From Vulcanimicrobiales bacterium (lineage in GTDB: Bacteria > Vulcanimicrobiota > Vulcanimicrobiia > Vulcanimicrobiales > Vulcanimicrobiaceae): a DNA stretch of 64,000 bases. Location of the stretch: the NCBI GenBank assembly GCA_038215615.1, contig JBBQQR010000003.1, forward strand, positions 1-64,000, read 5' to 3'. The notes under the pieces were generated by a model. That model did no database searches and had not been told where the DNA came from. It worked only from the letters and a program-made list of their open reading frames with translations. Within the stretch, counting starts at the first letter, position 1. Every line of letters starts with the position of its first letter. The position numbers and the translations under genes were made by a program. Of the stretch, positions 1 through 64,000 are shown one piece after another.

Positions 1-931
1 TGTCGTCGATCGTCAGGCCGTGTTGTTTCAAGAGTTTCGGGATCGCATAAACGGGCGCGATGCCCATTTCGCCGGGCTCGTTTCCGACCACGACCAGGCC
101 GCGATAAAAGCCAAGCGGTTGTATTCCGCGCTTGTCGGCAAGTTTTGCATGCATGATGACGACCGCGGCCGCGCCGTCGGAGAGTTGCGACGAATTTCCG
201 GCCGTTACGCTCGATTCCGAGTTGAGCACGCCTTTGAGTTTCGCCAAACCTTCAAGCGTCGTATCGGGGCGGTTGCCTTCGTCGCCGGCTAACGTCACCA
301 ACTCTTCGCGGACCTCGCCCGTCTCCTTGGCTTCGACGTATTTCCAGGTTTCGAGCGGCACGATCTCCTTTTCGAACGCGCCGGCCTTTTGCGCCGCGGC
401 GGTACGCTGCTGACTTTGCAGCGCATATTCGTCCTGACGCTCGCGTGAAACGCCATATTTCTTGGCAACGAAATCAGCCGTCTGCAGCATCGGCATGTAG
501 ACATCGGGATCGTGGCGCAGCATCCAGCTCTCAGTAAAAAACTCGACGTTCATGTTGGTCTGCACCATGCTGATCGATTCCACGCCGCCCGCGACCACCG
601 AGCTTGCGCCGTCGACGATGATGCGCTGCGCTCCGACGGAGATGGCTTGCAGTCCTGACGCGCAGTAACGGTTGATTGTCGTGCCCGGAACGCTAACTGG
701 GAGACCCGCCCGCAACGCGGCGACGCGCCCGAGGTTATTTCCCGTCGCGCCCTCGGGAAGTCCAACGCCCATGACGACGTCGTCTATCTCGGCCGGATCG
801 AGCTCGACCCGATCGATTGCCGCACGCACCACGTGTCCGGCCATCGTCGCACCGTGCGTTTGATTGAAGGCGCCTCGAAACGCTTTGCCGATGGGCGTGC
901 GCGCGACCGCGACGATCGCGGCCTCACGCAT
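1..931 (-). CDS. fadA: Acetyl-CoA C-acyltransferase (thiolase), 3' end beyond window
   Basis: Manual translation from ATG at 931: MREAAIVAVARTPIGKAFRG...GTTINRYCASGLQAI...VAGGVESIS, thiolase motifs with catalytic Cys; overlaps stop of the upstream fadB-like gene. Confidence 0.92.
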   Translation of the reverse strand, partial: MREAAIVAVARTPIGKAFRGAFNQTHGATMAGHVVRAAIDRVELDPAEIDDVVMGVGLPEGATGNNLGRVAALRAGLPVSVPGTTINRYCASGLQAISVGAQRIIVDGASSVVAGGVESISMVQTNMNVEFFTESWMLRHDPDVYMPMLQTADFVAKKYGVSRERQDEYALQSQQRTAAAQKAGAFEKEIVPLETWKYVEAKETGEVREELVTLAGDEGNRPDTTLEGLAKLKGVLNSESSVTAGNSSQLSDGAAAVVIMHAKLADKRGIQPLGFYRGLVVVGNEPGEMGIAPVYAIPKLLKQHGLTIDD

Positions 932-2846
932 GAGTCAACGCTCGATGAAACATCGGGCCGCCGCGGTGCGGTGGGAATCCGTAACCGTAAATCCAGACGA
1001 TGTCGATGTCGCCCGGGCGCAGCGCCACGCCGTCGCGCAGAATTTCTTCGCCGGACGTAATGAGCGCGCCGACGATACGGCGCGCGATCTCTTCATCGCT
1101 CACATCGGGATTTTGCTTCACGCCCGCCGTATCGGCCAGCTCGGCAAAGAGCTGCTCGATCTCCTCGTCGCGAATCGCTTCGCGGCTGCTCTCGGCGTAT
1201 TTGTAAAAGCCTTTGCCGGTTTTTTGGCCGAGACGCTTTTGTTCGTAGAGACGCTCGAGAATCGGCGTCCGCGCCAGTTCCAGATCGGGCCGTCCTTGAG
1301 CGACGTGCCAGAACACGTCGATGCCCGAGAGGTCGAACGTAGCAAACGGCCCCATCGCCATGCCGAATTTTTTCATCGCCGCGTCGATCCGTGCGGGCGG
1401 GACCCCTTCTTCCGCGAGTGCGACCGCTTCGCGCGTGTATTCGAAGAACATCCGGTTTCCGATGAAACCGAACGCGTTCGCGGAAAGGACCGCGACCTTG
1501 CGCAGCTGCTTAGCGAGTTTAAACGCCGTCGCGAGCGTCTGTGCCGACGTCTCTTTGCCGCGCACGATCTCGAGCAGCTTCATGATGTTCGCCGGTGCGA
1601 AGAAATGCAAGCCGATAAATTGCCCGGGACGCTTCGTCACGGCCGCCATTTCGTCGATGTCGAGCGTTGAAGTATTCGACGCTAAAATCGCCCCCTGCTT
1701 GACGATCGGATCGAGTTTGCCGAAGACTTCTTTTTTCACCGCCATGTTTTCGAAGACCGCTTCGATAACCAGATCGCAGTCCGCCACTGCAGCATAGTCG
1801 TCACTGAACGCAATTGACTGGCCGCGTTTCCACGCTTCTTCTTGCGTCATGCGTCCGCGCTTCACCTGATGCATGAACATGCCGAAAATCGTTTGGCGCG
1901 CCTTCCCAATTTGATCGGCGTTGGGCTCGACGATGGTCACGGGAATGCCGGCGTTGGCAAACGTGATGGCGATCCCGGTTCCCATCGTGCCGCCGCCGAT
2001 CACGCCGGCAGTTTTTATCTCCAGCGCTTGCGCCGGCGGAAGTCCGGGAATTTTCGAGAGTTCGCGTTCGGCGAAAAATACATGACGCAGCGCGAGCGAC
2101 GGCGCGGAAGCAACGAGTTCGTCGAACAACCGGTATTCGCGTGCCAATCCGCGCGCGAAGGGAAGTTCGAACGCCGCTTGTACCGCATCGATCAGCTTGT
2201 GCGCGGCGAGCCCGCCGCTCTCTTCAGGCGGCACAGTCTTATGCGCCTGCGCAATAATATAAGGAAGCGCGAAGGCCTGCGCTGTCGCCGGCAGCTGCAC
2301 GTTCATTTCGGAGACGCGGCGTTTTTTTGGTTCCGGAAATGCACCCGCTTCACCAACTGCATCGATCAGCCCAAGCTCCAGAGCGCGGCCGGCACTAAGC
2401 GTCTCGCCCTTGAGCATCACCTGCAGCGCTTCTTGCGGATCGATCAACCGTGGTAAACGCTGCGTTCCGCCGGCGCCGGGAATGAGCCCGAGTTTAATTT
2501 CCGGCAAGCCCAGCTTTGAACGCGGCGTCGCGACGCGCATGTCGCAGACCAACGCGAGCTCGAGAGCACCACCCAGCGCAATCCCGTCGATAGCAGCGAT
2601 GAAAATTTTGTCGCTGCGCTCGATCGCCTCGATGATGTCGCGCACGGTCGTTCCGCTGGGATCCCAAGCGTTTTGAAAATCGTTGACGTCCACGCCCGCA
2701 CTAAAGAACCCGTTCGCGCCCGTGATCGTGACGGTCGTTACAGACGGATCTCTCTCCGCGTCTTCGATCTCTTTGAGGATTTTCTCGGAATACTTGAACG
2801 AGAGCGCGTTGACCGGCGGATTGTCGAGCGTGATAAGCCTGTTCAT
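924..2846 (-). CDS. fadB: Enoyl-CoA hydratase / 3-hydroxyacyl-CoA dehydrogenase multifunctional protein
   Basis: Crotonase motifs (NPPVNAL, GGALEL, GLPEIKLG, GGTQRLPRL) followed by GGGTMG, EAVFE, SNTS, GLHFF. Confidence 0.93.
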   Translation of the reverse strand: MNRLITLDNPPVNALSFKYSEKILKEIEDAERDPSVTTVTITGANGFFSAGVDVNDFQNAWDPSGTTVRDIIEAIERSDKIFIAAIDGIALGGALELALVCDMRVATPRSKLGLPEIKLGLIPGAGGTQRLPRLIDPQEALQVMLKGETLSAGRALELGLIDAVGEAGAFPEPKKRRVSEMNVQLPATAQAFALPYIIAQAHKTVPPEESGGLAAHKLIDAVQAAFELPFARGLAREYRLFDELVASAPSLALRHVFFAERELSKIPGLPPAQALEIKTAGVIGGGTMGTGIAITFANAGIPVTIVEPNADQIGKARQTIFGMFMHQVKRGRMTQEEAWKRGQSIAFSDDYAAVADCDLVIEAVFENMAVKKEVFGKLDPIVKQGAILASNTSTLDIDEMAAVTKRPGQFIGLHFFAPANIMKLLEIVRGKETSAQTLATAFKLAKQLRKVAVLSANAFGFIGNRMFFEYTREAVALAEEGVPPARIDAAMKKFGMAMGPFATFDLSGIDVFWHVAQGRPDLELARTPILERLYEQKRLGQKTGKGFYKYAESSREAIRDEEIEQLFAELADTAGVKQNPDVSDEEIARRIVGALITSGEEILRDGVALRPGDIDIVWIYGYGFPPHRGGPMFHRALTHA

Positions 2847-4630
2847 GCCACCGCCGCCTTGCGATCCAAATCAAACTGTGCCTGCGAAAGCATCATGACA
2901 TCGCCCGACCCATCGATCACTTCGCGCGCCAGTGACGCGCTTTGGATGAGGATATGCGCCGCATAAAACTTCGCGGTTGCCAGCTTGGCCTTGTAAAACT
3001 CGGCCTCGGGATCTCCGGCCGCGATTTTCGCCTCCGCGATCGAGGCGGCGCGCGCCATCTGCCAGCCGCCCGCGGTAACTCCCCAAAGTTTCAGGTATGG
3101 CACGCTGCAGGCAACGGCGACGCGCAGATCGCCCATCGCGGTCATGCCGATCCAGTCCGACGTCTCCGAAAGCGACGCGAGCGCTTGCGCGAGTTCCGTT
3201 CCGATCGGCCCTTCGGCGTCCTTGCGCATCTGCGAAATCATCGTCTTGGCCGTTGCGCCCATATCTTGCGCGATCTTTCGTCCAACCAGGTCGAGCGCCT
3301 GAATGCCGGTCGTTCCTTCGTAAATCGTCGTGATACGGACGTCGCGGTACTGTTGCGCAATGCCGGTCTCTTCCACGTAGCCGGTACCGCCGAATACTTG
3401 CACCGCCGTCGAGCAAATTTCCACGGCGGTCTCCGTGCACCAGCCCTTCACGACCGGAATCATCAGCTCCAAAAAGGCGCGGTTCGCCTGACGGACCCCT
3501 GCGTCGGGATGCTTGGCGGAAAGGTCCAGCGACGCAGCGGTCACATAGGCGAGCGCGCGCATCGCCTCGAGTTGCGCTTTCATCGACATCAACATGCGCC
3601 GCACGTCGGGATGCTCGACGATCGGACGTGGTTCGGGGTTGCGCGACGCGATGTCGCGCGACTGCACGCGTTCCTTGGCGTACTGCAGAGCGCTTTGGTA
3701 CGCGCGATCGGCAATCGCAAGACCTTGCACACCGACGCTGAAACGCGCGGCGTTCATCATGATGAACATGTTCTTCAGGCCTTCGTTGGGTTTTCCGATC
3801 AAGAAGCCGGCTGCGCCGCCTTGTTCGCCGTAATTGAGCGTGCACGTCGGATTGGCATTAAGCCCGAGTTTATGTTCGATGCCCGCGCAGTGCACGTCGT
3901 TGCGCTCGCCGAGTTCTCCGCCGGGACCGATCAAGAACTTCGGCACGATGAACATCGAGATGCCCTTGGTGCCTTGCGGCGCATCCGGAAGCCGCGCCAG
4001 CACCAAGTGAATGATGTTGGCCGCCATGTCGTGCTCGCCGAAGGTAATAAATATTTTCTGACCGGCGATGCGGTAGCGATCTCCGTCGGGTACTGCCTTG
4101 GTGCGCACTTGCGCCAAATCCGATCCGGCCTGCGGTTCGGTCAGACACATCGTGCCGGTCCATTCGCCTGAAACCAGCTTGGGAATGTACTGCGCCTTCT
4201 GCTCGTCGGAGCCGATCAACTCAATCGCTTCGATCGCGCCCTGGTTGAGCAGCGGACCGTTTGCGAATCCGACGTTGGCGCCGTTCCACATTTCGAGCGT
4301 CGCACCGGACAGGAGCGCAGGCAACCCTTGACCACCGTGCTCGGGTGGAACCGCTAGACCGATCCAGCCGGCGCGCGCGAACTGCGCGTACGCTTCCTTA
4401 AAGCCCTTGGGAGTACTTACGGCGCCGTCGCGCCACGTACAGCCTTCTTTGTCACCGCTCCGGTTAATCGGATCGAGCACCCCGGCCGCAAAAGCGGCAG
4501 CTTCTTCGAGTACCGCGTCGGCTACGCCGGCGGCTTCTTCGAATCCGGGAAGTTTGGAAATTTCATCGAGTCCGGCCAGTTCGCGCAGGACGAACTGCAT
4601 GTCCCGCAACGGGGCTTGGTAGGGTGCCAT
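2843..4630 (-). CDS. Acyl-CoA dehydrogenase
   Basis: MCLTEPQAGSD, GQKIFIT, IEHKLG, GGTGY, IYEGT motifs; ATGA-coupled to fadB-like gene. Confidence 0.95.
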   Translation of the reverse strand: MAPYQAPLRDMQFVLRELAGLDEISKLPGFEEAAGVADAVLEEAAAFAAGVLDPINRSGDKEGCTWRDGAVSTPKGFKEAYAQFARAGWIGLAVPPEHGGQGLPALLSGATLEMWNGANVGFANGPLLNQGAIEAIELIGSDEQKAQYIPKLVSGEWTGTMCLTEPQAGSDLAQVRTKAVPDGDRYRIAGQKIFITFGEHDMAANIIHLVLARLPDAPQGTKGISMFIVPKFLIGPGGELGERNDVHCAGIEHKLGLNANPTCTLNYGEQGGAAGFLIGKPNEGLKNMFIMMNAARFSVGVQGLAIADRAYQSALQYAKERVQSRDIASRNPEPRPIVEHPDVRRMLMSMKAQLEAMRALAYVTAASLDLSAKHPDAGVRQANRAFLELMIPVVKGWCTETAVEICSTAVQVFGGTGYVEETGIAQQYRDVRITTIYEGTTGIQALDLVGRKIAQDMGATAKTMISQMRKDAEGPIGTELAQALASLSETSDWIGMTAMGDLRVAVACSVPYLKLWGVTAGGWQMARAASIAEAKIAAGDPEAEFYKAKLATAKFYAAHILIQSASLAREVIDGSGDVMMLSQAQFDLDRKAAVA

Positions 4631-4674
4631 ATGATAATTTTAATATATATGCCGCCCGCACGCTGCCTCCTGTC

Positions 4675-4836
4675 CTAGAGGTCGACTTCGTCCTTTTCCA
4701 ACTTGTCTAAGATGAAGCGCGCGTACCACTCGGGCCAGTCGGCATCGGCATGGCCGACCTGCTTCTCATACTCGGCATGCGCGCTTTCGGCCTCACGCAA
4801 AAGGCCTGCCAATTCATCCACGGTAACTTCGTACAT
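4675..4836 (-). CDS. Small hypothetical protein (53 aa), AHxEYE...DWPEWYA motif
   Basis: GGAGGT Shine-Dalgarno before ATG 4836; motif resembles the small helical tail of some VOC/glyoxalase proteins (from memory). Confidence 0.7.
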   Translation of the reverse strand: MYEVTVDELAGLLREAESAHAEYEKQVGHADADWPEWYARFILDKLEKDEVDL

Positions 4837-4911
4837 CAGTACCTCCATGGCGCACTTTCGCGGCGGAGGGCAAGGCAGCCTAGCCGAGCGTATGGTACAA
4901 TTTTGAGCGCA

Positions 4912-5310
4912 ATGACGAAAAACTACCGGCTCGTCTACGACATCGTGCGCGAACAAACGCGCGGTGCGCATGTGGCTCCGGCCGACGTTTTTACGCTTGC
5001 AAAAAAGAAGCGACACGGCATCGGCTTCACCACCGTCTACCGCGCGCTGGCGCGCCTTCGCGAGCTCGGTTTAGTCTCCGAAATTTCGGTACCGGGCGCC
5101 GACAGCTCGTATTACGAGACCGCGGGACCCGAGCACGCACATTTTCGCTGCGAAAAATGCGGCACCATCGAAGATATCGACTACGCGCTCGATTCGAGCA
5201 TCGTCAACGAGATCGCGCGCAAACACGCCATCGCGGTTCGCGACGTGTCGCTCAATCTGCGGGGAAAATGCCGGCGCTGTACAGATCGCACCGAGTCGCC
5301 GGTACGCTGA
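4912..5310 (+). CDS. Fur family transcriptional regulator
   Basis: TVYRAL..L...G, HAHFRCEKCG and C-terminal CRRC; extended -10 TGGTACAAT at 4893-4901. Confidence 0.9.
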   Translation: MTKNYRLVYDIVREQTRGAHVAPADVFTLAKKKRHGIGFTTVYRALARLRELGLVSEISVPGADSSYYETAGPEHAHFRCEKCGTIEDIDYALDSSIVNEIARKHAIAVRDVSLNLRGKCRRCTDRTESPVR

Positions 5311-5336
5311 TCGCACCGCCATCCGGTTTCGCCCTC

Positions 5337-6041
5337 ATGCACTTTCTTGCGCTGCTGTTGGGAGTAACCGTGGCAGCATCGCCCGCGCCGAGTCCTGCAC
5401 CGCTGACGCCACTAAAAGTCATCGGCAGCGTGCGATCCACACCGTTTTGTACGGCGCTGCGCGAAACGACCGGCCCGGCAATCGCGGCCGTTCTTTCAAA
5501 CGACGATCTGATCGCATCGAGCGAGCCGTCATTCGCGACGCTCTATCACGATGATGTCGTGGCGCGCTCGCAAGCGCGCGCGCACCTGGATCTCAACCGC
5601 CTGGAAAGCCTCATTACTCCGATCGTCGCAAACGTCAAACGCATCGACACGCTGCTCGCCGGCAAGCCGGTCGATCCAAAGCTGCAAGCCGTGCACGAGA
5701 AGCTGCAAGCCGTCTTAGCCCAACAGAAAGAATCCCTGAACGTCATTTCAGGCTTCGTTGCAACCGAGCAACTGGGCGAGATCCAAAACGCCGGGACGGA
5801 CGCGCGTCCCGCTCCGGCGCAGGCGCCGCCTCCGGCCGCGAAGAGTCTGTTTTCAGCCGGCGTTCATAACGCGAATCCCGGTCCGCGCGATCCGCGCTAT
5901 GATGCGGCAACCGTAGGGCCGACCTACGATCCGTTTGCTCCGCTCGTCTCCCAGATTCACATGCAGCGGCTTGCGGCCCAGAGCTCCGAAAGCGCCGCCG
6001 CGCAGCTGGTCACCGACGCGCTCAAACTGTGTGCCCCTTAG
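5337..6041 (+). CDS. Secreted hypothetical protein
   Basis: Signal peptide MHFLALLLGVTVAA followed by SPAPSPAP linker; helical body. Confidence 0.75.
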   Translation: MHFLALLLGVTVAASPAPSPAPLTPLKVIGSVRSTPFCTALRETTGPAIAAVLSNDDLIASSEPSFATLYHDDVVARSQARAHLDLNRLESLITPIVANVKRIDTLLAGKPVDPKLQAVHEKLQAVLAQQKESLNVISGFVATEQLGEIQNAGTDARPAPAQAPPPAAKSLFSAGVHNANPGPRDPRYDAATVGPTYDPFAPLVSQIHMQRLAAQSSESAAAQLVTDALKLCAP

Positions 6042-6903
6042 CCGCTGCCGCCGCATCGTAGCTGCTGTTCAAGAACTCTAAGATCGCGGCGCGCGGCGAC
6101 GACGCGGCCCGCGCGTCCTCGTACCGGAAGATGAATTCACCGATATCTTTGTTCCAGCCGGCGCCGGCGGGGCGAATCACCGCGCGCTCGAGCCCGTCGG
6201 GCTTTGGGGCCATGTAGCTGTAAAAGGCCGGTTCGCCTAAGCGGCCGTCACCAAACCAAAAACCCGCGCAGATCATTTCAGCATCTAGGCCTTCGCGCAT
6301 CAGCATGTTCGCGCCGGGCGGCGCGCTCGCCGCGCGCCCTGTGAAGCGGAAGTAAGCGAGATCAAACGAGCCCCAAAAGAATTGCACGAGCGAATGCCGC
6401 CCGCGAAACGGCGCGCGGTATTCCCGAAGGACGCTATCCACTCCCGAGAGGATCGTCCAGAAGCGCGCGATCTCGCCTTCTTCGTACGTGTCGTGTCCGG
6501 TATCTTCGTTCAAAGGAATGGGATTGGGAACTTCTTGCGGTTCAGGGTTGATCGCTACGTCGATCCCGAGCCGCGCGAGCGTTGCCATCATTGCGGAATA
6601 AAAATCGGCCACGGTGCGCGATTCCAGATGAATCGATGCGCCCGGTCCCAGGCTCGTCGCGATCTCGACGTAATGGCGCAGAAAATCGAACTGAATCTCA
6701 AAGGTGTGGTCCCGATACGGGATAGGCCCGGTTGTCAAACCGCGCGAGTTAACGTACAGAGCCGTCTGCTGCCACTCCGGCTCGCGCGGGGAAAGCGCGA
6801 GCCTGATCTTCCCGGGAATTTGCGAGTACATGTGGATCGTATCGAGCGTTTCTTTCCACTGCGAGTACGGAAGCGAAGGCCACGGGATGTGCGATTGAGG
6901 CAT
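6022..6903 (-). CDS. DUF5996-like protein
   Basis: W..T..T.H...QI.GKIRL, LYV..RGLTT, S.V.FFWGSFDLA, GFW.G, PAFYSY..P.P motifs. Confidence 0.85.
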   Translation of the reverse strand: MPQSHIPWPSLPYSQWKETLDTIHMYSQIPGKIRLALSPREPEWQQTALYVNSRGLTTGPIPYRDHTFEIQFDFLRHYVEIATSLGPGASIHLESRTVADFYSAMMATLARLGIDVAINPEPQEVPNPIPLNEDTGHDTYEEGEIARFWTILSGVDSVLREYRAPFRGRHSLVQFFWGSFDLAYFRFTGRAASAPPGANMLMREGLDAEMICAGFWFGDGRLGEPAFYSYMAPKPDGLERAVIRPAGAGWNKDIGEFIFRYEDARAASSPRAAILEFLNSSYDAAAAAKGHTV

Positions 6904-6968
6904 AGGTGCGCCTTCGCGGGTTCGGGCATCCCTTCATCCGCGTGCAACGTTTTGGTCATCGTCCGGAC

Positions 6969-7634
6969 ATGCTGCTCGGGCATCGTAGTCCGATGCTTCA
7001 CTCTGCCCGCGAGGCCGCTCTCGCACTTCTGGAGGACGGCCGGCACGAACATGCCTGCGTATTGCGCACGCTCTCGAAATTCGGTGTCGCGCCGCTGCGT
7101 TTCGCCGGCCGTCACGGAATCCGCGTCGTACCCTTAGCTCGACACGAATCTTACGGCGCACGGTCGCCCGCGCTCAGGCGCTTGGCGATCGACGTCGATG
7201 CATGGCCCGCTCCGCCGGCGGGCCTTTTTGTGGTCGAGGAACGGACCGTTTACTTGCGTTCGCGCAGCGCCATGACCGTCGCGCACGAATTCGGACACGC
7301 TTTGGACTGCGCGCTGGGCGGCGGCATTTACCGCTCCGGCGTAGATCCCGTCTTGCGCCGTCTCTTCAGCCAAGCGCGCGCGTTCATCACCCCGTACGCG
7401 GCCACGGGCACGGATGAATATTTCGCTGAGTGCCTGCGCGCATACGTCGAAGCCAACGATGCGCACTCGTTCTGGCCGCGGGCGACGCGTGCGCGTTTGG
7501 CGCGCATCGACAGCGGCATGTTCGAGTACGTCGAACGGCTATTTACAACGGAGCTGCGTTTAACCTATGGAGTCGACGCGACTTGCGCGGACGTTACCGG
7601 CCCGGCTTTGTTTCCCCACGACGAACGAATGTAG
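6969..7634 (+). CDS. HEXXH zinc metallopeptidase, anthrax-LF/PPEP-1-like catalytic domain
   Basis: VAHEFGHALD...YAATGTDEYFAE; start uncertain (6906/6969/6993); 70-bp tail overlap with convergent cytochrome c gene. Confidence 0.75.
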   Translation: MLLGHRSPMLHSAREAALALLEDGRHEHACVLRTLSKFGVAPLRFAGRHGIRVVPLARHESYGARSPALRRLAIDVDAWPAPPAGLFVVEERTVYLRSRSAMTVAHEFGHALDCALGGGIYRSGVDPVLRRLFSQARAFITPYAATGTDEYFAECLRAYVEANDAHSFWPRATRARLARIDSGMFEYVERLFTTELRLTYGVDATCADVTGPALFPHDERM

Positions 7635-8008
7635 GTGATCACCGCGGCGATGTCGCTCGTGCTGAGCGTGCCTTTCCAAGCGGGCATCGTTCCGTTAAAC
7701 GTTTTCCCGCCGACGGAAATCGTACCGGTCAGCCCGCTGTTCACAACGTGAATGACCTTGCTCGCGTTGCCCGTGACGACGGGATTGCCGGCGAGCGGCG
7801 GACCGATCGCACCCTTGCCGTCACTTTGATGACAGGTCGAACAGTTCATCGTGTACACTGCGAGGCCGCCGGAGCTCGCCATCACTTTGCTGGTCTTCGC
7901 CTTCGCGGGCGTTGTCGTCGTCGCGCCGCTGCCATGAGAGTTCGAGCACGCCGCCAAACCGCAAGAGAGGAGCGCCGCTCCAAGAAGAATGCCGACCGAA
8001 CGTTGCAT
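7565..8008 (-). CDS. Monoheme cytochrome c lipoprotein
   Basis: Lipobox LAAC, CSTCH, GPPLAG, distal Met in GTMPAW. Confidence 0.92.
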   Translation of the reverse strand: MQRSVGILLGAALLSCGLAACSNSHGSGATTTTPAKAKTSKVMASSGGLAVYTMNCSTCHQSDGKGAIGPPLAGNPVVTGNASKVIHVVNSGLTGTISVGGKTFNGTMPAWKGTLSTSDIAAVITYIRSSWGNKAGPVTSAQVASTP

Positions 8009-8024
8009 GCCTCTTCCTTCCGCC

Positions 8025-9791
8025 TTAGACTTCGCTTGAGGTTGTGCTAGTACTACCCTCGAAGGCGGGCGCCTGCGCGCCTCCGTGTTTCGCATGGTAC
8101 ATGCGGTGATCGGCGGCTTCCATCAACGCGTCGGCTTCTTCACCGTCGCGCGGGAAGATCGCGGCGCCGACGCTCATGCCGACGGTCACGAGCGAACCTT
8201 CCACCATGATGTGCGTGTCCAAAATGCGCACGACGTTGGCTTGCACTGAATCCAGCACGGCGGGTTCGCTCAGCCCGGTCACGAGCACCGCGAATTCGTC
8301 GCCGCCCATGCGGGCGACCGTGTCGCCGGGGCGAACAGCGTTCTTTAGCCGGCGCGAAAAAATCTGCAGCAAGATGTCGCCGACGCGGTGACCATAGCGA
8401 TCGTTCACCGCCTTAAAGTCGTCGAGATCGATGTAGAGCACGCCCAAGAGCAAGCCGGAACGGCGCGCGTATTCGACCTCGTCTTCAAACGTTTCGAAGA
8501 ACGCCAGGCGGTTGTCGATGCCCGTCAACGCATCGCGGGTCGCGAGCGTTTTCAACTCGATGTTACGCTGCGCCGTGCGCGTCAGTTCGGCTTCTGCTTT
8601 CGAACGCTCGCCGTCGAGAACGCGGATGCGGTCGAGCAAACTGAAGGAAAGAATGACGCATTCCGCCATCGCGCCGAACTCGACGCCGTTTCCCGCGAAA
8701 AACCAGTTGCCGGAAGGTGCGAACACATTGTAAGCGAGGTTGGCCACGATGCCCGCCAACGCCGGCACGAACGCCGCCACGAAGAACCGCGCCGGATGAT
8801 ATCCGGCCCGCATCCGAACTGCGCCCGCGCAGACCGTCACGATCATCGCGGCGAACTGCGCCAAGAGCACGAGCGCTTCAACCCGCTCTCCTCCGGAAAA
8901 AGCGTGGCGGGCAACTTCCGACGTGACGACTACCACAAACGCCGCGATCAGCAGCCGGTCCCACTTGGGCGCCGCGGTGCGCGTTTGCAAGAACGAGCGC
9001 GTGAACCCAAGGAACGTTCCGAACGCCAGCAGCTCGGTCACGACGCTGGGCCAACGCTCGTCGAATCCGATGCCGGGCCACAGGTAGGCACTTCCCAGCC
9101 CGGTCGTCACCAATTCGTTTGCGATCAGCGCGCCGACATATCCGACGAACCACGCCGCACTGCGGTCGCGCACGGCGAAAGCCACATACAAATTGCACAG
9201 ACCGATCGCCAGCAAAATACCAAAGAACAGCCCGTCGATCAGACGGTAGAGAAACGTTTGCGCCATCCGGTCGCCCAGCGTATTGGCGCGCACCCAGAGG
9301 GTCGAATCCGCGTGATACGTGATGCGCAAAAACAGGGGCTTGGCAGTGGTTGCCGCCATTCGATCGATCGTGATCCCGATCGTCATATAGGACTCGGCGT
9401 GGCGATTGTACGGCACCGCGGAGCCGATCAAGAGCGTCCGGTAGCCGCGCGCTTGCGGAACGTAGACTTCACCGCCGGTTACGTTTCGGGGCAGAGAGAG
9501 AACCCACGGTCCACTCGCGCCCTTTTGCGCACCCAGCGGCACGCGGATCCAAACGGTTGAAAGGCCGCTGCCCTTCACCGGATTATTGGCGGCAAACGAA
9601 GCCGCGCCGGAGAGCACCGACGACGCCGAAGTCGATCCGGCCGCGTAAAGAACCTGCGACGTCAGATCAAGGGTGCGCGATTCGTCTGATAGGAAGCTGG
9701 AGGCAGCCGCGTGTGCGGCCGGCGCGCACAACAGCCAGAGCACCATGCAAACGGCCGGTGCCGCGAGGCGCTTGCGCCGGTACGACGGCAT
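8025..9791 (-). CDS. 7TMR-DISM sensor diguanylate cyclase
   Basis: Signal peptide, extracellular domain, ~7 TM helices, DALTG, DLDDFKAVND, RMGGDEF. Confidence 0.92.
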   Translation of the reverse strand: MPSYRRKRLAAPAVCMVLWLLCAPAAHAAASSFLSDESRTLDLTSQVLYAAGSTSASSVLSGAASFAANNPVKGSGLSTVWIRVPLGAQKGASGPWVLSLPRNVTGGEVYVPQARGYRTLLIGSAVPYNRHAESYMTIGITIDRMAATTAKPLFLRITYHADSTLWVRANTLGDRMAQTFLYRLIDGLFFGILLAIGLCNLYVAFAVRDRSAAWFVGYVGALIANELVTTGLGSAYLWPGIGFDERWPSVVTELLAFGTFLGFTRSFLQTRTAAPKWDRLLIAAFVVVVTSEVARHAFSGGERVEALVLLAQFAAMIVTVCAGAVRMRAGYHPARFFVAAFVPALAGIVANLAYNVFAPSGNWFFAGNGVEFGAMAECVILSFSLLDRIRVLDGERSKAEAELTRTAQRNIELKTLATRDALTGIDNRLAFFETFEDEVEYARRSGLLLGVLYIDLDDFKAVNDRYGHRVGDILLQIFSRRLKNAVRPGDTVARMGGDEFAVLVTGLSEPAVLDSVQANVVRILDTHIMVEGSLVTVGMSVGAAIFPRDGEEADALMEAADHRMYHAKHGGAQAPAFEGSTSTTSSEV

Positions 9792-9851
9792 CCCGTGCAG
9801 TTCACACGCGCTCTCCGGCTACGCCTGCAATTCACACACAAGCATAACAAA

Positions 9852-11060
9852 TCACGAGTTCGCGGGACGCCTCTGCGCGCTCATCGCCCACGCTAAGGCC
9901 ACTAACAAAAAGTTGGCGACGAGCGAACTTCCGCCGTATGAAATGAACGGCAAGGTGATGCCCGTCAGCGGGAAGAGCCCGATAACGCCCCCGACGATGA
10001 TGAAGACTTGGAACGCGACCGTCGCCGATAAGCCGACCGCGAGCAGACCGGCGTACAAGTCCGGCTGCCCCGCTGCGATCGCCAGCATACGGTAGACCAG
10101 CAACAAAAAGAGCCCGAGCACGATGAGCGCACCGATCAAGCCGAACTCTTCGCTGATCGCCGCGTAAACATAGTCGGTCGCTGCCGCCGGAATAAACCCC
10201 GGATGGCCAAGGCGGTAGCCGGTACCCAATAATCCTCCGGCGGCCAGCGAGTAGTAGCCCTGCGAGGCCTGATACCCCGCTCCGAGCGGATCCGCGAACG
10301 GATTGCGCCAGACCGCGATGCGCGTGCCGACGTAGCTGTAATGACGCATCGCCCAGAACGCTACACCGACAAAAAGCGCGCAGCTGCCGACGAGCAAGTC
10401 GATGCGCCGCGTTCCGGCGTAGAGCAACACGGCAAAGGTGGCGAGCAACAGTGCAGCCATGCCGATGTCACGCTGCAAAACCAGGATCGCCATGGACAAG
10501 CCCCAGCCCAAAATCAACGGACCGAGGTATTTGAGGTTGGCCCGAATGGACCAAGGCCTGGCGGCGGCGATAACGTCGGCCGTCTCCGCCAGATATGCGG
10601 CGAGGAAAAACACGATGAACAGCTTGATCAGCTCGACGGGTTCGTATTGAATCGCGCCGATTCGGATCCATAGCCGCGCGCCGTTGACTTCCTGACCGAA
10701 AGCCAAGAGGAGTCCGAAGAGCACCAGTGAGAGCAGCACCCAAAGATATTTGATCGCCGCCAAGCGCCGGAAATTCGTGAAAATGGGCCCGAGGCAGACG
10801 GCCAGCAGCAGCGAGATCAGCAGCCAATATTGCTGGCGGTGCGCCAACTCGGGCGAAATCCGCGCGACCGCAAGCAATCCGATAGTGGCCAGGACGATCG
10901 CAAAGGCCGGCAACGCGTTGTCGCGGGCCGAACCGCGCGGCTGCGCCGCAACCCACCCGATGCACAAAATCGCCAGCACCGCGAGCAGCCACGGCGGACC
11001 GATTGATTTGGGCGGCGCAAACGACAGTGCCAGCGCCGCAAACGCGAGCGCCAGCACCAT
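9852..11060 (-). CDS. FtsW/RodA/SpoVE (SEDS) family protein
   Basis: NGARLWI, QRDIG, GGLLGTG, TDYV, PLTGITLPFISYGGSS; start ATG 11060, GTG 11066 or ATA 11078. Confidence 0.92.
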   Translation of the reverse strand: MVLALAFAALALSFAPPKSIGPPWLLAVLAILCIGWVAAQPRGSARDNALPAFAIVLATIGLLAVARISPELAHRQQYWLLISLLLAVCLGPIFTNFRRLAAIKYLWVLLSLVLFGLLLAFGQEVNGARLWIRIGAIQYEPVELIKLFIVFFLAAYLAETADVIAAARPWSIRANLKYLGPLILGWGLSMAILVLQRDIGMAALLLATFAVLLYAGTRRIDLLVGSCALFVGVAFWAMRHYSYVGTRIAVWRNPFADPLGAGYQASQGYYSLAAGGLLGTGYRLGHPGFIPAAATDYVYAAISEEFGLIGALIVLGLFLLLVYRMLAIAAGQPDLYAGLLAVGLSATVAFQVFIIVGGVIGLFPLTGITLPFISYGGSSLVANFLLVALAWAMSAQRRPANS

Positions 11061-11074
11061 TGGCACGAGGACCT

Positions 11075-11728
11075 TTATCTTATGCTGAGCATCGCGTAGA
11101 AAAGCGCGGTCGCCAGCACTCCGGTAAGTATCGATGGTCCCAAGTGCGCCCCGGTGGGCGCCGGAACCTCCGCTTGCAGGGCCCCGGTAAACGTGATGAC
11201 GAGCCGCTGCGCGCGCGCCGGCAACTCGTGCTCGGCAAGCACCAGCGCATCGCCCGGAGCCAGCGCAAATGCCGTTACGGCCATATCGAGCGTACGCGTC
11301 AGACCCAGCGCGCGAATCAAGACCGGACACCCGAACCCGTCTTCGAATGCATCGTTTTTCGTGAGCGCCACCACCGAACCGCCGCGCGCCAAATAGGCGG
11401 CGGTCGATCCGACGTGCGCCAGATACGCGCGCTCGCGCAGCAGCAGAATCGCAGTCATCGAAGCGCCGGCGGTGACGTAATCTTCGTGCGAAGCGCTGCG
11501 CGCGTGCAGTTCGTCGTTCACGCGCGCGATAACGCTGCCGAGCATGGCCGCGACAGAACGAGGCTTAGGCGCGCGCTGCAGGCGCTGACGCAACTTCGTG
11601 AGCGCAAATGACGCGACCGGCTCGCCGTCAATCCGCCCAAAACCGGTGGCAACCGCGAACAGATAACTTTCGTCCGAGAGCCGCTGCGACAGACAGCATC
11701 CGCGGTCGCCGCTCACCGCGACATTCAC
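11075..11728 (-). CDS. PP2C/PPM-fold protein with degenerate metal-binding motifs
   Basis: FAVATGFG, AHVGSTAAY, LTKND, LIRALG, GDALVL align to the PP2C pattern but the catalytic Asp residues are replaced. Confidence 0.75.
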   Translation of the reverse strand: MNVAVSGDRGCCLSQRLSDESYLFAVATGFGRIDGEPVASFALTKLRQRLQRAPKPRSVAAMLGSVIARVNDELHARSASHEDYVTAGASMTAILLLRERAYLAHVGSTAAYLARGGSVVALTKNDAFEDGFGCPVLIRALGLTRTLDMAVTAFALAPGDALVLAEHELPARAQRLVITFTGALQAEVPAPTGAHLGPSILTGVLATALFYAMLSIR

Positions 11729-12147
11729 GGAAGCGCTCGGATGTCCAAGACTTCGATCCGCGTGTTTCCCACGTCTACATGGTCCCCAATTTTGAGTTCT
11801 ATGCCCTCGTCCGCCAGCCGTTTTCCATTAAGAAACGTGCCGTTGCGGCTGCCAAGGTCGGTTACGTAGAGAGCGCCGGCAGCGGCCTGAAGCGCCGCGT
11901 GCCGCCGGCTCGTCTCAGGATCACCCAGCGGAATGTCGGCGTCGGAAGATCGCCCGATCACGCGCGGAGCGTGGCCTTCCGAAATTTCCAGCTCGAGGGC
12001 GCGGCTATTGACCGTCAGCGCTACGATCATGTTCTCCGGCGCCGCAGGCGCGGCGGCGAAACGATGCCGGCCGACGACGGCACCAAATACCGCGAGCCCC
12101 GCCAAAATCTCGAGCGACCCAATGCGCATCTCCGCTGGAAACGTCAC
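11725..12147 (-). CDS. FHA domain protein with N-terminal membrane anchor (FhaB-like)
   Basis: IGRS, SRRHA, DLGSRNGT.LNG; GTGA overlap with upstream stop. Confidence 0.88.
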   Translation of the reverse strand: MTFPAEMRIGSLEILAGLAVFGAVVGRHRFAAAPAAPENMIVALTVNSRALELEISEGHAPRVIGRSSDADIPLGDPETSRRHAALQAAAGALYVTDLGSRNGTFLNGKRLADEGIELKIGDHVDVGNTRIEVLDIRALP

Positions 12148-12812
12148 GCCTGCTCCACGCGCAGCGCGGCTTTTCCGAACGCTACGACATCGCCCGGTTT
12201 CAATGCGGCTGTATCGACGCGCTCTTCGTTCACGTACGTTCCGTTGGTCGACCCCGCGTCGTGAACGACGAGCGCACCGTCCTGCACGTCGAAGAGCGCG
12301 TGATTGCGCGAGACGCTGGGGTCGGGAAGATGCACGTCGCTTTCGGGACTGCGGCCGACACGCGCCGCGCCGCCGATCCGGTATTGACGTTCCGACGCTA
12401 CGCCGCTCAACACGCGCAGCGTAAAACCACCGTGCGTGCGCGCACTGCGCTCGCCAGCGGTCGCAATATCGACCGCACCTGCCACCATGCCTTCTCCCTC
12501 CAGCAATTCTGTGCGCGGCGGCGTCTGGAAGACGATGCCGACGCGTTCGGCAACGTCGATAAGCAGCGCGCACCATTCCGACTCGAGATACGCGCGATGC
12601 GGCTGAAGACGCCGATAATCATCGGCATGCACGTACACTTCGTAGTGGTCCGGCGCGATGGCGCCCTCCGGCGTCTGTTTCGTGCGAGCCTCCATCGTCG
12701 CAACGAGCTTACGCGCGATCTGCGCCGGCTCGAGGTCGCTCGGAAACATATTGGCGAAAGCGCGCTCAACAAAAGCGGCGCACGCTTCTTCTACGCGCTC
12801 GAAAAAATTCAC
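12144..12812 (-). CDS. fhaA: DUF3662 + FHA domain protein (FhaA-like)
   Basis: P..IARKL...ME, APDHY.V motif; C-terminal FHA GRS, SRNHA, GSTNGT. Confidence 0.88.
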   Translation of the reverse strand: MNFFERVEEACAAFVERAFANMFPSDLEPAQIARKLVATMEARTKQTPEGAIAPDHYEVYVHADDYRRLQPHRAYLESEWCALLIDVAERVGIVFQTPPRTELLEGEGMVAGAVDIATAGERSARTHGGFTLRVLSGVASERQYRIGGAARVGRSPESDVHLPDPSVSRNHALFDVQDGALVVHDAGSTNGTYVNEERVDTAALKPGDVVAFGKAALRVEQA

Positions 12813-14125
12813 CGGCGTTCCAGACGCGCGACGTAAAACCCGTCGCGCCCGTTCAAGCCCGGCGGAACAAGCACGTCGCCGTGCGGGGCCTGTAATTCCG
12901 CCAAATGACTGGGAATCAATCCGCGCTCGACGTTGTGCGCGCTCAGGCACCAGTCGATCACCTCCGTCGTTTCTCGCGGATCAGTCGAACAGACTGCGTA
13001 AACGATCGCGCCCCCATTAAACATTTGCGGCACCAGCGCGTCGAGCAACGCGCGCTGCGTGAGCGCCAACCGTTCGCCGTCGTCGGGATGCTTCCGCCAG
13101 CGCGCTTCGGGATGGCGCCCGAGAACGCCTAAGCCCGAACACGGAGCGTCGATCAGTATCCGATCGACGCGCTGCGGCAGCAACGGTGCGGTCGCATCTC
13201 CCGCGATCGCGGTCACGTTCAGGCCTTCGTTTTTTGCGCGCCGTTCGAGCGTTTCGACCTTGCGCCGCTCGCGATCAATGCACAGAAATGAATTTCCGTC
13301 ATCGAGCCGCGCCGCGATCTGCAGCGCTTTGTTTCCCCGGCCGCTGCACGCGTCGATAACTTTCTCGCCGCTTTGGGGATTCAGAACGTCCACGACCATC
13401 GCCGACGACTCGCTCTGCAGCCACCATCCGGTCTCCTGGGGATCTGCGGCAAGCGCGGCACCGCTTTCGAGCAGCAATGAATCTTCGGAGAGCACCGAAA
13501 GGTGCGTTGTGATTCCACGGCCGGCGAATCGGGTTTGCAGTTCTTCGCGGCTTTGCCGCCTGCGATTGACCGTAAGTGCCGGCTGCGCGGGTTCGTTGCA
13601 CGCTTTGAGCAGTTCTTCGAGCTGCACGCCGAAGACGCCGCGCCACTGACGCACGATCCACGTCGGATAAGAATAGAGCGTCCCGAGATACTCGTCTTCG
13701 TTTTCAAAGTCTGACGGTTGCGGCGGCGCGGGACGGTCGCGCAGACAGCCGCGAAACACGGCGTTCACCAAGCCCGCGGTGCCGCGATGCCCGTGCCGCT
13801 TGGCTGCGTTCACCCATTGACTGACGACCGCGTGGTCCGCTGCCGCGCTAAACAACAGTTCGTAAAAACCAAGCCGCAGGATCTCGGCAATTGCCGGGGG
13901 CAGTGCTTTTCCGCGCTGTCCGATATACGGTGTTAAATACCAGTCCAGCGTGCGGCGCATTTTGATCGTCCCGAAAACCAGATGCGTGCAGAACGCGCGA
14001 TCGCGTACGTCGAGTTTTTCTTTGCCTGCGCGGTACTCGAGCGCTTCCTGCGCTCCGCGTCCGGGCGATCCGTCGAATGGAAAGACGTCGCGTATCACAA
14101 GGAATGCAACTTCGCGAGCCGTCAT
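12809..14125 (-). CDS. rsmB: 16S rRNA m5C967 methyltransferase RsmB
   Basis: NusB-like N-terminus, DACSGRGNK, DAPCSGLG, VYAVCS, DGFY; follows fmt. Confidence 0.93.
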   Translation of the reverse strand: MTAREVAFLVIRDVFPFDGSPGRGAQEALEYRAGKEKLDVRDRAFCTHLVFGTIKMRRTLDWYLTPYIGQRGKALPPAIAEILRLGFYELLFSAAADHAVVSQWVNAAKRHGHRGTAGLVNAVFRGCLRDRPAPPQPSDFENEDEYLGTLYSYPTWIVRQWRGVFGVQLEELLKACNEPAQPALTVNRRRQSREELQTRFAGRGITTHLSVLSEDSLLLESGAALAADPQETGWWLQSESSAMVVDVLNPQSGEKVIDACSGRGNKALQIAARLDDGNSFLCIDRERRKVETLERRAKNEGLNVTAIAGDATAPLLPQRVDRILIDAPCSGLGVLGRHPEARWRKHPDDGERLALTQRALLDALVPQMFNGGAIVYAVCSTDPRETTEVIDWCLSAHNVERGLIPSHLAELQAPHGDVLVPPGLNGRDGFYVARLERR

Positions 14126-15030
14126 GCGCCCTCGCCCAAGAACGGCGCGCCGAAAGACGCACCCGTTTGCGGCCCACGGTTGGGTGCGATCACCTCGAGC
14201 ACGTTCACGACGCCGTTTCCGCTCTGTATGCCGAGCCCATCGCCGATCATGCTTGCGATCGTGCCCGGTTCCACCAAGGGGCGCTCCCACTGAGCCACTT
14301 CCGCCCGTAAAATCTTTACGGGCGTATTTGCGATGACCGCGCGCGCTGCGGGGGCAGGCGAAAGCGACCGCACGTGATTGACGATCCGCAGCGCTTCCCA
14401 GTTCCAATCGATCGCGAAGTCTTCTTTGCGTAGCGGGCGTGTCGTCGTCGCCGGCCCACTCTGCGGCACGCGCGGGAACGCTCCGCCGCGGCCGGCGTCG
14501 ATCGCGTGCATCAACGCCTGCGCGCCAAAACGCGCCAGGCGATCGTGCAGCTCGCCGTAGATTTCTCCGGGCAGAATCGGCGTGCGTTCCTGCAGCACGA
14601 TGTCACCCGTGTCGAGCCCTGCGTCCATCAGCATGATCGTCACACCCGTTTCGGAAGCGCCGTCGCGCAACGCGCTTTGAATGGGCGTCGCACCGCGGTA
14701 CTGCGGCAAGAGGCTCGGGTGCACGTTGAGCGATCCGAGCGGCGGCATGTCGAGCAGCGGTGGCGGAACAAGTTTTCCGTATGAAGCCAAGATGAAGAAA
14801 TCAAAATGCTGCCCCGAAAGTTCGAGCGTGAAATCGCGCAGCGACGCAGGCTGGTAGACGGGAATGCCGAGCCTCTGCGCTGCGACCTTTACGGGCGGCG
14901 CCGTGAGCTTCTGTCCGCGTCCGGCGGGACGATCGGGCTGGGTAACGACGCTTTGCAGCTCGGTGCGCTGCGCGGCGGCTTCCAAACTCGGCACGGCAAA
15001 CGCACTGGTTCCGAAGAAGAGCGTTTTCAC
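14122..15030 (-). CDS. fmt: Methionyl-tRNA formyltransferase
   Basis: TQPDRPAGRG, NVHPSLLPQYRGATP, MDAGLDTG. Confidence 0.97.
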   Translation of the reverse strand: MKTLFFGTSAFAVPSLEAAAQRTELQSVVTQPDRPAGRGQKLTAPPVKVAAQRLGIPVYQPASLRDFTLELSGQHFDFFILASYGKLVPPPLLDMPPLGSLNVHPSLLPQYRGATPIQSALRDGASETGVTIMLMDAGLDTGDIVLQERTPILPGEIYGELHDRLARFGAQALMHAIDAGRGGAFPRVPQSGPATTTRPLRKEDFAIDWNWEALRIVNHVRSLSPAPAARAVIANTPVKILRAEVAQWERPLVEPGTIASMIGDGLGIQSGNGVVNVLEVIAPNRGPQTGASFGAPFLGEGA

Positions 15031-15545
15031 ATCTCTTCCTCGTCCTGTTCCTCCTTAGGCGCGGGCCTGCGGATGTTTTTGGCGTTGTCGATGTACAGCA
15101 CGCCGTTGAGGTGGTCGATCTCATGCTGAAGGGCTTGCGCAAGAAGATCGCCGCCTTCCAGCTTGAGTTTCTTTCCGTGACGGTCCAGCCCGGTAACGGT
15201 CACGCGCTCGTAACGCACGATGTCGCCGATAAACCCCGGAACCGAGAGGCACCCTTCGTGCAATTCGACTTCTTCTTTCGCAGACTCGATTTTGGGATTG
15301 ATGACCGCGTGTTTGGTGCCCTGCGGATGCTCTTCGTCTTCACCCGTGTCGATCACGAACAGCCGCTTCGATATGTTGACTTGCGGAGCCGCGAGACCGA
15401 CTCCCGGCGCGGCGTACATCGTTTCGAACATATCGTCGATGAGCTGCTGGAAAAGCGGATCGCTGAGCTCTCGCGGATCGACTCTTTTTGCGACCCGCCG
15501 CAAAACCGGCTCGCCCTGGGTCATGATCGGACGCACGTAGGCCAT
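15027..15545 (-). CDS. def: Peptide deformylase
   Basis: GVGLAAPQ, EGCLS, QHEIDHL. Confidence 0.97.
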   Translation of the reverse strand: MAYVRPIMTQGEPVLRRVAKRVDPRELSDPLFQQLIDDMFETMYAAPGVGLAAPQVNISKRLFVIDTGEDEEHPQGTKHAVINPKIESAKEEVELHEGCLSVPGFIGDIVRYERVTVTGLDRHGKKLKLEGGDLLAQALQHEIDHLNGVLYIDNAKNIRRPAPKEEQDEEEM

Positions 15546-15991
15546 CAAGCGTGCGTATTCACAGCGCGGGCCGCGCGCTCCCGGTCGACGCGATAGAGCA
15601 CGTGAGCGCGGAGTTGATTGCGGCGGTTACGGCCACTACTTCCGGCCAGTCAAGGTCGTCGAATGCAAATTGCAAAGCCGCTCGCGCACCTTCGGTCGCG
15701 TAGCCGTGACCCCACGCGTCGAATGCCAGGCGCCATCCCACTTCGCGTTTAGGCGTAACCGGAATATCGCCCGCCATTTCATTCAGGCCGATGAGTCCGG
15801 CAAAAGCGCCGGTTGCCTTGATCTCCACAGCCCATAGGCCGTAGCCGTCGCGATCGATTTGCGCCGGCGTTTTGGAAGCAACGTCGTCCGAGCTCGCGCG
15901 GTTCGGCATTCATCTGCGCCCACTTGTCGAGATCCGCATCGCGCCATTGGCGCAAGAGCAGACGCCCCGTCTCAACGGCCGGCGCTTTCAA
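15545..15991 (-). pseudogene. RimJ/RimL-type GNAT acetyltransferase broken by two internal deletions/frameshifts
   Basis: Three frames carry consecutive parts: ETGRLLLRQWRDADL..MNAEPR / GYGLWAVE..EVGWRL..WGHGYATE / LRAHVLYRV; final TGA overlaps def ATG. Confidence 0.8.
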
Positions 15992-16976
15992 GCAGCTCCC
16001 TTTCTCTGGATCGCGACAATCCCGCCTGCAGCGCATCGAGGGTTCGCGCGTTCGTAGCCCACGCCAACGTATCGCGCACGGTTTGCGCTAACGGCGTGCA
16101 TTGCAAACCGCGCGCAACCGCTCGCTCCGGACTCGTTCGCAGGAGGGTCGCAGCCGAATCGCGCCGCGGGATCCATAGCGGCAGCTCCGACCACGGTCTG
16201 ACGCCGTGTCCGGTCAAGAAGTCTTCTTCCATCCAGCGCGTATTCGGATGCGAGCCGCTCGCCCTGGCGCATTCCCCGATCAAATCGCCAAAAGTGTGCG
16301 CATCCGGAGGCGCGACGACATTGTACGTTCCGCTGACCTCGTCCCGAACGATCCTTGACGTGAACCGCGCGGCATCGCGCGCGTCGACGTACTGAATGTT
16401 CCGATCTGCCGGAGGCGCGAGTACGTCGCCGCCGGCGGCGACCCGGAGAACCCAATAGGTAAAGCGATCCGTCGGATCGTGCGGGCCCGCAACCAGGCCC
16501 AGGCGTAAGATCGTGGCGCGTTCGCCGAACGCTGCGCGGACTTCGGATTCGCAGAGGTTCTTGAGCGAGCCGTACTGTTCGTCGGCATAAACCGTCGGGT
16601 CGACGCCTTCCGGCAGATTCAGCAGCGGCGCGTCCTCGTCCACGCGATCCGAACGTACCTGTTCGAGATCGTAAACCGAGACGCTGGAGACAAAGAGATA
16701 GCGTTTTGTCCGTGACTCAAAAAAACGCGCCGCGTGTTTTACGACATCGGGCGTATAGCCGCTCGTGTCGATGACGAAGTCGAAACGTTTCCCCTCGAGG
16801 GTCCCCAAGTCGCGCGAGCGATCGCCGCGCACGTTTTCGACCCCGGCCCGCAGTGACGGATCGCTCATGCCGCGGTTAAACATCGTGACGTTGGCGCCGG
16901 ATGCAACGAGGGCGTCCAGGATGTGGCGCCCAACGAATCGCGTACCTCCCAGGACGAGGATGCGGAGCGCGCTCAC
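15972..16976 (-). CDS. NAD-dependent epimerase/dehydratase family protein
   Basis: LGGTRFVG, SSVSVY, YGSLK, DPTDRFTYW. Confidence 0.9.
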   Translation of the reverse strand: MSALRILVLGGTRFVGRHILDALVASGANVTMFNRGMSDPSLRAGVENVRGDRSRDLGTLEGKRFDFVIDTSGYTPDVVKHAARFFESRTKRYLFVSSVSVYDLEQVRSDRVDEDAPLLNLPEGVDPTVYADEQYGSLKNLCESEVRAAFGERATILRLGLVAGPHDPTDRFTYWVLRVAAGGDVLAPPADRNIQYVDARDAARFTSRIVRDEVSGTYNVVAPPDAHTFGDLIGECARASGSHPNTRWMEEDFLTGHGVRPWSELPLWIPRRDSAATLLRTSPERAVARGLQCTPLAQTVRDTLAWATNARTLDALQAGLSRSRERELLESAGR

Positions 16977-16982
16977 GCGGCC

Positions 16983-18425
16983 TTACAGAATGTAGCTCGA
17001 AAGGTCGGCGTTCTTGACGATGTCTTGCAGTTTCTCCCGCACATACTCTGCGTTGACAACGACCGGGTCGTGCTTTTCGGGCGCCTCGTAGCTCACGTCT
17101 TCGAGCAAGCGTTCGAGTACCGTGTGAAGGCGGCGCGCACCGATATTCTCACTCTGATCGTTGACCTGCATCGCGAACTGCGCGAGCTGCTCGATGCCGT
17201 CGGGCTGGAAGTCGACGTCGACGCCTTCGCTCGCAAGCAACGCTTTGTACTGTTCGGTCAGCGCGTTCTTGGGCTGCGTCAAGATCGTCTTGAAGTCTTC
17301 GGCCGTCAGCGAATCGAGCTCGACGCGGATCGGAAACCGGCCTTGCAATTCCGGAATCAAATCTGAAGGCTTACTCATGTGGAACGCGCCTGCCGCGATG
17401 AACAAGATGTGATCGGTTTTGACCGGACCGTGTTTCGTGTTGACGGTACTGCCTTCGACGATGGGCAGAATGTCGCGCTGCACGCCCTCGCGCGAAACAT
17501 CGGGCCCGCGCGCGCCTTCGCGACCCGCGACTTTGTCGATCTCGTCGATGAAGATTATGCCGTTTTGGCCCGCGCGCCGCACGGCTTCGCGTTTGACCGC
17601 ATCCATGTCGATCAGTTTCGCCGCTTCCTCTTGTTCGAAAATGCGGCGCGCTTCCAAAACCGTGACGCGTTTGGCCACGCGTTTTTTCGGCAGCATGCCG
17701 CCGAGCATCTCGCCGATATCTCCGCCGCCCTGATCCATTCCGGGACCGATGACGCCGATGGGGAAGCTCGAAGCTTCTTCCACTTCGATTTCGACCAGCC
17801 GCACATCGTAAAATCCGCGCTTGACGTCGGCGCGCGCTTGTTCGCGCGTCTTCTGCGCATCGGCGGCCGCCCCGGGCGTTGGAGCCGCAGCTTGATTCTG
17901 CGGTGGCTGCTGACTTTGAAAGTTGTTGCCGAAAATCGAACCGAGCGTTGCCGCAAGCGCGTTGGGCTGCCCTTGTGCCGACGGCGGGCGGGTTTCGGGA
18001 TGCAACACGTCGATCACGCGCTCGATCGCCATTTTCTTGGCGACCTCTTCTACGTCCGCACGGCGCTCTTCGCTGACCATCCGCACAGCTTGCTCAACCA
18101 AGTCGCGCACCATCGACTCGACGTCGCGGCCGACGTATCCAACCTCAGTATATTTGGTCGCTTCAACTTTCACAAACGGCGCACCGGTCAGCGAAGCCAG
18201 TCTGCGCGCGAACTCGGTCTTGCCGACGCCGGTCGGACCGATCATCAAAATGTTCTTTGGAATGATCTCCGGGCGAAGATCCTCGCGCACGCGTTCGCGG
18301 CGATAGCGGTTGCGCATGGCGATCGCCACGGCGCGTTTCGCTTTGCCCTGCCCGACGATGTATTTGTCGAGTTCCGCCACGATGTTGCGCGGCGTCAGTT
18401 CGAGCGCTTGCACGGATCCGTTCAT
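16983..18425 (-). CDS. hslU: ATP-dependent protease ATPase subunit HslU
   Basis: [26 protein letters not shown]. Confidence 0.98.
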
Positions 18426-18949
18426 AGCGTTTCCACGTCGACGTTTGCGTTGGTGTAGATGCAGATCTCGCCGGCGATCTCCAGCGCTTTGCGTGCAATT
18501 TCTTCGGGCGAGAGATTCGTGTTGCGCAGCAGCGCGGCGGCGGCAGCTTGCGCGTAAGGGCCGCCGCTTCCAATCGCGGCAACGCCTTCATCGGGTTCGA
18601 TCACATCGCCCGTTCCGCTGAGCACGAGCAAGTGCTCCGTATTGCCGACGATCAGCAGCGCCTCGAGCCTGCGCAGCGCTCGATCTTGCCGCCAATCTTT
18701 GGCGAGCTCGACCGAAGCGCGCGTTATGTCCTTGAACTCGCTCATTTTCTTTTCGAATTTTTCAAGTAGCGTCATGCCGTCGGCGGCGGACCCCGCGAAG
18801 CCCGCGATCACTTTGCCGCCGGCGATGCGCCGGACTTTGTGCGCGCCGTGTTTCATGATCGTCTTGTCGACAGTAACCTGCCCGTCGCCCGCGACGGCGA
18901 GCTTGCCGTCCTTGCGAACGGCCAAAATCGTGGTGGACCGGATTTTCAT
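18422..18949 (-). CDS. hslV: ATP-dependent protease peptidase subunit HslV
   Basis: STTILAV, GDGQVT, GFAGS, IGSGG, CIYTN. Confidence 0.98.
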
Positions 18950-20286
18950 ATGTGTGAGATTGGTACCCGATGGTCGGCAAAAGGGTTGCAAAACGCTTGC
19001 ATTGCCTCAAGCGCGCCGGCCGCCAACCGGGTGCGGCGGTCGTGCTTTGATTCGCGCCTCGTCGAGGGGCGCGCGCTGTCGGAAATATAGGCCCACGTGA
19101 CGTTGGCGGGCTGGAAGTCGTGCGTCTCGGTGTTTTGCAAATGCGCGACGACCGCGCCGAACGCGGTGCCGGCGGGAAAGTCGACCGGCGGCAGTCCCAG
19201 CATCTGACGCGCCGCGTGAATGCCGGCCATCGCACCGCACGCAGCCGCTTCCACGTACCCTTCCGCGCCCGTGATCTGTCCGGCGAAATAGAGCGCCTCG
19301 GTTCCACGCAAGCGCAAGTGCGAGTCGAGGAGGCGCGGCGAGTCGATGAACGTGTTGCGGTGCATGACGCCCAGCCTCAGCCACTCGGCATTTTGCAGGC
19401 CGGGAAGTTTACCAAACGCTTCCTTTTGCGCGGGCCACTTCAGCCGGGTTTGAAAACCGACCAGATTATAAGCGGTGCCTTCAACGTTTTCTTTACGCAG
19501 CTGCACGACCGCATATGGGGCTAAGTCCGTGCGCGGATCGCGCAAGCCCACCGGCTTCAGCGGCCCGTAACGCAGCGTCTCGTCGCCGCGGTTTGCCATC
19601 TCTTCGATAGGAAGACACCCCTCGAAGTACCGGGCTTCTTCAAACGCCTCAGTGTCATGACGCGGCAGCGTGCGCAAGTCGTGGAGCAGCTGCGCATACT
19701 GCTCGCGGTCGAGCGGAATGTTGAGATAATCCGCGCCGTCGCCCTTATCGTAACGCGACTTGCGGTACATCTGCGCTTCGTCGATCGAATCCGCCGCCAC
19801 AATCGGCGATGCCGCATCATAGTAATGTAAGCGCTTGCCGGCCAGTGCATCGATCGCCGTGAGCAGATCGTCGCTGGGAAGCGGTCCGCAAGCGACGATG
19901 AACGGACGGCCCTCCGGAATCACGCGCAATTCCTCGCGGCGCAGGGTTATGCGCGGATGAGATTCGATGCGCTCTTCGACCAGCCGCGCAAAGATGTCAC
20001 GGTCGACCGCCAGCGCGCCGCCCGCCGGAACGGCCGCTTCGCGCGCGCAGCCGATGATGAGGGAATCGAGGATTGCGAGCTCGGCCTTCAACAATCCGAC
20101 GGCGTTCTCGAGCGCGGCTCCGCGCAGCGAGTTGCTGCACACCAGTTCGGCCAAGTGCGATGTCTTGTGCGCTGGTCCCGATTTTACAGGACGCATTTCG
20201 TAGAGATCCACATCGACGCCGGCACGCGCGGCTTGCCACGCGGCTTCGCAGCCGGCCAGGCCGCCGCCGGCGACGGTAAGGTTCAA
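18946..20286 (-). CDS. trmFO: tRNA m5U54 methyltransferase TrmFO
   Basis: [38 protein letters not shown]. Confidence 0.97.
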
Positions 20287-22409
20287 GACGCCGCAGGCAC
20301 GGAGAGAACTTCTTGCGTCGGCAGCAGTTCGGTGGGAATGGCGCTAACATCGTGCGTTTTGTCGGTACGGCACTCGAGCGTCACGATGCCGCCGCGCTTG
20401 ATCTTCGCGACGACGACGCCGCCGCAGACCGTACAGCGTTCGGGAACGACGCGATCCCACGAAACGAAATCGCAGCGCGGGTAATTCGCGCATCCGTAAA
20501 ACACGCGGCCCTTCTTGGAGCGCCTCTCGACCACCATGCCGCCGTCTTTGGGGCACTTGGCGCCGGTGTCTTTGAGGATTGGGCGCGTTGTCTTACACTC
20601 GGGGTATCCCGTGCACGAAATGAAACGCCCGAACCGTCCGGTTTTAATCACCATCGGGCGGCCGCACTTCGGGCAGATCTCGTCCGTGGGCTCGTCTTTG
20701 AATTCGAGCTTCGGCAGTTTTTCTTCCGCCGCCGCCAGCTCTTTGGCAAACGGTCCGTAGAATTTCGTGAGCAGTTCGACCCAGTCGGCCTTCTGCTCGG
20801 CGACTTTGTCGAGGTCGCCCTCCATTTGTGCCGTGAAATTCAAATCCAAAACGTCGGGAAAATGCTCGGCCAGCAGATCGTTGACTGCAAAGCCGATCTC
20901 GGTCGGCGAAAAACGCCGTTCGGACTGCGTGACGTACCCGCGCGCTTGGATCGTTTCGACGATCGTGCTGTAGGTCGACGGGCGCCCGATGCCGTTCTCC
21001 TCGAGCGACTTGACCAGCGAGGCTTCTGTAAAACGCGGAGGCGGCTCGGTGAAATGCTGCTTGGGCTCCAGACCCGCGAAAGCGAGGGTTTCGTCTTGCT
21101 CCAGCTTCGGGAGCCGCTTCGTGTCGGCCGTCACCGCCGCTTCGTCGCGGCTCTCTTCATACAACTTGGTGTAGCCGGCAAATTTCATGACGCTGCCCGA
21201 CGCGCGGAACGTGTAGGCCTTGGCGGAGATATCAACCGACGTTTGATCGAAGACGGCGGCAGACATCTGCGAGCCGATAAAGCGTTCCCAGATCAGCGTG
21301 TAGATCCGCAGATCGTCGCGCTTGAGAAACGGCGCGACTTTTTCGGGCGTATGATGGGCGAGCGTGGGACGGATCGCTTCGTGCGCGTCTTGCGCGCCTT
21401 CACGAACGCGATGTTCGCGGCCGCCGTAGTACGCTTCGCCAAATGTGCCGACGATAAACTCTTTGGCAGCTTGGCGCGCCTGATCTGAGACGCGCGTCGA
21501 GTCCGTTCGCATGTACGTGATCAAACCGACGGTGCCTTCGGCCCCCAGATCGACGCCTTCATAGAGGCCTTGCGCGATCTGCATTGTGCGCCGCACGCGC
21601 AGGCGCAGTTTTCGGGACGCTTCCTGCTGCAGCGTTGAGGTCGTGAACGGCGCCGGCGCATTGCGGCGGCCTTCGCGCTGTTTGATGGAAGCGACGCGGT
21701 ACTCCGCGCCTTGAAGATCGGCTACGACGCGGTCCGCTTCGGCCTGTGTTTGAACGTCGATTTTCTCGCCATCGCGCGCAAAGAGCTCGGCCGGGAAGAC
21801 GAACTCCGGTTCGCTGCGGGCAGAGAGCAGCGTGGCGACCGACCAATACTCGCGCGGGATGAAGGCAAGAATCTCGCGTTCGCGATCGACGATCAGTCTG
21901 ACGGCGACCGACTGCACCCGTCCTGCGGAAAGTCCGCCGCGCACCTTAGCCCAGAGCAGCGGAGAAATTTTGTACCCGACCAGCCGGTCGAGAATGCGGC
22001 GCGCCTGCTGCGCGTTCACGCGATCGATGTCGATCGGGTGCGGATTCCGGATAGCCGCCATGGCGGCGTCCTTCGTTATTTCATGGAGTTCGATGCGCTT
22101 TGGATGGTCGAGTTTGAGCAGCTCGGCCAAATGCCACGCGATCGCCTCGCCTTCGCGGTCGGGGTCGGTCGCCAGGTAGACCTCACTGGCCGACTTGACC
22201 GCCGATTTGAGCTCCTTGATCACGTCGCCTTTGCCCTTGATCGTCAAATACTTGGGCGTAAAGCCGTGCTCGACGTCCACTCCCAGGGTGCTTTTGGGCA
22301 AATCGCGGACGTGCCCGACCGAAGCCTTCACAACATAGCGGGCTGGAAGAAACTTCTTGATCGTGCGCGCCTTGGTCGGCGACTCCACGATAATCAAGGG
22401 CTTTTTCAC
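20283..22409 (-). CDS. topA: DNA topoisomerase I with C-terminal zinc ribbons
   Basis: VESPTKA, DPDREGE, SAGRVQS, ITYMRTD, GIGRPSTY, C4 zinc ribbons. Confidence 0.98.
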   Translation of the reverse strand: MKKPLIIVESPTKARTIKKFLPARYVVKASVGHVRDLPKSTLGVDVEHGFTPKYLTIKGKGDVIKELKSAVKSASEVYLATDPDREGEAIAWHLAELLKLDHPKRIELHEITKDAAMAAIRNPHPIDIDRVNAQQARRILDRLVGYKISPLLWAKVRGGLSAGRVQSVAVRLIVDREREILAFIPREYWSVATLLSARSEPEFVFPAELFARDGEKIDVQTQAEADRVVADLQGAEYRVASIKQREGRRNAPAPFTTSTLQQEASRKLRLRVRRTMQIAQGLYEGVDLGAEGTVGLITYMRTDSTRVSDQARQAAKEFIVGTFGEAYYGGREHRVREGAQDAHEAIRPTLAHHTPEKVAPFLKRDDLRIYTLIWERFIGSQMSAAVFDQTSVDISAKAYTFRASGSVMKFAGYTKLYEESRDEAAVTADTKRLPKLEQDETLAFAGLEPKQHFTEPPPRFTEASLVKSLEENGIGRPSTYSTIVETIQARGYVTQSERRFSPTEIGFAVNDLLAEHFPDVLDLNFTAQMEGDLDKVAEQKADWVELLTKFYGPFAKELAAAEEKLPKLEFKDEPTDEICPKCGRPMVIKTGRFGRFISCTGYPECKTTRPILKDTGAKCPKDGGMVVERRSKKGRVFYGCANYPRCDFVSWDRVVPERCTVCGGVVVAKIKRGGIVTLECRTDKTHDVSAIPTELLPTQEVLSVPAAS

Positions 22410-22467
22410 GGGCCTTAGTATACCGCCCCGGTCAAGCTCACGCCAAATCCTTGACCGTTTCGAGCAT

Positions 22468-22496
22468 TTGCATTTTGCAAAAAAACAATCTATGAT
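22468..22496 (+). promoter_or_regulatory. Sigma70-type promoter of the basic repeat protein gene
   Basis: TTGCAT (22468-22473) - 17 bp - TATGAT (22491-22496). Confidence 0.65.
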
Positions 22497-22540
22497 GCAG
22501 CACGAGCGCTTAAAAAAGCGCCAGTACTAAGGGGGAATGA

Positions 22541-22894
22541 ATGGATTCCGATCTGATGCAAAACGGCGGCACGATGGGCGAAGAATCCGAGTCTTCAGGA
22601 CTCGGCGGACGCCGCGGCGGCCGGCGCAGAAAGTCCGGCGGACGTAAGACCACGCGCAAGAGCGCGGGACGCAAAAAAGCCGGGCGTAAAAAAGCCGGCG
22701 GCCGTAAGAAGGCCGGCGGACGCAAGAAGGCCGGTGGCCGAAAGAAGGCCGGCGGACGCAAAAAAGGCGGACGCAAGAAAGCCGGACGTAAGACGGGCGG
22801 CCGCAAGAAGGCGGCTCGCAAGACGGGCGGACGCAAGAAAGGCGGACGCAAGAAAGGCGGACGCAAAAAGAGCGGGAGAGGCAAAAAACGCTAA
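22541..22894 (+). CDS. Histone H1/protamine-like Gly-Arg-Lys repeat protein
   Basis: AAGGGGG SD; 11 GRKK units with synonymous codon variation; own promoter and terminator. Confidence 0.85.
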   Translation: MDSDLMQNGGTMGEESESSGLGGRRGGRRRKSGGRKTTRKSAGRKKAGRKKAGGRKKAGGRKKAGGRKKAGGRKKGGRKKAGRKTGGRKKAARKTGGRKKGGRKKGGRKKSGRGKKR

Positions 22895-22910
22895 GCGCGT
22901 CCCAAAGCGA

Positions 22911-22944
22911 AAAAGAGCGGCCGGAAACGGCCGCTCTTCCATTT
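22911..22944 (+). terminator. Intrinsic terminator hairpin
   Basis: AAGAGCGGCCG-GAAA-CGGCCGCTCTT perfect 11-bp stem. Confidence 0.8.
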
Positions 22945-22957
22945 AACTCCGCGGATA

Positions 22958-23941
22958 ATGGAATTGATCGTTCTCGGGGAGCGTGACGTCTACGAGCTGC
23001 TGCCGATAGCCGAGTGCATTGCGGTGATGGAAGGCGCGTTCAAAACGGTCGCCGCCGGAAAATTCGCCCAGCCCGCGCGCCTGATCGCGTGGCTGCCCGG
23101 TGGCCACGGTGCCATCGGCTCGATGCCCGCCTATCTGGGTTATCCGGACGCGCTGGCCGTTAAAGTGATCACCGTTTTCCCGGAAAACCGCGCCGCCGGA
23201 TTGGAAAGCCATCAAGGCTCGGTGCTGCTCCACGAAACGCAGACCGGATCTCCGCTGGCCATCATTCACGCCGGCGCGGTAACGGCGATTCGCACCGCCG
23301 CCGTCAGCGCGCTCGCCGCACGCATTCTTTCCAACCCTGGAGCGGCACGGCTCGCGCTGCTGGGTTCGGGAACGCAGGCGCGCACGCACTTCGAAGCCAT
23401 GCGCGCGATCCGCCCGATCGCCTACGTAAAGGTTTGGAGCCGCACGCCGGATCACGCGCGTGCGTTCGCCCGCGAGGAATCGGACCGCCACGGCGTTCCC
23501 ATCGAGGTCGCACAATCCGCGCGCGATGCGGTAAACGGCTGCGACATCGTTTGCACCCTGACGGCGGCAACGTCTCCAGTGCTGGAAGGCGCGTGGTTGG
23601 AACCGGGAATGCACGTGAACGCGGTCGGCTCTTCCGTGCCCCCGTTTCGCGAACTCGACGCGCAAGCCGTGAAACGCGCGCGTCTTTTTGTGGACAACCG
23701 CGACTGCGTTCTGAATGAGGCCGACGATTTGCGCGTGCCGATCGCGCAAGGCGCCATCACGGTGGAACACATTCTCGCTGACCTCGGCGAGTTGGTAACG
23801 GCCAAAGTGCCGGGGCGCACGTCACCAGACGATGTCACGCTCTTTAAATCGGTGGGAATGGCGATTGAAGACGTCGCGGCCGCGCGCGCGCTCTATACGC
23901 GTGCGCGGGCCCGGGGGCGCGGCACGCGCGTCGAATATTGA
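22958..23941 (+). CDS. Ornithine cyclodeaminase / mu-crystallin family protein
   Basis: TAIRTAAVS, GSGTQA, HVNAVGS, LFKSVGMAIED. Confidence 0.93.
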   Translation: MELIVLGERDVYELLPIAECIAVMEGAFKTVAAGKFAQPARLIAWLPGGHGAIGSMPAYLGYPDALAVKVITVFPENRAAGLESHQGSVLLHETQTGSPLAIIHAGAVTAIRTAAVSALAARILSNPGAARLALLGSGTQARTHFEAMRAIRPIAYVKVWSRTPDHARAFAREESDRHGVPIEVAQSARDAVNGCDIVCTLTAATSPVLEGAWLEPGMHVNAVGSSVPPFRELDAQAVKRARLFVDNRDCVLNEADDLRVPIAQGAITVEHILADLGELVTAKVPGRTSPDDVTLFKSVGMAIEDVAAARALYTRARARGRGTRVEY

Positions 23942-24723
23942 TCGCCATGGACCGCTTCATCCAAGACGGCTTCGCCATCTTTCCCGGGTTCAAGACGCAG
24001 CGCGAAATCTCCGATCTGCGTGCGCGGGCCGAAGCGATCGCCCGCGAGGGCGCTTCCGAACCGGTCTCCATCTTCAGCACGAGCGATCAGGCACGCAAGT
24101 CGGACGAGTATTTCCTGACCTCCGGCGATAAGATCCGCTGTTTTTTTGAAGAGGACGGCACGACCGTCAATAAAATCGGCCACGCGATGCACGATCTCGA
24201 TCCGGTCTTCGACCGCTTCTCGCACGACGCGCGCTTAGCGGAGATTGCCGCGCGTGCCGGACTCCCGGAACCGGCGCTCTATCAATCCATGTACATCTTC
24301 AAGCAGCCGCGGGTCGGCGGCGTCGTCGACTGGCACCAAGACGCAGCCTTCTTGCGCACCGATCCCGTCAGCGTGACGGCGTTCTGGTTTGCGCTCGACG
24401 ATGCGGATCGGACCAACGGCTGTTTGTGGGTTCAACCCGGCGGCCACCGGTCGCCGCTGCGCAACCAATTCGTTGTGCGCAACGGCGAGGCCGAGCTTCA
24501 AACGCTCGACCCGACACCGTGGCCCGATCTCACGCAAGCGATCCTGGTCGAGGTCGAGGCCGGTACGCTCGTCGTTTTCAACGGTTTACTGCCGCACTAC
24601 AGCGCGCCGAATACCTCGGAGCGGCCGCGCCACGCGTACACGCTCCATGCTGTCGATGCGCGCGCCGCATACGCGTCCGACAACTGGCTGCAGCGGCCAC
24701 ATTTGCCGCTGCGCGGCTTATAG
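23938..24723 (+). CDS. Phytanoyl-CoA dioxygenase (PhyH) family 2OG-Fe(II) oxygenase
   Basis: NKIGHAMH, QSMYIFKQP, WHQD, NGCL, H.S..N.S...R. Confidence 0.92.
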   Translation: MIAMDRFIQDGFAIFPGFKTQREISDLRARAEAIAREGASEPVSIFSTSDQARKSDEYFLTSGDKIRCFFEEDGTTVNKIGHAMHDLDPVFDRFSHDARLAEIAARAGLPEPALYQSMYIFKQPRVGGVVDWHQDAAFLRTDPVSVTAFWFALDDADRTNGCLWVQPGGHRSPLRNQFVVRNGEAELQTLDPTPWPDLTQAILVEVEAGTLVVFNGLLPHYSAPNTSERPRHAYTLHAVDARAAYASDNWLQRPHLPLRGL

Positions 24724-24788
24724 CCAGGAGGAAAATATCACGCTCTCATGGCACCGCCTGAGCAAGTTCTCGTAAGGAAGGATCAGAA

Positions 24789-25268
24789 ATGCGTATTTCA
24801 GCGGTCATGTTTTTTGTCTCGGTTGCCGCTTTGGCAGCGTGCGGCGGGGGCCAGAAGACGACGTACAGCACAACCGACGGCACCGCAACGGTGACCAAGA
24901 GTGGCAAAACGACGACCTTTGAATCAAAATCAGGAAAAATCGCCGTCGGCGCCGTCGACCCGTCGAAGCTCGGTGCGCCGATCTATCCGGGCGCGGCCCA
25001 GAATGACCAAAACGGTGCGATGAGCGTGACGAGCAACGGAAAAAAGGGGACAGTGCTGGCCGCATTTTCGACCGGCGACAAATTTTCGGCCGTCGAGGCG
25101 TGGTACAAGGCACATATGCCCAAAGGCTCTGAAACCGTGAGCGACCAGACCGGCGGCGGGTACGCCGTATTCGTAACAGCCGCAGGTACGCCAAACCAAA
25201 CATCGGTGACGATCACGGAGCAAGACGGTAAGACGGGGTTCCTTATCACGCACGGCCCGCCGCTCTAG
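24789..25268 (+). CDS. Hypothetical lipoprotein
   Basis: Lipobox LAAC; PIYPGA...V..WYK motif; beta-rich. Confidence 0.85.
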   Translation: MRISAVMFFVSVAALAACGGGQKTTYSTTDGTATVTKSGKTTTFESKSGKIAVGAVDPSKLGAPIYPGAAQNDQNGAMSVTSNGKKGTVLAAFSTGDKFSAVEAWYKAHMPKGSETVSDQTGGGYAVFVTAAGTPNQTSVTITEQDGKTGFLITHGPPL

Positions 25269-25303
25269 GCCGGAGCGTTCAGGTTACCGGAATCCGCCAA
25301 GAG

Positions 25304-25804
25304 CTACTTGGCTTTTTTGTATTTTGAAGAGTATCCCAGCGTCGTCAGCTTGCGATCGAGGGCGCGCATTTGTTTGACGATCTCGGTATCCTCGGCCATG
25401 AATTGAGAAGGCAAGCGCGTCGCATTTTGCTGCACGAAATCTTCCGCTTGCCAAAAATCGTCGACGCGCTGACGCGCGACTGCGTACTGCTTGATTTCCG
25501 TGTCGAACAACCCGCTCATAAAATCGCCCAAGTAATGGATCCGGATCAGCTCGGAGAGCGTTACAAACGAGAACTTGCTTACGTCGTCGTTGCCGCCGCA
25601 ATCGCCGTTGCCGTCCCAAATCTTGTCCAATCCGGCTAGCAGTGCGGCGGTTTTGTTGTTTTCGACCTGGGTCCACAGATTCGTTGTGAAAATGAACTTC
25701 TGATGGATCGCTTCGGGCGTGCAGACGTAGTCGGCAGCCTTAGCCGCTCCAAACGCCATGAGAATGCTGGCACATAGCGCACATCCTGCGGCAATAATTT
25801 TCAT
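25304..25804 (-). CDS. Secreted hypothetical protein
   Basis: Signal peptide ending AKA; long ORF, lower GC; starts just downstream of a tRNA-Asn fragment. Confidence 0.75.
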   Translation of the reverse strand: MKIIAAGCALCASILMAFGAAKAADYVCTPEAIHQKFIFTTNLWTQVENNKTAALLAGLDKIWDGNGDCGGNDDVSKFSFVTLSELIRIHYLGDFMSGLFDTEIKQYAVARQRVDDFWQAEDFVQQNATRLPSQFMAEDTEIVKQMRALDRKLTTLGYSSKYKKAK

Positions 25805-25844
25805 AGCCAAGGCTACGGTGCGCTCGCGCAGGTTTCCTATAAGG

Positions 25845-25886
25845 TCCGGATGCTGGACTCGAACCAGCGACCCGCTGATTAACAGT
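25845..25886 (-). repeat. Third, divergent copy of the tRNA-Asn 3' half (att-like relic)
   Basis: 40/42 match to 36055-36096; the two differences (25853, 25867) form one T-stem pair. Confidence 0.9.
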
Positions 25887-25887
25887 T

Positions 25888-26022
25888 GGTAACAACGAAC
25901 GGAACGAGGGCGGGGGCTCGATCGCCGAATTCACGATGGCCGAAAACACCCCGAACCAAACGCTCGTGATGATCACGGGAAAAGACAACGCGACGCAGAT
26001 CGTCATCACCCACGGCAAGTAG
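25888..26022 (+). pseudogene. Orphan 3' fragment paralogous to the lipoprotein at 24789-25268
   Basis: EGGGSIAEFTMAENTPNQTLVMITGKDNATQIVITHGK* versus TGGGYAVFVTAAGTPNQTSVTITEQDGKTGFLITHGPPL*; both end TAGGCCGG. Confidence 0.8.
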
Positions 26023-26090
26023 GCCGGGGTGTCCTAATTCGTCGGAAATAGGCCATTGCGGCCACGAGGCCGGCGGCGTACACTTCGGAT

Positions 26091-27065
26091 ATGAAGGTAC
26101 GCCGCATCGCTCTTCTCGGCTACGACGGAGTGCAAGCCCTAGACATCGCCGGGCCGGCCGACGTTTTTTCGACCGCCAACTATATTCTGCAGCACAAGAC
26201 GCCGCCGTATGAAGTCTTGCTTCTCGGCACGCGCAAAGGCGCGCTGCGGACTGAGTCCGGATTATCGTATCACGTCAGCGACACGCTGCCTGAAGCGGGG
26301 CTGCTCGACACGATCATCGTTCCGGGCGGAAGTGCGCTGCGGCTCGAGCCGAAGGTGCGAACCGCGGTCGCGAACTGGCTGCGCGAACGCGCGCGCCTCG
26401 CCCGCCGCGTCGTTTCGGTCTGCACGGGAATCTACGGACTCGCGGAATCCGGACTGCTCGACGGGCGCACGGTTACCACGCACTGGCGCTTCGCTCGCGA
26501 CGTGAAAGAACGCTGGAAAGCGATCCGCGTGGATGCCGACGCGATCTTCGTGAAAGACGGCAAATTTTACACGTCGGCCGGCATAACCGCCGGGATCGAT
26601 CTTTCGCTGGCACTCGTGGAAGAGGACCACGGCAGCGAGGTTGCTCTCGACGTCGCACGCGAGTTGGTCGTTTATCTCAAACGTTCCGGCGGCCAACTCC
26701 AGTACTCGCAGCCGTTGCTTCTGCAAACCCGGGCGAAGGGGAAATTCGGCGATATCGCGTCTTGGATTCGCGGAAACCTCGACGAAGATCTTACCGTCGA
26801 AGCGCTCGCGGAACACGCGCACCTCAGCCCGCGCCAGTTCAACCGGAAGTTCAAAGCGTTTTTCGGAGTGGCGCCGGCTGAGTTCGTTCAAGAGCTGCGC
26901 TTGGACGAAGCGCGCTGGCTGCTCGTGAATTCCGACAGTCCGATGGACGATCTCGCAGCCGACGTCGGCTACCGCAGCGACGACACGTTCCGGCGCGCAT
27001 TCGAGCGCCAATTCGGCGTCGCGCCCGGCGAGTACCGCAAGCGCTTCGGAGGAGTCGCCTTATGA
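26091..27065 (+). CDS. GlxA/FtrA family regulator (DJ-1/PfpI + AraC HTH)
   Basis: SVCTG, TTHW, TSAGITAGID, R.GGQ.QYS, two HTH motifs; TTGCGG-17-TACACT promoter 6 nt before ATG. Confidence 0.94.
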   Translation: MKVRRIALLGYDGVQALDIAGPADVFSTANYILQHKTPPYEVLLLGTRKGALRTESGLSYHVSDTLPEAGLLDTIIVPGGSALRLEPKVRTAVANWLRERARLARRVVSVCTGIYGLAESGLLDGRTVTTHWRFARDVKERWKAIRVDADAIFVKDGKFYTSAGITAGIDLSLALVEEDHGSEVALDVARELVVYLKRSGGQLQYSQPLLLQTRAKGKFGDIASWIRGNLDEDLTVEALAEHAHLSPRQFNRKFKAFFGVAPAEFVQELRLDEARWLLVNSDSPMDDLAADVGYRSDDTFRRAFERQFGVAPGEYRKRFGGVAL

Positions 27066-28555
27066 AACGATCTGGTTTGCCTGCGATCGCGGGTTTGCTG
27101 GCGTTTGTCTTTCATCTCATTGCGAATCCGCATTACGGCTTCTTCCGAGACGAGCTCTATTTCATCATCTGCGGATTCCATCCGCAGTGGGGATATGTCG
27201 ATCAACCTCCGGTGACGCCACTGCTGGCGGCCGGATCGCAACTTTTCGGACATTCGCTGTTCGTGTTGCGCGCTGTCCCCGCGATTTTCGGCGGAGCGTC
27301 GATCTATGTGGTCTGCGTGCTCGTCCTGGAACTGGGCGGCGGAAAATTTGCCGCGATCTTGGCAGCGATCGGCGCGACGCTTTCGCTCGTGCTGGCGTCG
27401 TTCGCCATGAAAACCGGGCCGGATATGGTCGGCCTGTGGCTTTGGCCGCTCGTAGTGCTCTACGTCGTGCGCATCATACGCGGAGGAGATCCGCGACTGT
27501 GGCTGGCGGCCGGCACCGCGATCGGCTTTGGCCTCGAAAGCAAATACACGACCATCTTCTTTTTGCTCGCGCTTGTTCTCGGGTTGCTGTTGACACCCGA
27601 GCGTATCATCTTGCGCTCGAAATGGTTTGCGGCCGGAGTTGCGCTCGCGGTCGTTATCGCGCTGCCGAACTTCATCTGGCAAGCGGTCAACGGATTTCCG
27701 ATGCTGGAGCTGCTGCGCGCCGGACAATCCGGGAAAAATGTTGCCTTGTCGCCGCTTATGTACCTCATCACACAAATAATAATCACCAATCCGTTGTTGG
27801 CTTTGGTTTGGATATGTGGCCTCATCTGGTGTTTCTTCAGTCCGCGGCTACGTTTTCTCGGTTACGGCTACGTGTTGCTGATCGTCATGATGATCGCCAC
27901 GCACGCAAAACACTACTATCCGGCCGACATCTATCCGGCGCTGTTTGCCACCGGCGGCGTTGCGATTGCGATCTGGACGCAGCACTCCCGCTTCCTGCGC
28001 CCGGTTTTCGCGGCGGCAGCTGTAACAGCGGGCCTCGTACTGCTGCCGTATGTCGAGCCGGTGCTTCCGGAACAAACGTTTATCGCGTACAACAAAGCTG
28101 TGGGACCGAAAATCGGAGAGTCCTCCATGGCCAGCGAGCGGCTCAAACAAAACTGGATGACCCAAGATTGGGCGGACATGCACGGGTGGCCCGAGCTTGC
28201 CGTGGCCGTACAGTCGGTTTACGACGCGCTTCCGCCGCTGGATCGCGCGCAAGCGGTTGCGGTGGGCCAGAATTATGGCGAGGCAAGCGCGATCGAATTT
28301 TTCAGCAGCGTACCGGTCATCAGCGGGCACAACCAGTATTATCTGTGGGGAACGCGTGGATATAGCGGCAACGTCGTGATCGACGTCGGCGGCGATTGCG
28401 GCGCATCATCGCACCTCTTCCGAGCATCCATCCGCGCGGCAATGTTTACGGCGCCATACGTCATGCCCTACGAAGACCATCTTCCGATCATGGTCTGCCG
28501 CGGCATAGCCAAGCCGCTGCAGCAGATCTGGCCGGCCGTGAAGCACTACATCTAG
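27062..28555 (+). CDS. GT-C membrane glycosyltransferase (family 39/ArnT-like)
   Basis: RDELYF...GYVDQPP, SKYT, PNFIWQ; multiple TM helices. Confidence 0.88.
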   Translation: MKRSGLPAIAGLLAFVFHLIANPHYGFFRDELYFIICGFHPQWGYVDQPPVTPLLAAGSQLFGHSLFVLRAVPAIFGGASIYVVCVLVLELGGGKFAAILAAIGATLSLVLASFAMKTGPDMVGLWLWPLVVLYVVRIIRGGDPRLWLAAGTAIGFGLESKYTTIFFLLALVLGLLLTPERIILRSKWFAAGVALAVVIALPNFIWQAVNGFPMLELLRAGQSGKNVALSPLMYLITQIIITNPLLALVWICGLIWCFFSPRLRFLGYGYVLLIVMMIATHAKHYYPADIYPALFATGGVAIAIWTQHSRFLRPVFAAAAVTAGLVLLPYVEPVLPEQTFIAYNKAVGPKIGESSMASERLKQNWMTQDWADMHGWPELAVAVQSVYDALPPLDRAQAVAVGQNYGEASAIEFFSSVPVISGHNQYYLWGTRGYSGNVVIDVGGDCGASSHLFRASIRAAMFTAPYVMPYEDHLPIMVCRGIAKPLQQIWPAVKHYI

Positions 28556-28558
28556 CGA

Positions 28559-29185
28559 TCAGATGCTTAAAGTGTCACCCACGTTCGCCTGTCCGGGCGA
28601 TTCGACCACGCAGTAGACGCCCATAGTATTCGCGCGTTCGCGCACGACGTAGTTCTGCGCTTCGGGCGTGGGCGGGCCGCCGTTGAGGTCGTAGCTAGGA
28701 ACAACGCAGCGTTTTATCGGTTTGACGACCCGTAAGGCCACCGCTCCAACCGTAATGGTTTTTCCGGTCAGGTCCCCTTCACTCAGATCGAACCCAGGCG
28801 CGGCGCGCGCAACGAGGTTCGGACGCCAACGCCGAGGGTCGAGCGCCTCCCCGATGCTCGACTCGACTTGCGCGATCCAGCAATCGAAAATCAATGAGAT
28901 CGGTAGAGAAAAATGATACGGCCCGTTTGCCGAACGCACGGCGGGCTGCACGCCCCGGCGCCGCGCATCGGCAACGGCATCTTCGGCGTGCTTCCAAAGG
29001 TGCAGCCGGTCGTCGTGTATGCCCTCGTAAGTTTTTCCGGCGCGCACGTGGCCCCCACCCGCGAACAGCGCCGATGCACGATCGCCGGGAATGCCATCTG
29101 CTTCAACATTCGTGCGCGCCAAAGACTCGGCTGCTAAGCTCTTGACCGGATACCGCCAGATAGCAGCGAGCGTACCAAGTTCCAC
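28559..29185 (-). CDS. MOSC domain protein
   Basis: IWRYPVKS, GDR, RRWRPNL, RC, GVY..V..PG...VGD. Confidence 0.9.
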   Translation of the reverse strand: MELGTLAAIWRYPVKSLAAESLARTNVEADGIPGDRASALFAGGGHVRAGKTYEGIHDDRLHLWKHAEDAVADARRRGVQPAVRSANGPYHFSLPISLIFDCWIAQVESSIGEALDPRRWRPNLVARAAPGFDLSEGDLTGKTITVGAVALRVVKPIKRCVVPSYDLNGGPPTPEAQNYVVRERANTMGVYCVVESPGQANVGDTLSI

Positions 29186-29301
29186 GGCTCGGAGACTTTA
29201 CTATTTTTCTTCTCTCTTCCCGGTCGGCGAAGCACACGGGGTGCCACAGGAACGTGACGCGAAGCCAATCGAAGTACGCTTACTGTTAGGAAGGTAAGAA
29301 A

Positions 29302-29490
29302 ATGTTGAAAGCCGGCGATAGAGTCTTCATCGATGGGACGAATGAAGAGGGCACGGTCAAAGAAGTTCATCCGCACGAAATTATCGTGCGCGTGACGACT
29401 CCGCAAGGTCACGAAGAACGCAAGTTCGCAAACGAAGATCTGCGGCTCGATCCCACGATTAAAGAAGCATCCGGCTTCATCGATCACTAG
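29302..29490 (+). CDS. Small SH3/KOW-like hypothetical protein (62 aa)
   Basis: GDRV.I....G.V pattern; AGGAAGG SD; followed by terminator. Confidence 0.75.
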   Translation: MLKAGDRVFIDGTNEEGTVKEVHPHEIIVRVTTPQGHEERKFANEDLRLDPTIKEASGFIDH

Positions 29491-29503
29491 CGCGCGAAAT
29501 GTC

Positions 29504-29532
29504 AAAGAGCCGCCCGGGTTGGGCGGCTCTTT
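29504..29532. terminator. Bidirectional terminator, probably the pre-integration tRNA-Asn terminator
   Basis: AAAGAGCCGCCC-GGGTT-GGGCGGCTCTTT, 3 nt from the CCA end of the duplicated tRNA half. Confidence 0.8.
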
Positions 29533-29535
29533 AGT

Positions 29536-29582
29536 TGGCTCCGGATGTTGGACTCGAACCAACGACCCGCTGATTAACAGTC
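29536..29582 (-). repeat. att site: exact 47-bp duplicate of the tRNA-Asn 3' end
   Basis: Identical to 36051-36097. Confidence 0.97.
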
Positions 29583-29739
29583 CGTTCCGGCGAGCCCTTA
29601 TGCCTACATAAGAATACGACAAACGACGTTAATTTGTGAGGCTTTTGCAGGTGTCGCGGCTTGTTAAGGCACGAAAGCCGACGGCAAGAAACGGCAAGGC
29701 CTATTGCTGTGGCAGTTGCTGTGTAGCACGGTCAAAATG

Positions 29740-30417
29740 CTAAGGCGAAACCGCGGAGACTAACCTGCCGTGGTCAAAGGTGTAAACCTTTTGCACGGCG
29801 TCCGCTTGACGATAAATCCAGACAAAACGGTGTGCGCCGTCCTGCTTCCAATCGTCAGGCCGCGCGTCAACGTTGTCGCTGCGAAGGCCGCCGCGTGCAG
29901 AAATGACGTTTTGCTCATCCTTTGACAGGACATCCCATACCAGCGGATTGGTCACTTGCTTTACTGCGCGGTATGCGTCATAACTCCAAGGCTTGGACAT
30001 CCCCTCAACCAACTCCGCCTGAAAATATGTGCAAATTACATCGTGAACAACCGCACAAGCTCGGACTCCCGTCACACCCGCTCGGAACATCAGTTTCTGC
30101 CGCCGGTCGAAATCTTCAGGAGACCGCGGTTGCATCGACCTCGCCGCGGATTCCGTTGCCGCCACAAGTCTGAGTGCCGTGTCTGCGCTTTTTTGCGCTT
30201 TAGCTAGGCAAATAATAGCGTCCCACACACCCACATCTCGGCTACAGGCCTGCCAACTAGGCAAACTCGTGACCGAAGCATCGGTAACGTAGTTTTCGGC
30301 GCTATTTGCCCAATCGTCAACATTGTCGGCAAGCGCCGCAACAGTGCATGTGAGCAAGAATGCAACGAAGGCAACGGCGGTTTTTACAGTAGCCGCTCCT
30401 ACTGTGCCCGTACCCAT
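29740..30417 (-). CDS. Exported hypothetical cargo protein
   Basis: Hydrophobic signal ending ALA-D; start uncertain (30417/30441); TGnTAAAGT -10 upstream of 30417. Confidence 0.7.
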   Translation of the reverse strand: MGTGTVGAATVKTAVAFVAFLLTCTVAALADNVDDWANSAENYVTDASVTSLPSWQACSRDVGVWDAIICLAKAQKSADTALRLVAATESAARSMQPRSPEDFDRRQKLMFRAGVTGVRACAVVHDVICTYFQAELVEGMSKPWSYDAYRAVKQVTNPLVWDVLSKDEQNVISARGGLRSDNVDARPDDWKQDGAHRFVWIYRQADAVQKVYTFDHGRLVSAVSP

Positions 30418-30501
30418 GCGCCCGCGAAGACACTTTATCATGACCGCGCCGTTCGACGCCGGAAGCTCACATCCATGTACCATCCAAGCAAAGACACGTC
30501 A

Positions 30502-30696
30502 TCAACCTACAATGGGCCGCCAGGTGCTTCGACGGGCTCCGAAGCCGCCATAGACGCCGCAAGCCTCCTCTCCGCGTATCGTTACGCCCGAGAACCCGCT
30601 GTGCGCGAGAGCGAGCGCAATAACCGCGTCGTCATGTTGTCCTGAAGGCGCGCTGAAGCGTATGTTTCCTGAACCGGATGTCATGAACTCGAAAGC
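30502..30696 (-). pseudogene. C-terminal remnant of terminase large subunit
   Basis: AFEFMTSGSGNIRFSAPSGQHDDAVIALALA matches the HDD.V.ALALA end of TerL nuclease domains. Confidence 0.75.
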
Positions 30697-31193
30697 CGGT
30701 GACGCTTTGCAATCTCAACGACCGACGCGGCGAAGTCTGCGGTGCCGAGTCGCCCCTCGACCTCCGCGACCGCTGCCGGGTTCGTTCGGATCGCGGCCGC
30801 TAAGTTGTAAACGTGCTCGCGTTCGCGGCGCTCGTTCAAAACGTCGGGCGCCTGGCCGTCGATGTTCGTGACCTCGAGGCGTTGCGAGTACGTTTCCGGA
30901 GCCGTCCGTTCGAGAATCCACGTCGCGGCTTTAACGTCGCCCTTCGCTACCGCCGCGAAAATCGTTTCGAGGCATCGACCCCGCATCTTCGACCTTTCGC
31001 CTTGCAACCGCGCCTCGAACTCAGGATCGACCATTCTCCGCGCCTGCATCGTGTCGAACTTGACCCCGCTCGTCCAACAGGCGTCTTTTAGACTCGCTCC
31101 GGTTGCGACGCGCTCGAAGAAAATAGCTGTCTGCTCGTCCGTCCACGGCGTCAGACCCCTCGGCCGCCCGCGACCGCGCTTTTCGTTTGCCAT
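30681..31193 (-). CDS. Terminase small subunit-like protein
   Basis: GRP...G.SL..AC..SGV..T...DPEF...AA.W.LER..P..Y pattern; directly precedes the TerL remnant. Confidence 0.72.
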   Translation of the reverse strand: MANEKRGRGRPRGLTPWTDEQTAIFFERVATGASLKDACWTSGVKFDTMQARRMVDPEFEARLQGERSKMRGRCLETIFAAVAKGDVKAATWILERTAPETYSQRLEVTNIDGQAPDVLNERREREHVYNLAAAIRTNPAAVAEVEGRLGTADFAASVVEIAKRHRLSSS

Positions 31194-31384
31194 GAAGGTA
31201 ACTTCGCGGGGGTTGAGCCGTGCTGCTTTTCGGAGTTTCCGCGCGCGAGGGTCCAAAATAATCACGGCGGGTGTTTTTTGCGAAGTTTTACGCTATTTGC
31301 GTCTTCTCCCTCATTTGGGGTATGGGGGCGGGCGGATCTTCAACGGAACCGGGGTCGCCCGGAGCGATGGGGTCTTTGAGGGGC

Positions 31385-31454
31385 TCCAGCGGGAATGGGT
31401 CGGTTGGGCTGGGATTTTCCAGCGGGAATGGGTCGGTTGGGCTGGGATTTTCCA
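31385..31454. repeat. Perfect 33-bp tandem duplication
   Basis: TCCAGCGGGAATGGGTCGGTTGGGCTGGGATTT x2 plus TCCA. Confidence 0.95.
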
Positions 31455-31892
31455 TATGAAGCAGCGGTTCGACGGGAAATTGGCGTTTTCCACCCTTGCC
31501 CGCCCTGCTCGCAGGAGCATCGCGCTCCATCGATTCTGACACAAACCCCCTTGCGGAAGATGCGGGCGCGCCTTCTGCGCCTTGCAACGGGCCGCCAGAA
31601 AGCATACTACGTTTCGCAAACGGCAGGCGATCAGCGTTCGTGCATTCTGGGCCCTTTTGCTGTAACGGGTTGCTGTGTCCATCGGAATATGGCGCAAAAA
31701 CGCCCGTCGGTATTGAGTTTCTCGTGTGATGACACCCTGTCTATACAACAGCGGCAAGCGGTTTCTGTCGCGAATCACCGAGTTTTTACGTGAGTTTACA
31801 GGCTCACGCGTAAATGCAACCGCGCCGCCAGGTTTCAGCACCAAGAATCCTGATTCAGCACTCACCAAACTGCTCACCTAGAAGCCTCCGTG

Positions 31893-31996
31893 AATGACGC
31901 ATGACGCAGGATGACGCTGATTCCATTAACTCGCCTATAGAGAGAGAGATAGAAGCAACAATAGGAAAGGTGCGTCATGGTGCGTCATGCGTCATT
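31893..31996. other. Putative replication origin with inverted iterons
   Basis: ATGACGC x3 (31894, 31901, 31911) and GCGTCAT x3 (31972, 31982, 31989) around a 54-bp AT/purine-rich spacer at the 3' end of the helicase gene. Confidence 0.8.
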
Positions 31997-33441
31997 GGAT
32001 CCGAGTCGCGGAGGTGGATGCCGTCCTTGAGTCGCGCTTTCGTTGTGCGTCTATCCTCGACGCCGTCTTTTTCGCTGAGCCGAATGGAAAATGGGTTCTT
32101 TGGAAGAGGTTCTCGGTCGCCGTTATCTTTGCAGAAGGCAAGATAAGCCTCGTGAAGTGCGGCTACGGTTTCGGTGTACTGCGGTCCAATCTCGCAACGG
32201 TCGGCGAGGAACCCGGCGACGCTATCTTGCTCGGCGCGGTAGGTTTCCGTCGCGGCGCGGACGGCCGACGCTTTTGGCAGGCCGTTCTCGTACCATGCCT
32301 GCGCGCCGGAGGTCGCCCAGGTGAGGATTCCAGGCAGTTCGGCAATCAGCTTCTTGGTAAGGTCGCCGTCGCGTTCGGCTTCTGGAATAACGACATCGAA
32401 GGGTATCTTTCGGATGCGGCGCCACATAGCGTCGGAGGTGTCGGTGATCTTCGGGTCATGGTTGGTCGCAAGCCAGATTGTGAACTGCGGGACATACGTC
32501 TGGTTCGCGGCGTAGAGATGGCGCGCGGTGACCGGGTCTCCCCCCGTCAATGCTTTCATAAGTGCTGGAGCGAGTTTGCGGTGTTCTTCGGTCTCCGTAA
32601 CCGTCACGAGCCGGGCGCCCTTCATCGCCGCGAGGTCATTCGTCGGCCTCTCGACTCGGTGTTGCATAAACGTCTCGGCGGCCGCGTGTTGCCCGTACGA
32701 ACCGAACAACGCGCTGACGACGTTGAGGAAGGTGGACTTTCCGGTCGCGCCGCGTCCCATCAACATGAACCAGACCTGTTCTTCGGTCGATCCGGTAAGC
32801 GAATATCCGACGGCGAGGCGAAGCAACTCGATAAGCTCGGGGTCACCGCCGCAGACGCGATGAATGAACGCATCCCATGTCGGCGCGACGGCATCTGGGT
32901 CGTAGGCCGTTCCCGCGGATCTCGTGAGGTAGTCGGCCTGTCTAGCCGTTCGAGATTCGCCAGTCCGAAGGTCTACCACGCCGTTTTGAACCCCTAACAC
33001 ATAGGGATCGCTGTCGAACTCCACGTCTTTAGCGGAAAGCTTGAACTGCGCGATATTGAGCATGTTGTCGAGACCCTTGCGGCTGAGCGATTTGTTCGTC
33101 CAAATCGCCAACTTGAGCGCCGAGTCCGTCGGGAGCGTTGCCGCAGCCTGATACAATGCGCGGACGGCCTCTTCAGTTATGCGCCGCGCTTCTTCGTCAC
33201 AGTCTTCACGCCAGATCGTGCCGTCGAAAATGCGCCACCGCTTAAGCGGATGGTCGAAAAGCATTCGATCCCGGGCGTAAGCGACGAGCCAATCGCCGTT
33301 CCCGGCCTCGTTTGGCGACTTAAGAAGCCGGGCGACGGCATCCTGTGGGAATGCGGTCCGCACGACTTCATCTAAGGCGCGCAATGGCGCACTTTCGACG
33401 TTTGCCCCGGCGTGTGATAAACTGGATCTTGGATTCTTCAT
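31975..33441 (-). CDS. P4-family phage/plasmid primase C-terminal region (D5_N + SF3 helicase)
   Basis: W..FDG..W, NGVVDL, GRGATGKST Walker A, K.LTGGD...AR.LY, AMWRR; no recognisable primase catalytic domain. Confidence 0.92.
   Translation of the reverse strand: MKNPRSSLSHAGANVESAPLRALDEVVRTAFPQDAVARLLKSPNEAGNGDWLVAYARDRMLFDHPLKRWRIFDGTIWREDCDEEARRITEEAVRALYQAAATLPTDSALKLAIWTNKSLSRKGLDNMLNIAQFKLSAKDVEFDSDPYVLGVQNGVVDLRTGESRTARQADYLTRSAGTAYDPDAVAPTWDAFIHRVCGGDPELIELLRLAVGYSLTGSTEEQVWFMLMGRGATGKSTFLNVVSALFGSYGQHAAAETFMQHRVERPTNDLAAMKGARLVTVTETEEHRKLAPALMKALTGGDPVTARHLYAANQTYVPQFTIWLATNHDPKITDTSDAMWRRIRKIPFDVVIPEAERDGDLTKKLIAELPGILTWATSGAQAWYENGLPKASAVRAATETYRAEQDSVAGFLADRCEIGPQYTETVAALHEAYLAFCKDNGDREPLPKNPFSIRLSEKDGVEDRRTTKARLKDGIHLRDSDPMTHDAP
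33395..33423 (+). promoter_or_regulatory. Antisense promoter inside the 5' end of the helicase gene
   Basis: TCGACG - 17 bp - TAAACT with TGTGn extended -10. Confidence 0.6.
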
Positions 33442-33477
33442 AGTCCACTCAGGCGGCGTCGTAAGCGCCGCCTTTTT
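33430..33477 (+). ncRNA. Predicted ~48-nt countertranscribed antisense RNA over the helicase start and SD
   Basis: Promoter above plus AGGCGGCG-7nt-CGCCGCCT-TTTT terminator (33451-33477) with its U-tract only on the + strand. Confidence 0.55.
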
Positions 33478-33540
33478 CTATCGGTGACTCCCGTCGTGAG
33501 GCACGGAAGAGTGCGTCAGGAATCGCGGCGGTCTGGGAAT

Positions 33541-33783
33541 CTAGCCTTCAGCTTGTCGGCGCCGCGGGAAGACCCACTCTTCGCGTGGTCCGCGCTGTTC
33601 ACTCTGCGCAATAAAGGCCATCAAGGCGCTCTGACGGATGCGGCGGCGCTTACCGATCATGACGTAGCCCAACTCGCCAGAGTTCATGAATCCGTAAATC
33701 GTCGGCATACTCACGCCGAGTATTGCTGACGCTTCTTTTCCGCTCAGAAGCCTCTCCTCGGGCACAATAGCAAGTTTTGGCAT
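33541..33783 (-). CDS. Excisionase-like helix-turn-helix protein
   Basis: LLS.KEA..ILGVS..TIY....GEL....IG.RRRI...L..FI; AAGGAG SD. Confidence 0.9.
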   Translation of the reverse strand: MPKLAIVPEERLLSGKEASAILGVSMPTIYGFMNSGELGYVMIGKRRRIRQSALMAFIAQSEQRGPREEWVFPRRRQAEG

Positions 33784-33900
33784 ATCTTCTCCTTGGGGGG
33801 TTCGGCCGCAAAAGGCCGAGCCTCGCTTAAATGTTACCAAGTTTTACTGGCGAAAGGAAGATATTGTTCAATTGTGCCGAAAACGACTTTTCAGATAACT

Positions 33901-34821
33901 ATGAAAAAACGACCAGGTAGGCCAACCCGCCCCACCATCGAGGGCGCCCGAGCGGTACACATCCGGCGCCGTCTCATTGCCTTGTTGCTGCACTCGTCGC
34001 TCTCGTTTGAGGATCTCGCAGAACTGCTCGCGCCATTGGAGCAGGTCGCGGATCTTGTAGCACCCCCTAATCGTTCACTCGGCCTATCGCTCGCAAGCAT
34101 CGTGACCGACATACAGTTGCGAAAAGTCCTAGATCCAAAGACGCGCCGTAAGGCCGCCACAGCACCCATAGACGCGGAACGCGGCATTCTGTACGACCTT
34201 ATTTGCGACAAACTAGCGATGGGCGCCGACAACCCCTTACACGTCGCTATTGGTTTGGCACTCAAGGACGTAGACGATGACGAGCCTGCGAATCGCAAGA
34301 GTGCCCTAAAGTTCATCGATCACTATAGCCGGGCCGCGCGCACCGCCGCCTCGACGGACGGGGACAATCCATTTCCAACTACTAACACGCAAAAAAAGCA
34401 ACTAGAAAAATGGGGCGGCATTAGCGAAGTGATGCTGTTCGTTTTGGCACCCGGCTATCTGCGGCGTTCACTAGAGGTCTACGCAAGGCGCCTTAGGCAT
34501 CACGCCCTTCGTGGGTTTGAGAAAGAGTTACGCACTAGTAAGCGCGACATCGTGCTGTCTCTCTCCGAAGCGATGCCGCGCGCACAAACGGGGCGGACGC
34601 AAAAAGTCCATTTGGAACAGGACCTTAGCCGCCTAGACCGGATCGCCGACCGCTTCGAGAAGACGAGCGGAACCCTCGCAAAACTGCGCCGCAAAGGCGA
34701 TCCAAACACGTCGCGCCCCACCTCCGAAGCAGAACTTGAAATCAAACGGTTCATTTTCGGCCGTGACGCGGACGGGCATCCTCACCCAGACCTCTTAACC
34801 TTAAAAAGGGAGACCTCATGA
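33901..34821 (+). CDS. Hypothetical protein coupled to integrase (repressor position)
   Basis: 306-aa ORF, atypical codon use, N-terminal KKRPGRP, ATGA overlap with int, divergent from excisionase. Confidence 0.7.
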   Translation: MKKRPGRPTRPTIEGARAVHIRRRLIALLLHSSLSFEDLAELLAPLEQVADLVAPPNRSLGLSLASIVTDIQLRKVLDPKTRRKAATAPIDAERGILYDLICDKLAMGADNPLHVAIGLALKDVDDDEPANRKSALKFIDHYSRAARTAASTDGDNPFPTTNTQKKQLEKWGGISEVMLFVLAPGYLRRSLEVYARRLRHHALRGFEKELRTSKRDIVLSLSEAMPRAQTGRTQKVHLEQDLSRLDRIADRFEKTSGTLAKLRRKGDPNTSRPTSEAELEIKRFIFGRDADGHPHPDLLTLKRETS

Positions 34822-35954
34822 ATCGCAAACGGCGCGGAAACAACGAAGGCTCGATCTATCAGCGCAAGGACGGCTGGTGGGTTGCGGCGGTATCTGGCGG
34901 CTACGACGAAACGGGCCGTCATCTGCGCCGATCCGTCTACGGTAAGTCGAAGGCGGAAGTCCGCGAAAAACTGCTCGCGCTGCAAAGTCAGGTGAAGTCG
35001 GCGGGACGCGTCAAACGCCCGAGCGTCGAAACTTTGACTTCCTTTTTGACGGCGTGGGTCGATCATGTCGTGAAGCCGAAAGTGCGCGAGACGACCTATC
35101 GCAGCTATGAGATGACCATGCGAGTCCACATCTTCCCGCACGTCGGCAAAGTGCGGCTCGACGAGTTCCGCGTCGCCGATGTCAGGCAGTTGCAGAGAAG
35201 GGTGGCGGCGACCGCTAGTCCGCGCACTCAGCGGCTCGTTCACACAGTTCTGCATAGCGCCTTGAAAGAGGCTGTGCGTGACGAAAGAATATCGCTAAAC
35301 CCCTGCGGCCGAGAACTAGTTGACGCGCCGAGGTACACCCCTCAGCAGATAAGGCCGCTAACGACTGAACAGGCGCAAGCCCTGCTCGATGCTGCGCGCG
35401 GGGACCGTTTAGAGGCCCTGTACGTTCTCGCCCTGACGACTGGAATGCGCTCCGGCGAACTGTTCGCGCTTCATTGGGAGGACGTGGATTTGAACGTCGG
35501 GTCGCTGTCTGTCCGGCGCTCGTTACAAAATATCAATGGAAAAACGCTGCTGGTCGAACCGAAGACCAGGGCTGGTAAACGCCGCATCGACCTTGCGTCT
35601 CTTGCGGTCGCGGCGCTTCGAGAGCATCGCAAGCGCCTTCTTGCTGAGGGCCTGGCGGCGTCCGCTCTCGTCTTTCCAAGCAGTTCGGGGTCGCCGCTTC
35701 AAAGCCGGAACGTTACCAGGCGCAGTTTTGAGCCGCTCCTGGCGAAGGCCGGACTGCCGCGGATCCGTTTCCACGACCTGCGGCACACCTTCGCGACGAC
35801 GATGCTCACCCAGGGCGTCCATCCGAAAGTCGTGCAAGAAATGCTCGGTCACTCAAAGATCGTGGTGACGTTGGATACCTATTCGCATTGCGTCCCGTCG
35901 ATGCAAAAAGAGGCCGCGGCCCGGCTCGATTCCATCTTCTCACGAATGGGCTAG
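34818..35954 (+). CDS. int: Tyrosine recombinase / phage integrase
   Basis: RG..EGSIYQRKDG.W arm-binding N-terminus; TGMRSGE, FHDLRH, LGHS, TYSH catalytic motifs. Confidence 0.97.
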   Translation: MNRKRRGNNEGSIYQRKDGWWVAAVSGGYDETGRHLRRSVYGKSKAEVREKLLALQSQVKSAGRVKRPSVETLTSFLTAWVDHVVKPKVRETTYRSYEMTMRVHIFPHVGKVRLDEFRVADVRQLQRRVAATASPRTQRLVHTVLHSALKEAVRDERISLNPCGRELVDAPRYTPQQIRPLTTEQAQALLDAARGDRLEALYVLALTTGMRSGELFALHWEDVDLNVGSLSVRRSLQNINGKTLLVEPKTRAGKRRIDLASLAVAALREHRKRLLAEGLAASALVFPSSSGSPLQSRNVTRRSFEPLLAKAGLPRIRFHDLRHTFATTMLTQGVHPKVVQEMLGHSKIVVTLDTYSHCVPSMQKEAAARLDSIFSRMG

Positions 35955-36016
35955 TCGGCGACTTGCTGTAGACTATTGCTGTAAACCGCCCGCAACAGGG
36001 CAACTATCAGAAAATA

Positions 36017-36049
36017 GAACGCCCATCCCCTTACAGGACGGGCGTTTTT
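36017..36049. terminator. Element-supplied bidirectional terminator between int and tRNA
   Basis: AACGCCCATCC...GGACGGGCGTT stem flanked by A- and T-tracts. Confidence 0.7.
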
Positions 36050-36050
36050 A

Positions 36051-36126
36051 TGGCTCCGGATGTTGGACTCGAACCAACGACCCGCTGATTAACAGTCAGC
36101 TGCTCTACCAACTGAGCTAATCCGGA
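36051..36126 (-). tRNA. tRNA-Asn (GTT), 76 nt, CCA encoded
   Basis: TCCGGAT acceptor, TAGCTCAGTTGGTAGAGC D arm, CTGTTAA anticodon loop, GGTTCGAGTCC T arm. Confidence 0.98.
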
Positions 36127-36153
36127 CTGCGCTCGGCCTGTTCTCCGCACACG

Positions 36154-36184
36154 AAAGCGGCACCCGTTTCCGGGTGCCGCTTTT
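36154..36184. terminator. Terminator-like hairpin
   Basis: AAAGCGGCACCCG-TTTC-CGGGTGCCGCTTT perfect 13-bp stem. Confidence 0.75.
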
Positions 36185-36208
36185 GCACTTACGGGTTGGT
36201 GGAAGTGG

Positions 36209-36805
36209 TTACGGGCCCGCTTGGCGGCGGACCAGCAAGGGACGCGTGAGCGTCAACTGGATATTCGCCCCCGGCGAGAGCGTGAGGTTGGCTTTTTTGT
36301 TTTGGCCGATCAGGAATCCGCCGGCCGCGCCGATCAGGCCGCCGATTCCGGTGGCGGCGTGAAAGATCGTCTTGGCGACGATGTTGCCAGCGATCAATCC
36401 GCCGATCGTCGTCAGCACGGTATGGCCGCCGCTCTTCTTCTGTTGTGTCGTACCTGCGCCGGTCACTTCAGCATTAATCGGATAGGACGAGCCGTTTGCC
36501 AGCGTGATCGTCGAGAAGTTCAGAAGCAGCTCCGGGTTGCGCCCTTGGCCGGCCGGCGTCACCTTAACGACTTCGCCGCTGGCGACGGCATTGGCTAAGT
36601 CGGTGTCGCCCTCGGGATACGGCGGAACGACGCGCGCGGTGAAGCGCTCGCCGACGTAGGCCGAGCCCGTGTCGAGCGTGCTCTGCATCGAAAGGTTCAC
36701 ATTGTCGCCCTTGGCAAGTGTGACGGTCGTTTGCGCGAACGCGAACGACGGCGCCGCGAAAGCCGCGAGCATCGCGACGGCCGCGATTTTGCTGCTAAAA
36801 TTCAT
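36209..36805 (-). CDS. Secreted protein with C-terminal glycine zipper
   Basis: AAGGAG SD, signal peptide ending AFA, GGLIAG...GGLIGAAGG. Confidence 0.85.
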   Translation of the reverse strand: MNFSSKIAAVAMLAAFAAPSFAFAQTTVTLAKGDNVNLSMQSTLDTGSAYVGERFTARVVPPYPEGDTDLANAVASGEVVKVTPAGQGRNPELLLNFSTITLANGSSYPINAEVTGAGTTQQKKSGGHTVLTTIGGLIAGNIVAKTIFHAATGIGGLIGAAGGFLIGQNKKANLTLSPGANIQLTLTRPLLVRRQAGP

Positions 36806-36862
36806 GCAGTCTCCTTTGGCTGGCAGCGTTTTAGGAAGTAACGTCACAGCGCCGCCGGGAGT

Positions 36863-38095
36863 TCAGTGCTTGGCGAAATCGGGGACTTTGAGCGCGTCGG
36901 CGCTCAGACCCGAGGCCGCGCGCAGCGCCTCGACCTTGTCGAGTTTCTCCCACGGCAGATCCAAATCGGGGCGGCCGAAATGCCCGTAGGCAGACGTTTG
37001 CCTGTAGATAGGGCGGCGCAAGTCGAGGCGGTCGATAATCGCCGCCGGCCGCAGGTCGAACGTCTTGGCGACGATCTCCGCGATGCGGTCCTCGGGAATC
37101 TTTGCCGTGCCGAACGTTTCGACCGAAACGTTCATCGGACGCGCGACGCCGATCGCATACGCGACCTGCACCTCGCAGCGGTCCGCTAAGCCGGCCGCTA
37201 CGATATTTTTCGCAACGTGCCGCGCGGCGTACGCGCCGGAGCGATCGACCTTGGTCGGATCTTTTCCCGAAAAAGCTCCGCCGCCGTGCCGCGCCATCCC
37301 TCCATACGTGTCGGCGATGATCTTGCGTCCGGTCAACCCGGCGTCGCCCTTGGGACCACCAATCACAAAGCGGCCCGTCGGGTTCACATAGATGCGCGTA
37401 TTCGCATCGCGCAGCGATGCCGGAATAACGTGATTGATCACTTTTTCCGTGATTTCGCTGCGGATCGTTTCCAGCGCGATGTCCGGATCGTGCTGCGTCG
37501 AAACGACGACCGCGTCGATCCGCACCGGTTTATCTCCGTCGTACTCGACGGTGACTTGGGATTTGCCGTCCGGACGAAGGTACGGAATATCGCCATTTTT
37601 GCGCAGCGCGGTCAGGTGGCGCACCAAATTGTGCGCCAGCACGATCGGCAGCGGCATCAATTCCTCGGTGTCGCGGCAAGCGTACCCGAACATCATACCT
37701 TGATCGCCGGCGCCCAGACGCTCGTAGCGGTCGTCGGGGTGCTCGCCGGCCTTGGCTTCGAGCGAATTGTCGACACCCAGGGCGATGTCGGCCGACTGCT
37801 CGTCGATCGAAACGCTGACGCCGCACGTTTCAGCATCGAATCCAACGGCAGACTTCGTGTAACCGATGTCTTCGATCACCTGGCGCACGATGCGCGGAAT
37901 ATCGATGTAGGTGTTGGTCGTAATCTCGCCGGCGATGTGAATCTGCCCGGTGATCGCAAACGTCTCGCAGGCGACGCGCCCTTGCGGGTCCGCTTTGAGA
38001 ATCGCATCGAGCACCGCATCCGAAATTTGGTCCGCGACTTTGTCGGGATGCCCCTCGGTTACGGACTCGCTGGTGAAAAGACGACGGAATCCCAT
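36863..38095 (-). CDS. metK: S-adenosylmethionine synthetase
   Basis: [28 protein letters not shown]. Confidence 0.98.
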
Positions 38096-38096
38096 C

Positions 38097-39980
<1,884 letters not shown>

Positions 39981-39995
<15 letters not shown>

Positions 39996-40784
39996 ATCGA
40001 GAAACGGGCGGATATCTTCTTCCGCCACTTCCATGCCGACGCCGCGCGTATTGTAGCGGATGTCGTGAAAATCCGACCCGCCCGTCATCACCAAACCGTA
40101 TTGTTGCGCGATCCCGCGGAAATGGTGCCGCAAATTGGCGTCGTGCGTCGGATAAAACACTTCCAAGCCGCGCAAGCCACGCTGCGCTAATTCGCCAATG
40201 ATCGATTCGTCCCGCAAACGTCCGGGATGCGCGAGCACGGGTACGCCGCCGGCCGCGAGAATTGCGTCGACAGCTTGGTGCGGCGTGATGTGCGTTGAGG
40301 GCACGTACCCCGGCGTTCCGCCGCGCAAGAATCCGCGAAACGCGCTCTCGATGTCGGAGACGATGCCTTTACGGATGAGCGCTTTACCAACATGCGGCCG
40401 GCCTAACGTTGCGTTGGGCGCTGCCTCCGCTTCCACGTCTGCGAAACTGATCTCGTGACCCGCTTCGCGCAGTTGCGTCACGATTTGGCCGACCCGCACA
40501 CGTCGCGCTTCGCGGTTTGCTTCGATGACCGCGGTCAACGGCGATGGACCCGTCTGCAGCCCGTATCCCAGGATGTGCACTTCGCCGCCGGAATGCGCGG
40601 CGTTAATTTCGATGCCGGTCACGACGCGCAGGCCGGGCACGGGTTCGAGCCGATCGAACGCGGCGAGCGTATCGTGATCGGTGATCGCGAAAATCTGCAC
40701 GCCCCGCGTGCGCATGAAGTCGCGAAGTTCGGAGGGTGAGAGGGTACCGTCGCTCTCGCAGGTATGCGAGTGAAAGTCGACTAG
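39981..40784 (-). CDS. PHP domain metal-dependent phosphoesterase; no canonical start
   Basis: VDFHSHTCESDG lies upstream of the first ATG (40715); ITDHD, GIE, HILG, GRPH, LAHP, GGSDFH. Confidence 0.88.
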
Positions 40785-41092
40785 CGCTGCGCTTCCCCTT
40801 CCAAACGGCGCTCGATCCGCAGCGAGATGCCGGTTCGCTCGTTGCCGTCTATTTGCACATCTATAAAGGAAGGCACGCAGCTTAAATCCATCTGACCGGC
40901 CAAGTAACTGCGCGCGATCGCGATCGCCTTGACCGCCTGATTGATGGCGCCTGCGCCGACCGCTTGCAGCTCCACACCGGGCCGTTCGCGCAGAACGGCC
41001 GCCAAGGCTCCCGCCACCGAGTTGGGATTGCTCTTGGCTGAAACTTTGAGGATATTGCTGGTGATGACCGGTTTTGACGGATCCTCTATCAT
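40781..41092 (-). CDS. spoVS: Stage V sporulation protein S family
   Basis: LKVSAKSNPNSVAGALA...QAVGAGAINQAVKAIAIAR. Confidence 0.96.
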   Translation of the reverse strand: MIEDPSKPVITSNILKVSAKSNPNSVAGALAAVLRERPGVELQAVGAGAINQAVKAIAIARSYLAGQMDLSCVPSFIDVQIDGNERTGISLRIERRLEGEAQR

Positions 41093-41883
41093 GCTATGCC
41101 TCGCTGAAAAATTCGCTTGATCTCCGTCGCGCGCCCGGAGTCCACATCGATGATTACGACCGCCGCACAAAACTGTTTCGTGCCGGTCTTCTCGACTGAA
41201 AACCTATCCGAAAATCCAGTGATGAAGCGATCTAAGACGGCTTCCGACTCCATTCCGATGATGCCTTCGGTCGGCCCGGTCATGCCAACATCACTGATGT
41301 AGGCGGTTCCGCCCGGCAGAATATGTTCGTCCGCGGTCTGAACGTGCGTGTGCGTCCCGTAGACCGCCGCGACTTTGCCGTCTAAGTACCGGCCGAGTGC
41401 AACCTTCTCGCTCGTCGCTTCGGCGTGCACATCTACTACGATGACGCGCGCCTGCGCGCTCAGGTTTGCAAGCGCCGCATCCACGGCCCGAAACGGATCG
41501 TCCACCGGTGGCATGAACGTCCGGCCCATCACGTTTATGACTCCTATCGTCAAGCCATTGGCCGAAAACGTACCGGTGCCCCGGCCGGGAACGCCCGGCG
41601 GGTAGTTGACCGGACGGATGACTCGGTCACTCGATTCCAGGTACGTCTTGAAGTCGCGCTTGTCGAGAATGTGGTTTCCGCTTGTGATGAAATCGACGCC
41701 GGTCTCGAACATTTCTTCGGCGGTCAGCACCGTCAAACCGAATCCGCCGGCAGCGTTTTCTCCATTTGCGATGCACGCGTCGATCTTGTATTGATCGCGC
41801 GCCATCGGGAGGCAGCGTTTGAGCGTTTCTCGTCCCGGCGATCCGACGACGTCGCCCACCAGGAGCAGATTTAGTCTCTTTAT
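41089..41883 (-). CDS. ymdB: YmdB / TIGR00282 metallophosphoesterase; start likely non-canonical
   Basis: LLVGDVVG, NGEN, GNH, DVHAEATSEK, GTHTH, DVGMTG. Confidence 0.93.
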   Translation of the reverse strand: MKRLNLLLVGDVVGSPGRETLKRCLPMARDQYKIDACIANGENAAGGFGLTVLTAEEMFETGVDFITSGNHILDKRDFKTYLESSDRVIRPVNYPPGVPGRGTGTFSANGLTIGVINVMGRTFMPPVDDPFRAVDAALANLSAQARVIVVDVHAEATSEKVALGRYLDGKVAAVYGTHTHVQTADEHILPGGTAYISDVGMTGPTEGIIGMESEAVLDRFITGFSDRFSVEKTGTKQFCAAVVIIDVDSGRATEIKRIFQRGIA

Positions 41884-42425
41884 CGGCGGGCCGGAGCCTT
41901 TTTCTTTCGCGATTTCAAGAAGTACACGAGCACATGTTTTTCCTCACGGAAGCCGACAAGACTCTTTGACTGCGCGGGATCCCGTAACGCTTCGACCGCG
42001 CACTCGACCAGTTCATCCTGCGCCACCGGATCCTCATCGGGATGTTCGTCGGGTACGGTGTTACGCACCAGCGCCGCTCCAAAGAGCTGCGCGAAGAGTC
42101 CGGTCAGCATGCCCAGTTCGTCTTTGGTGAAGGTATCGAGGTCGCGGCTCACATGCACGAAGCTCAGCGCCCGCTCGGATTCGCACTCCACGCTCAAGTC
42201 GCCGCCACCGCCCGAGAGTGCCTGGAAACCCTTGACATGCGCTTCGATCTCCTCGCCGATCGCGCGTTGAGTCTGCCGGTCCATCCGCTGCCCGATGGCA
42301 AAGGTGAACCGCACCATGCCCTCGCTGGGCATCGAGCGGATAGACGCAATCTCAGGATAGCGCACGAGCAGCGCGCACACCAAATTGACGGTATCGCTAT
42401 TCTCGACGGGCGGCCGGGCGGTCAT
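41880..42425 (-). CDS. Conserved-looking hypothetical protein heading the ymdB-spoVS operon
   Basis: AAGGA SD; LLVRYPEI...LVGFREE..VLVY. Confidence 0.8.
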   Translation of the reverse strand: MTARPPVENSDTVNLVCALLVRYPEIASIRSMPSEGMVRFTFAIGQRMDRQTQRAIGEEIEAHVKGFQALSGGGGDLSVECESERALSFVHVSRDLDTFTKDELGMLTGLFAQLFGAALVRNTVPDEHPDEDPVAQDELVECAVEALRDPAQSKSLVGFREEKHVLVYFLKSRKKKAPARR

Positions 42426-42453
42426 GATCGATGCTTCCTTCGTACCTGTCTTT

Positions 42454-42524
42454 GGGCTGTGAATCGCTGGGGGGTCCGGTCTCTTAGACATCCGCTCCAG
42501 AGCCCCCCTTTGCTATTCACGCCC
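42454..42524 (-). promoter_or_regulatory. Long imperfect hairpin in the 5' leader of the ymdB operon
   Basis: GGGC/GCCC, GTGAAT/ATTCAC, G6/C6 and TCTGG/CCGGA stacked stems; G-U pair favours the minus strand. Confidence 0.5.
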
Positions 42525-42593
42525 TCTCCAACCAACAGCGAGGGGGGTCCGGTTGCCGGGGGGCCGCCACCGTCCCTCGCGAAGCCCCCAGCC

Positions 42594-43139
42594 GTGAGCA
42601 AACGCCTGCCGCTCTGGCTCGCCGCAGTCGTCCCATCGATGGCGGCCGGCCACGTCGCGGGCTACGCGCTATCGGGACTAAGCTCGGCCGACGGCCGGCA
42701 TGGCTGGCTCTCGCCCGCCCTTGAAGTCTGCGGAGCCGCGCTGATCGGCTTGGGCGCGCTCATCATCGCGAGCACCTTGCTGCGCGCCGGCGTCTTCCGT
42801 CGATCGCAGATCGAAAGCTCGGTGTTGGCGCTGGCGCCGCGGTTGGCGGCATCGCAGCTCGTGCTCTTCGTTGCGGCAGAGACATTCGAAGGGCGCAGCA
42901 TCACGCCGGCCGGCATCGCCACGCAGATCGTATCGGCGCTGCTCGCCGCGTATATGCTTTCGCTATTCAGCAGAATCATCGAACGCTGTATCGCCGGTGC
43001 CGCCGAAGCCGGCAGCTATCTCGACCGTCTTGCCGCGGTCACCGCGGCCTTCTCGCTCATCGAATCCGCGCCGCGATCCCTTGCGCTTTTCGCAAGTGCA
43101 GGCAACAGCCGTTTTCAGCGACCTCCTCCGTTCGCGTAG
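42594..43139 (+). CDS. Membrane leader protein with C-terminal RFQRPPP arrest-like motif
   Basis: About 4 hydrophobic segments, GH..GY and HGW motifs, ends QRPPPFA* 39 nt before the next gene. Confidence 0.8.
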   Translation: MSKRLPLWLAAVVPSMAAGHVAGYALSGLSSADGRHGWLSPALEVCGAALIGLGALIIASTLLRAGVFRRSQIESSVLALAPRLAASQLVLFVAAETFEGRSITPAGIATQIVSALLAAYMLSLFSRIIERCIAGAAEAGSYLDRLAAVTAAFSLIESAPRSLALFASAGNSRFQRPPPFA

Positions 43140-43171
43140 TCATTACGCTCTTGACTACACTCAAACGGAGG
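43125..43171 (+). promoter_or_regulatory. Shine-Dalgarno-sequestering hairpin
   Basis: CCTCCGTT (43125-32) pairs with AACGGAGG (43164-71); GTAGTCA (43136-42) pairs with TGACTAC (43152-58). Confidence 0.8.
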
Positions 43172-43178
43172 TATTCGC

Positions 43179-44948
43179 GTGTTGCAACGCATTTTTGCAG
43201 CCGCAGTTCGCGCGACGTGCGCGACTGTGGCGATCACGGCAGCCCTCGCCGGCCGGGCTGAAGCCGTTCCCGTCTTTGCCAATGGGCAAGGCGTCTCGTG
43301 TCAAACCTGTCACACCACGTTCCCGGGCATGACGCGCTACGGCATGATGGTGATGATGACGAATTTTCAAATTCTCGACCGTCACTCTCAAGACCAAGCG
43401 CTGCCAATCGCAGTGCGTATGTACGTGGATTCGGTGCTCGGCACGGGAGATCAAAAGGGATACACGCAGCTCGGCGATCTCTCGCTGCTGGGCGGCGGTT
43501 TTCTCGGAAGAAACTTCACGTGGTACGGCGAGCAGCACATCGTCGATTCCGGCGTTATCGGCCAAACCGAACAGGTGTGGCTTTCCTGGAACGGCTTGTT
43601 CGGCGGCACCAACTCGCTGCAGGTCGGAAAATTCCACACGCCGTTCCCGTTCATGCCGGCGCACGCGTGGACGCCTTCAGGCTACCTCCTAGCATTACAA
43701 ACCACAGGGCAGAACGATTTCAATGCCGCTGAAGCGCGCTGGGGCGTTGCCTTTTCCGGCATGAGTAACGAATTCATGTACAACGCTTCGTACCTCACCG
43801 GAAGCGGTCCGACGGGCGAAGCGCTCAACTTCAACAAGAACTCGCATCCCCGCGCATACGACTTCAACGTCTCGTATGGCGGTATGCAGATTCCGTGGGA
43901 GCTGGGATTGGTGGCGATGCGCGGCGACGCGCCGGTGGTCGATCCGGACTCCGGCGATTTTCTCTTTAGCGATCAGTGGACGCGCCAGGGAGCCTATCTC
44001 TCGTATCAAGACAGCAAGTGGCACTTTCAAACGATGTACTATCGCGGAAACGACACACAGCCGGACGTCGATACCCTGAACACCACATCGAACGGCTTCT
44101 TCTTCGAAGCGGCCCGCGATTTCGCCAAAGACCACGTGCTGGTGCGGTACGACGTCGCCTCGAGCGATTCGCTCGACCGGCAATACCTGGTGGACGTTTC
44201 ACACAACTTCCAGCCGAATCTCGCGCTGATCGGTGAAGTCCGGATGGTGCCGGCGCAAAAACCGCAGATCATGTTTAGGCTTGCGTATGCCGGACCGTGG
44301 GAAAACGGACGGCGAATTCTTTCCAACGGACACGACGTCTCCACAAACTTCACAGCGCAGCCGCAGTTGCATCCTGCGCAAACGCTCCCGGGTGCCGTGG
44401 CTTCGCCCCTTCCCGCAACGCCGGCCGGCGGCGACGCAAACAATGGGGCGCAACTCGTGCAATCCAACGGCTGCGCGGGCTGTCACGGTGCGGGCCTGAA
44501 GGGCGGGCGAATCGGACCCGTGCTGTTCGGCATCGAACACCACATGTCGAACGATCAGATCGCGGACTTTATCATACATCCGCGCGCGCCGATGCCGAAC
44601 TTCGGTTTCAACACCGCGCAAGTCTCGGACATCGTAGCGTATCTCACGTCACTCGACGGCGGCATCAACAATACTGCGCCTGTCGTCACGTTCTCGCCGG
44701 CGGCGCCGACCGATTTCGCAACGATTAGCGTGACGTTCCCGGGAACTCCGCCGGAAAGCGTCCGGGTTCTTCCGGTCATGCGCATGGGAACCAGCACGCA
44801 CCACACGGCGATGGTCGAATTGCAACCGCTGCCGTCGGATCCGCACACGTTCACCGGCCGCGTCGCATTTTCGATGGGCGGCCCCTGGATCGTACACATC
44901 CAATACGGCCGGCAGGAGTTGGACGTCCCGCTCAACATCGGGACGTAA
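43179..44948 (+). CDS. Cyc2-like cytochrome-porin fused to a second cytochrome c and a YtkA/FixH-like domain
   Basis: Signal peptide, AVPVFA.....CQTCHTTFP.MT.YG, amphipathic beta-strands, Pro/Ala linker, GCAGCH...PMP, then MRMG..HH...FSMGGPW. Confidence 0.82.
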   Translation: MLQRIFAAAVRATCATVAITAALAGRAEAVPVFANGQGVSCQTCHTTFPGMTRYGMMVMMTNFQILDRHSQDQALPIAVRMYVDSVLGTGDQKGYTQLGDLSLLGGGFLGRNFTWYGEQHIVDSGVIGQTEQVWLSWNGLFGGTNSLQVGKFHTPFPFMPAHAWTPSGYLLALQTTGQNDFNAAEARWGVAFSGMSNEFMYNASYLTGSGPTGEALNFNKNSHPRAYDFNVSYGGMQIPWELGLVAMRGDAPVVDPDSGDFLFSDQWTRQGAYLSYQDSKWHFQTMYYRGNDTQPDVDTLNTTSNGFFFEAARDFAKDHVLVRYDVASSDSLDRQYLVDVSHNFQPNLALIGEVRMVPAQKPQIMFRLAYAGPWENGRRILSNGHDVSTNFTAQPQLHPAQTLPGAVASPLPATPAGGDANNGAQLVQSNGCAGCHGAGLKGGRIGPVLFGIEHHMSNDQIADFIIHPRAPMPNFGFNTAQVSDIVAYLTSLDGGINNTAPVVTFSPAAPTDFATISVTFPGTPPESVRVLPVMRMGTSTHHTAMVELQPLPSDPHTFTGRVAFSMGGPWIVHIQYGRQELDVPLNIGT

Positions 44949-46363
44949 TGCGGCGGTCGTCCTTCCTGATGGCGAGCGGCGGCGCGATGATCGTCGCCGC
45001 CTTGCCGCCGCTTTCCGAACGCGGGCGTGCGAGCGAGTTGGTGCAGTACACGCTCACTGCCGGCCCCGTTCGTTTCTCGCCGGTTCCCGGCCTCAATTTT
45101 GCCGGTCTCGGCTATAACGGCACTATTCCCGGTCCGCTTTTGCGCGTGGTTCACGGGCAGAAGCTGCGCGCGAGGTTCATCAACCAAACCGGACAAGGCT
45201 CGACCATTCACTGGCACGGCATGATCTTGCCGAACAAAATGGATGGATCGGAAGGGGTGACGCAGCCCGCCGTTCCGCCGGGCGGATCGTTTCTCTACGA
45301 GTTTTCACCCGAACCGCCCGGCACGCGCTGGTATCACGATCACGTCAGCGATGGTTTGCTGCGCGGACTCTTCGGCATGATTATCGTTGAGGATCCGCGC
45401 GACCAGCGCCCCGATGCGGAATTTGTGCTCGTTTTCCACGACGTTCCGAAAATGGCCACGGTTCAACCAGCGATGATGGGAGTGGGCAACGGCCCGATGA
45501 CCGATCCAACCGGTTCGCCCGAGCTCATGCAAATGTCCGACGACAAGATGGGCGACGAGGTCGCGTTCAGCGCGCATTGCATCAACGGCGCTTCATATCC
45601 GGATACCAAACGGCTGGCCGTAAAAGTCGGCCAGCACGTGCGTCTGCGCATACTCAACGCCAACCCGACGCAAACGCGCTACGTCCGGCTTGCCGGACAC
45701 CGCCTGATCGTCACGCATAGCGACGGCAATCCGCTTCCGCGGCCCGTGGAAGTCGACGCGCTTCGCGTGGGAGTCGCAGAACGGTACGACGCATGGTTCG
45801 AAGTCAGTGAGCCCGGCGCATGGCTGCTGCAAGGCCTTTCGAGCGACCCGCTCGCGTTCGAGCAGGCCGCCGTGATGCATACTCCGGGAATGGAAAACGC
45901 TCCGCCGCTCAGCAGCCCGCAATCGCTCGAAGGCGTGGACTATTTCACGTACGTGAAAGCCGGGGGAGCGGGAACCGCGACGCCGGCGCAGCGCGGGAAA
46001 CAGTACGATTTTATTTTGGACGACGGAAAATACGGCAGTTCGCGCTGGACGATCAACGGAAAGACCTATCCGAATACGCCAAGGATCGACGTGCACCGCA
46101 ACGATCTCGTCACCGTCCGTTTCACCAATAAGACCGATATGGACCATCCGATGCACCTGCACGGCCACGTTTTCGAAGTGACCGAAGTTGACGGGATCCC
46201 GCTCGCGCGGCCCCTGCCGAAAGACACCTCGCTGGTGCGTGGGAACGGAGGGACGCTGAGCTGGCGTTTTCGTGCGGACTCTCCCCCCGGCCGCTGGCTG
46301 CTGCACTGCCACAACGCGATCCACATGATGGACGGCATGATGACGCTGGTGCAGTACGGATGA
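44948..46363 (+). CDS. Tat-exported multicopper oxidase
   Basis: MRRSSFL Tat motif; HWHG, WYHDH, HPMHLHGH, HCHNAIH....M. Confidence 0.95.
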   Translation: MRRSSFLMASGGAMIVAALPPLSERGRASELVQYTLTAGPVRFSPVPGLNFAGLGYNGTIPGPLLRVVHGQKLRARFINQTGQGSTIHWHGMILPNKMDGSEGVTQPAVPPGGSFLYEFSPEPPGTRWYHDHVSDGLLRGLFGMIIVEDPRDQRPDAEFVLVFHDVPKMATVQPAMMGVGNGPMTDPTGSPELMQMSDDKMGDEVAFSAHCINGASYPDTKRLAVKVGQHVRLRILNANPTQTRYVRLAGHRLIVTHSDGNPLPRPVEVDALRVGVAERYDAWFEVSEPGAWLLQGLSSDPLAFEQAAVMHTPGMENAPPLSSPQSLEGVDYFTYVKAGGAGTATPAQRGKQYDFILDDGKYGSSRWTINGKTYPNTPRIDVHRNDLVTVRFTNKTDMDHPMHLHGHVFEVTEVDGIPLARPLPKDTSLVRGNGGTLSWRFRADSPPGRWLLHCHNAIHMMDGMMTLVQYG

Positions 46364-47469
46364 TGATTCTTCAGGCGCTGGAGCTGGCTGCGGGCATGTT
46401 TTGGCAAGTCGCCTGGAGTCTGGTGCTCGGTTTCTTTCTTTCGGCCGCGATTCAAACGCTGGTCTCGAAAGAGCGCATGACCGCGCAGCTCGGCCGCAAC
46501 GGCGTGCGCGAAATCGCGCTCGCAACCGTTTACGGTGCGGCGAGCTCTTCCTGTTCGTACGCCGCCGCGGCGATGAGCAAGTCACTCTTCAAAAAGGGCG
46601 CCGGATTTATTCCCTCGCTCGCGTTTCTCTTCGCATCGACCAATCTCGTCGTCGAGCTCGGCATCATTTTGTACCTGCTGATGGGATGGCAGTTCACTGC
46701 AGCGGAGTGGATCGGGGGCGTTCTGCTGATCGCGATCATGGCGCTGATCGTCAAAGCGACGTATCCCGCGGCGTTGATCGCGGAAGCTCGCCGTCATCTA
46801 GACGAGGCCACCGGCGAGGACGAAACCGTCGCCGGTGAAACATTTTGGGACAAACTGCGTAATCCGCAGACCCCGGTCACGATTGCGCAGACATTCGTGA
46901 TGGACGTTTCCATGCTGTGGAAAGATTTGGCAGCCGGGTTCTTGATCGCCGGCGCACTTGGCATTTTCGTGCCCGCCGGCGTGTGGGGCACATTCTTTCT
47001 GCATGGCGCGCCCGCGGGAGTTCAAATCGTCGCCAACGCGATCGCCGGACCGCTGGTGGCGATCGTTTCGTTCGTCTGCTCGATCGGCAACGTTCCGATG
47101 GCGGCGATCCTATGGGGGAGCGGGATCAGTTTCGGCGGCGTCTTGAGTTTCTTGTTCGCCGATCTGATCGTGTTGCCGCTGCTCGACGTCTACCGGCGCT
47201 ATTATGGCTTGAAGATGGCCGCCTACATCGGCGCCGTCTTTTTCGTGACGATGGTCGCGGCTGGGATCATCATGCAGTACGTCTTCGCAGCGTTCGGGGC
47301 GGTCCCGCATCCCAATCCGCATATCCGCACCGAACTCTCGCTCTTTGCGATCAACTACACGTTTTGGCTGAACCTCGCACTTGGCGCCCTGGCGATCGCG
47401 CTGTGGTACGTGAACGTCAAACATCCGATGTCGCACAGCTGCCCCGCTCACGAGGGCCACGCCCACTAA
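46360..47469 (+). CDS. DUF318/ArsP-type permease with His-rich tail
   Basis: SSSCSYAA, ASTNL, FVCSIGNVP, C-terminal HPMSHSCPAHEGHAH. Confidence 0.88.
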   Translation: MMILQALELAAGMFWQVAWSLVLGFFLSAAIQTLVSKERMTAQLGRNGVREIALATVYGAASSSCSYAAAAMSKSLFKKGAGFIPSLAFLFASTNLVVELGIILYLLMGWQFTAAEWIGGVLLIAIMALIVKATYPAALIAEARRHLDEATGEDETVAGETFWDKLRNPQTPVTIAQTFVMDVSMLWKDLAAGFLIAGALGIFVPAGVWGTFFLHGAPAGVQIVANAIAGPLVAIVSFVCSIGNVPMAAILWGSGISFGGVLSFLFADLIVLPLLDVYRRYYGLKMAAYIGAVFFVTMVAAGIIMQYVFAAFGAVPHPNPHIRTELSLFAINYTFWLNLALGALAIALWYVNVKHPMSHSCPAHEGHAH

Positions 47470-47486
47470 CGGCAAACGTAAACCGC

Positions 47487-48515
47487 ATGCACTTTCTCGG
47501 ACGCGGACGCGTCGTGGTAACTGGCGGAGCCGGATTTATCGGCAGCGCACTGGTCTGGGCGCTCAATCTGCGCGGTGTCGACGACATCCTTATCGTCGAC
47601 AGACTCGACCAATCCGAAAAGTGGAAAAATCTCGTCCCGCTGCGCTACCGGGACTACATGGACGCAAGCGATTTCGAATCCGCGCTCCTTACGCGGCCTG
47701 GCGATTTTCGGGAAGTAAGTACGCTGCTGCATTTAGGCGCTTGCTCGTCGACCACCGAAACGGACACGGCGTTTTTGATGCGCAACAACTACGAGTACAC
47801 CAAGCACCTGGCACAGTGGGCGATCGAACACGACGTCCGTTTCGTGTACGCTTCTTCCGCAGCAACCTACGGCGGACTCGAACGCAACCTGCGCGACGAC
47901 TCCGAACTCGACGCGTTGCGGCCGCTGAACATGTACGCGTATTCGAAGCATCGCTTCGATCTATTCGCACGCGACAACGGCTGGCTCGACAAAATCACGG
48001 GCCTGAAATACTTCAACGTCTTCGGACCGAACGAGCAGCACAAAGGCGAGATGCGCAGCTTGGTCGACAAGGCTTTTCACCAAATCCAAGAGACGGGCAC
48101 CATACGTCTATTCAAAAGTTACCGCAGCGAGTACCGCGACGGCGAACAGCGGCGAGACTTTCTTTACGTCAAGGACGCGGCGGAGATGACCCTGCACGTG
48201 GCCGACCGCGAAGCTTTCGGACTGTTTAACCTCGGTTCGGGGCAAGCGCACACGTGGCTCGATCTGGTGCGCCCGATTTTCCGTTCACTTCGCGTGCCCG
48301 AGCGCATCGAGTTCGTCGACATGCCGGCCCAGCTGCGCGACAAGTACCAATACTGCACGTGCGCCACGATCGACCGGCTGCGTGCCGCCGGCTACGAGGG
48401 GCCCGTGACGGAACTCGATTGCGCCGTTGACGACTACGTTTCCAATTACTTGCTGCCCGGCCGCGGCCTCGACCCGCAGGCCGAATCGTCCGCCGCACTT
48501 AATCGCAGCGCATGA
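47487..48515 (+). CDS. hldD: ADP-L-glycero-D-manno-heptose 6-epimerase
   Basis: TGGAGFIGS, HLGACSSTTE, ASSAATYG, PLNMYAYSK, YFNVFGPNE.HKG.M.S. Confidence 0.95.
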   Translation: MHFLGRGRVVVTGGAGFIGSALVWALNLRGVDDILIVDRLDQSEKWKNLVPLRYRDYMDASDFESALLTRPGDFREVSTLLHLGACSSTTETDTAFLMRNNYEYTKHLAQWAIEHDVRFVYASSAATYGGLERNLRDDSELDALRPLNMYAYSKHRFDLFARDNGWLDKITGLKYFNVFGPNEQHKGEMRSLVDKAFHQIQETGTIRLFKSYRSEYRDGEQRRDFLYVKDAAEMTLHVADREAFGLFNLGSGQAHTWLDLVRPIFRSLRVPERIEFVDMPAQLRDKYQYCTCATIDRLRAAGYEGPVTELDCAVDDYVSNYLLPGRGLDPQAESSAALNRSA

Positions 48516-49270
48516 GTTCTCGCGCAGATCGCCGCCGTCACCAGCGTGGCGGCTCGGGGCCGCCGGCGCGCCGCGATCCCATGGTCCCGGTGTACATTGG
48601 CCTCGCCGTCTTCATCGTTCTGGTATTCGTGGGCTTCGGCATCATGTCGGCCTTGCAAAATTCAAAGCGCAACGCCCAGCAAAGTTTCGTGACAGCAACT
48701 CCGACGCCGGGACCCAACGCAAGTTCCAAGCCGATCAAGCTCAAAGATGGCGGAGCCGTCGGCGCGCGAGTCTTTCCCACGCCCGACCCCGCGCATGGGT
48801 TCATCGGCGACACCATCGTGGGCGGCCGTAGCCTGCCCGTCGACAACATTCCATGCCAAAGTTCAGAGGCAGCCGTCCTGCACGTGCACACGCACCTCGC
48901 TGTCTTCAATCACGGCGTTCAAGTGCAAGTGGCCCCGTATCTGGGCATGGCGTCGCTCTCGCCAACGCAGGGCTGTCTGTATTGGATCCACACGCACGAT
49001 CCGAGCGGCATCATTCACATCGAAGCGGGCAGCATCGTTTCGCCCAACGGCGGAAACTACACGCTCGGAAACTTCTTCGACATCTGGGGCCAGCCGCTGA
49101 GCCGCACACAACTCGGCCCGTTCAAAGGCCCGGTCACGGCTTTCGTCAACGGATCGCAGTACAACGGCGACCTCGCATCGATTCCGCTCCGCGCCCACCA
49201 ACAGATCGTTTTAGAGGCCGGATCGCCGATCGTGCCTCCGCCGAATTACACGTTCCCCTTCGGGGACTAA
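48512..49270 (+). CDS. Membrane-anchored hypothetical protein with clustered His motifs
   Basis: N-terminal TM; HVHTHL, CLYWIHTHD.SG.IHIE, TLG.FFDIWG. Confidence 0.85.
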   Translation: MSSRADRRRHQRGGSGPPARRDPMVPVYIGLAVFIVLVFVGFGIMSALQNSKRNAQQSFVTATPTPGPNASSKPIKLKDGGAVGARVFPTPDPAHGFIGDTIVGGRSLPVDNIPCQSSEAAVLHVHTHLAVFNHGVQVQVAPYLGMASLSPTQGCLYWIHTHDPSGIIHIEAGSIVSPNGGNYTLGNFFDIWGQPLSRTQLGPFKGPVTAFVNGSQYNGDLASIPLRAHQQIVLEAGSPIVPPPNYTFPFGD

Positions 49271-49392
49271 GAGGGCACCATCCGCCATTCCCGCAAAATT
49301 TGCGACTTTTTAGAACTCGACAGGATGTCGACTTCAAAACTTTGTTTTCTCGAAAAAGCGCCTAAGTAGCAAAATTACACGGAGGTAATTTT

Positions 49393-50340
49393 GTGAACGT
49401 TTTTGTGGGAATGGTGGTTGGCGCACTCTTAACCATCATTCCGGTGCACGGTACCGTCCTTACGGTTACTTCGACGAACACCGCGATTGTAAGGACCGAA
49501 GCCGTGACCGGGATGCTGCCGTCGACGACACGTGCGTACCGGATCGAACCGCAGCTCGTTCTGAGCGCCGGCGCCGGCATCGACGGGTTCGTCGATAATC
49601 GGCCGCGCCCGTGGCGCCTGTACGATGCCGCATTGGCCGGCCCGTTTGTCGCCGGCCTCCCGCAGACCGGAAAAGTTATCGCATTCGATATCGGCTCGAA
49701 GCTGCCGCACACGCAGCTGGTCGATCAGCGCGGTAAGTTGGTTGACCTGGCGGCGTTCCACGGCGTATCGCTGACCAGTTTTATTTTCACGCGCTGCCGA
49801 GACGAGTGCCCACTCGTCGCGGCAAAATTTGTGGAGATGCAGAAGCAGCTCGATACGAGCCGGTTCCATCTCTTCTTGATCACCATAGATCCCATGTACG
49901 ATTCGCCGTTGGTGCTTGCGCGCTATGCGCGCCAATTCCGCATGAACCCGGCTTCGATCTCCGTGCTGACCGGGCAGCCGCACGATATCGCGACCTTACT
50001 CGACCAATTCGGCATCACGTCGCTCCAAAATGGCGATGCCACCTTCATTCATAGCGACAAAGTGTACTTGGCGTCACCGGACGGACGCGTCGCGCAGATC
50101 TTACAGACGACCGGTTTCACGCCGGGTTCGCTCGCGGCTGCGGCCCGGCATCTGGCAGGCATGGCGAGCAGCCCGTTCGGACGCTTTCAATTGTGGCTGG
50201 TCGCCGGGGTCACTGCTCTCTGCGGCGGAAACCAGTTTGCCGGAATCGTCGCGCTCGAGACCGTCTTGTTTTTGATTATCGCCGGAATCTCGTTCGTGAC
50301 GCTTGGGTGGGTGGTCCGAAGGATATGGGGGAGTACGTAA
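49393..50340 (+). CDS. SCO1/SenC family copper chaperone with extra N-terminal beta domain and C-terminal TM
   Basis: FIFTRCRDECP (CxxxCP), ITIDP.YD, FIHS; GGAGGT SD. Confidence 0.9.
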   Translation: MNVFVGMVVGALLTIIPVHGTVLTVTSTNTAIVRTEAVTGMLPSTTRAYRIEPQLVLSAGAGIDGFVDNRPRPWRLYDAALAGPFVAGLPQTGKVIAFDIGSKLPHTQLVDQRGKLVDLAAFHGVSLTSFIFTRCRDECPLVAAKFVEMQKQLDTSRFHLFLITIDPMYDSPLVLARYARQFRMNPASISVLTGQPHDIATLLDQFGITSLQNGDATFIHSDKVYLASPDGRVAQILQTTGFTPGSLAAAARHLAGMASSPFGRFQLWLVAGVTALCGGNQFAGIVALETVLFLIIAGISFVTLGWVVRRIWGST

Positions 50341-50572
50341 AAGCGCCGCTCACTGCGCGCACGCCTAACATTCCCCAGGCCAACATCGCCCCAACCACAA
50401 GCAACATGAGCGACATATTCGCAACCAACAGCTGCAGGAGCAACGAAACGTCGGTCGCGCGCTGCGCGAGCGCCAGATAGGTGTCGCGCAACAGAGGTAC
50501 GCCGCCAAGGACGATCGTCACGTCGGCGGCCAGAACCACCACCAACAAGAAGCGCGCGCGGATATTTTTCAC
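50276..50572 (-). CDS. Small two-TM membrane protein
   Basis: GTGA overlap with upstream stop; two hydrophobic helices; tail overlaps the SCO gene. Confidence 0.55.
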   Translation of the reverse strand: MKNIRARFLLVVVLAADVTIVLGGVPLLRDTYLALAQRATDVSLLLQLLVANMSLMLLVVGAMLAWGMLGVRAVSGAFTYSPISFGPPTQASRTRFRR

Positions 50573-51450
50573 TGCGACAGCATCGTTACGGCATGCCCAA
50601 GGGCGACAGCCGTTTCGTCGGGCGTTCCCAGAATCAGCCGGAAACAATGCACGCGGCGCAGCAATGCTATCGCGCGCGTGACGCGATCCATCAAATCGCC
50701 GCGCGCGTCAAACCAGCGCGTTATCGCGGGGAGCGCCTCGGCAGCGTCGATGTGCTCGAGCGTAGCCGAACCGCCCGAGCCGGCAATCACAAAGAGCGCG
50801 CCAATCGGGCGCGGTTGCGCCACGGCTTCGGATCCGAAACACATCTTCAGCGAAAGCTCGGGCGGATCGAGCGCGGCGTCCCGGTCGGCCAGCAGCAGCC
50901 GCGCGCCGGCGGCGCGCACCGACGAGCGGCGCAAGAACGGATGCACGGTGGTCCCGCGGATCAGCGCGCGTTCGTCGGAATAGACGTGCATTCCGCGACG
51001 CACGCACGCGAGCATCGCGCTCGTCTTTGCAGAGTTGGAATTTCCGGCGATCGCAATCGCCATGCCTTGGTATTCCAGGGCGGCGGCATGGATCGACGCA
51101 ATCTCCGAGTCGTATCGGATGACCGCCGAGACAATGACGGCGTCGGCTAGAAAGACGACCGCCTCGGCGGGCAGCGGCCCCTGTGTCCAGCGCCACGACG
51201 GCGCGTGGTCGGACCAGAACGCGTATCCCGCACGCGCGGTCGAGACGTAATACCGGAAGTCGGGTTCGCGCTGCGCGGCGTGATCGGCGTAACGCAATCC
51301 GAAGAGACGCGCGACTTCAGCGATGTCGGTGCGTAATTCCATAACGACGCCGGCGATTTCACAGCGCGCTGAATGAATGCAGCGGCGCGAAAGCTCCGCG
51401 TGCGATGCGTCGCCCGAACGGGTGAGCTGTTCGGCCCGAATCACTCGCAT
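50569..51450 (-). CDS. HPr-kinase-related P-loop protein
   Basis: IHAAAL....AIAIAGNSNSAKTS...YSDE...V.PF.R. Confidence 0.78.
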   Translation of the reverse strand: MRVIRAEQLTRSGDASHAELSRRCIHSARCEIAGVVMELRTDIAEVARLFGLRYADHAAQREPDFRYYVSTARAGYAFWSDHAPSWRWTQGPLPAEAVVFLADAVIVSAVIRYDSEIASIHAAALEYQGMAIAIAGNSNSAKTSAMLACVRRGMHVYSDERALIRGTTVHPFLRRSSVRAAGARLLLADRDAALDPPELSLKMCFGSEAVAQPRPIGALFVIAGSGGSATLEHIDAAEALPAITRWFDARGDLMDRVTRAIALLRRVHCFRLILGTPDETAVALGHAVTMLSQ

Positions 51451-51570
51451 CGTTTTTCTCGCGCCATAGCATCTAACAATGTACCCAGTGCGAAAGGGGC
51501 CGGCGCGGACAAGCGGTAGCCTGCCGCCGCCGCACAGGGCATGGAGCAAGCGTACGGGTAAGACGAGGCG

Positions 51571-52143
51571 ATGGGAGTCCCGAGAAAGCCGGTTGCGCCG
51601 CCCACCCCGGAACAGTCGGCCTTTCTCGAGCGGGCGATCGAGCAATATGGCAAGGCGACCTATAACTTCGCCTACCGGCTGACCCATAACGAGGCGGATG
51701 CCCGCGATTTGACTCAGGAGGCCTTTATCCGGGTCTACCGGGCTTGGCGGTCATTCCAGCCCGGGACTTCGTTTCTATCGTGGATTTACCGGATCGTCAC
51801 GAATCTTCACCGGGACGAACTTCGCCGCCGAAAGGGACGTTATCAGGAAGAGATTCCCGAGGACAACGCTCCTCAGGAATTCGCGGGGGAACGCCCCCTG
51901 GCCGTGTCGCCCATCGAGGACTACGTCGAAGGCCAGCTGAGCGAACCGCTTGCGCGGTCGCTCGAGCAGCTCTCGGGGGACCAGCGCCAGGTGATCGTGC
52001 TCGCGGATATCGAGGAGTACAGCTATCAGGAAATCGCCGAAATCATGGGATGCTCGATAGGAACGGTCCGTTCGAGACTCCACCGTGCCCGGGCGCTACT
52101 TCGCAGACTCGTGCAGAGACAAATGGAGCAACAAAAATCATGA
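51571..52143 (+). CDS. ECF sigma factor (RpoE/SigW-like)
   Basis: DLTQEAFIR, F.SWIYRI..N, SYQEIAE...GTVRSRLHRAR. Confidence 0.96.
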   Translation: MGVPRKPVAPPTPEQSAFLERAIEQYGKATYNFAYRLTHNEADARDLTQEAFIRVYRAWRSFQPGTSFLSWIYRIVTNLHRDELRRRKGRYQEEIPEDNAPQEFAGERPLAVSPIEDYVEGQLSEPLARSLEQLSGDQRQVIVLADIEEYSYQEIAEIMGCSIGTVRSRLHRARALLRRLVQRQMEQQKS

Positions 52144-52655
52144 CCGAGCATCTGAACAACCAGATCTTAATCGACTACATGCACGCAGGGCTCGCTCCCG
52201 AACAGGACGCGCACGTCTACGCGCACCTCGAAGCCTGTTCCGAGTGCCGCTCGGAATATGATGCTGAATTGGCGTTGACCGACCTGGTGCGATCTTTTGC
52301 CGCAGCCGACACGCGCGAGCTACCGTCGTCGGTCAAAGCCGAGATTTGGGAACGCATTCGCGCCGCCCGTCCTTCACCGTGGGGCACGTGGGCCACTTGG
52401 CTTCGCCCGGCGGTCTCGCTTCCGGTCGCAGCGGCTCTGGCGCTGGCCGCGTATTTCGGAACGTCTTATCTAGGACCGCACGGCGCCGCTTCAATCGATG
52501 CGGGTTATTATTTGCAAGACCACGCCGCACTCGACAGTACGGTGCCGTTTAGCGATCGCGCTACGGTAAGCGCCGCCGATCTCGAATCGGCCGCGCCAAA
52601 AGCGCCGAGTTCCGTCGCCATAACCGCTTCGTACACGGCGTACGCCAATCCATAA
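52140..52655 (+). CDS. Zinc-binding anti-sigma factor (ZAS) with TM helix
   Basis: H...HLEACSEC, TM segment, ATGA overlap with sigma. Confidence 0.92.
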   Translation: MTEHLNNQILIDYMHAGLAPEQDAHVYAHLEACSECRSEYDAELALTDLVRSFAAADTRELPSSVKAEIWERIRAARPSPWGTWATWLRPAVSLPVAAALALAAYFGTSYLGPHGAASIDAGYYLQDHAALDSTVPFSDRATVSAADLESAAPKAPSSVAITASYTAYANP

Positions 52656-53655
52656 CACGCGTTGGGTCGCCCTCGCGCTGACCGGCACGCTCCTGCTGGG
52701 ATCGGCGCAGCGCAGCGATCCCACGCAGCTTTTGCGACAGGCCGCGCAGGCCTACTTCACGATCTCCTACGTCGGACAAGTTCAGAGCGTCGACTTTGGA
52801 ACCAACCGCGCCGACGCAGTGCTTTTCCGCGTCGAGCACCGCGCGCCCGACAAAACGCGCCGGTGGTATCTGGCTCCTGAATCGCTCTACGGCGATTCGA
52901 TCATCAGCCGCGGCACGATGGAATACGACCTCGACATGCACCGCCACCGGATCGTCGTTGCCCGCAACGACGCGCTCGACGACGTGGTCGCCTTCGAGGA
53001 CAACTTCGGCCTGCTGCTGCGCAACTACAATGCAGTCATGGCGCCGGACACGAGCGTCGCCGGCCGCCGCGCCTATCAAGTGCTTTTGGTGAACAAATAC
53101 ACGGGCGAGACCGTCATCCGGCTTTCGCTGGACTCAGAAACGAAGCTGGTGCTCGCTCGAGACCGCTTCGGCGCCACCGGCACGGTCACGAGTCAAATGC
53201 GCTTCGAGCAGATCCGGTTCACGTCGGCAATTCCCGAGGCGACGTTTGAAGTACCGTCGGGCTTTTCACGGGTGCGCGGACAGGATGAAGGCCCGCCCTC
53301 GAACGATTTGCGGGCCGTGGTGAAAGCCGCCGGCTTCCGGTCACTCGGGCCGAAATATTTGCCCGAGGGATTCTTGCCCATCGCCGGTGACTTGCATGAC
53401 GTCAAAGACGTGCGCACGCTGCACCTGTTGTATTCGGACGGACTGCGCACCGTCTCGCTCTTTGAAAACGCGCGCGGCGCAGCCGTCGACATGAGCCGCT
53501 ACACCGTTCACTCGACCAAACTTCAATCGCGCGACGCGCAGTACGTACGCGATGGCCCGACAACACTGCTTGCGTGGACCGACGGAAATCTCCACTTTGC
53601 GCTCGTCGGAGAACTGACGCTGGCCGAACTCACCCGTATCGGATCGTCAATCTAA
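52642..53655 (+). CDS. MucB/RseB-like periplasmic sigma regulator; start likely non-canonical
   Basis: Y.G, VAGR, LD.ET.L.L, YLPEGF, LLYSDGL.TVSLF, VGEL; signal-like RWVALALTGTLLLGSA lies upstream of the first TTG (52732). Confidence 0.85.
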   Translation, partial: TPIHNTRWVALALTGTLLLGSAQRSDPTQLLRQAAQAYFTISYVGQVQSVDFGTNRADAVLFRVEHRAPDKTRRWYLAPESLYGDSIISRGTMEYDLDMHRHRIVVARNDALDDVVAFEDNFGLLLRNYNAVMAPDTSVAGRRAYQVLLVNKYTGETVIRLSLDSETKLVLARDRFGATGTVTSQMRFEQIRFTSAIPEATFEVPSGFSRVRGQDEGPPSNDLRAVVKAAGFRSLGPKYLPEGFLPIAGDLHDVKDVRTLHLLYSDGLRTVSLFENARGAAVDMSRYTVHSTKLQSRDAQYVRDGPTTLLAWTDGNLHFALVGELTLAELTRIGSSI

Positions 53656-54660
53656 GGTTTCGATCGTTTCGAGCAGCTCGCGCTGCGGCGCGGGAATCGC
53701 GGAGTCTTCCGCGCCGCTCAGATCGGTCGGCTGTGGCGCATCATGCGCTTCGATGATGCGCGCTACTGAATGCGCCAGCGCGTCCAAATCGTAGCCGCCT
53801 TCTAAGACGTAGGCCACACGTCCGTTGCAATACTCTTTTGCCACGCGCTCGATGAGCGCGCCCAGGTGCGACGCTGCCTCAACTTCTACGCCGAGATCGC
53901 CCGCCGGATCGCCTTTGACATAATCGAAGCCCGCGCTGACGATCATGAGGTCGGGCCGCACGCGCGCCACAGTGGCAACGAGCAAGCGCCCCCAAAGCGC
54001 GACGAACGCTTCGGTACCGAAATCGTGCGGCGGTAGCGGAACGTTGACGATCGCATCGCGCTGGGGCAACGCGTAGTTTTCGTCCCGGCCGCCCGTACCC
54101 GGATACGCGGGAAACGCATGCGTCGAAACGTAGGAGAGTCCGTCGCCGCTTACGGCTTGCGTGCCGTTTCCGTGATGGTAGTCGAAATCAACGATCAGCG
54201 TACGCGCTCCGAATTGCGCCTGCGCCGCGCGCGCCGCGATAGCGGCGTTATTAAAAACGCAAAACCCCATGCCTCGCCGCGCTTCGGCGTGATGGCCGGG
54301 CGGACGAACGATCGCGAAGGCGCTGCCGCTCTCGTGCATGGCGGTTTCCATCGCCACGACGGCACCGCCGGCAGCCCGGCGCGCAACATCAAACGATCGG
54401 AAATCGATGACCGTATCACCCGTGGAAAGATAGCCCGCGAAATCCGACATGCCCGCAACTTCGGCACGGACGAGATCGACGTACCCGCGCGCGTGCACCC
54501 GCTCGATCTCGACTGCAGTGGCGTCGCGCGGTGCTATCACATTTTCGAATGTACCGCTCCGGCGCAAAAAATTGGCGACCGCTTCAACGCGGCCCGGCGA
54601 TTCCGGATGGGGTATGCCGCGTAAGTGGTCGCCGTAGATTTCGTCGTAGACGATCCTCAA
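53647..54660 (-). CDS. Histone deacetylase family protein
   Basis: HPESP.R, RPPGHH, GFC.FNN, DFDYHHGNGT, SAGFD, LEGGY. Confidence 0.95.
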   Translation of the reverse strand: MRIVYDEIYGDHLRGIPHPESPGRVEAVANFLRRSGTFENVIAPRDATAVEIERVHARGYVDLVRAEVAGMSDFAGYLSTGDTVIDFRSFDVARRAAGGAVVAMETAMHESGSAFAIVRPPGHHAEARRGMGFCVFNNAAIAARAAQAQFGARTLIVDFDYHHGNGTQAVSGDGLSYVSTHAFPAYPGTGGRDENYALPQRDAIVNVPLPPHDFGTEAFVALWGRLLVATVARVRPDLMIVSAGFDYVKGDPAGDLGVEVEAASHLGALIERVAKEYCNGRVAYVLEGGYDLDALAHSVARIIEAHDAPQPTDLSGAEDSAIPAPQRELLETIETLD

Positions 54661-54665
54661 GCCAT

Positions 54666-56198
54666 TTAGTGTTTCTTCGTGGCCGCAGGCATGCAGACTT
54701 TTGCCGCCGTTGCTGCTATCTGTTTGTACTGCGCCGTGCTCTTCTTCATCATCTTCAGAAGCCGCGTATAAGATTTGCAGGCTTTTGCCGGCTGCTTCGT
54801 GCTCGTGTACGAAACGCCCATCATGTAGAGATAGTCGGGGTGCTGATCGACGTATCCACGCAACTGTGTGTCGAGAATCGTGAAGAGCGCAGCGGATTCT
54901 TTGTAGTTCTTCATGCTGTAATCGGAGCCCGCGATGCACGCCAGCGTATCCGGATTGCGCACCATCTGAAACGATTGCGCACAAGCCGCGCGCGCCAGTG
55001 GGTACTGGTGGCTGGAAACGTACGCCTGACCGAGCAGTGCGAACGTCTGGCCGCTCGGTGCGACTTCGGAGAGCTGTTTGAGATAACGCGCTGCTTCGGC
55101 CGGTTTGGCCTGGCCCATCTTCAGCTGCGCGAGGTCGATCAGCGCGCTCGTGTCGTTCTTGTCGATGCGCACGGCTTGCAAGAATTGCTGTTCGGCGCGT
55201 CCCGGCTGACGATTCGCCATCCAGTATTCTCCGTAGGCAGTGTGCAAGCTCGAAATGGTCGGATACTGCCGGAAGGCGACATCGTAGACGGCTTGCGCTT
55301 GTGACGGCTGTTTTGCCGTCGCGTACATCAGCGCTTTTTGCACCACGATCGTCGCCTTCTCGTAATCGTTGGTCGAAACTGCAACGGCATCATCGAAGGC
55401 CTGTGCCGACGCGGTTATGTTGTTTTGTTTGGCAAGGATCCCGGCGCGAAAAATCAGCGCCCGGACGTTCTTGGGATCGAGAGAAATCGCGCGGTCGATC
55501 GCCGTCAGCGCATTGGGCAACGTATTTTGGGCCACCCACGTTTGCGCTTCCTGAATCAGCGGACTGGTATCTTTCGTGTCGAGCACGTAGGCCGCCTCGA
55601 ACTGTTTGCGCGCGTCGTCCCATTTCTGTTCCGCCGCGAGCACCATGCCGAGCGTGACGTATGCGCGCGGCTCGGTTTTATTAAACGTTACCGCACGGTT
55701 CGCAAGGCGTTCCGCATCGGCCGAGCGCGGCGGCTTCGACTGCAGATACAACTGCGCGAGCTGTCCGAGCACAGCGAGATTGGTCGGCTCGAGATTGGAG
55801 GCGGCTTCGAAGTCCGCGGTCGCGGGACCAAGACGGCCCAGGGCGAGTTGCCCTGACCCGTCCAGGAAATAGACCTGTGCGGTTTTCGTGCCGAGCTGCA
55901 TGACGTGTTGCGTCAGCTGAACCGCGGCTTGCGCGGCCTGCGGGGAACCTAATCCCAAAAATTGGCTTGCGAGTTCGATCATTGCATCGCGATCGTTGGG
56001 ATTCGCTTTCAACCGGGCCTGAAGCCGCGGAATCGCGATCTGAGGCGGCTCGGGCGAGGCCGTGGGAAGCGGAGCCGGCGTGGGCGAGGGAGTAGCCGTC
56101 GCGGCGGCGATCAGCGTCGCGTGCGCCGGCGCACCGGAGAAAGCAAGCGCCGAACCGAGTGCGGCTGCGAACGAGGCGAGCAAGAGGAAACGTTTCAA
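54666..56198 (-). CDS. Secreted tetratricopeptide repeat protein
   Basis: Signal peptide, Pro/Thr linker, serial TPR-like repeats. Confidence 0.9.
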   Translation of the reverse strand: MKRFLLLASFAAALGSALAFSGAPAHATLIAAATATPSPTPAPLPTASPEPPQIAIPRLQARLKANPNDRDAMIELASQFLGLGSPQAAQAAVQLTQHVMQLGTKTAQVYFLDGSGQLALGRLGPATADFEAASNLEPTNLAVLGQLAQLYLQSKPPRSADAERLANRAVTFNKTEPRAYVTLGMVLAAEQKWDDARKQFEAAYVLDTKDTSPLIQEAQTWVAQNTLPNALTAIDRAISLDPKNVRALIFRAGILAKQNNITASAQAFDDAVAVSTNDYEKATIVVQKALMYATAKQPSQAQAVYDVAFRQYPTISSLHTAYGEYWMANRQPGRAEQQFLQAVRIDKNDTSALIDLAQLKMGQAKPAEAARYLKQLSEVAPSGQTFALLGQAYVSSHQYPLARAACAQSFQMVRNPDTLACIAGSDYSMKNYKESAALFTILDTQLRGYVDQHPDYLYMMGVSYTSTKQPAKACKSYTRLLKMMKKSTAQYKQIAATAAKVCMPAATKKH

Positions 56199-56251
56199 GT
56201 ATTCGTCCTTATCGAAATGCTACGGTGTTAACGGCCCAGGGGAGGCGAACG

Positions 56252-57238
56252 TCACGTATGTGCCGCTTTCGCCTGTTGGACCAGCGTGGTGAGCGCGGGA
56301 ATGATTTGAAAAAGGTCGCCGACCACGAGCAAATCCGCTGTTTCGCCAATTGGTACGGTGCCGTCCCGGTTGATCGCCACGATCGTCCCGGCAGTCTGCA
56401 TCCCGACTTTATGCTGGATGGCGCCGGAAATGCCTACAGCGATGTAGAGTTGAGGGCTGACGATCTTGCCCGTCTGCCCGATCTGAAGGCTGTAGGGCAC
56501 CCACCCTGCGTCGGCCGCAGCCCGTGAAGCGCCGACGGCGCCGCCCAGAGCCTCAGCCAGCGGTTTCAGAAGGGTCTCGAAGGGCTCCGGTCCGCCGAGG
56601 CCGCGACCACCGCTGACCACGACCGCTGCTTCCTCCAAGCCGATCTCGCCGGTCGCCTCTTCAACATCGCTTTCGACGACCACGCCGTAGGTTTTCCCGG
56701 CCGGCTTTTCGAGCGGCACCAATTGCGCGCCCATCGCTTGCGGCTGCGCGGCAAAAGCGTTGGGGCGCACGGTGATGACACCGTAATCTCCGCCTTTGAA
56801 AGCGCACGTGGTGATCGTCGATCCTTGCAGTTTCGGCGCGATGCATTGCACGCGACCGTTTTCGACGCGCAGCTCGGTGACGTCGGAAGCCAAGCCTGCG
56901 TCTAATCGCGCGGCGATCCGGCCGGCGACGTCACGCCCAAGCATCGTATTCGGCACTAAAAAAGCCGCAGGGCCTGTAATTTTTGCGACAGCTTCCAAAT
57001 AATCGACGAGCGGATCGAGCAAAAACTTGTCGACGTCGGCGTCATCGGTGTGAAAAATCTTATCGAGCGGATGATTTTGCAGTTGTTGCGCCAGCGCCGT
57101 CGATCCGGATCCGGCCACGAGCGCATGTGCTTTCCCGCCGAGGGCGTCAGCTAGACGGCGAGCCTCGGCCGCAAGTTCGAAAGTAACTTTGCGCGTTTGC
57201 CCGCCGTTGTGCTCGACGAAGATGATAACGTCGCGCAT
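56252..57238 (-). CDS. etfA: Electron transfer flavoprotein alpha subunit
   Basis: VSGGRG, GASRAA.D, QIGQTG, LYIAVGISGAIQH. Confidence 0.96.
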   Translation of the reverse strand: MRDVIIFVEHNGGQTRKVTFELAAEARRLADALGGKAHALVAGSGSTALAQQLQNHPLDKIFHTDDADVDKFLLDPLVDYLEAVAKITGPAAFLVPNTMLGRDVAGRIAARLDAGLASDVTELRVENGRVQCIAPKLQGSTITTCAFKGGDYGVITVRPNAFAAQPQAMGAQLVPLEKPAGKTYGVVVESDVEEATGEIGLEEAAVVVSGGRGLGGPEPFETLLKPLAEALGGAVGASRAAADAGWVPYSLQIGQTGKIVSPQLYIAVGISGAIQHKVGMQTAGTIVAINRDGTVPIGETADLLVVGDLFQIIPALTTLVQQAKAAHT

Positions 57239-58029
57239 CAGACGAGTTTCCGTTCGCGCAGAAAATCGAAAATAGTTTGAGCGCCGGAGGCACCGTCGGC
57301 GGCTTCTACCACTCTTGCTTTTTCGCGTGCCTTCGGCGCAACGATCGTCACGACTTCCATTTTTGCGCCGTCGCTGCCGGCCGGACGGTCGAGGCCGCAA
57401 TCAGCGCCGGAGAGCGTGGCTATCGTTTTTTTCTTGGCGCCCATAATGCCTTTGAGCGACGCGTAACGCGGCTCGCCGACGGCCATCGTCACGGTTACCA
57501 ACGCCGGGAGCGGTCCTGACACAACTTGGTAGCCGCTATCGGTTTCGCGTTGCGCTTTAATGCGGCCGTCGCCGATCTCCTCAATCATTCGGACGTTGGT
57601 TAGGCCGGGCACGCCTAAATATTCAGCGATCGCCCCGGGCACGCCGCCGGTATTTCCGTCGTCGGAAAGAGCGCCGCAGAGAATCAGATCGAAACCGGTT
57701 TTCTTGAGCGCCTGCGCCATGGCATAGGACGTCACAGAAACGTCGCTGCCTTCCAGCGCCGCATCGCTCAGCACCACGGCGTCGTCGGCTCCCATGGCAA
57801 GCGCTTTGCGCAGCAACTCTTTCATGTTTTGCGGAGCCATCGTGAAAACGGTGACGGTCGTATCGCCACCGAGCCGCTCTTTCAATTGAAGAGCAGCTTC
57901 GATCGCGTATTCGTCGAACGGGTTGAGCGCGGTTTCAACGCCGGCGCGCACCAAACGCTTCGTCGTGGGATCGATGCGGCGGACGGCGTTCGGATCCGGC
58001 ACGAGCTTTACGGTTACGACGATCTTCAC
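57238..58029 (-). CDS. etfB: Electron transfer flavoprotein beta subunit
   Basis: K.VPD, NPFDEYAIE.A, ALAMGAD, EPRYASLKGIM.AKKK. Confidence 0.96.
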   Translation of the reverse strand: MKIVVTVKLVPDPNAVRRIDPTTKRLVRAGVETALNPFDEYAIEAALQLKERLGGDTTVTVFTMAPQNMKELLRKALAMGADDAVVLSDAALEGSDVSVTSYAMAQALKKTGFDLILCGALSDDGNTGGVPGAIAEYLGVPGLTNVRMIEEIGDGRIKAQRETDSGYQVVSGPLPALVTVTMAVGEPRYASLKGIMGAKKKTIATLSGADCGLDRPAGSDGAKMEVVTIVAPKAREKARVVEAADGASGAQTIFDFLRERKLV

Positions 58030-58142
58030 GCGAGGAAAAGACCTCCAAGAAATGCAGAGACCCCGCAAGGGGTTCTGAGAGAACCCGGGTTCATTGGGCT
58101 CGCTGGAGGTGCGCCCCTGCCGTCACGGAACCTACGCATGTA

Positions 58143-58949
58143 ATGAATTTAGGAATCATTCTCATATTGGCGACGTTAGCGTCGCCCGCGCCGTCGCCGT
58201 CACCGAGCGCCGGCCCGGCGGCGGACCCCTGCGGGGGCGCGACAACCAATCTGTTGGCAACCCTGAACCGGCCGACGGTCGGTTTTAGCGCGTGCGCCGT
58301 GAAGCCGCGCGAAAGTTTGTGGGAACTCGGATACGCCAACCTGATTCAAAACGATGGATCGCACGCCGCCGTTTATCCGCAAGGTTTCATCCGTTTCGGT
58401 GCGTCGCCGCGGTTGGAATGGGACGTCGTCGGTCCGAACTATTTCACCCAAAAGGCCGGCGTTCTTCAGCGCGGCTTCCTCGACGGCGGAGTCGGCGCGA
58501 AGTATGAGTTTTTTAGCAGCCCATCCGATGTTGCCGCGGTCGATGTGCTCTACATTTTTCCGACCGGGTCGGCGCTGTTTACGGCCGGCGCGCCGGTTGC
58601 GACGCTGAATTTCGACTACGGACACTCGCTTTCACCGGTTGCGGGGGTTGCCACGACAATCGGCGTGCAATCGTCTTTCGCGCAAACGCTCGATGGACGC
58701 GCAGCGCGTTTTATGTCGCTGCTGCCGTCGGTGGCTTTCACGATTCAAAGTAATCCGCGCACGCAGTTTTATGCGGAGTGGTACGGCCAAACGCGGATCC
58801 GTCCCGACGGCGGAACGCTTTTTGGCGTGAACGGTGGCATTCAATTCTTGCTGCGACCGAACGTCGAGATCGACGCCGAACTGGGCCAAACCGTCACCGA
58901 TTTAGAGCGCGGGCATTATTTCGGCTTCGGCATAAGCGTCCGGCCCTAA
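58143..58949 (+). CDS. Putative outer-membrane beta-barrel 'transporter' family protein
   Basis: Signal peptide, NRPT, E.GY, D...G.KY, PTGS, terminal amphipathic strand FGFGISVR. Confidence 0.75.
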   Translation: MNLGIILILATLASPAPSPSPSAGPAADPCGGATTNLLATLNRPTVGFSACAVKPRESLWELGYANLIQNDGSHAAVYPQGFIRFGASPRLEWDVVGPNYFTQKAGVLQRGFLDGGVGAKYEFFSSPSDVAAVDVLYIFPTGSALFTAGAPVATLNFDYGHSLSPVAGVATTIGVQSSFAQTLDGRAARFMSLLPSVAFTIQSNPRTQFYAEWYGQTRIRPDGGTLFGVNGGIQFLLRPNVEIDAELGQTVTDLERGHYFGFGISVRP

Positions 58950-58993
58950 CGCAGTCCATGAACGACGCAGGGGTACTTCCGCCTAGTATATAA

Positions 58994-59034
58994 TGTCGCG
59001 TATACTTGACATATAGTCATACATACGCTACATT
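58994..59034 (+). promoter_or_regulatory. Sigma70 promoter overlapped by a palindromic operator
   Basis: TTGACA (59006-11) - 17 bp - TACATT (59029-34); TGTC..GTATAC..GACA palindrome 58994-59011. Confidence 0.75.
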
Positions 59035-59041
59035 ATGTCGC

Positions 59042-59443
59042 ATGAAGCCTGCATCCAACCCTACGTCTGCGGCCGGTCGCCGATATGCCGTCGAGTTCTC
59101 GATTTCGATGGTCGCCTATGCGGTCGTCCTGATTGTCAGCATCAACGCGATCGAGCACGCCTTGCCACCGGCCCTCAAACTTGTGTTCGCGCTTCTGCCG
59201 CTTATCCCGATCGCGTTCGTCTTTGCAGCGATCGTGCGGTACATGAGCAGCATCGACGAGCTGCAGCGGAGGATTCAGATCGAGTCACTTTCGCTTGCAG
59301 CGGGCATCACCGCGCTGCTCGCCATCACGTACGGATTCCTCGAGACCGTTGGATTGCCGCACCTGAGCGCATGGTACGCTTATGCGGCCGTTATGGTCGC
59401 TTGGCTGATCGCTCAGCCATTCGTGGCGCGACGGTATCGCTGA
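59042..59443 (+). CDS. Four-TM membrane protein
   Basis: Hydrophobic helices, DELQRRIQ loop; ATG 7 nt after the -10 box. Confidence 0.85.
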   Translation: MKPASNPTSAAGRRYAVEFSISMVAYAVVLIVSINAIEHALPPALKLVFALLPLIPIAFVFAAIVRYMSSIDELQRRIQIESLSLAAGITALLAITYGFLETVGLPHLSAWYAYAAVMVAWLIAQPFVARRYR

Positions 59444-59643
59444 TGCGCAACCGCATCCGCGTTCTTCGCGCCGAACGCGAATGGTCGCAGGCCGAAGTGG
59501 CCGATCGCCTCGGCATCGCGCGTCAAACGATAAATGCGCTCGAAACGGGGAAATACGCGCCGAGTCTTCCGCTCGCGTTCAAAATTTCGAAATTGTTTGC
59601 AAAACCGGTCGAAGAGATCTTCGATCCGGCTTCCGAGGAGTAA
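59443..59643 (+). CDS. Cro/C1-type (XRE) HTH regulator
   Basis: MRNRIRVLRAE..WSQ..VA..LG..RQTINALE.GKY.PSL.LA; TGATG overlap. Confidence 0.95.
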   Translation: MRNRIRVLRAEREWSQAEVADRLGIARQTINALETGKYAPSLPLAFKISKLFAKPVEEIFDPASEE

Positions 59644-59646
59644 CAC

Positions 59647-60573
59647 ATGAAGCGCTTTCTTCTTGCGGCAGCCCTAGCCGCGATCGCATCGACGGGTTCC
59701 GCGCGAGCCACGGCGCCGCCACCGCTTCCAACTCCGACCAAGTCTTTCGAAGCAGGCTCAATTCACGTCGAGGTGTACGGAACTCCCGGAAGGCGCGCGC
59801 TGGTTTTCATTCCGGGGTTAACGTGCGGACCGTGGGAGTGGTCGGGCGAGATCGCGCAGCTCTCTCCGTATTATACGATTTATGCGCTCACGCTACCCGG
59901 CTTCGACGGGCATCCCGCAATCAAGACGCCGCTCTTCCAAACAGTCTCCGCCGACTTTTGGACGCTTCTGCAAACCGAGTCGATCGTCAAGCCGGCCGTC
60001 ATCGGACACAGTTTAGGCGGAACGCTCGCCATCATGCTCGCCGAACAGCACTCCGAAAAACTGGGCGGCGTGATATCGGTCGACGGGCTGCCGACCTTTC
60101 CCGGCATGGACAGAATGACGGCCGATCAGCGCGCGCAAGCGGCCGCGCAGATGACGACCGCCATGGCACAGGCTTCGACGCCCACGCAGTTCGCGGCCAT
60201 GGAAAAAATGTACGTTCTGCCCAACCTCATGACGTCGCCCGACGACATCGCAGCCGTAGCTCCCTTGGCCGCACGCAGCGATATTGCGGCGACTGCAGCC
60301 TGGACCGCCGAAGACATCGCGCTCGATCTGCGTCCGCAGCTCACCAAGGTCACGACACCGCTGTTGGTGATCGCGCCGTATGACGCGGCGTTCGAAAGTA
60401 AGGTGCTGCCGGATGCCGCAGCTAAGCGCGGCTACTACGAGTCGCTGCTCGCGAACGACCCCACGGCAAACGTGCAGATGATCGACCCCGCACGGCACTT
60501 CGTCATGTACGACCAGCCGCAGAAACTCCGCGACGCTATCGCGGCGTTTCTAAAACACTACCCGCCGGGCTAG
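59647..60573 (+). CDS. Secreted alpha/beta hydrolase
   Basis: Signal peptide, FIPGL, GHSLGG, RHFVM. Confidence 0.92.
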   Translation: MKRFLLAAALAAIASTGSARATAPPPLPTPTKSFEAGSIHVEVYGTPGRRALVFIPGLTCGPWEWSGEIAQLSPYYTIYALTLPGFDGHPAIKTPLFQTVSADFWTLLQTESIVKPAVIGHSLGGTLAIMLAEQHSEKLGGVISVDGLPTFPGMDRMTADQRAQAAAQMTTAMAQASTPTQFAAMEKMYVLPNLMTSPDDIAAVAPLAARSDIAATAAWTAEDIALDLRPQLTKVTTPLLVIAPYDAAFESKVLPDAAAKRGYYESLLANDPTANVQMIDPARHFVMYDQPQKLRDAIAAFLKHYPPG

Positions 60574-60722
60574 ACGTGCTCATCGGGTTCGGCGTGGTGA
60601 GCGTCCTTTTGGTCGTCGGCGTTCGGATTTAAATCGGTGTCGCCGTAGACGGCTTCAGCCGCCTCGACCTCGTCAGTTTCGCGCTCTGCTTTATCTTCGT
60701 CGTCGAGACGTTCGCGTTCCAT
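60570..60722 (-). CDS. Small highly acidic protein (50 aa), absent from the ORF track
   Basis: AAGGAG SD; MERERLDDEDKAERETDEVEAAEAVYGDTDLNPNADDQKDAHHAEPDEHV*. Confidence 0.7.
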   Translation of the reverse strand: MERERLDDEDKAERETDEVEAAEAVYGDTDLNPNADDQKDAHHAEPDEHV

Positions 60723-60808
60723 AGGAATCTCCTTATTCTTCACGCACGCCGAGTTTCGTCCAAGTGTAGGCGCATTTCTTCGAGATCGAAAATAAACGCG
60801 GGAAAGCG

Positions 60809-61003
60809 TTAGGGCTTCTTCGGTTCGTTCATGCCGAAGAGGTTTTGCTCCATATCGCGATCGTCTTCTTGTGAATCTACGTCGGGGTCAATTTTCTCGT
60901 TGCGCCCGGCATCCTCGCGGCGCGCTCCTCCCGGTTTGGTTTGGTTTTCGGTCAGGTCGTCTTGAAAGATCTCGCCGGCGCGGTCTTTGGGCAGTTTTTC
61001 CAT
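60809..61003 (-). CDS. Small hydrophilic acidic protein (64 aa)
   Basis: ORF with host-like codon use filling the intergenic gap. Confidence 0.6.
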   Translation of the reverse strand: MEKLPKDRAGEIFQDDLTENQTKPGGARREDAGRNEKIDPDVDSQEDDRDMEQNLFGMNEPKKP

Positions 61004-61025
61004 GAAGCGGTCTTACCCGCTTTGT

Positions 61026-61361
61026 TTAAACTCGCGGGGTCGCGCGGAACGAACCCGAGCCGCAGATCTCAACGATCTGATCATTGCTCAGGCGGCGGAA
61101 GCTGACGTTGCAGTACTTGAACGCCTCGCCTGCCTCAGCGGCTTCATAGAGGCCCTGGGCTTCGGGATTGAGGCTCGGATGCTGGCGAACCGTACGGTTT
61201 TTGAAGTTGACGCGGTAGACGAGCTTCTCTCCGAAAAGTGAAACGTCGCCGCGCGCATTTTCATAGCCGCCGTAAATGGGTTCCTGGACCTCCTCGGCGC
61301 CCGCTTGTTTGGCTTTCATGAGAAGGACGTCGACAGGGGCGATTTCGGGTTCGCAGATCAT
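61026..61361 (-). CDS. Hypothetical protein
   Basis: AGGTGA SD before ATG; 111 aa. Confidence 0.65.
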   Translation of the reverse strand: MICEPEIAPVDVLLMKAKQAGAEEVQEPIYGGYENARGDVSLFGEKLVYRVNFKNRTVRQHPSLNPEAQGLYEAAEAGEAFKYCNVSFRRLSNDQIVEICGSGSFRATPRV

Positions 61362-61419
61362 ATCGCTTCACCTAACCCACGCGGCATGACGAAGGTTGCA
61401 CTTCGGCGCAAATCCCGGC

Positions 61420-61806
61420 TCACGCCCGGGGCAGCGTGTTGAAGAGCAAGAAAATGTAGGAAACCGTCCACGCCAGGGTCGCCAATGCCACCGCCTGTTG
61501 GACGGCACTTTGGCGCAAGAAAATTGGCAGTGCGGTGATCGACGCAACCAGCAGCTTCAGACTAAAGTCGGCATTAAACGTCAGGTGCCCGTCGAGCAAA
61601 AATGATTGAACGAACGTGGCCAATATAACGATGACGAGCAGCGAGAAGAACCATTGCCGGTTTTCTTCGTAAGCCCGCCCCATATCTTCGACTCCCGGCG
61701 GCAAGATGAGACCGGAAATCACGTACAGCATCGCCGGCACCGTTATCGTGAAAACGAAAATCGCGAACGTCCAGCCGGTGTGGTTTGCGAGGCTGAAATC
61801 CGACCA
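61420..61806 (-). pseudogene. 5'-truncated multi-TM membrane protein
   Basis: WSDFSLANHTGWTFAIF...LY..S.LILP...Y..NR.WFF looks like the C-terminal half of a membrane family; no start codon and only ~20 bp to the upstream gene. Confidence 0.6.
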
Positions 61807-61825
61807 CTTCCGGGTGCACGCCCCG

Positions 61826-64000
61826 CTATTCCATCAGTTTTTTCGTGAAATAGGTCCACTCCAATGCCGAGGTATGCGCGCGCTCCTTCAGATTGGCGCC
61901 CGATCCGTGGCCGCCTTCAGTGACTTCGTAAAACAGATAGGGCACCTGCATTGCAGACAGGATGGCGGCGAACTTGCGGGCGTGCTGCGGTCCAACGCGA
62001 TCATCCTTGGTCGTCGTCCAAATAAACGGCTCCGGGTAGGCGACCCCCGCACGAAGGTTGTTGTACGGCGAAATTTTCGCCAGGAACGCTTGTTCCGCCG
62101 GAACCGAGACACTGCCGTACTCACCAACCCACGATGCGCCCGCCTGAATTTTTTCGTAGCGCAGCATGTCGAGAAGCGGAACTTGTATGTCGACCGCGTT
62201 CCACATCGAGGGATGCTGCGTAAATTCGACGCCCATAAGTAGGCCGCCGTTGGAACCGCCTTCGATCCCTAAATAACGCGGAGAGGTGATCTTGCGCGCG
62301 ACCACATCCCGGCCCACCGCGTAGAAGTCATCGTAAATACGCTGCCGGTTCGTTTTCAGGCCGGCCTCGTGCCACGCCGGTCCGAACTCGCCGCCGCCGC
62401 GAATATTGGCAAGCACGAATACGCCCCCGCGCTCGAGCCACAGCTTGCCGAGGGTGCCTGAATAGAACGGCGTCTCCGATATCTGGAATCCGCCGTACGC
62501 ATTTATCACCGTTGGGTTGCGCCGGTTTGGTTTCAGGTTTTTAGGATGCACGATAAAGTACGGAATCTTGGTGCCATCGGCGGATGTTGCTTCGTGCTGT
62601 TCGACGACGTCAGCCGAGGCGTTGAACTGCGCGGGAAGCGCTTTCTCAACCGACGCCGTCCCCGTTGATGTATTGACGGCCCACAGGGTGGTCGGGGTCA
62701 AAAAGCTCGTCACTTGCAAGAACGCATTGCCGTTATGCTGGTCGGTGTCGACCAGATTAACCGCCGAGTTGTCGGGGAGATTCAGACGGCGCGAACTCCA
62801 CGTTCCGTTGGCGCGCGGTGAAAAGACGATCCCGCGTCCACGGACGTTTTGATACAGCGCGACCAAAAGCTGCGAACGGGTGGCTTGCACGCCGTCGATC
62901 GATTCCCGCGGTCCAGGCGCGTACACGAGTACCGGATTGAGGTGCGCGGGGTCCGCCTTGGTCGCGGCCAAGTCGATCGCAACGAGCGCGCCCGGCGCAA
63001 ACGCACGGCCGCCCGCCGTCCACGTTTCGTTGGGCGAGAGAATGATTTTTCCGGCCACCAGCGTGCGTATATCTGCCTTGAGCGGCACGGCCAGACGCTG
63101 CAGCCCATTCGCCGTGAAAATGTAGTATTGAGATGTAAAGAACGTCACGCCGCGCCGGATCAGGGTCGCGTGGTTACCGGATCCGTCTTGCAACGTAAAG
63201 GCGTCCGCACTGACATCGCTCTTTTCCCCGCGAAAGACCTCTACTGCGCTGGAAAGCGGCTGTCCGCGCTTCACGCGCTTGATGATGTAGGCGTATCCCG
63301 AGGACGTTAGCTCGCCGGGATTCCACTCGCGCGAAACCAGCAGCGTGTTTGCGTCCTCCCACGCTGCTTGCTGCTTGCCGCGCGCCAGGGTGAATCCGCC
63401 CGGGACAAATGATTGTGTGTGAAGGTCGAATTCGCGAATCGTTCGCGCATCTTCGCCACCGTCAGAAAGCGCCAGCAAACAGCGTTGCTCCGCCGGCCAG
63501 TAGCAATCCACGCCCTCCCACACCCAATTTGCCTTTTCGGATGCTGCCAGGGCGTCCAGGTCCAGCACCGTCGTCCAGTGCGGCGAAGCTGAAGCATAAC
63601 TGGAAGGAGTCGTCCGGCGATAAATGCCTCGCACGTGCTGATCGTCTTGCCAGAAATTATAGATCGCGCCATGAATGATCGACGGTACGGGAATCCGCCC
63701 TTTTGCCTGTGCTATTTTGAGCGCATCAGCGTATAGCGCCGCGTAGTGCGGGTCGCCTTGCAACACCGGAAGCGTTTTAGCATTTTCGGTTTGCACCCAC
63801 GCCATCGATTGCGCACCGTCTTTATCCTCAAGCCAGAGGTACGGATCCGCGCCTGCGGGCGTAACCGGCGGGGCCTGTGCGACGGTCGCCTGCGCGGCGA
63901 GCGCGGAAGATTGGGCGCCGGCCCGTAACGCGAGGTTCTGTCCGAAGATCAGGGCAACGATTAATGCTACGACGCCAAGCGAACGGATAACGCGATTCAT
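61826..64000 (-). CDS. Prolyl oligopeptidase (S9A), secreted
   Basis: DPYLWLE, YGGF, NIRGGGEFG, GGSNGG, DDRV, GGH; ATG at the window edge. Confidence 0.96.
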   Translation of the reverse strand: MNRVIRSLGVVALIVALIFGQNLALRAGAQSSALAAQATVAQAPPVTPAGADPYLWLEDKDGAQSMAWVQTENAKTLPVLQGDPHYAALYADALKIAQAKGRIPVPSIIHGAIYNFWQDDQHVRGIYRRTTPSSYASASPHWTTVLDLDALAASEKANWVWEGVDCYWPAEQRCLLALSDGGEDARTIREFDLHTQSFVPGGFTLARGKQQAAWEDANTLLVSREWNPGELTSSGYAYIIKRVKRGQPLSSAVEVFRGEKSDVSADAFTLQDGSGNHATLIRRGVTFFTSQYYIFTANGLQRLAVPLKADIRTLVAGKIILSPNETWTAGGRAFAPGALVAIDLAATKADPAHLNPVLVYAPGPRESIDGVQATRSQLLVALYQNVRGRGIVFSPRANGTWSSRRLNLPDNSAVNLVDTDQHNGNAFLQVTSFLTPTTLWAVNTSTGTASVEKALPAQFNASADVVEQHEATSADGTKIPYFIVHPKNLKPNRRNPTVINAYGGFQISETPFYSGTLGKLWLERGGVFVLANIRGGGEFGPAWHEAGLKTNRQRIYDDFYAVGRDVVARKITSPRYLGIEGGSNGGLLMGVEFTQHPSMWNAVDIQVPLLDMLRYEKIQAGASWVGEYGSVSVPAEQAFLAKISPYNNLRAGVAYPEPFIWTTTKDDRVGPQHARKFAAILSAMQVPYLFYEVTEGGHGSGANLKERAHTSALEWTYFTKKLME

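Follow-up and report, generated by a model that had tools for sequence, protein, structure and literature searches.

It appears that translation of a cytochrome-porin gene, and of the multicopper oxidase gene behind it, is gated by the ribosome that translates a small membrane-protein gene (the leader) just upstream. In the reading that we favour, to which we assign a probability of roughly 0.7, a programmed pause at the C-terminal RPPP motif of the leader keeps an anti-Shine-Dalgarno (anti-SD) sequence within the ribosome, thereby letting the porin and oxidase genes be translated. The four-transmembrane (4-TM) domain of the leader, with its invariant residues H20, H36, Q88, E96 and E99, probably tunes this pause. 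The RNA structure, its conservation and covariation, the conservation of the motif and the gene context were computed. The features are listed below, with coordinates given as positions within the 64-kb window, that is, the whole stretch of DNA that was analysed.

42594..43139, plus strand: leader gene, 181 amino acids, GTG start, TAG stop, C-terminus RFQRPPPFA-stop
42651-42653, 42699-42701, 42855-42857, 42879-42881 and 42888-42890, plus strand: codons of the invariant leader residues H20, H36, Q88, E96 and E99, respectively
43110..43130, plus strand: putative arrest or pause motif, codons R173-F174-Q175-R176-P177-P178-P179, marked by its conservation
43125..43132, plus strand: anti-SD CCTCCGTT, the outer stem's 5' arm, made up of codons P178-P179 and bases 1-2 of codon F180
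43136..43142, plus strand: GTAGTCA, the inner stem's 5' arm (7 bp), holding the leader TAG (43137-43139)
43153..43159, plus strand: 3' arm of the inner stem, TGACTAC, pairing with GTAGTCA
43164..43171, plus strand: AACGGAGG, the outer stem's 3' arm, with the SD inside it
43167-43171, plus strand: SD, GGAGG, 7 nt 5' of the porin GTG at 43179
43179..44948, plus strand: first regulated gene, a 589-aa outer-membrane cytochrome-porin (Cytochrome_CBB3, 3.1e-11; AlphaFold2 model; Foldseek)
44948..46363, plus strand: second regulated gene, a 471-aa multicopper oxidase with a Tat-like N-terminus (MRRSSFL), following the porin
46360..47469, plus strand: ArsP_1-type permease, weakly similar to the SO_0444 Cu/Zn efflux family, which shares this gene string in close relatives only

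A first-pass annotation of this DNA had described the R-F-Q-R-P-P-P-F-A-stop end of the leader, the pairing of its Pro-Pro-Phe codons with the SD of the next gene, and a second perfect 7-bp stem around the stop codon. All three are present: CCTCCGTT faces its perfect complement, and the inner stem encloses the TAG. The minimum free energy (MFE) structure of 43090-43200 (ViennaRNA, -40.5 kcal/mol) forms both stems, while shuffled sequences average -26.1 kcal/mol (sd 3.0; z = -4.84) and none of 200 is as stable. The leader stop and the porin GTG are 39 nt apart. A scan of 42300-43400 for intrinsic terminators returned 0 sites, indicating that the hairpin is no terminator or attenuator. The same interval contains no Rfam family at E <= 1, and its sole promoter-like match lies on the minus strand. 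The fold of the 5' UTR (42455-42610) has the same stability as its shuffles (z -0.30).

The hairpin is a constant companion of the leader gene. In 30 of 30 distinct orthologous loci the MFE structure pairs the downstream SD, in full or all but one base, with the 3' coding end of the leader, and all 30 likewise have an inner hairpin of 5 bp or more nested within it. At least four SD bases pair with the RPPP codons proper in 28 of these loci, and at least 2 nt of the leader stop codon lie inside the inner hairpin in 25. Compensatory changes are seen in the SD/anti-SD pairs, so that the covariation in orthologues that the first-pass annotation had named as a check is indeed found. When leader ends and SDs from 22 non-redundant loci are permuted, cognate duplexes (mean -15.83 kcal/mol) exceed permuted partners (-12.65, sd 0.43) in stability, and 0 of 20,000 permutations match them. 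For the outer helix, specified by hand and counted on a fixed MAFFT alignment of the 30 segments, 79.2% of cells are paired versus 71.7% after shuffling (0/500), and the covariation score is 0.124 versus 0.047 (0/500), in shuffles that ignore the relatedness among loci. Sliding the helix along the alignment gives 37.9-53.4% of cells paired. RNAalifold returns no pairs on this alignment because the loop region is gappy. In a divergent subfamily (L064, L065) another SD, AGGAAAGG, is paired with the codons and stop just past the FSRPPP of its leader. Judged by its recurrence in all 30 distinct loci, the motif-plus-hairpin arrangement exceeds chance; a lack of conservation of motif and hairpin, which the first-pass annotation had named as refuting it, is not what the orthologues show.

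The peptide motif is conserved in its own right. Of 71 relatives, 67 have R[P/A]PP no more than 12 residues from the C-terminus (64 RPPP, 3 RAPP), the other four being fragments or chimeras without C-terminal coverage, and the motif is kept down to about 28% identity. Over the same range, in an alignment of 42 diverse sequences, three positions never change (R176, P178, P179) and two hardly do (P177, F174). The distance from motif to stop is always 2-8 residues. R-x-P-P is kept as residues while the codons vary: in the 30 distinct loci the invariant R176 is encoded by five synonymous Arg codons, R173 has five different codons and F174 is TTT in 17 and TTC in 12. The codons of R173, F174 and R176 fall outside the hairpin stems of the window, and only one locus (L033) has its anti-SD there. 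Position +1 after PPP is unconstrained, with 11 different residues in these loci. Freedom of synonymous codons combined with fixed residues points to selection on the peptide, beyond that on the RNA alone. The RNA is selected too, as rare CCT is enriched at the motif: it makes up 8.4% of the 34,735 Pro codons in the long ORFs of the genome, but is found at P177 in 16 and at P178 in 20 of the 30 loci.

These observations bear on the most serious competitor of the pause, plain translational coupling with no sensing, which we regard as improbable though by no means negligible. Here Pro-Pro would be present because CCUCC is a natural anti-SD, the leader would be an ordinary inner-membrane partner of the porin/oxidase module, and porin and oxidase would be made whenever, and as often as, the leader is made. 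A ribosome that merely passes, or that terminates two codons on, would open the hairpin as well, and ordinary coupling therefore explains the RNA structure without sensing. Indeed, any ribosome that reaches the stop, placed two codons past PPP in 24 of the 30 loci, must open both stems; the CCT enrichment is what selection on RNA would leave, and the N-terminal domain of the leader is conserved like that of a working protein. However, two codons suffice for CCUCC, and still the third Pro, along with R176, F174 and R173, is fixed as a residue with free codons; ten of the 30 loci drop the U of CCUCC (pair 21-98) while keeping the Pro; and the three RAPP relatives carry a proven arrest motif. The constant distance between TM4 and the motif (see below) also argues against coupling alone.

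The frequency of the motif in the genome may speak for coupling in one respect, namely that RPPP does not look depleted in the proteome. In a crude gene set of 1,519 ORFs that run from stop to stop over 300 codons or more, RPPP is seen 13 times versus 8.8 expected, and RAPP seven times versus 21.3 expected. Since RPPP is not avoided in these long ORFs, it is probably not an unconditional arrest signal by itself, a reading that is based on these sequence counts. Twenty stop-to-stop ORFs of the genome have an R[APG]PP end; those other than the leader look wrong-frame, and no SD hairpin is obvious in them by eye. The genome has a gene for EF-P, the factor that normally relieves polyproline pauses (261.6 bits; cut-off 185.8), an observation that weighs on both sides of the favoured reading.

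The cytochrome-porin/oxidase operon announced by the first-pass annotation does lie downstream. The porin product carries a signal peptide and a CxxCH motif (CQTCH, 41-45); a porin-like beta-barrel spans residues 77-372 or so, and a cytochrome c domain (419-492) is followed by a C-terminal beta-sandwich. Its AlphaFold2 model (pLDDT 63.9) has strands at 77-372, and Foldseek matches it to general porins (OmpU 6ehc_A, E 4.5e-11, prob 1.00). Signal peptide, single N-terminal CxxCH and ensuing porin barrel are traits shared with Cyc2, whereas the C-terminal cytochrome c domain and beta-sandwich are extra. The libraries searched gave no Cyc2 match; "Cyc2-like" is a label by architecture. The oxidase ATG overlaps the porin stop (TAATG), and the oxidase follows the porin in 24 of 28 loci; the permease comes after it in three of 28 (L002, L005, L006), all among the closest relatives. 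Seventeen orthologous porin loci come from genomes without a leader match, and in 13 of them no upstream ORF ends in R-x-PP. Such leaderless porins indicate that the leader is not an obligate subunit, which counts against the partner supposed under coupling. From this distribution the cassette looks optional, and the leader fits a regulator better than an obligate subunit.

Judged from its sequence relatives, the leader ORF is a real gene and a member of an Eremiobacterota protein family. Pfam and NCBIfam contain no family match for the protein. In agreement with the about four TM segments first proposed, AlphaFold2 (mean pLDDT 85) and hydropathy both give four helices, at 7-27, 39-62, 77-99 and 105-154; the last 30 residues are modelled at low confidence (pLDDT 59-67). 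The topology predicted from hydropathy and K/R distribution is N-in, C-in. The two His motifs that had been noticed correspond to H20 and H36, both of which, like Q88, E96 and E99, are invariant in the 42 diverse relatives. The same alignment has one near-invariant Cys, C132, and CxxxC is absent, in keeping with the description of the leader as His-based instead of CxxC-based. By prediction, the periplasmic half of the 4-TM bundle contains all five invariant residues, their clustering being deduced from helix positions in the model, and the conserved His/Glu/Gln set looks like a metal site in that model. These residues could also have a role apart from regulation. Although residues 146-170 are poorly conserved, the spacer across them is constant in length: from A119 in TM4 to R176 there are 56-58 residues in 40 of the 42 sequences.

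Wider searches did not lead to a named relative. A Pfam scan of the 42 family members at E <= 1 gave no DUF2946 among the best 25 of the 33 families matched (the weakest of these at E 0.25; the other eight are single-member matches that rank below them). Foldseek of the leader model against the PDB found nothing at E <= 0.001, the best match being at 0.83. The top matches of a wide VIA-align search were BceB, YbbP, MacB and FtsX-type 4-TM domains, and five family members have weak Pfam FtsX matches (best E 0.0051). The best Z, 7.3, is below the level that the program calls meaningful for helical bundles; we treat these matches as a common four-helix arrangement rather than kinship. A search of the ESM Atlas yielded unnamed clusters only; one is labelled as commonest in Actinomycetota, the phylum being known for five of its 52 members. 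A family profile run against a set of 5.8 billion proteins gained a single new protein and no named family.

From these data we infer the pause itself, the geometry of unmasking, sensing, its ligand and the sign of the response. In the proposed mechanism, the leader, cytochrome-porin and multicopper oxidase genes would be carried on one mRNA. In the free mRNA the porin SD would be locked in the two-tier hairpin, with the codons of P178-P179-F180 in the outer stem and the leader stop in the inner one. Once R176-P177-P178 occupies the P site of a ribosome and P179 has entered the A site, the peptide bond would form slowly, as at polyproline or RAPP-like motifs; this register is set by analogy with the ApdA/ApdP structures (PMC10951233). 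The anti-SD would then be held in the decoding centre of the paused ribosome, leaving the SD single-stranded, and a second ribosome could start at GTG 43179. Oxidase translation would follow by coupling through the TAATG overlap. The length of the pause, and hence the output, would probably be set by EF-P and by the state of the already inserted 4-TM domain, which the fixed-length spacer would tie to the stall site.

A more specific proposal, which we consider possible but doubtful, would make the 4-TM domain a sensor of a new type, which faces the periplasm, responds to Fe(II) or Cu and tunes the RPPP arrest via the spacer of about 57 residues. A ligand bound to the His/Glu/Gln site inside the membrane bundle would alter the pull on this spacer. 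The arrest would be a hybrid of EF-P-sensitive polyproline pausing and EF-P-refractory RAPP arrest, and the output would be a Cyc2-like outer-membrane module for iron oxidation or electron transfer.

Membrane-insertion status was already named as an alternative input by the first-pass annotation. The leader would then be a Sec/YidC insertion monitor like SecM, MifM or VemP, in which insertion force frees the arrest and reports insertion capacity, not metal. The leader is polytopic, and the fixed distance of about 51 residues between the end of TM4 and the P-site residue is within helix-pulling range; force-profile work has an inserting helix pull on the nascent chain at about such a spacer length. 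However, no Sec or YidC gene lies downstream, the regulated genes being porin and oxidase instead of secA, secDF or yidC, and a pure insertion monitor has no need of the invariant H/H/Q/E/E set, which makes this explanation very unlikely. We give equally little credence to RFQRPPP being a functional motif of the finished protein, such as a docking or sorting signal, with the anti-SD overlap incidental: a binding motif too would show as an invariant C-terminal peptide, but this one is always 2-8 residues from the stop, the anti-SD is without exception in its own or adjoining codons, the divergent subfamily with its different SD included, no partner is evident, and C-terminal R-x-P-P in small membrane proteins is a published arrest-peptide signature (PMC12992588).

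A programmed pause at RPPP, if read by the 4-TM domain, would add an unannotated protein family to the small set that turns an extracytoplasmic signal into a translational decision via a stalled ribosome, in a phylum that to our knowledge has almost no cultured members. Natural variants provide ready-made mutants, namely the compensatory SD/anti-SD changes across the 30 distinct loci, the other-SD subfamily, the RAPP variants, the leaderless orthologues and one in-frame fusion. A Cyc2-like cytochrome-porin and the multicopper oxidase paired with it would come under arrest-peptide control. From genes of this kind in metagenomes, iron oxidation and metal resistance are deduced; gating at translation, if real, could make transcript levels by themselves a misleading measure of their activity. 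Were the proposal of an Fe(II) or Cu sensor true, this would be the first Cyc2-like iron-oxidation or electron-transfer module known under nascent-chain arrest control.

The gating principle is already known from CutF, CruR, SecM and the RAPP peptides, including 4-TM ones of Streptomyces. The closest parallel is CutF, a DUF2946 protein of the Rhodobacter capsulatus cutFOG operon, in which a C-terminal PPP, a stem-loop over the SD of the oxidase gene cutO and EF-P are the elements of Cu-dependent control (10.1101/2025.02.05.636593; PMC9973294). Both leaders are small, exported or membrane-targeted and have PPP at the C-terminus; in both cases the SD of the following gene is buried in a stem-loop, the regulated operon has a multicopper oxidase, EF-P is involved (CutF) or encoded (here), and the metal site, a putative one in our case, faces the periplasm. 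In contrast to our leader, CutF is secreted with a cleavable Sec signal and has a CxxxC site, whereas our leader is a predicted 4-TM protein with invariant His/Glu/Gln and no CxxxC; the first regulated gene here is the cytochrome-porin, with the oxidase second; and the CTTC anti-SD of CutF is placed in the cutF-cutO intergenic stem-loop, while here the stall codons themselves are the anti-SD.

With the RAPP/RGPP peptides (ApdA, ApdP, the RQH family) the leader shares its small size, its membrane or secreted nature, an R-x-P-P near the C-terminus and a downstream gene on the same strand (PMC12992588; PMC10987492). It has two traits of the RAPP-like class, C-terminal R[PA]PP and predicted N-terminal TM segments. 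RPPP, which dominates in our family, departs by one residue from the RAPP/RGPP core in the literature; RAPP itself is confined to three members. For Streptomyces lividans, RAPP/RGPP arrest peptides that are polytopic and His-based, and whose genes precede metal genes, have already been published, for example SLIV_18480 (PMC12992588). Some of these peptides have, like our leader, four TM segments and conserved His. The idea of a polytopic His-based arrest leader is therefore not as novel as the first-pass annotation supposed. Arrest by the Streptomyces peptides was demonstrated in vitro; that of our leader is putative.

CruR of Bordetella pertussis (DUF2946) is also encoded by an upstream ORF with a C-terminal RAPP; it is copper-responsive and controls a downstream outer-membrane protein gene (10.1101/2025.02.05.636593; PMC12992588), by Rho-dependent termination over a 162-nt spacer and independently of its signal peptide (10.1101/2025.02.05.636593; PMC9973294). 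Here, in contrast, the spacer is 39 nt, the SD is directly occluded and there is no terminator-like site. SecM-secA, as summarised in 10.1101/2025.02.05.636593, has the same layout of a downstream SD in a stem-loop that melts when a ribosome stalls close to the 3' end of the preceding ORF, with an arrest motif of the R-A-G-P type. Unlike SecM, our leader is polytopic, with a conserved ligand-like site, and its target is not a secretion component.

The leader ORF, the hairpin behind it and the two genes downstream lie in the window as follows.

42594-43139, forward strand: leader ORF, GTG start, 181 codons, ending R173-F-Q-R176-P-P-P179-F-A-TAG
43125-43132 (CCTCCGTT) with 43164-43171 (AACGGAGG), forward strand: outer stem, arms exact complements
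43136-43142 (GTAGTCA, including the TAG) with 43153-43159 (TGACTAC), forward strand: inner stem, arms exact complements
43179-44948, forward strand: cytochrome-porin gene, GTG start 39 nt past the leader stop and preceded by GGAGG at 43167-43171; 589 aa, signal peptide, CQTCH at residues 41-45
from the TAATG at 44946-44950, where its ATG overlaps the porin stop, forward strand: multicopper oxidase gene, 471 aa

Translation of 42594-43139 yields the RFQRPPPFA-stop terminus that the first-pass annotation had read, and its two claims about the RNA hold as well: the Pro-Pro-Phe codons pair with the SD of the next gene (the 5' arm of the outer stem consists of P178, P179 and two bases of F180), and the stop codon sits inside a second perfect 7-bp stem. 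The MFE fold of 43090-43200 (-40.5 kcal/mol) forms both stems; none of 200 dinucleotide shuffles folds as well (mean -26.1, sd 3.0; z = -4.84). Neither an Rfam family nor a terminator-like site was found at the hairpin region.

The leader frame extends open upstream of the GTG at 42594. That stretch is noncoding, as shown by relatives that have ATG at the same position and by frame shifts among the annotated N-terminal extensions. No SD precedes the GTG. Among members of the genus the DNA at 42420-42593 is strongly conserved, though the conservation does not follow a reading frame; a 12-nt direct repeat, GGGGGGTCCGGT, occupies 42469-42480 and 42542-42553 (73 nt apart), and C-runs complementary to the repeat are also present. 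The fold upstream of the leader is no stabler than shuffles (z -0.30). The conserved stretch may act as promoter, operator or structured 5' UTR. A divergently transcribed 203-aa ORF (41880-42491, reverse strand), for which neither Pfam nor NCBIfam has a match, shows synteny with the leader at 13 of 28 loci compared.

Thirty-eight related loci were gathered, 36 of which have the motif and then a stop within 12 codons; these gave 30 distinct sequences, each folded over the segment that begins with the RFQ codons and ends at the downstream start. In all 30 MFE folds the SD is paired, fully or in all but one base, with the 3' coding end of the leader, and an inner hairpin, 5 bp or longer, is nested within. 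At least four SD bases pair with the RPPP codons in 28 of the 30, at least two stop-codon bases fall within the inner stem in 25, and the stop is the third codon after PPP in 24. The flanks of the constant CCUCC/GGAGG core covary (CCTCCGCA/TGCGGAGG, CCTCCCG/CGGGAGG, CCCTCCGA/TCGGAGGG), and in one locus the anti-SD has shifted into an R-L-Q codon string (CCTCCAG/CTGGAGG). With one near-duplicate left out, along with seven loci closely related to the window, cognate leader-end/SD duplexes from 22 non-redundant loci averaged -15.83 kcal/mol, a value reached by none of 20,000 permutations of the partners (mean -12.65, sd 0.43). Over a fixed MAFFT alignment, 79.2% of the cells of the 8-pair outer helix are paired, versus 71.7% after shuffling (0/500 as high) and 37.9-53.4% when the partners are displaced by 1-3 columns; covariation scores 0.124, versus 0.047 for shuffles (0/500), and three pairs show double-sided changes. 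The alignment shuffles ignore relatedness, a weakness that affects the slid controls and the permutation test less. CCT makes up 8.4% of Pro codons in the long ORFs of the genome, yet it is used in 16 of 30 loci at P177 and in 20 of 30 at P178, which argues for selection on the RNA too.

Judged from the alignments, the motif is also conserved as peptide. R[P/A]PP lies within 12 residues of the C-terminus in 67 of 71 family proteins (64 RPPP, 3 RAPP), followed by exactly two residues in 47 of the 67; the four without it, at 112, 164, 112 and 173 aa, do not align to the C-terminal part, being fragments or chimeras. Across 42 aligned sequences, down to 28% identity, H20, H36, Q88, E96, E99, R176, P178 and P179 are invariant, and G19, Y24, C132, Y142, R145, F174 and P177 are among the near-invariant positions. 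In the 30 distinct loci R176 is written CGA, CGC, CGT, CGG or AGG, R173 with five codons and F174 as TTT (17) or TTC (12), and eleven kinds of residue follow the third Pro. Constraint on both peptide and RNA is what one would expect where stall and pairing must coincide.

The leader was modelled by AlphaFold2 from the 42-sequence alignment (mean pLDDT 85, pTM 0.73) with helices at 7-27, 39-62, 77-99, 105-154 and 161-174. Together with hydropathy, which is consistent with four membrane segments, the model bears out the roughly four TM segments proposed at first pass, and the two His motifs proposed with them correspond to H20 and H36. The K/R counts (N-terminus 2, loop 63-76 3, tail 5) fit an N-in, C-in topology, on which the helix positions would place H20, H36, E96 and E99 in the periplasmic half and Q88 in mid-membrane. 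R176 lies 56-58 residues beyond A119 of TM4 in 40 of 42 sequences, though the stretch is otherwise variable. The model showed no convincing likeness to any solved structure.

Most likely, with a probability of about 0.7, a pause of the leader-translating ribosome at RPPP opens the SD hairpin and so enables initiation at the porin gene. During the pause the anti-SD (43125-43132) would begin with the first base of the codon in the P site. A stalled ribosome keeps the mRNA single-stranded for some 11-15 nt past that base, as footprints and the position of the helicase indicate. The single-stranded zone would reach into the inner stem, and the SD, 42 nt downstream, would then be free and distant enough for a second ribosome. 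The pause would thus lead directly to initiation at the porin and, via the TAATG overlap, probably at the oxidase too. EF-P is encoded in the genome. According to the authors of the CutF study, even a transient stall would suffice to melt such a stem-loop (10.1101/2025.02.05.636593). Judging by the fixed spacer and the conserved residues on the periplasmic side, the 4-TM domain may pull on the nascent chain according to its folding, insertion or ligand state and so set the length of the pause; a ligand might lengthen the stall, as copper does for CutF, or shorten it, as proposed for CruR (10.1101/2025.02.05.636593; PMC12992588). In a crude stop-to-stop set of the long ORFs of the genome, RAPP is depleted (7 seen, 21.3 expected) and RPPP is not (13 seen, 8.8 expected). 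The latter counts against the pause reading; RPPP alone is probably a modest pause that requires context.

Plain translational coupling without sensing would account for the RNA structure, but it does not explain why R173, F174, R176 and the third Pro are conserved as amino acids, nor the RAPP variants or the fixed spacer between TM4 and the motif, and we consider it unlikely. That the C-terminal motif is a docking motif, or that the leader is a Sec/YidC monitor, is in either case highly improbable.

The cytochrome-porin/oxidase operon announced at first pass is indeed found downstream. In the porin product Pfam recognizes a cytochrome c domain (Cytochrome_CBB3, 3.1e-11), and Foldseek likens the beta-barrel to general porins (OmpU 6ehc_A, E 4.5e-11, probability 1.00; 252 matches at E <= 0.001); a beta-sandwich lies at the C-terminus, and on this moderate model (pLDDT 63.9) the predicted layout is Cyc2-type. 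Cyc2-like genes have been reported from Eremiobacterota MAGs (PMC8357290). The N-terminus of the oxidase, MRRSSFL, looks like a Tat signal, and its translation is probably coupled through TAATG to the gated porin. Among 28 loci with longer flanks, leader is followed by porin in 27 and porin by oxidase in 24; in the other four, two contigs end early, one lacks the oxidase and one (genome G063) carries a 324-aa gene without Pfam match. That gene (locus L035, 451-1425, reverse strand; counterpart in L037) stands behind leader, RPPP and SD hairpin in G063 and G120. An ArsP-type permease follows the oxidase solely in close relatives. A second, more distant cytochrome-porin paralogue lies in the window's own genome (contig C22, 23938-25251, reverse strand; E 6.6e-60, model positions 19-441). 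In a second family of the order (G167, G303, G150; L058, L059) the porin match contains a single in-frame TGA, or else the gene is divided in two, with the cytochrome c/beta-sandwich part apart from a porin of about 400 aa.

The leader is a real gene and conserved; its family is undescribed, with no match in Pfam or NCBIfam. A word-indexed search gave 25 relatives, the sole organism-named one being from Candidatus Rubrimentiphilum, and exhaustive phmmer against 1.84 billion cluster representatives gave 45 proteins at E <= 0.001 (40 at E <= 1e-10); public contigs that carry it bear the label Vulcanimicrobiota or Eremiobacterota. When 401 genomes of the phylum were scanned, 47 had the gene, among them 42 of the 296 from the window's own family and 4 of 5 from a second family, with no match in the remaining families and no second match in the window's own genome. 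The tally includes three unpublished genomes (G230, G245 and G328) that supplied no locus to the comparisons, and it is a lower bound because three more leaders were later found in scan-negative genomes. These emerged when the regions upstream of orthologous porin genes were inspected in 17 genomes without a leader hit (unpublished G177 excluded): three porin loci have an ORF ending FSRPPP plus 2-3 residues (L064 536-1252, forward; L065 181-711, reverse; L070 207-848, reverse), recognized by the family profile in a local hmmsearch at E 1e-26, 2.5e-7 and 1.1e-6 (database of 3 sequences). Two of them, which end LFSRPPPA(F/L)S and have 'ELCES' replacing 'E..EG', make up a divergent subfamily whose SD, AGGAAAGG, pairs with the last codons and stop directly after PPP. 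An R-x-PP-type leader ORF is absent upstream of the porin in 13 of the 17 (L060-L063, L066-L069, L071-L074, L076), and one locus is too short to judge; leader and hairpin are thus an optional cassette before an otherwise conserved operon. Immediately upstream of several leaderless porins is an outer-membrane-protein-like gene or a terminator-like hairpin; one of the leaderless porins (G091) belongs to the window's own genus. In L008 (6490-6625; from a complete-chromosome MAG, G202, which also holds L023) RFQRPPP has no following stop, and the leader frame crosses the intergenic hairpin and runs on into the porin (open frame 788-793 aa); the pairing of SD and anti-SD is retained, as is an out-of-frame TAG. 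Either an indel from sequencing or a natural fusion accounts for this.

The principle of arrest-peptide gating is already known from SecM-secA, CutF-cutO, CruR and a survey of RAPP/RGPP motifs; the putative leader-hairpin gate is well supported by comparison. A full-text literature search on the motif and on arrest or stalling in Eremiobacterota/Vulcanimicrobiota gave no description of the family among the matches listed; the supplements of the survey papers may list related ORFs. As a DUF2946 protein the leader was rejected, with no model match among the matches listed (best 25 of 33 families) and a different architecture. CutF-cutO brings together EF-P, a PPP motif, a multicopper oxidase and a stem-loop that covers the SD (10.1101/2025.02.05.636593; PMC9973294), and copper lengthens the CutF stall (10.1101/2025.02.05.636593); the present locus resembles it in a leader ending near PPP, an SD within a stem-loop, a multicopper oxidase downstream and EF-P in the genome. 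The survey places its motifs near the C-termini of small secreted or membrane proteins upstream of metal-related genes, among them a Streptomyces 4-TM protein for which His/Met copper ligands are predicted (PMC12992588). By description, that protein is like the leader, whose four TM segments are predicted, in being a 4-TM protein and having a C-terminal R-x-P-P.

Follow-up and report, generated by a model that had tools for sequence, protein, structure and literature searches.

The DNA examined here, a 64,000-nucleotide stretch (the window) from an uncultured soil bacterium of the Eremiobacterota, contains a Cyc2-type porin gene that is fused to a cytochrome/copper-binding module and lies next to a multicopper oxidase (MCO) gene. 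We give about an even chance to the proposal that, at the outer membrane, this pair oxidizes Fe(II) or Cu(I) and relays the electrons via two hemes to the MCO and finally O2, with no energy conserved. If this is correct, the locus encodes a self-contained cell-surface metal-ion oxidation machine with O2 as electron acceptor; its place in the envelope, the direction of electron flow, its substrate and its role in the cell are our inferences. The earlier note regarded the system as a candidate undescribed one, which is only partly correct. Passages of two reports (PMC8357290, PMC13594681) already point to Cyc2-type genes in metagenome-assembled genomes of Eremiobacterota. Neither the fused architecture nor its pairing with an MCO was found described in the literature searched.

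The locus consists of four open reading frames (ORFs) on a common strand, 42594-47469, which, with neighboring features, are as follows.

42492-42593, strand not assigned: divergent intergenic region between a minus-strand 203-aa gene and g1, candidate promoter/operator
42594-43139, plus strand: g1, ORF with GTG start, 181 aa
43110-43189, plus strand: RNA hairpin, 5' arm at the end of g1 and 3' arm at the g2 ribosome-binding site
43179-44948, plus strand: g2, ORF encoding a 589-aa fusion protein
44948-46363, plus strand: g3, ORF encoding the 471-aa MCO
46360-47469, plus strand: g4, ORF encoding a 369-aa ArsP_1-family permease
48512-49270, plus strand: 252-aa His-rich secreted protein, a syntenic neighbor whose membership is unproven
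49393-50340, plus strand: SCO1/SenC copper chaperone homologue (PF02630, E 2e-21), syntenic, membership unproven

The ORFs confirm the previously reported gene arrangement, with TAATG at 44946-44950 (g2/g3) and ATGA at 46360-46363 (g3/g4). Because stop/start overlaps are frequent in operons, they are weak evidence by themselves, and the adjacency of g2 and g3 in other genomes is stronger evidence. The 203-aa gene opposite g1 has its start codon at 42489-42491. The interval between the two genes has a mean column identity of 85%, with long invariant runs, in an alignment of seven genus-level loci, and is a candidate promoter/operator region; no sigma-70 consensus match was found on its plus strand.

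What is conserved is the MCO together with the cytochrome c/YtkA module, rather than four genes. The whole four-gene unit is conserved only within the host genus, whereas the g2-g3 pair is more widespread. The g2 and MCO genes are neighbors in 19 of 19 fetched loci, and 3-18 nt separate them wherever matches cover both gene ends. Among 50 sampled g2-bearing genomes, the contig that carries g2 also bears an MCO orthologue in 44, 540-1412 nt past the N-terminal match; the MCO lies on a separate contig in four and is missing from two. Where an MCO orthologue occurs without a g2 orthologue, a free-standing homologue of the module, matching g2 residues ~405-589 at 47-67% identity, sits directly upstream of the MCO at seven of eight loci. 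Such short proteins number 64, and 42 of 61 passed a signal-peptide filter. A quick tree interleaves fused and free forms, with 11 changes, at least three of them forced by well-supported branches, and some free forms retain the g2-type signal peptide and an "APVFA" stub.

The g2 protein comprises the following parts, from N to C terminus.

43179-43265, plus strand: signal peptide, residues 1-29, ending in AEA (sequence reading and alignment A1)
43266-43358, plus strand: Cyc2-type cytochrome head bearing CxxCH (alignment A1, published Cyc2 motif and profile-profile match)
43407-44342, plus strand: beta-barrel of porin fold, residues ~77-388 (DSSP strands in the AF2 model)
44433-44654, plus strand: class-I cytochrome c domain, residues 419-492 (PF13442, E 3e-11; PF00034, E 4.5e-8)
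44676-44945, plus strand: C-terminal YtkA-like beta-sandwich, residues 500-589 (strands in the AF2 model)

The AF2 model of g2 is of moderate confidence (pLDDT 68.5), with the heme head and stretches of the cytochrome domain below 50. Its barrel resembles OmpU, Omp32, OmpF and OprP in a Foldseek search of the PDB (E 1e-10 to 1e-7), and CQTCH (residues 41-45) occurs straight after the signal peptide. Thus, "cytochrome-porin," as the protein had been labeled, is correct. A Pfam search produced no match to any porin family, PcoB/CopB included. There are 210 g2 homologues, all from Eremiobacterota where the source is named, and "cytochrome c" is their sole annotation.

The relationship to Cyc2 emerges from profile comparisons. 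A phmmer search of 1.84 billion representatives with g2 residues 1-407 yielded 201 matches, most of which are 370-450 aa long and carry a signal peptide followed by A.P.FA....C..CH...P.LN.[FY]G. The g2 family aligns by hhalign with 22 canonical-motif proteins at a probability of 99.95 (E 1.1e-37) over 360 columns (within 1-363), a span that includes the heme head and the entire barrel. Cyc2, for which Fe(II) oxidase activity has been demonstrated, is defined by a 16-strand porin and the motif AXPXFAR[Q/K][T/Y] ... CXXCH ... PXL (PMC8406198, PMC13647500). The g2 head reads AVPVFANGQ-gvs-CQTCH-ttf-PGM and continues into the Met-rich run GMTRYGMMVMM, and M51, M56, M59 and M60 are invariant in alignment A1. 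Because the signature is not literally matched at AVPVFANGQ or PGM, Fe(II) oxidase activity is not simply transferable to g2.

Within the C-terminal module, the cytochrome c domain carries CAGCH at residues 432-436, and the sixth heme ligand is probably M472, within the invariant PMPNFGF loop. The final domain matches PF13115 (YtkA) at E 0.0022 and 19 bits, which is under the 25.9 cut-off. A language-model comparison places it nearest to YtkA-like clusters (score 0.88), which serves only as a lead. Residues M534, M536 and M566 of this domain are invariant.

Pfam assigns g3 to the three-domain MCOs (Cu-oxidase_3, Cu-oxidase and Cu-oxidase_2). The four copper motifs, Met-rich insert and Tat signal that the earlier note recognized are all borne out. 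In alignment A3, with 22 orthologues, the copper ligands H88, H90, H130, H132, H400, H403, H405, H453, C454, H455, H459 and M464 are invariant, as are M184, D186, E192, M196, M201, D203 and E204 in the Met-rich loop (residues 173-204). The N-terminal MRRSSFL reads as a twin-arginine (Tat) motif. The trinuclear-cluster ligand set is complete, and thus O2 reduction by the MCO itself is expected. The closest solved chain is 4f7k (E 6.7e-42, compared with ~1e-26 for CueO), and two NCBIfam models match well under their cut-offs (copper_res_A, 181.7 bits; CueO, 123.3 bits).

The module is predicted to dock on the MCO with its heme loop at the interface. Structure prediction of MCO, module and heme gave ipSAE values of 0.70, 0.73 and 0.70, against 0.00 for the best of three controls, although the score is the model's own confidence and not a measurement. 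At least 86% of contacts agree among runs, and partner pLDDT is at least 79. Of 157 solved complexes, 116 attain the ipSAE mark, as do two of 215 mismatched pairs; these counts are only roughly valid here because our own alignments and a ligand went into the prediction. On the module side, the predicted interface includes the segment with CxxCH (429-438), residues 467-476 with the PMPNFGF loop, and M566/G568/P569; on the MCO side, it includes residues 183-188 of the Met-rich loop. Conserved adjacency, fusion and fission of the module, and the predicted complex together support a functional tie between g2 and the MCO, as the earlier note had supposed for the cytochrome-porin.

On the basis of these data, the locus may specify an outer-membrane-anchored metal oxidase, with an electron path that stops short of the inner membrane. 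The g2 protein would be an outer-membrane Cyc2-type porin with one c-heme at or within the barrel, and its periplasmic tail, consisting of a second c-heme in the class-I cytochrome c domain and the small Met-bearing YtkA-like domain, would dock on the Tat-exported MCO. The porin heme would oxidize a reduced metal ion arriving at the cell surface. Fe(II) appears the likeliest donor because g2 is homologous to Cyc2; Cu(I) is nearly as likely because of the Met-rich motifs, and others, Mn(II) or humic compounds for example, are much less so. Electrons would move between the two hemes, enter the MCO at its type-1 copper and reach the trinuclear cluster, where periplasmic O2 would be reduced to water. 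No charge would cross the inner membrane, and therefore the system would serve protection or preparation rather than respiration: it might keep Fe2+ or Cu+ outside the cell, or make Fe(III) or Cu(II) that other systems use. The YtkA-like domain may hand Cu(I) to the MCO or help to load its coppers. The genome encodes an Omp85/BamA homologue and has a gene for cytochrome c assembly, and relatives' clusters carry a TonB-dependent receptor, all of which is consistent with an outer membrane.

Observations that count against this proposal include MCOs that lack the module, the departure of g2 from the literal Cyc2 signature and the moderate g2 model. In another genus, to which 32 of the 119 MCO-bearing genomes belong, no module orthologue was found in the five of five genomes checked, and these contain only generic cytochrome c matches, elsewhere, at E values of at least 1.7e-9. 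Locus L030 likewise has an MCO without the module. Thus, the MCO has a substrate of its own.

That finding also fits a role in copper homeostasis or cupro-enzyme maturation, the leading alternative, possible but rather doubtful. The MCO would then act alone, as a CueO/CopA-type oxidase of periplasmic Cu(I), and the module would be a copper chaperone whose Met triad binds Cu(I) and whose heme tunes the copper redox state as it loads the MCO or gives it Cu(I). The g2 porin would be a copper channel like PcoB/CopB, g4 would export copper from the cytoplasm, and SCO1 would serve oxidases. The Met-rich motifs, YtkA-like domain, SCO1 neighbor and ArsP permease fit copper homeostasis equally well. 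The MCO's top NCBIfam matches are to the copper-resistance CopA subfamily and CueO; Met clusters are invariant in the g2 head, the YtkA-like domain and the MCO loop (M184, M196 and M201), and the predicted interface includes M566 and this loop. A YtkA domain acts with Sco in CuA assembly (PMC13344008), g4 is related to the SO_0444 Cu/Zn efflux protein, and porin-MCO pairs such as PcoA/PcoB are known from copper resistance (PMC5566968). However, the porin is a Cyc2 homologue rather than a member of a Pfam porin family, and copper delivery alone hardly explains two in-line covalent hemes with a heme edge at the interface with the MCO in the predicted complex. Moreover, the CopA/CueO and YtkA matches fall below threshold, and g4 is not conserved with the g2-MCO pair.

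The SCO1/SenC homologue recurs downstream in L001, L004 and L005 (58-91% identity), with a weak partial match (27%) in L025. The His-rich protein, which has no Pfam match, is syntenic, and extra copies occur upstream of the cluster in L012, L025 and L026. In favor of the proposed oxidase, the two further Cyc2-like genes in the genome each adjoin a gene for a copper redox protein. The first is part of an operon with SCO1-like, plastocyanin-type cupredoxin and two-component genes, and the other, with its own C-terminal cytochrome c, adjoins a COX1 gene.

This last arrangement, the three COX1 genes in the genome and the Cyc2 homology of g2 could be read as signs of energy-conserving Fe(II) respiration, which we nevertheless consider very unlikely. 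The MCO would be a soluble blue-copper carrier, likened to rusticyanin or the proposed Metallosphaera Mco, that takes Fe(II) electrons from g2 to an inner-membrane heme-copper oxidase, possibly via g1. A review describes the Metallosphaera MCO as an electron shuttle (PMC13741234), and cyc2 matches have led to the prediction of iron oxidation in Baltobacteraceae (PMC13594681). However, the full trinuclear-cluster ligand set suits the MCO to its own O2 reduction, and the cluster has no oxidase or bc-type gene. RuBisCO was not found in the genome, whose completeness is rated 100%, consistent with a non-lithoautotrophic role, and g1 has no heme-binding signature and a single invariant His among 24 aligned sequences.

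The g1 product had been called a leader, but it is no leader peptide; it is instead a conserved polytopic membrane protein of 181 aa, with four predicted helices (8-27, 39-63, 77-99 and 105-155; AF2 pLDDT 76), from an unnamed family. It has no match in Pfam or NCBIfam, its 25 homologues are all "hypothetical," and the best Z in a fold search was 8.4. Alignment A2 (24 sequences) has H20, E96-x-x-E99 and, in a C-terminal R-P-P-P motif, R176, P178 and P179 as invariants. A g1 paralogue is found immediately upstream of the TonB-dependent receptor in related loci. In the proposed oxidase system, g1 would be a conserved inner-membrane partner.

Translational control, as suggested earlier, has a credible RNA basis in the predicted g1-g2 hairpin. 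The final g1 codons CCUCCUCCG, which encode Pro-Pro-Pro, form the 5' arm, the g2 ribosome-binding site CGGAGG forms the 3' arm, and the stem-loop encloses the g1 stop codon. Its minimum free energy is -30.5 kcal/mol, compared with -18.8 +/- 2.8 for shuffled sequences (z -4.19; one of 200 shuffles at least as stable). A matching arrangement has z of -2.2 or lower at 11 of 13 related loci, and RNAalifold predicts 13 pairs from 11 sequences, five with compensatory changes. The pairing of Pro-Pro-Pro codons with the ribosome-binding site makes translational coupling of g1 to g2 plausible: translation of g1 would open a hairpin that otherwise masks the g2 site.

The permease g4 belongs to ArsP_1 (PF03773, 207 bits) and scores under the cut-offs of two NCBIfam efflux models, SO_0444 Cu/Zn efflux (57 bits) and SaoE (53.9 bits). 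The Cys motifs and His tail reported previously can be read as SSSCS, VCSIG and HPMSHSCPAHEGHAH, a His/Cys tail. Orthologues of g4 occur in 95 of 401 genomes. They coincide with the MCO in 15, compared with ~28 expected by chance (119 x 95 / 401), and linkage is confined to eight genomes of the host genus; in the other seven, the genes are on separate contigs or 272 kb apart. In the close relatives L002, L003 and L007, a 2.9-kb cassette of g1 paralogue and TonB receptor separates g4 from the MCO. The permease thus looks like a late, genus-specific passenger and is probably a metal exporter. Least probable of all, therefore, is oxidation-coupled uptake in the manner of Fet3/Ftr1, put forward by the earlier note, in which metal enters by the porin, is oxidized by the MCO and is imported by g4: the ATGA overlap in the window, the Cys motifs and His tail, the relatives' TonB-dependent receptor (which hints at uptake of something) and an invariant ExxE of the type that Ftr1 uses, present in g1 and not g4 (PMC2139974), are outweighed by an ArsP_1 rather than FTR1 permease, closest to efflux models and tied to the MCO in one genus.

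Among known systems, Fet3/Ftr1 and EfeUOB resemble the g1-g4 cluster in having an MCO gene beside membrane-protein genes. Unlike them, the cluster has no FTR1-family protein. The invariant ExxE of g1 resembles the RExxE iron motifs of Ftr1 (PMC2139974), but g1 has four helices, one ExxE and no homology found with Ftr1. Bacillus subtilis CtaK (YtkA) and the YtkA domain of YcnJ are small extracytoplasmic beta-sandwiches that work with Sco in copper delivery (PMC13344008). The last domain of g2 resembles them weakly, under the Pfam threshold, and differs in its fusion to cytochrome c and in its predicted contact with an MCO, not cytochrome oxidase.

Nitrosomonas ncgABC, an MCO cluster containing c-type cytochromes, belongs to another comparable group. 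In Leptothrix mofA-mofB-mofC, MofC has a cytochrome c domain, and the Geobacter ompB cluster includes SCO1 (PMC5566968). Like g2/g3, these clusters combine an MCO with a c-type cytochrome, have an SCO1-type chaperone near and have been proposed to oxidize metals; unlike g2, their cytochromes have no porin fusion or YtkA-like domain.

PcoA/PcoB (CopA/CopB) is a copper-resistance system whose participation in Fe(II) oxidation has also been hypothesized (PMC5566968), and it thus shares the Cu-versus-Fe ambiguity of g2/g3. In both, the gene for an outer-membrane barrel protein lies beside one for a periplasmic Tat-type MCO that has a Met-rich region. In contrast to PcoA/PcoB, the g2 barrel is a heme-bearing Cyc2 relative, the barrel gene precedes the MCO gene, a fused cytochrome module forms the bridge and g3 scores well below the CopA and CueO models' cut-offs.

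The nearest relative of g2 is Cyc2 of Acidithiobacillus ferrooxidans, Mariprofundus PV-1 and others, with which it shares a signal peptide, one CxxCH near the mature N terminus and a following porin barrel, profile-level homology across head and barrel, and the motif spacing A-x-P-x-F-A-(3)-(3)-CxxCH-(3)-P-x-hydrophobic. Unlike Cyc2, g2 has NGQ for R[Q/K][T/Y], PGM plus a Met-rich run for PXL, and ~185 extra C-terminal residues that form the cytochrome c and YtkA-like domains. Whereas Cyc2 is partnered by a cupredoxin, Cyc1 or an oxidase operon, the partner gene of g2 encodes a multicopper oxidase.

The earlier note put forward a candidate metal oxidation/uptake system made up of a leader, a cytochrome-porin, a multicopper oxidase (MCO) and a permease. 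Its account of gene layout is borne out: the four genes are co-oriented, and the last three overlap at TAATG (44946-44950) and ATGA (46360-46363). The open reading frames are as follows.

42594-43139, + strand, g1, encoding a 181-aa membrane protein
43179-44948, + strand, g2, encoding a 589-aa fusion of heme-porin, cytochrome c and YtkA-like parts
44948-46363, + strand, g3, encoding the MCO
46360-47469, + strand, g4, encoding an ArsP_1 permease

According to Keffer et al. (PMC8406198), Cyc2 is defined by a signal peptide, a single N-terminal CXXCH preceded by AXPXFAR[Q/K][T/Y] and followed by PXL, a minimum of 365 aa, and a porin of 16 strands similar to OprO/OprP. The g2 product has a signal peptide ending in AEA, one N-terminal CXXCH (CQTCH, residues 41-45) and an N-terminal unit of ~400 aa. 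Past the signal peptide it reads AVPVFANGQgvsCQTCHttfPGM and continues into a Met-rich run; M51, M56, M59 and M60 are invariant. The literal motif is absent from g2 and its orthologues, which carry A-V-P-V-F-A-N-G-Q: the A, P, F and A positions match, and other residues stand in for R[Q/K][T/Y]. Spacing from this motif to CXXCH equals that of canonical-motif proteins. Downstream, the place of PXL is taken by P-G-M, with M51 invariant.

Likeness to Cyc2 extends to the fold and to the whole N-terminal unit. An AF2 model of g2 (pLDDT 68.5) is all-beta over residues 77-388, folds into a helical domain over 420-491 and forms a beta-sandwich at 502-587. Foldseek matches of the beta region, with E from 1e-10 to 1e-7, are general porins and OprP. 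The barrel matched no Pfam family at E up to 5, PcoB/CopB-type families included; a remote barrel kinship may exist. A HMMER scan with residues 1-407 gave 201 proteins, most of which are 370-450 aa long and have a signal peptide and the pattern A.P.FA....C..CH...P.LN.[FY]G; phmmer matches to individual canonical-motif proteins had E values of 1e-13 to 1e-6. When 32 g2 orthologues were aligned with 22 canonical-motif proteins by hhalign, the probability was 99.95 and E was 1.1e-37 over 360 columns. None of the canonical-motif proteins is linked here to a named iron oxidiser, so what connects g2 with Cyc2 is the published definition of the motif together with profile homology. On this evidence, g2 is a divergent relative of Cyc2. 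We label it Cyc2-like and do not file it as Cyc2, because the literal motif fails (NGQ for R[Q/K][T/Y], PGM for PXL).

The C-terminal part of g2 (~405-589), hereafter the module, consists of two domains. The first, at residues 419-492, is a cytochrome c of class I (PF13442, E 3e-11) that carries CAGCH and, as an invariant loop, PMPNFGF. The second, at residues 500-589, matches YtkA (PF13115) weakly, at 19 bits against a Pfam gathering threshold of 25.9 (E 0.0022); its neighbours in a language-model atlas are YtkA-like (0.88, a lead only), and M534, M536 and M566 are invariant. Gene boundaries appear to vary at two related loci. In L015, from a nanopore-derived chromosome, a g1 homologue and g2 share one stop-free frame (L015:5374-7752), which may be a genuine fusion of g1 with g2 or an indel introduced in assembly. 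In L014, g2 looks split (L014:6001-7744): the N-terminal match spans query residues 1-426 only, in an open frame of 470 aa, and a separate 118-aa protein (P0367) spans the YtkA-like end. This split is possibly a frameshift in a long-read assembly.

An MCO gene lies directly after g2 in all 19 of the loci fetched with g2, and the gap is 3-18 nt where matches cover both gene ends (L013 is cut by a contig end). In a phylum sample of 401 genomes, which takes in genomes flagged unpublished (G177, G329 and others), g2 orthologues (E <= 1e-120) were found in 50 and MCO orthologues (E <= 1e-100) in 119. The MCO is on the same contig as g2 in 44 of the 50, located 540-1412 nt past the end of the N-terminal match, a distance that corresponds to the length of the C-terminal module. 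It is on another contig of a fragmented assembly in four, and absent from two (91% and 80% complete).

An MCO orthologue occurs without a g2 orthologue in 71 genomes, and eight of these loci were fetched. In seven, the gene just upstream of the MCO encodes a 190-270-aa homologue of g2 residues ~405-589, with 47-67% identity. A database search gave 64 short relatives. From 61 identifiers (P0312-P0372), 42 were kept as free modules: each starts with a hydrophobic signal of its own, and the cytochrome domain comes straight after it. The other 19 lacked CxxCH, were cut, or had barrel remnants. Fused (32) and free (42) modules interleave in a quick tree, with 11 changes of form, at least three of them forced by well-supported branches. 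Some free forms look like g2 minus its heme-porin, because they retain a g2-type signal peptide and an 'AAPVFA' stub. On these comparisons, the stable unit is the cytochrome c/YtkA-like module with the MCO, and the porin has been joined to or cut from this unit more than once. The MCO can also stand alone. Another genus accounts for 32 of the 119 genomes with an MCO, and none of the five checked there has a module orthologue; at one locus of the comparison (L030), too, there is no module upstream of the MCO.

The oxidase was correctly characterized at the outset as having four Cu motifs, a Met-rich insert and a Tat signal. It has three multicopper-oxidase Pfam domains and all four copper-ligand motifs (HxH, HxH, HxxHxH and HCHxxxHxxxxM); the ligands and a Met/Asp/Glu loop are invariant in 22 orthologues, and the N-terminus is twin-arginine. 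Its scores are below the NCBIfam equivalog cut-offs for copper_res_A (181.7 vs 478.95) and CueO (123.3 vs 525).

The mature MCO (30-471) was modeled together with g2 405-589 and a single heme. Scores were 0.70, 0.73 and 0.70, and the best of three controls scored 0.00; the runs agreed in at least 86% of contacts, with a pLDDT of 79 or more for the partner. In the calibration set, 116 of 157 solved complexes and 2 of 215 mismatched pairs scored at or above the mark, a guide that is rough here because our own alignments and a ligand were used. The module contributes its CxxCH segment, PMPNFGF loop and M566/G568/P569 to the predicted interface, and the MCO contributes its Met-rich loop (183-188), Y217/P218 and residues 293-328. 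The prediction supports a stable module-MCO complex in which the heme edge would be turned towards the oxidase.

Expression of g2 may be controlled through its junction with g1. The ribosome-binding site of g2, CGGAGG, forms base pairs with the final g1 codons, CGA CCU CCU CCG, which encode an invariant R-P-P-P. This hairpin has a folding energy of -30.5 kcal/mol (z -4.19; 1 of 200 shuffles was as good), and 11 of 13 related junctions fold at z <= -2.2. An alternative pairing with an equivalent outcome, of the stop-codon region UUUCCUAAAC with GUUUAGGAAA, is found in the distant type-B-like upstream copies (L005 and L006) and in the receptor-linked locus L015; another related locus, L002, has pairing of the UUUCCUAAAC-GUUUAGGAAA type with a weak z of -1.22. 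RNAalifold kept 13 pairs among 11 sequences, 5 of them with compensatory changes. Because the arms are otherwise constrained by the proline codons and the Shine-Dalgarno sequence, covariation of the flanking pairs and the alternative pairing are the informative part. The translational control proposed in the earlier note thereby gains substance, and takes the form of coupling between two protein genes. A polyproline-codon hairpin of this kind is a compact, testable case of translational coupling.

The g1 gene was at first taken for a leader, and it is instead a conserved membrane protein: its length, its conservation and its invariant membrane-embedded residues exclude a leader peptide. In an alignment of 24 members of this unnamed family, H20, E96, E99, R176, P178 and P179 are invariant, and four helices are predicted. 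Upstream type-A copies share 35-84% identity; compared with the distant type-B-like copies and downstream paralogues, the figure is 14-20%. A Pfam search at E up to 5 gave chance-level matches only, and atlas neighbours are unnamed. The best match in a wide structure search was to FtsX/MacB-type transmembrane bundles at Z 8.4, which is within the range common for helical bundles.

The window's own genome has a single g1 copy. In several relatives, a g1 paralogue sits directly after the MCO, and at nine loci (L002, L003, L007, L012, L015, L018, L019, L025 and L026) one lies directly before a TonB-dependent receptor. This placement means that, in most such loci, a g1-family gene is directly 5' of an outer-membrane barrel gene. 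The receptors matched only generic siderophore/heme receptor subfamilies, with scores far below cut-offs, and these matches point to no particular substrate.

The permease has the Cys motifs reported for it, and its tail is rich in both His and Cys. It belongs to ArsP_1 (PF03773), which it matches with 207 bits over profile positions 3-294 of 294. The nearest curated models are efflux transporters, and the scores are far below the equivalog cut-offs (57 vs 300 for SO_0444 Cu/Zn efflux; 53.9 vs 325 for SaoE). Orthologues of g4 are present in 95 of the 401 genomes, 15 of which also have the MCO. Linkage of g4 to the MCO is confined to eight genomes of its own genus; elsewhere the two are on different contigs or 272 kb apart. 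In L002, L003 and L007, a 2.9-kb cassette of g1 paralogue and receptor separates them. Because of this genus-only linkage and the intervening cassette, the g3-g4 ATGA overlap in the window is a recent junction. Conservation of the four-gene unit thus holds for the adjacency of g2 and MCO, and fails for g4 outside the genus. A ferroxidase-permease pair of the Fet3/Ftr1 type is unsupported, as neither gene belongs to the FTR1 family (Pfam gave only ArsP_1 for g4 and nothing for g1) and g4 is unlinked outside the genus.

The genome to which the window belongs (contig C3) measures 2.21 Mb and is rated 100% complete. The nearest relatives of the window's genes are in MAGs named Candidatus Rubrimentiphilum, Baltobacteraceae and Vulcanimicrobiota/Eremiobacterota. 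The genome carries an Omp85/BamA homologue, a cytochrome c assembly gene and three COX1 genes; no RuBisCO large subunit was found in it. The rest of the window holds housekeeping genes (fatty-acid oxidation, topoisomerase, HslUV, SAM cycle, ETF) and a small integrase/primase element. A lower-GC stretch (28000-36000, GC 0.58 vs ~0.61 elsewhere) includes genes for a D5-N/DUF5906 primase-helicase (31975-33441, - strand) and a phage-type integrase (34818-35954); the 31975-35954 region is probably a small integrated mobile element.

The cluster itself is flanked by spoVS, ymdB and a 203-aa gene on one side, and by heptose epimerase, a 252-aa gene and SCO1 on the other. This synteny is kept across genera, and on that ground we reject a mobile island. 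The 252-aa neighbour (48512-49270), downstream past the heptose epimerase, has no Pfam match and represents a His-rich secreted protein family with motifs HVHTH and W.HTHD.SG.IH.E that recurs around the cluster. Some relatives have extra copies upstream of the cytochrome gene (L012:3734-4237, L025:9297-9797 and L026:9419-11046). Scans for promoters and terminators gave no excess over shuffles. An exact 12-nt direct repeat, GGGGGGTCCGGT, occurs at 42469-42480 and 42542-42553, 73 nt apart; the first copy falls within the divergent 203-aa gene, at its 5' end, and the second in the conserved intergenic region upstream of g1. The repeat is a possible operator.

Two other Cyc2-like genes are present in the same genome. 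One, at G000:C5:3767-7458 (locus L024), encodes 376 aa with AIPLFAQRY...CSACH. Its apparent operon runs in the order SCO1-like protein, plastocyanin-type cupredoxin lipoprotein, Cyc2-like protein, response regulator and histidine kinase, an arrangement of Cyc2 plus cupredoxin that is reminiscent of Cyc2/rusticyanin. The other, at G000:C22:23342-27834 (locus L023), encodes 536 aa with its own C-terminal cytochrome c domain and no YtkA-like domain. It adjoins a small Met-rich DUF5676 protein gene and is divergent from COX1, with catalase and a COX2/cupredoxin-like gene nearby. Both genes thus adjoin copper redox proteins, which fits the idea that Cyc2-like proteins in this genome pass electrons to copper centres.

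Across the phylum, in an even sample, the Cyc2-like N-terminal part was matched in 298 of 401 genomes, all in three families of one class (262/296 in f1, 5/5 in f2 and 30/30 in f3), and in 0 of 68 genomes from the other 18 families sampled. Genomes have several paralogues of this unit, often 2-4, and several distant relatives of the g2 N-terminal part carry one or two extra C-terminal CxxCH motifs. Cyc2-like N-terminal units are very common in this one class, and at least one orthologue group is tied by gene context to a periplasmic O2-reducing copper enzyme, not to the respiratory chain.

An electron relay from g2 to the MCO is the best-supported reading of the cluster. A reduced metal ion would be oxidised at the porin heme, and the electron would pass through the fused cytochrome c to the docked MCO, which would reduce O2 in the periplasm. 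Homology to Cyc2 favours Fe(II) as the substrate. The Met-rich motifs, the YtkA-like domain, the CopA/CueO-like MCO, the nearby SCO1 gene and the exporter-type permease favour Cu(I). These copper-related features also suit the chief rival explanation, plain copper homeostasis in which the module would be a chaperone for the MCO; the profile homology to Cyc2 and the heme edge predicted to face the oxidase point to the relay. Such a relay would move no charge through the inner membrane, and a search of the genome turned up no RuBisCO; on both grounds we infer a protective or metal-conditioning role and not lithotrophy. Which metal is oxidised, which way electrons flow and what g1 and g4 do are likewise inferences.

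No marker gene for microbial iron oxidation is used more widely than Cyc2, and the phylum is abundant in acidic, iron-rich soils and peat. If the relay operates, surveys based on that marker would credit peat, tundra and mine soils with too much energy-yielding iron oxidation, and the system would be better described as a surface oxidase that detoxifies or conditions metals. The fused and split forms offer a natural experiment on Cyc2's electron acceptor.

Cyc2-type genes are reported from Eremiobacterota MAGs in PMC8357290 and PMC13594681, where such matches have led to members of the group being called iron oxidisers; the word 'multicopper' is absent from the latter. Clusters of porin and MCO (PcoAB) and of MCO and cytochrome (mofABC) are discussed in PMC5566968, and PMC13741234 treats a Metallosphaera MCO as an electron shuttle. 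No description of the fused architecture or of the MCO pairing was found in the openly accessible main-text literature on Cyc2 or MCO in Eremiobacterota, on Cyc2-MCO, or on C-terminal cytochrome fusions of Cyc2. The system is real and conserved, and it combines two known kinds of protein, a Cyc2-like cytochrome-porin and a multicopper oxidase. We propose tentatively, as an idea that we would sooner expect to fail than to hold, that the MCO is the terminal oxidase of a Cyc2-type conduit. Porin heme, cytochrome c and MCO would form a complex tethered to the outer membrane, the whole reaction, from reduced metal and O2 to oxidised metal and water, would take place outside the inner membrane, and synthesis would be gated by the g1-polyproline hairpin, making g2 output sensitive to ribosome pausing at PPP. 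Such a complex would add to the bacterial modules for Fe(II)/Cu(I) oxidation, so far Cyc2-to-cytochrome-oxidase chains and free CueO/PcoA enzymes, a third type.

Follow-up and report, generated by a model that had tools for sequence, protein, structure and literature searches.

We tentatively propose that a gene cluster of a Vulcanimicrobiales bacterium is a redox-assisted module for copper uptake and delivery, built from a Cyc2-like heme-porin; that the cluster handles copper, in whichever direction, is probable. The window, i.e., the whole stretch of 64,000 nucleotides that was analyzed (positions 1 to 64,000 of contig JBBQQR010000003.1), contains at 43179-44948 (+) an open reading frame with a GTG start and no internal stops, whose 589-aa translation is a single chain of four parts: a heme motif of the Cyc2 type, an OprP-like barrel of 16 strands, a cytochrome c of class I and a domain resembling YtkA/CrdA. 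The strongest functional clues to this protein, which are a leader with its hairpin, an oxidase and the exclusion of CopC/CopD, stand outside 43179..44948. The features are as follows.

42594..43139, + strand, leader ORF of 181 aa from GTG, a hydrophobic membrane protein ending RFQRPPPFA, directly upstream of the heme-porin
43118..43178, + strand, mRNA hairpin in which the Pro-Pro-Phe codons (43125-43132) pair with the heme-porin Shine-Dalgarno region (43164-43171)
43179..43265, + strand, signal peptide, aa 1-29, with an AEA cleavage-like end judged by eye; A27 and A29 kept in >=90% of sequences
43266..43406, + strand, Cyc2-type heme segment, aa 30-76, with PVFA-x6-CQTCH followed by PGM and a helix rich in Met (M51, M56, M57, M59, M60)
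43407..44297, + strand, 16-stranded outer-membrane beta-barrel, aa 77-373, from AlphaFold2 strands and the OprP match
43635..43733, + strand, long loop that follows strand 5, at the place of porin L3; H153, M159 and H162 invariant
44298..44432, + strand, flexible Pro/Ala-rich linker, aa 374-418, pLDDT mostly <50, variable in length and sequence, Met-rich in some relatives
44433..44654, + strand, class I cytochrome c, aa 419-492, with C432, C435 and H436, and M472 as probable distal ligand
44676..44948, + strand, YtkA/CrdA-like beta-sandwich, aa 500-589, with invariant M534, M536 and M566
44948..46363, + strand, three-domain multicopper oxidase (PF07732, PF00394 and PF07731 above cut-off), its start overlapping the heme-porin stop
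46360..47469, + strand, ArsP/DUF318 permease (PF03773, E 4e-61), accessory
48512..49270, + strand, His-rich protein of no Pfam family, neighborhood, not core
49393..50340, + strand, SCO1/SenC protein (PF02630, E 2e-21), neighborhood, not core

The four-part chain, first proposed in a sequence-only reading of this DNA, was borne out by the uninterrupted 589-aa reading frame and by its homologs, and no stop or frameshift splitting the domains was seen. A contig of run X1, assembled independently, covers 43350-45044 with zero differences from the window and counts against misassembly only, since X1 may be the source sample. At E<=0.001 the heme-porin had 210 homologs, of which the best 120 shared 53-89% identity and nearly all covered most of its length. 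The architecture is kept in more than 100 homologs, and those with names belong to Eremiobacterota (Vulcanimicrobiota). The intact reading frame, the homolog set and the X1 contig together rule out a frameshift or misassembly artifact. The fused form is not universal: the barrel and the cytochrome c-YtkA unit are two genes in 4/59 subfamily loci, and 3/59 loci (L043, L163 and L165, scored as not fused) appear to be broken by a frameshift. A homolog is present in 212 of the 301 sampled genomes of the phylum. From the homolog table of 119 rows, five matches without the N-terminal heme motif had been removed beforehand, and rows <320 aa were excluded from the tree and column counts. In the tree, the subfamily consists of two well-supported clades whose joint support is just 48, and 20 homologs of the PxFAR[K/Q] type cluster apart from the Eremiobacterota proteins. 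The AlphaFold2 model of the whole protein (101 sequences) has a mean pLDDT of 76, with values <50 at the N-terminal heme segment and the linker; a sequence search of solved structures returned weak cytochrome matches alone (best E 0.03).

The heme-porin shares with the Cyc2 proteins (i.e., Acidithiobacillus ferrooxidans Cyc2, Mariprofundus Cyc2PV-1, Leptospirillum Cyt572 and Ghiorsea Cyc2TAG1_1) a signal peptide, the AxPxFA spacing, an N-terminal CxxCH and a 16-strand OprP-type barrel. In the accessible portions of the Cyc2 papers, AxPxFA is placed six residues ahead of the N-terminal CxxCH, the barrel is given 16 strands and OprP/OprO is the best template (bioRxiv 10.1101/228056; PMC13741234). 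In the heme-porin, CxxCH (C41-C44-H45) follows right behind a signal-like peptide ending in AEA/V at aa 29 and precedes TTFPGMTRYG and MMVMM (56-60); C41, C44, H45, M51, M56, M59 and M60 are invariant across 101 sequences, whereas positions 51, 56 and 59 are L, R and L/Q in the paralog groups. The earlier claim of a Cyc2-like heme-porin stands for the heme-motif spacing, which is x6 rather than the x5 first read between PVFA and CQTCH, and for the OprP-like 16-strand barrel, but fails for the published motif. AVPVFA at the canonical spacing is followed by an invariant NGQ instead of the R[Q/K][T/Y] of AxPxFAR[Q/K][T/Y], and PGM stands in place of PxL after CxxCH, with Met at the third position in 54/57 subfamily rows and Leu in 53/53 rows of two paralog groups. 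Cyc2 carries one heme and ends with its barrel, whereas the heme-porin has a second CxxCH and about 215 extra residues, giving two hemes (three in 3/59 relatives) and a C-terminal YtkA-like domain. It further differs by a Met/His-rich plug and loop, a fixed multicopper oxidase link and an RxPP leader, where Cyc2 belongs to a rus-type respiratory operon.

The best structural match of the barrel was OprP 2o4v (Z 24.3, rmsd 2.8 over 282 residues), and its top Foldseek matches were general porins. In the model, from which a strand count had been advised, the barrel has 16 strands and is about 300 aa long instead of the ~320 aa estimated earlier. The residues H153, M159 and H162 of the long loop, with M195, M200, M236 and M286, are a candidate Met/His metal path, and an inward (lumen) position of these residues is suggested by strand alternation and porin topology, not coordinates. 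H153, M159, H162, M195 and M200 occur in 57/57 subfamily rows, with different residues in the paralog groups. Met columns conserved at 90% numbered nine in 54 subfamily rows, compared to one in a 27-row paralog group that is just as divergent (identity 0.63 vs 0.65) and one in a 26-row group. H342 was dropped as a lumen ligand because it aligns with aromatic girdle positions in the paralogs. An outer-membrane barrel with methionines is also found in OprC, for which the available part of the source proposes Cu(I) import along a methionine track (PMC8610252). OprC is TonB-energized, has a CxxxM-HxM site and is heme-free, in contrast to the 16-strand porin fold and two hemes of the heme-porin.

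Behind the linker, the class I cytochrome c postulated from the letters passed the Pfam cut-offs (PF13442, E 3e-11, 43.9 vs 27 bits; PF00034, E 4.5e-8, 34.7 vs 21.3 bits). It has CAGCH at 432-436 and PMP at 471-473, its ligands, including M472, are invariant in 101 sequences, and AlphaFold2 predicts it to be helical over aa 420-491, followed by a beta-sandwich over aa 502-587. A second cytochrome is not unique to the heme-porin, as 27 of 60 sampled non-Met paralogs have one behind the barrel.

The terminal domain, earlier called YtkA-like, is probably of that kind. It matches Atlas YtkA clusters (0.92, 0.89 and 0.88), and its top fold match is Helicobacter pylori CrdA 9ll2 (Z 10.3, rmsd 2.5 over 91), although Ig folds unrelated to it come close at Z 8.2-9.8; the isolated tail scored below the gathering cut-off of Pfam YtkA (PF13115, 19.1 vs 25.9 bits). 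PF13115 scored 12.6-21 bits in 5/6 scanned homologs, with no match in the sixth, and the Foldseek matches listed for the model of the cytochrome c-YtkA unit were all generic Ig folds. The tail contains MRM-x4-HH at 534-542 and FSMGGPW at 564-570. Copper binding by the tail is probable, judged from the invariant M534, M536 and M566. These methionines replace, as candidate ligands, the HH pair singled out before, which is not conserved and was ruled out as a metal site: position 541 is Met in 79/101 sequences and His in 20/101 (Met or His in 99/101), and position 542 is His in 19/101. A beta-sandwich with a surface Met cluster is probably common to the tail, H. pylori CrdA and Bacillus CtaK/YtkA, as far as the accessible parts of the sources describe them: CrdA binds Cu(II) at about 10 uM, with tighter Cu(I) binding proposed (PMC9182242), and YtkA domains in Bacillus serve copper delivery (PMC13344008). 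The tail differs from CrdA and CtaK in being joined to a cytochrome c and a porin, in its 14% identity to CrdA and in its score below the Pfam YtkA cut-off.

The oxidase lies directly downstream in 50/52 subfamily loci and in 0/57 paralog loci, a link that rests on one or two evolutionary events given the two clades and their low joint support. It has the three cupredoxin domains, type-1 ligands (HCH-x3-H-x4-M region), twin-arginine (Tat)-like signal and Met-rich (Met/Asp-rich) insert of CueO/CopA-type enzymes; insert and ligands are present in 42 homologs and the RR signal pattern in 37/47. Its NCBIfam scores are below cut-off for both CopA (181.7 against 478.95 bits) and CueO (123.3 against 525 bits). 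The ArsP permease, found near the gene by blast in 9/59 loci, all close relatives of the window, was ruled out as a core part and scored far below the cut-off of the SO_0444 Cu/Zn efflux model. Some of the loci likewise have the His-rich and SCO1/SenC genes close to the operon, and in 21/59 a TonB receptor lies <=5.2 kb away. No conserved inner-membrane importer was identified for the operon.

These neighbors and the likeness to Cyc2 bear on a rather unlikely alternative, namely a Cyc2-like Fe(II)/Mn(II) oxidase or electron-uptake conduit, in which electrons would pass from heme 1 through the fused cytochrome c to the multicopper oxidase and O2; that the YtkA domain and leader would merely secure copper for the oxidase is similarly unlikely. 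The protein is homologous to Cyc2 in heme-motif spacing and barrel fold, and any operon that depends on a four-copper enzyme could likewise profit from a switch responding to copper. In the portions of the literature available, three of three biochemically tested Cyc2 types oxidize Fe(II), periplasmic cytochromes as well as copper proteins take part in Cyc2 pathways, the function of divergent Cyc2 homologs is called uncertain, and iron oxidation in Eremiobacterota is already predicted (PMC8357290, from a Cyc2 homolog; PMC13594681). However, NGQ and PGM replace the Cyc2 motifs, and Fe(II) oxidation does not require Met/His enrichment of pore and plug. Electron transfer to a soluble oxidase conserves no energy, which counts against this alternative, and RuBisCO was not found in this genome. 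A respiratory role is fitted better by two paralogs of the same genome, which adjoin cupredoxin, SCO or oxidase genes. The Fe/Mn alternative also leaves unexplained that the subfamily and CopC/CopD do not overlap, as described below.

The leader is a candidate metal-sensing ribosome-arrest leader. A leader-family match adjoins the heme-porin in 41/59 subfamily loci and in zero non-Met loci, and an RxPP-type C-terminal motif stands directly upstream in 40/58 subfamily loci vs 1/55 paralog loci; a separate upstream match is absent in 14/59 loci, one of which is a read-through fusion. We aligned 39 leaders (numbering from 42597), in which E95, E98, R175, P177 and P178 are invariant, although the invariance of R, P and P comes from leaders chosen by the RxPP motif and is not an independent count; H19, H35, Q87 and P176 are conserved at >=90%. 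The alignment has no conserved CxxC or CxxxC and no invariant Cys; His/Glu are conserved instead. The leader matched no Pfam family above cut-off and not DUF2946 at E<=1, and its matching Atlas clusters were unnamed (0.94-0.96). The hairpin of the window has a predicted stability of -36.2 kcal/mol (z -4.8, with 0/200 shuffles equally stable). Conservation was judged by per-locus folding, the DNA alignment (43% identity) being too ragged for a formal covariation count: the Shine-Dalgarno region pairs with RxPP-region codons at P>=0.5 in 35/39 loci, and z<=-2 in 29/39; two of 41 leader loci, in which no Shine-Dalgarno sequence was detectable, had been set aside. CCT accounts for 41/116 leader Pro codons, vs 8.4% genome-wide.

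In its RxPP-type end and in a stem-loop hiding the downstream Shine-Dalgarno sequence, the leader matches the CutF type of Rhodobacter capsulatus CutF-CutO-CutG. CutF and Bordetella pertussis CruR (DUF2946), however, are short secreted CxxC proteins, whereas this leader is a 181-aa membrane protein with His/Glu, and its first target is a heme-porin, unlike in the CutF/CruR systems. The published survey of CutF/CruR-type leaders retained only proteins <150 aa with a signal peptide and would have missed this family. Copper can act either way on such leaders, causing the ribosome to stall in CutF and lifting the stall in CruR, so that sequence does not reveal whether the leader described here makes its operon copper-induced or copper-repressed. 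The short, hairpin-type leader-heme-porin spacer, mostly 33-61 nt, resembles the copper-induced CutF-CutO detoxification case, an observation against uptake.

Elsewhere, the 20 other leader-family loci fetched comprised 12 heading TonB-dependent receptors, six heading copC/copD operons, one heading LytR and one without a match. The four best-scoring leaders outside heme-porin loci all head copD operons, and in 18/27 CopD genomes copD is preceded by a leader at a distance of 1-2 kb. The His/Glu ligands do not single out copper, and CutF-like proteins with His only are found ahead of Ni/Co genes. It is very unlikely that the module serves, and its leader senses, a metal other than copper (Ni, Co, Zn, Ag or Fet3/Ftr1-type, oxidase-coupled iron uptake). 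Such a module would accord with leader ligands of His, His, Glu and Glu without an invariant Cys, with co-regulated TonB receptors that pass no NCBIfam model cut-off, and with the Nramp gene that accompanies YcnI in one of the six copC/copD operons, but CopC, CopD, YcnI, SCO, YtkA and the Met-rich sites all indicate copper, and no FTR1-type permease was recognized among the selected annotated neighbors of the gene.

The genome content points to copper as well. CopD above cut-off was found in 0/42 subfamily genomes and in 45/190 other genomes, where an overlap of 8 was expected; the Fisher p of 6e-5 overstates this exclusion because related genomes are not independent, and the exclusion persists inside five genera. 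Strong CopC matches occurred in 0/42 subfamily genomes vs 7/7 control genomes, and weak CopC-like matches (E 4e-8 to 8e-4) in 15/42. The heme-porin operon shares a YtkA-like domain and, in this phylum, the leader family with CopC/CopD import operons (E. coli AZY and B. subtilis YcnJ, the latter with its YtkA domain at the C-terminus in the part of the source available), but contains no CopC or CopD and has an outer-membrane heme-porin as its transport element. The CopD proteins of the phylum often carry a fused cytochrome c. This genome encodes three heme-copper oxidases and four multicopper-oxidase loci, which implies a high copper demand. No CopA-type ATPase or CsoR was found in it; since 22/42 subfamily genomes do have a CopA-type ATPase above cut-off, its lack was dropped as a sign of uptake.

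Copper might instead be handled for protection. Oxidases that are Met-rich and exported by Tat normally serve to detoxify Cu(I). In an operon induced by copper for detoxification, as are cutFOG and copLAB, excess Cu(I) would be trapped by the YtkA domain and the Met/His sites and oxidized to Cu(II); electrons would flow from heme 1 through the cytochrome c and end at either the oxidase or a terminal oxidase, and copper would leave through the pore. We consider such an operon unlikely, and the same holds for this electron route and outward passage. The gene logic is that of CutF-hairpin-CutO-chaperone with a comparable spacer, and the oxidase has a Met/Asp-rich insert and a Tat-like signal. The top fold match of the tail, CrdA, is described in the accessible text as a copper resistance determinant, the permease has a weak match to a family of Cu/Zn efflux proteins, and a genome without a CopA-type ATPase or CsoR may need another copper defense. 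On the other hand, the leader family elsewhere heads import machinery in 18/20 loci, the operon excludes CopCD rather than CopA, and the permease is confined to close relatives.

The leader and its hairpin, together with the oxidase and the CopCD exclusion, shift the interpretation from an iron-oxidase-type conduit towards copper handling. The link to copper drawn in the sequence-only reading is retained. Electron relay and copper binding by the heme-porin are inferred. In the uptake and delivery module that we tentatively prefer, the His, His, Glu and Glu residues of the leader would bind metal during membrane insertion, which would decide whether the ribosome stalls at RxPP; stalling would open the hairpin and switch on the heme-porin and the coupled oxidase. 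Given 16 strands, both termini should be periplasmic, so that heme 1 would close the barrel from within and the periplasm would house the cytochrome c-YtkA unit. Heme 1 may reduce Cu(II) at the His-Met-His loop to Cu(I) and be re-reduced by the tethered cytochrome c with respiratory-chain electrons. The methionines would then pass Cu(I) on to the YtkA domain, from which it would reach periplasmic cuproproteins, and the Met-rich oxidase may be loaded by this route, re-oxidize surplus Cu(I), or both. As a passive porin has no driving force, uptake would rely on periplasmic trapping. A more far-reaching and more doubtful version is that a Cyc2-type heme-porin was repurposed as a heme-gated reductive copper import channel with a tethered donor and chaperone, replacing CopC/CopD in part of this major soil phylum and switched by metal sensors of an undescribed family, which would be embedded in the membrane, use His/Glu, work by ribosome arrest and also control copCD and TonB-receptor operons.

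In the accessible parts of the literature on Cyc2, Eremiobacterota, CutF/CruR, CrdA, YtkA/CtaK and OprC, no description of this architecture or leader was found, although members may figure uncommented in the Cyc2 trees that supplement 10.1101/228056, in File S2 of PMC8357290 or in File S1 of PMC9973294. Literature searches joining Eremiobacterota, multicopper oxidase, cytochrome and outer membrane, or CrdA, YtkA and copper, found none, and one joining Cyc2 with copper found no Cyc2 paper.

Cyc2-like genes serve to call iron oxidizers in metagenomes, and they may not always mark such organisms, given that the heme-porin operon of this soil bacterium looks built for copper. If true, a copper-devoted Cyc2 relative would give the fold a first role outside iron and would call for care with such metagenome assignments. 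Few systems are known for the passage of ionic copper across the Gram-negative outer membrane, according to the available part of PMC8610252, and a heme-coupled pore, if confirmed, would be a new solution to outer-membrane copper uptake. The leader common to the heme-porin, copCD and TonB operons would make the metal and the direction of control addressable for all three.

The haem-porin, its upstream leader and the oxidase are encoded on the forward strand of the window.

42594-43139, (+): leader ORF, ending in RFQRPPPFA 39 nt ahead of the haem-porin start codon
43179-44948, (+): haem-porin gene
44948-46363, (+): multicopper oxidase gene

The haem-porin ORF is one frame of 589 aa, and an independently assembled contig from sequencing run X1, which is possibly the source sample, matches 43350-45044 with zero differences. 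The motifs listed for it in the sequence-only reading are all present in the translation, but the gap between PVFA and CQTCH is six residues rather than five, and the terminal HH is unconserved among homologues. A search of 5.8 billion proteins returned 210 homologues, the best 120 of which are 53-89% identical, nearly all across most of the length; where these 120 carry a name, it is Rubrimentiphilum, Baltobacteraceae, Vulcanimicrobiaceae or unclassified bacteria. A species-genome scan gave 69 loci with record titles of Vulcanimicrobiota/Eremiobacterota or unclassified bacteria, and one titled Dormiibacterota (by title alone). Searches over the main texts of open-access papers brought up no account of this architecture or of the leader. 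Cyc2-like proteins of Eremiobacterota were already reported, without the architecture, in the accessible text of PMC8357290, and the accessible parts of PMC10654088 and PMC12914433 do not mention such a system.

An AlphaFold2 model (101 sequences) has low confidence for the haem segment and for the linker. It places 16 strands across aa 77-373, joined by short turns at one side and by long loops at the opposite side, and after them the cytochrome c and a beta-sandwich. Compared with 48,161 chains, the barrel matches OprP best, at Z 24.3 and with an rmsd of 2.8 over 282 residues; OprP is the template also given for Cyc2 (10.1101/228056, in part), and the match bears out the earlier call of a barrel. 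Because the strand number is even, both barrel ends are probably periplasmic. The class I cytochrome c domain, likewise proposed earlier, scores above the Pfam cut-offs, and together with the tail it was modelled alone at pLDDT 83 and pTM 0.77. The tail had been called a YtkA domain. Its top structural match is CrdA of H. pylori (Z 10.3, with unrelated Ig folds reaching Z 9.8) and it matches YtkA clusters of the Atlas protein cluster resource at 0.92-0.88, but it scores only 19.1 bits against Pfam YtkA (cut-off 25.9); we therefore refer to the tail as YtkA-like, outside formal membership of the family. On gene content, the host could plausibly attach the haem and insert the barrel, since the window genome carries genes for a cytochrome c assembly protein and for an Omp85 protein.

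The Cyc2 consensus, as published in the accessible part of 10.1101/228056, is AxPxFAR[Q/K][T/Y] ahead of CxxCH and PxL behind it. The haem-porin keeps AxPxFA at the correct distance, but has NGQ and PGM in place of the remaining R[Q/K][T/Y] and PxL. A search with its haem-barrel part retrieved distant homologues with the full consensus, which a quick tree separates from those of Eremiobacterota. Judged by sequence, the haem-porin is a Cyc2 homologue outside the strict Cyc2 definition, and its earlier description as Cyc2-like holds in that sense. Two homologues, P0141 (513 aa, Cyc2-like with a cupredoxin-like Cys/His/Met motif at its end) and P0134 (581 aa, Cyc2-like with three haem motifs), suggest that haem-porins of this group repeatedly acquired periplasmic redox domains.

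Haem-barrel homologues were found in 212 of 301 sampled genomes of the phylum. Of the genomes counted here and in the set of 232 used below, five are marked unpublished, and these five are absent from the Met-rich and CopD sets. The loci fetched, a subset of all matches comprising the best ones and 40 weaker ones, numbered 119 after removal of duplicates, and were split by a single criterion, the number of methionines among the 18 residues following CxxCH, which gave 59 Met-rich rows and 60 others. A multicopper oxidase gene lies directly 3' in 50 of the 52 Met-rich loci with enough sequence, compared to 0 of 57 others, and a YtkA-like tail is fused in 46/59 and 0/60, respectively. The Met-rich rows lacking a fused tail include four loci where the cytochrome c-YtkA unit is a gene of its own next to that of the barrel (in the three inspected it has its own signal-like N-terminus), three three-haem proteins, three contig-end cuts and three apparent frameshifts. 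The three-haem proteins (L053:6521-8434, L054:6124-8058 and L055:6179-8140) have two Met-rich linkers and are still followed by the oxidase. The fusion of barrel and second haem is common in the phylum, because a second haem also occurs in 27/60 other rows. One paralogue (L071:7487-9259) has a long Met-Gly-Ser repeat within its C-terminal cytochrome domain.

Nine methionine columns are conserved at 90% in the haem-barrel region of the Met-rich group, compared to one in each of two paralogue groups, the first of which is equally divergent. Judged by strand alternation, methionines 51, 56, 59 and 60 would lie on the haem plug, M159 with H153 and H162 on the loop corresponding to the porin constriction, and Met 195, 200, 236 and 286 near the periplasmic rim. 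One plug methionine could be a haem ligand, which would leave the remaining conserved ones unexplained. The Met-rich group comprises two strongly supported clades whose union has a support of 48 in a quick tree, so its correlations represent one or two origins.

An RxPP-ending ORF lies upstream in 40/58 Met-rich loci vs. 1/55 others. The leaders share H19, H35, E95, E98 and the RxPP motif in an alignment, and a Pfam search matched no family. A hairpin in the window (z -4.8) joins the Pro-Pro-Phe codons of the leader to the Shine-Dalgarno sequence, and such pairing occurs at a probability of at least 0.5 in 35/39 loci. The rare codon CCT, which accounts for 41/116 leader proline codons vs. 8.4% in the window genome, makes this an anti-Shine-Dalgarno element within the leader. 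With CruR, stalling turns the next gene on and copper relieves the stalling (PMC9426467, accessible part). Assignment to the DUF2946 leaders was rejected, as the window leader is longer, hydrophobic and without CxxC. A leader-family search found no separate upstream match at 14/59 Met-rich loci. In L038, upstream of 6539, the leader has no stop codon left and continues in frame through to the haem-porin; both RPP and the Shine-Dalgarno sequence downstream are retained. In one genus without the leader (L050, L144, L151 and L156), the haem-porin has Met-rich linkers and the upstream region a conserved stretch with a run of G, perhaps reflecting a different regulator. Unnamed Atlas clusters that resemble the leader at 0.95 and 0.94 have Actinomycetota as their commonest phylum, and on this likeness the family may extend past Vulcanimicrobiota.

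The leader family occurs in 92/201 genomes of the phylum. Among 20 further leader loci, picked non-randomly off the match list, 12 head TonB-dependent receptors and five head a gene set of an unannotated exported protein, copC (Pfam-confirmed in four) and a copD-cytochrome c fusion, in this order; one heads copC-copD, YcnI and Nramp, one precedes LytR and one had no match. The exported protein (about 300 aa; L212:7249-8220, L214:1898-2803, L215 and L226) matches no Pfam family, carries a His immediately behind its signal peptide and is possibly the outer-membrane channel of this alternative operon. In L224:1308-3326, a leader precedes a 673-aa ORF that unites domains of CopC, CopD and signal peptidase S26; YcnI and Nramp come next. 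A 252-aa membrane-anchored His-rich protein without a Pfam family (window 48512-49270) is found repeatedly close to the haem-porin operon and also close to TonB receptor loci that have a leader; several relatives have a second copy immediately 5' of the haem-porin gene.

The leader lies 1-2 kb upstream of copD in 18 of the 27 CopD genomes covered by both searches. In the three families with haem-barrel homologues (232 genomes, with non-independent relatives and incomplete MAGs), 42 genomes have the Met-rich protein and 45 have CopD above the cut-off; none has both, compared to 8.1 expected, and the split is also seen inside five genera (g5, g24, g34, g62 and g64). Strong CopC matches occur in 0/42 Met-rich genomes vs. 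7/7 controls, with weak ones in 15/42. A CopA-type ATPase is found in 22/42, without exclusion of the CopCD kind. In the window genome, rated 100% complete, searches for the CopA-type P1B ATPase model and CsoR gave no match, though it has three haem-copper oxidases.

The simplest account of the comparison is that the haem-porin operon would serve its hosts as copCD operons serve their relatives. In the accessible parts of the sources, CopCD-type systems import copper and YtkA domains aid copper delivery in Bacillus (PMC13344008), OprC carries Cu(I) by a methionine track (PMC8610252) and CrdA binds copper via a Met cluster (PMC9182242). From these precedents we propose reductive copper uptake, which at every step is inferred and to which we give slightly less than even credence. 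Cu(II) would be reduced at haem 1 with electrons delivered via the tethered cytochrome c, the resulting Cu(I) would reach the YtkA-like domain along the Met/His path, and the oxidase would be loaded with copper or remove the surplus. The same parts run in the opposite direction would give detoxification, which a CutF-like spacer and the Met-rich oxidase fit and which we consider unlikely.

Since all tested Cyc2 proteins oxidise iron, according to the accessible parts of PMC13741234 and PMC13692758, the operon could also serve to take up electrons from Fe(II) or Mn(II) and pass them to O2 via the oxidase. This reading would, however, account neither for the Met path nor for the CopCD exclusion. 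RuBisCO was not found in the window genome, and two paralogues there are in more respiratory-looking contexts; we regard electron uptake as slightly less likely than detoxification. The second paralogue (536 aa, haem-barrel-cytochrome c; L001:8696-10306 (-) and 10893-13548 (+), contig C22) is encoded divergently from genes for a COX2-like cupredoxin, a cytochrome c and a haem-copper oxidase subunit I that is unusual, scoring under all NCBIfam cut-offs; by this neighborhood it is the better candidate for a respiratory role. The third (376 aa, haem-barrel only; L002:5350-7458 (-), contig C5) has PLFAQRY, nearer the Cyc2 consensus; upstream of it are genes for a cupredoxin and an SCO-like protein, and downstream those of a two-component system. 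Returning to reductive copper uptake, the boldest reading, which we put forward tentatively and with considerable doubt, is that the haem-porin may be a copper importer gated by haem and the leader that controls it an arrest sensor of a new class.
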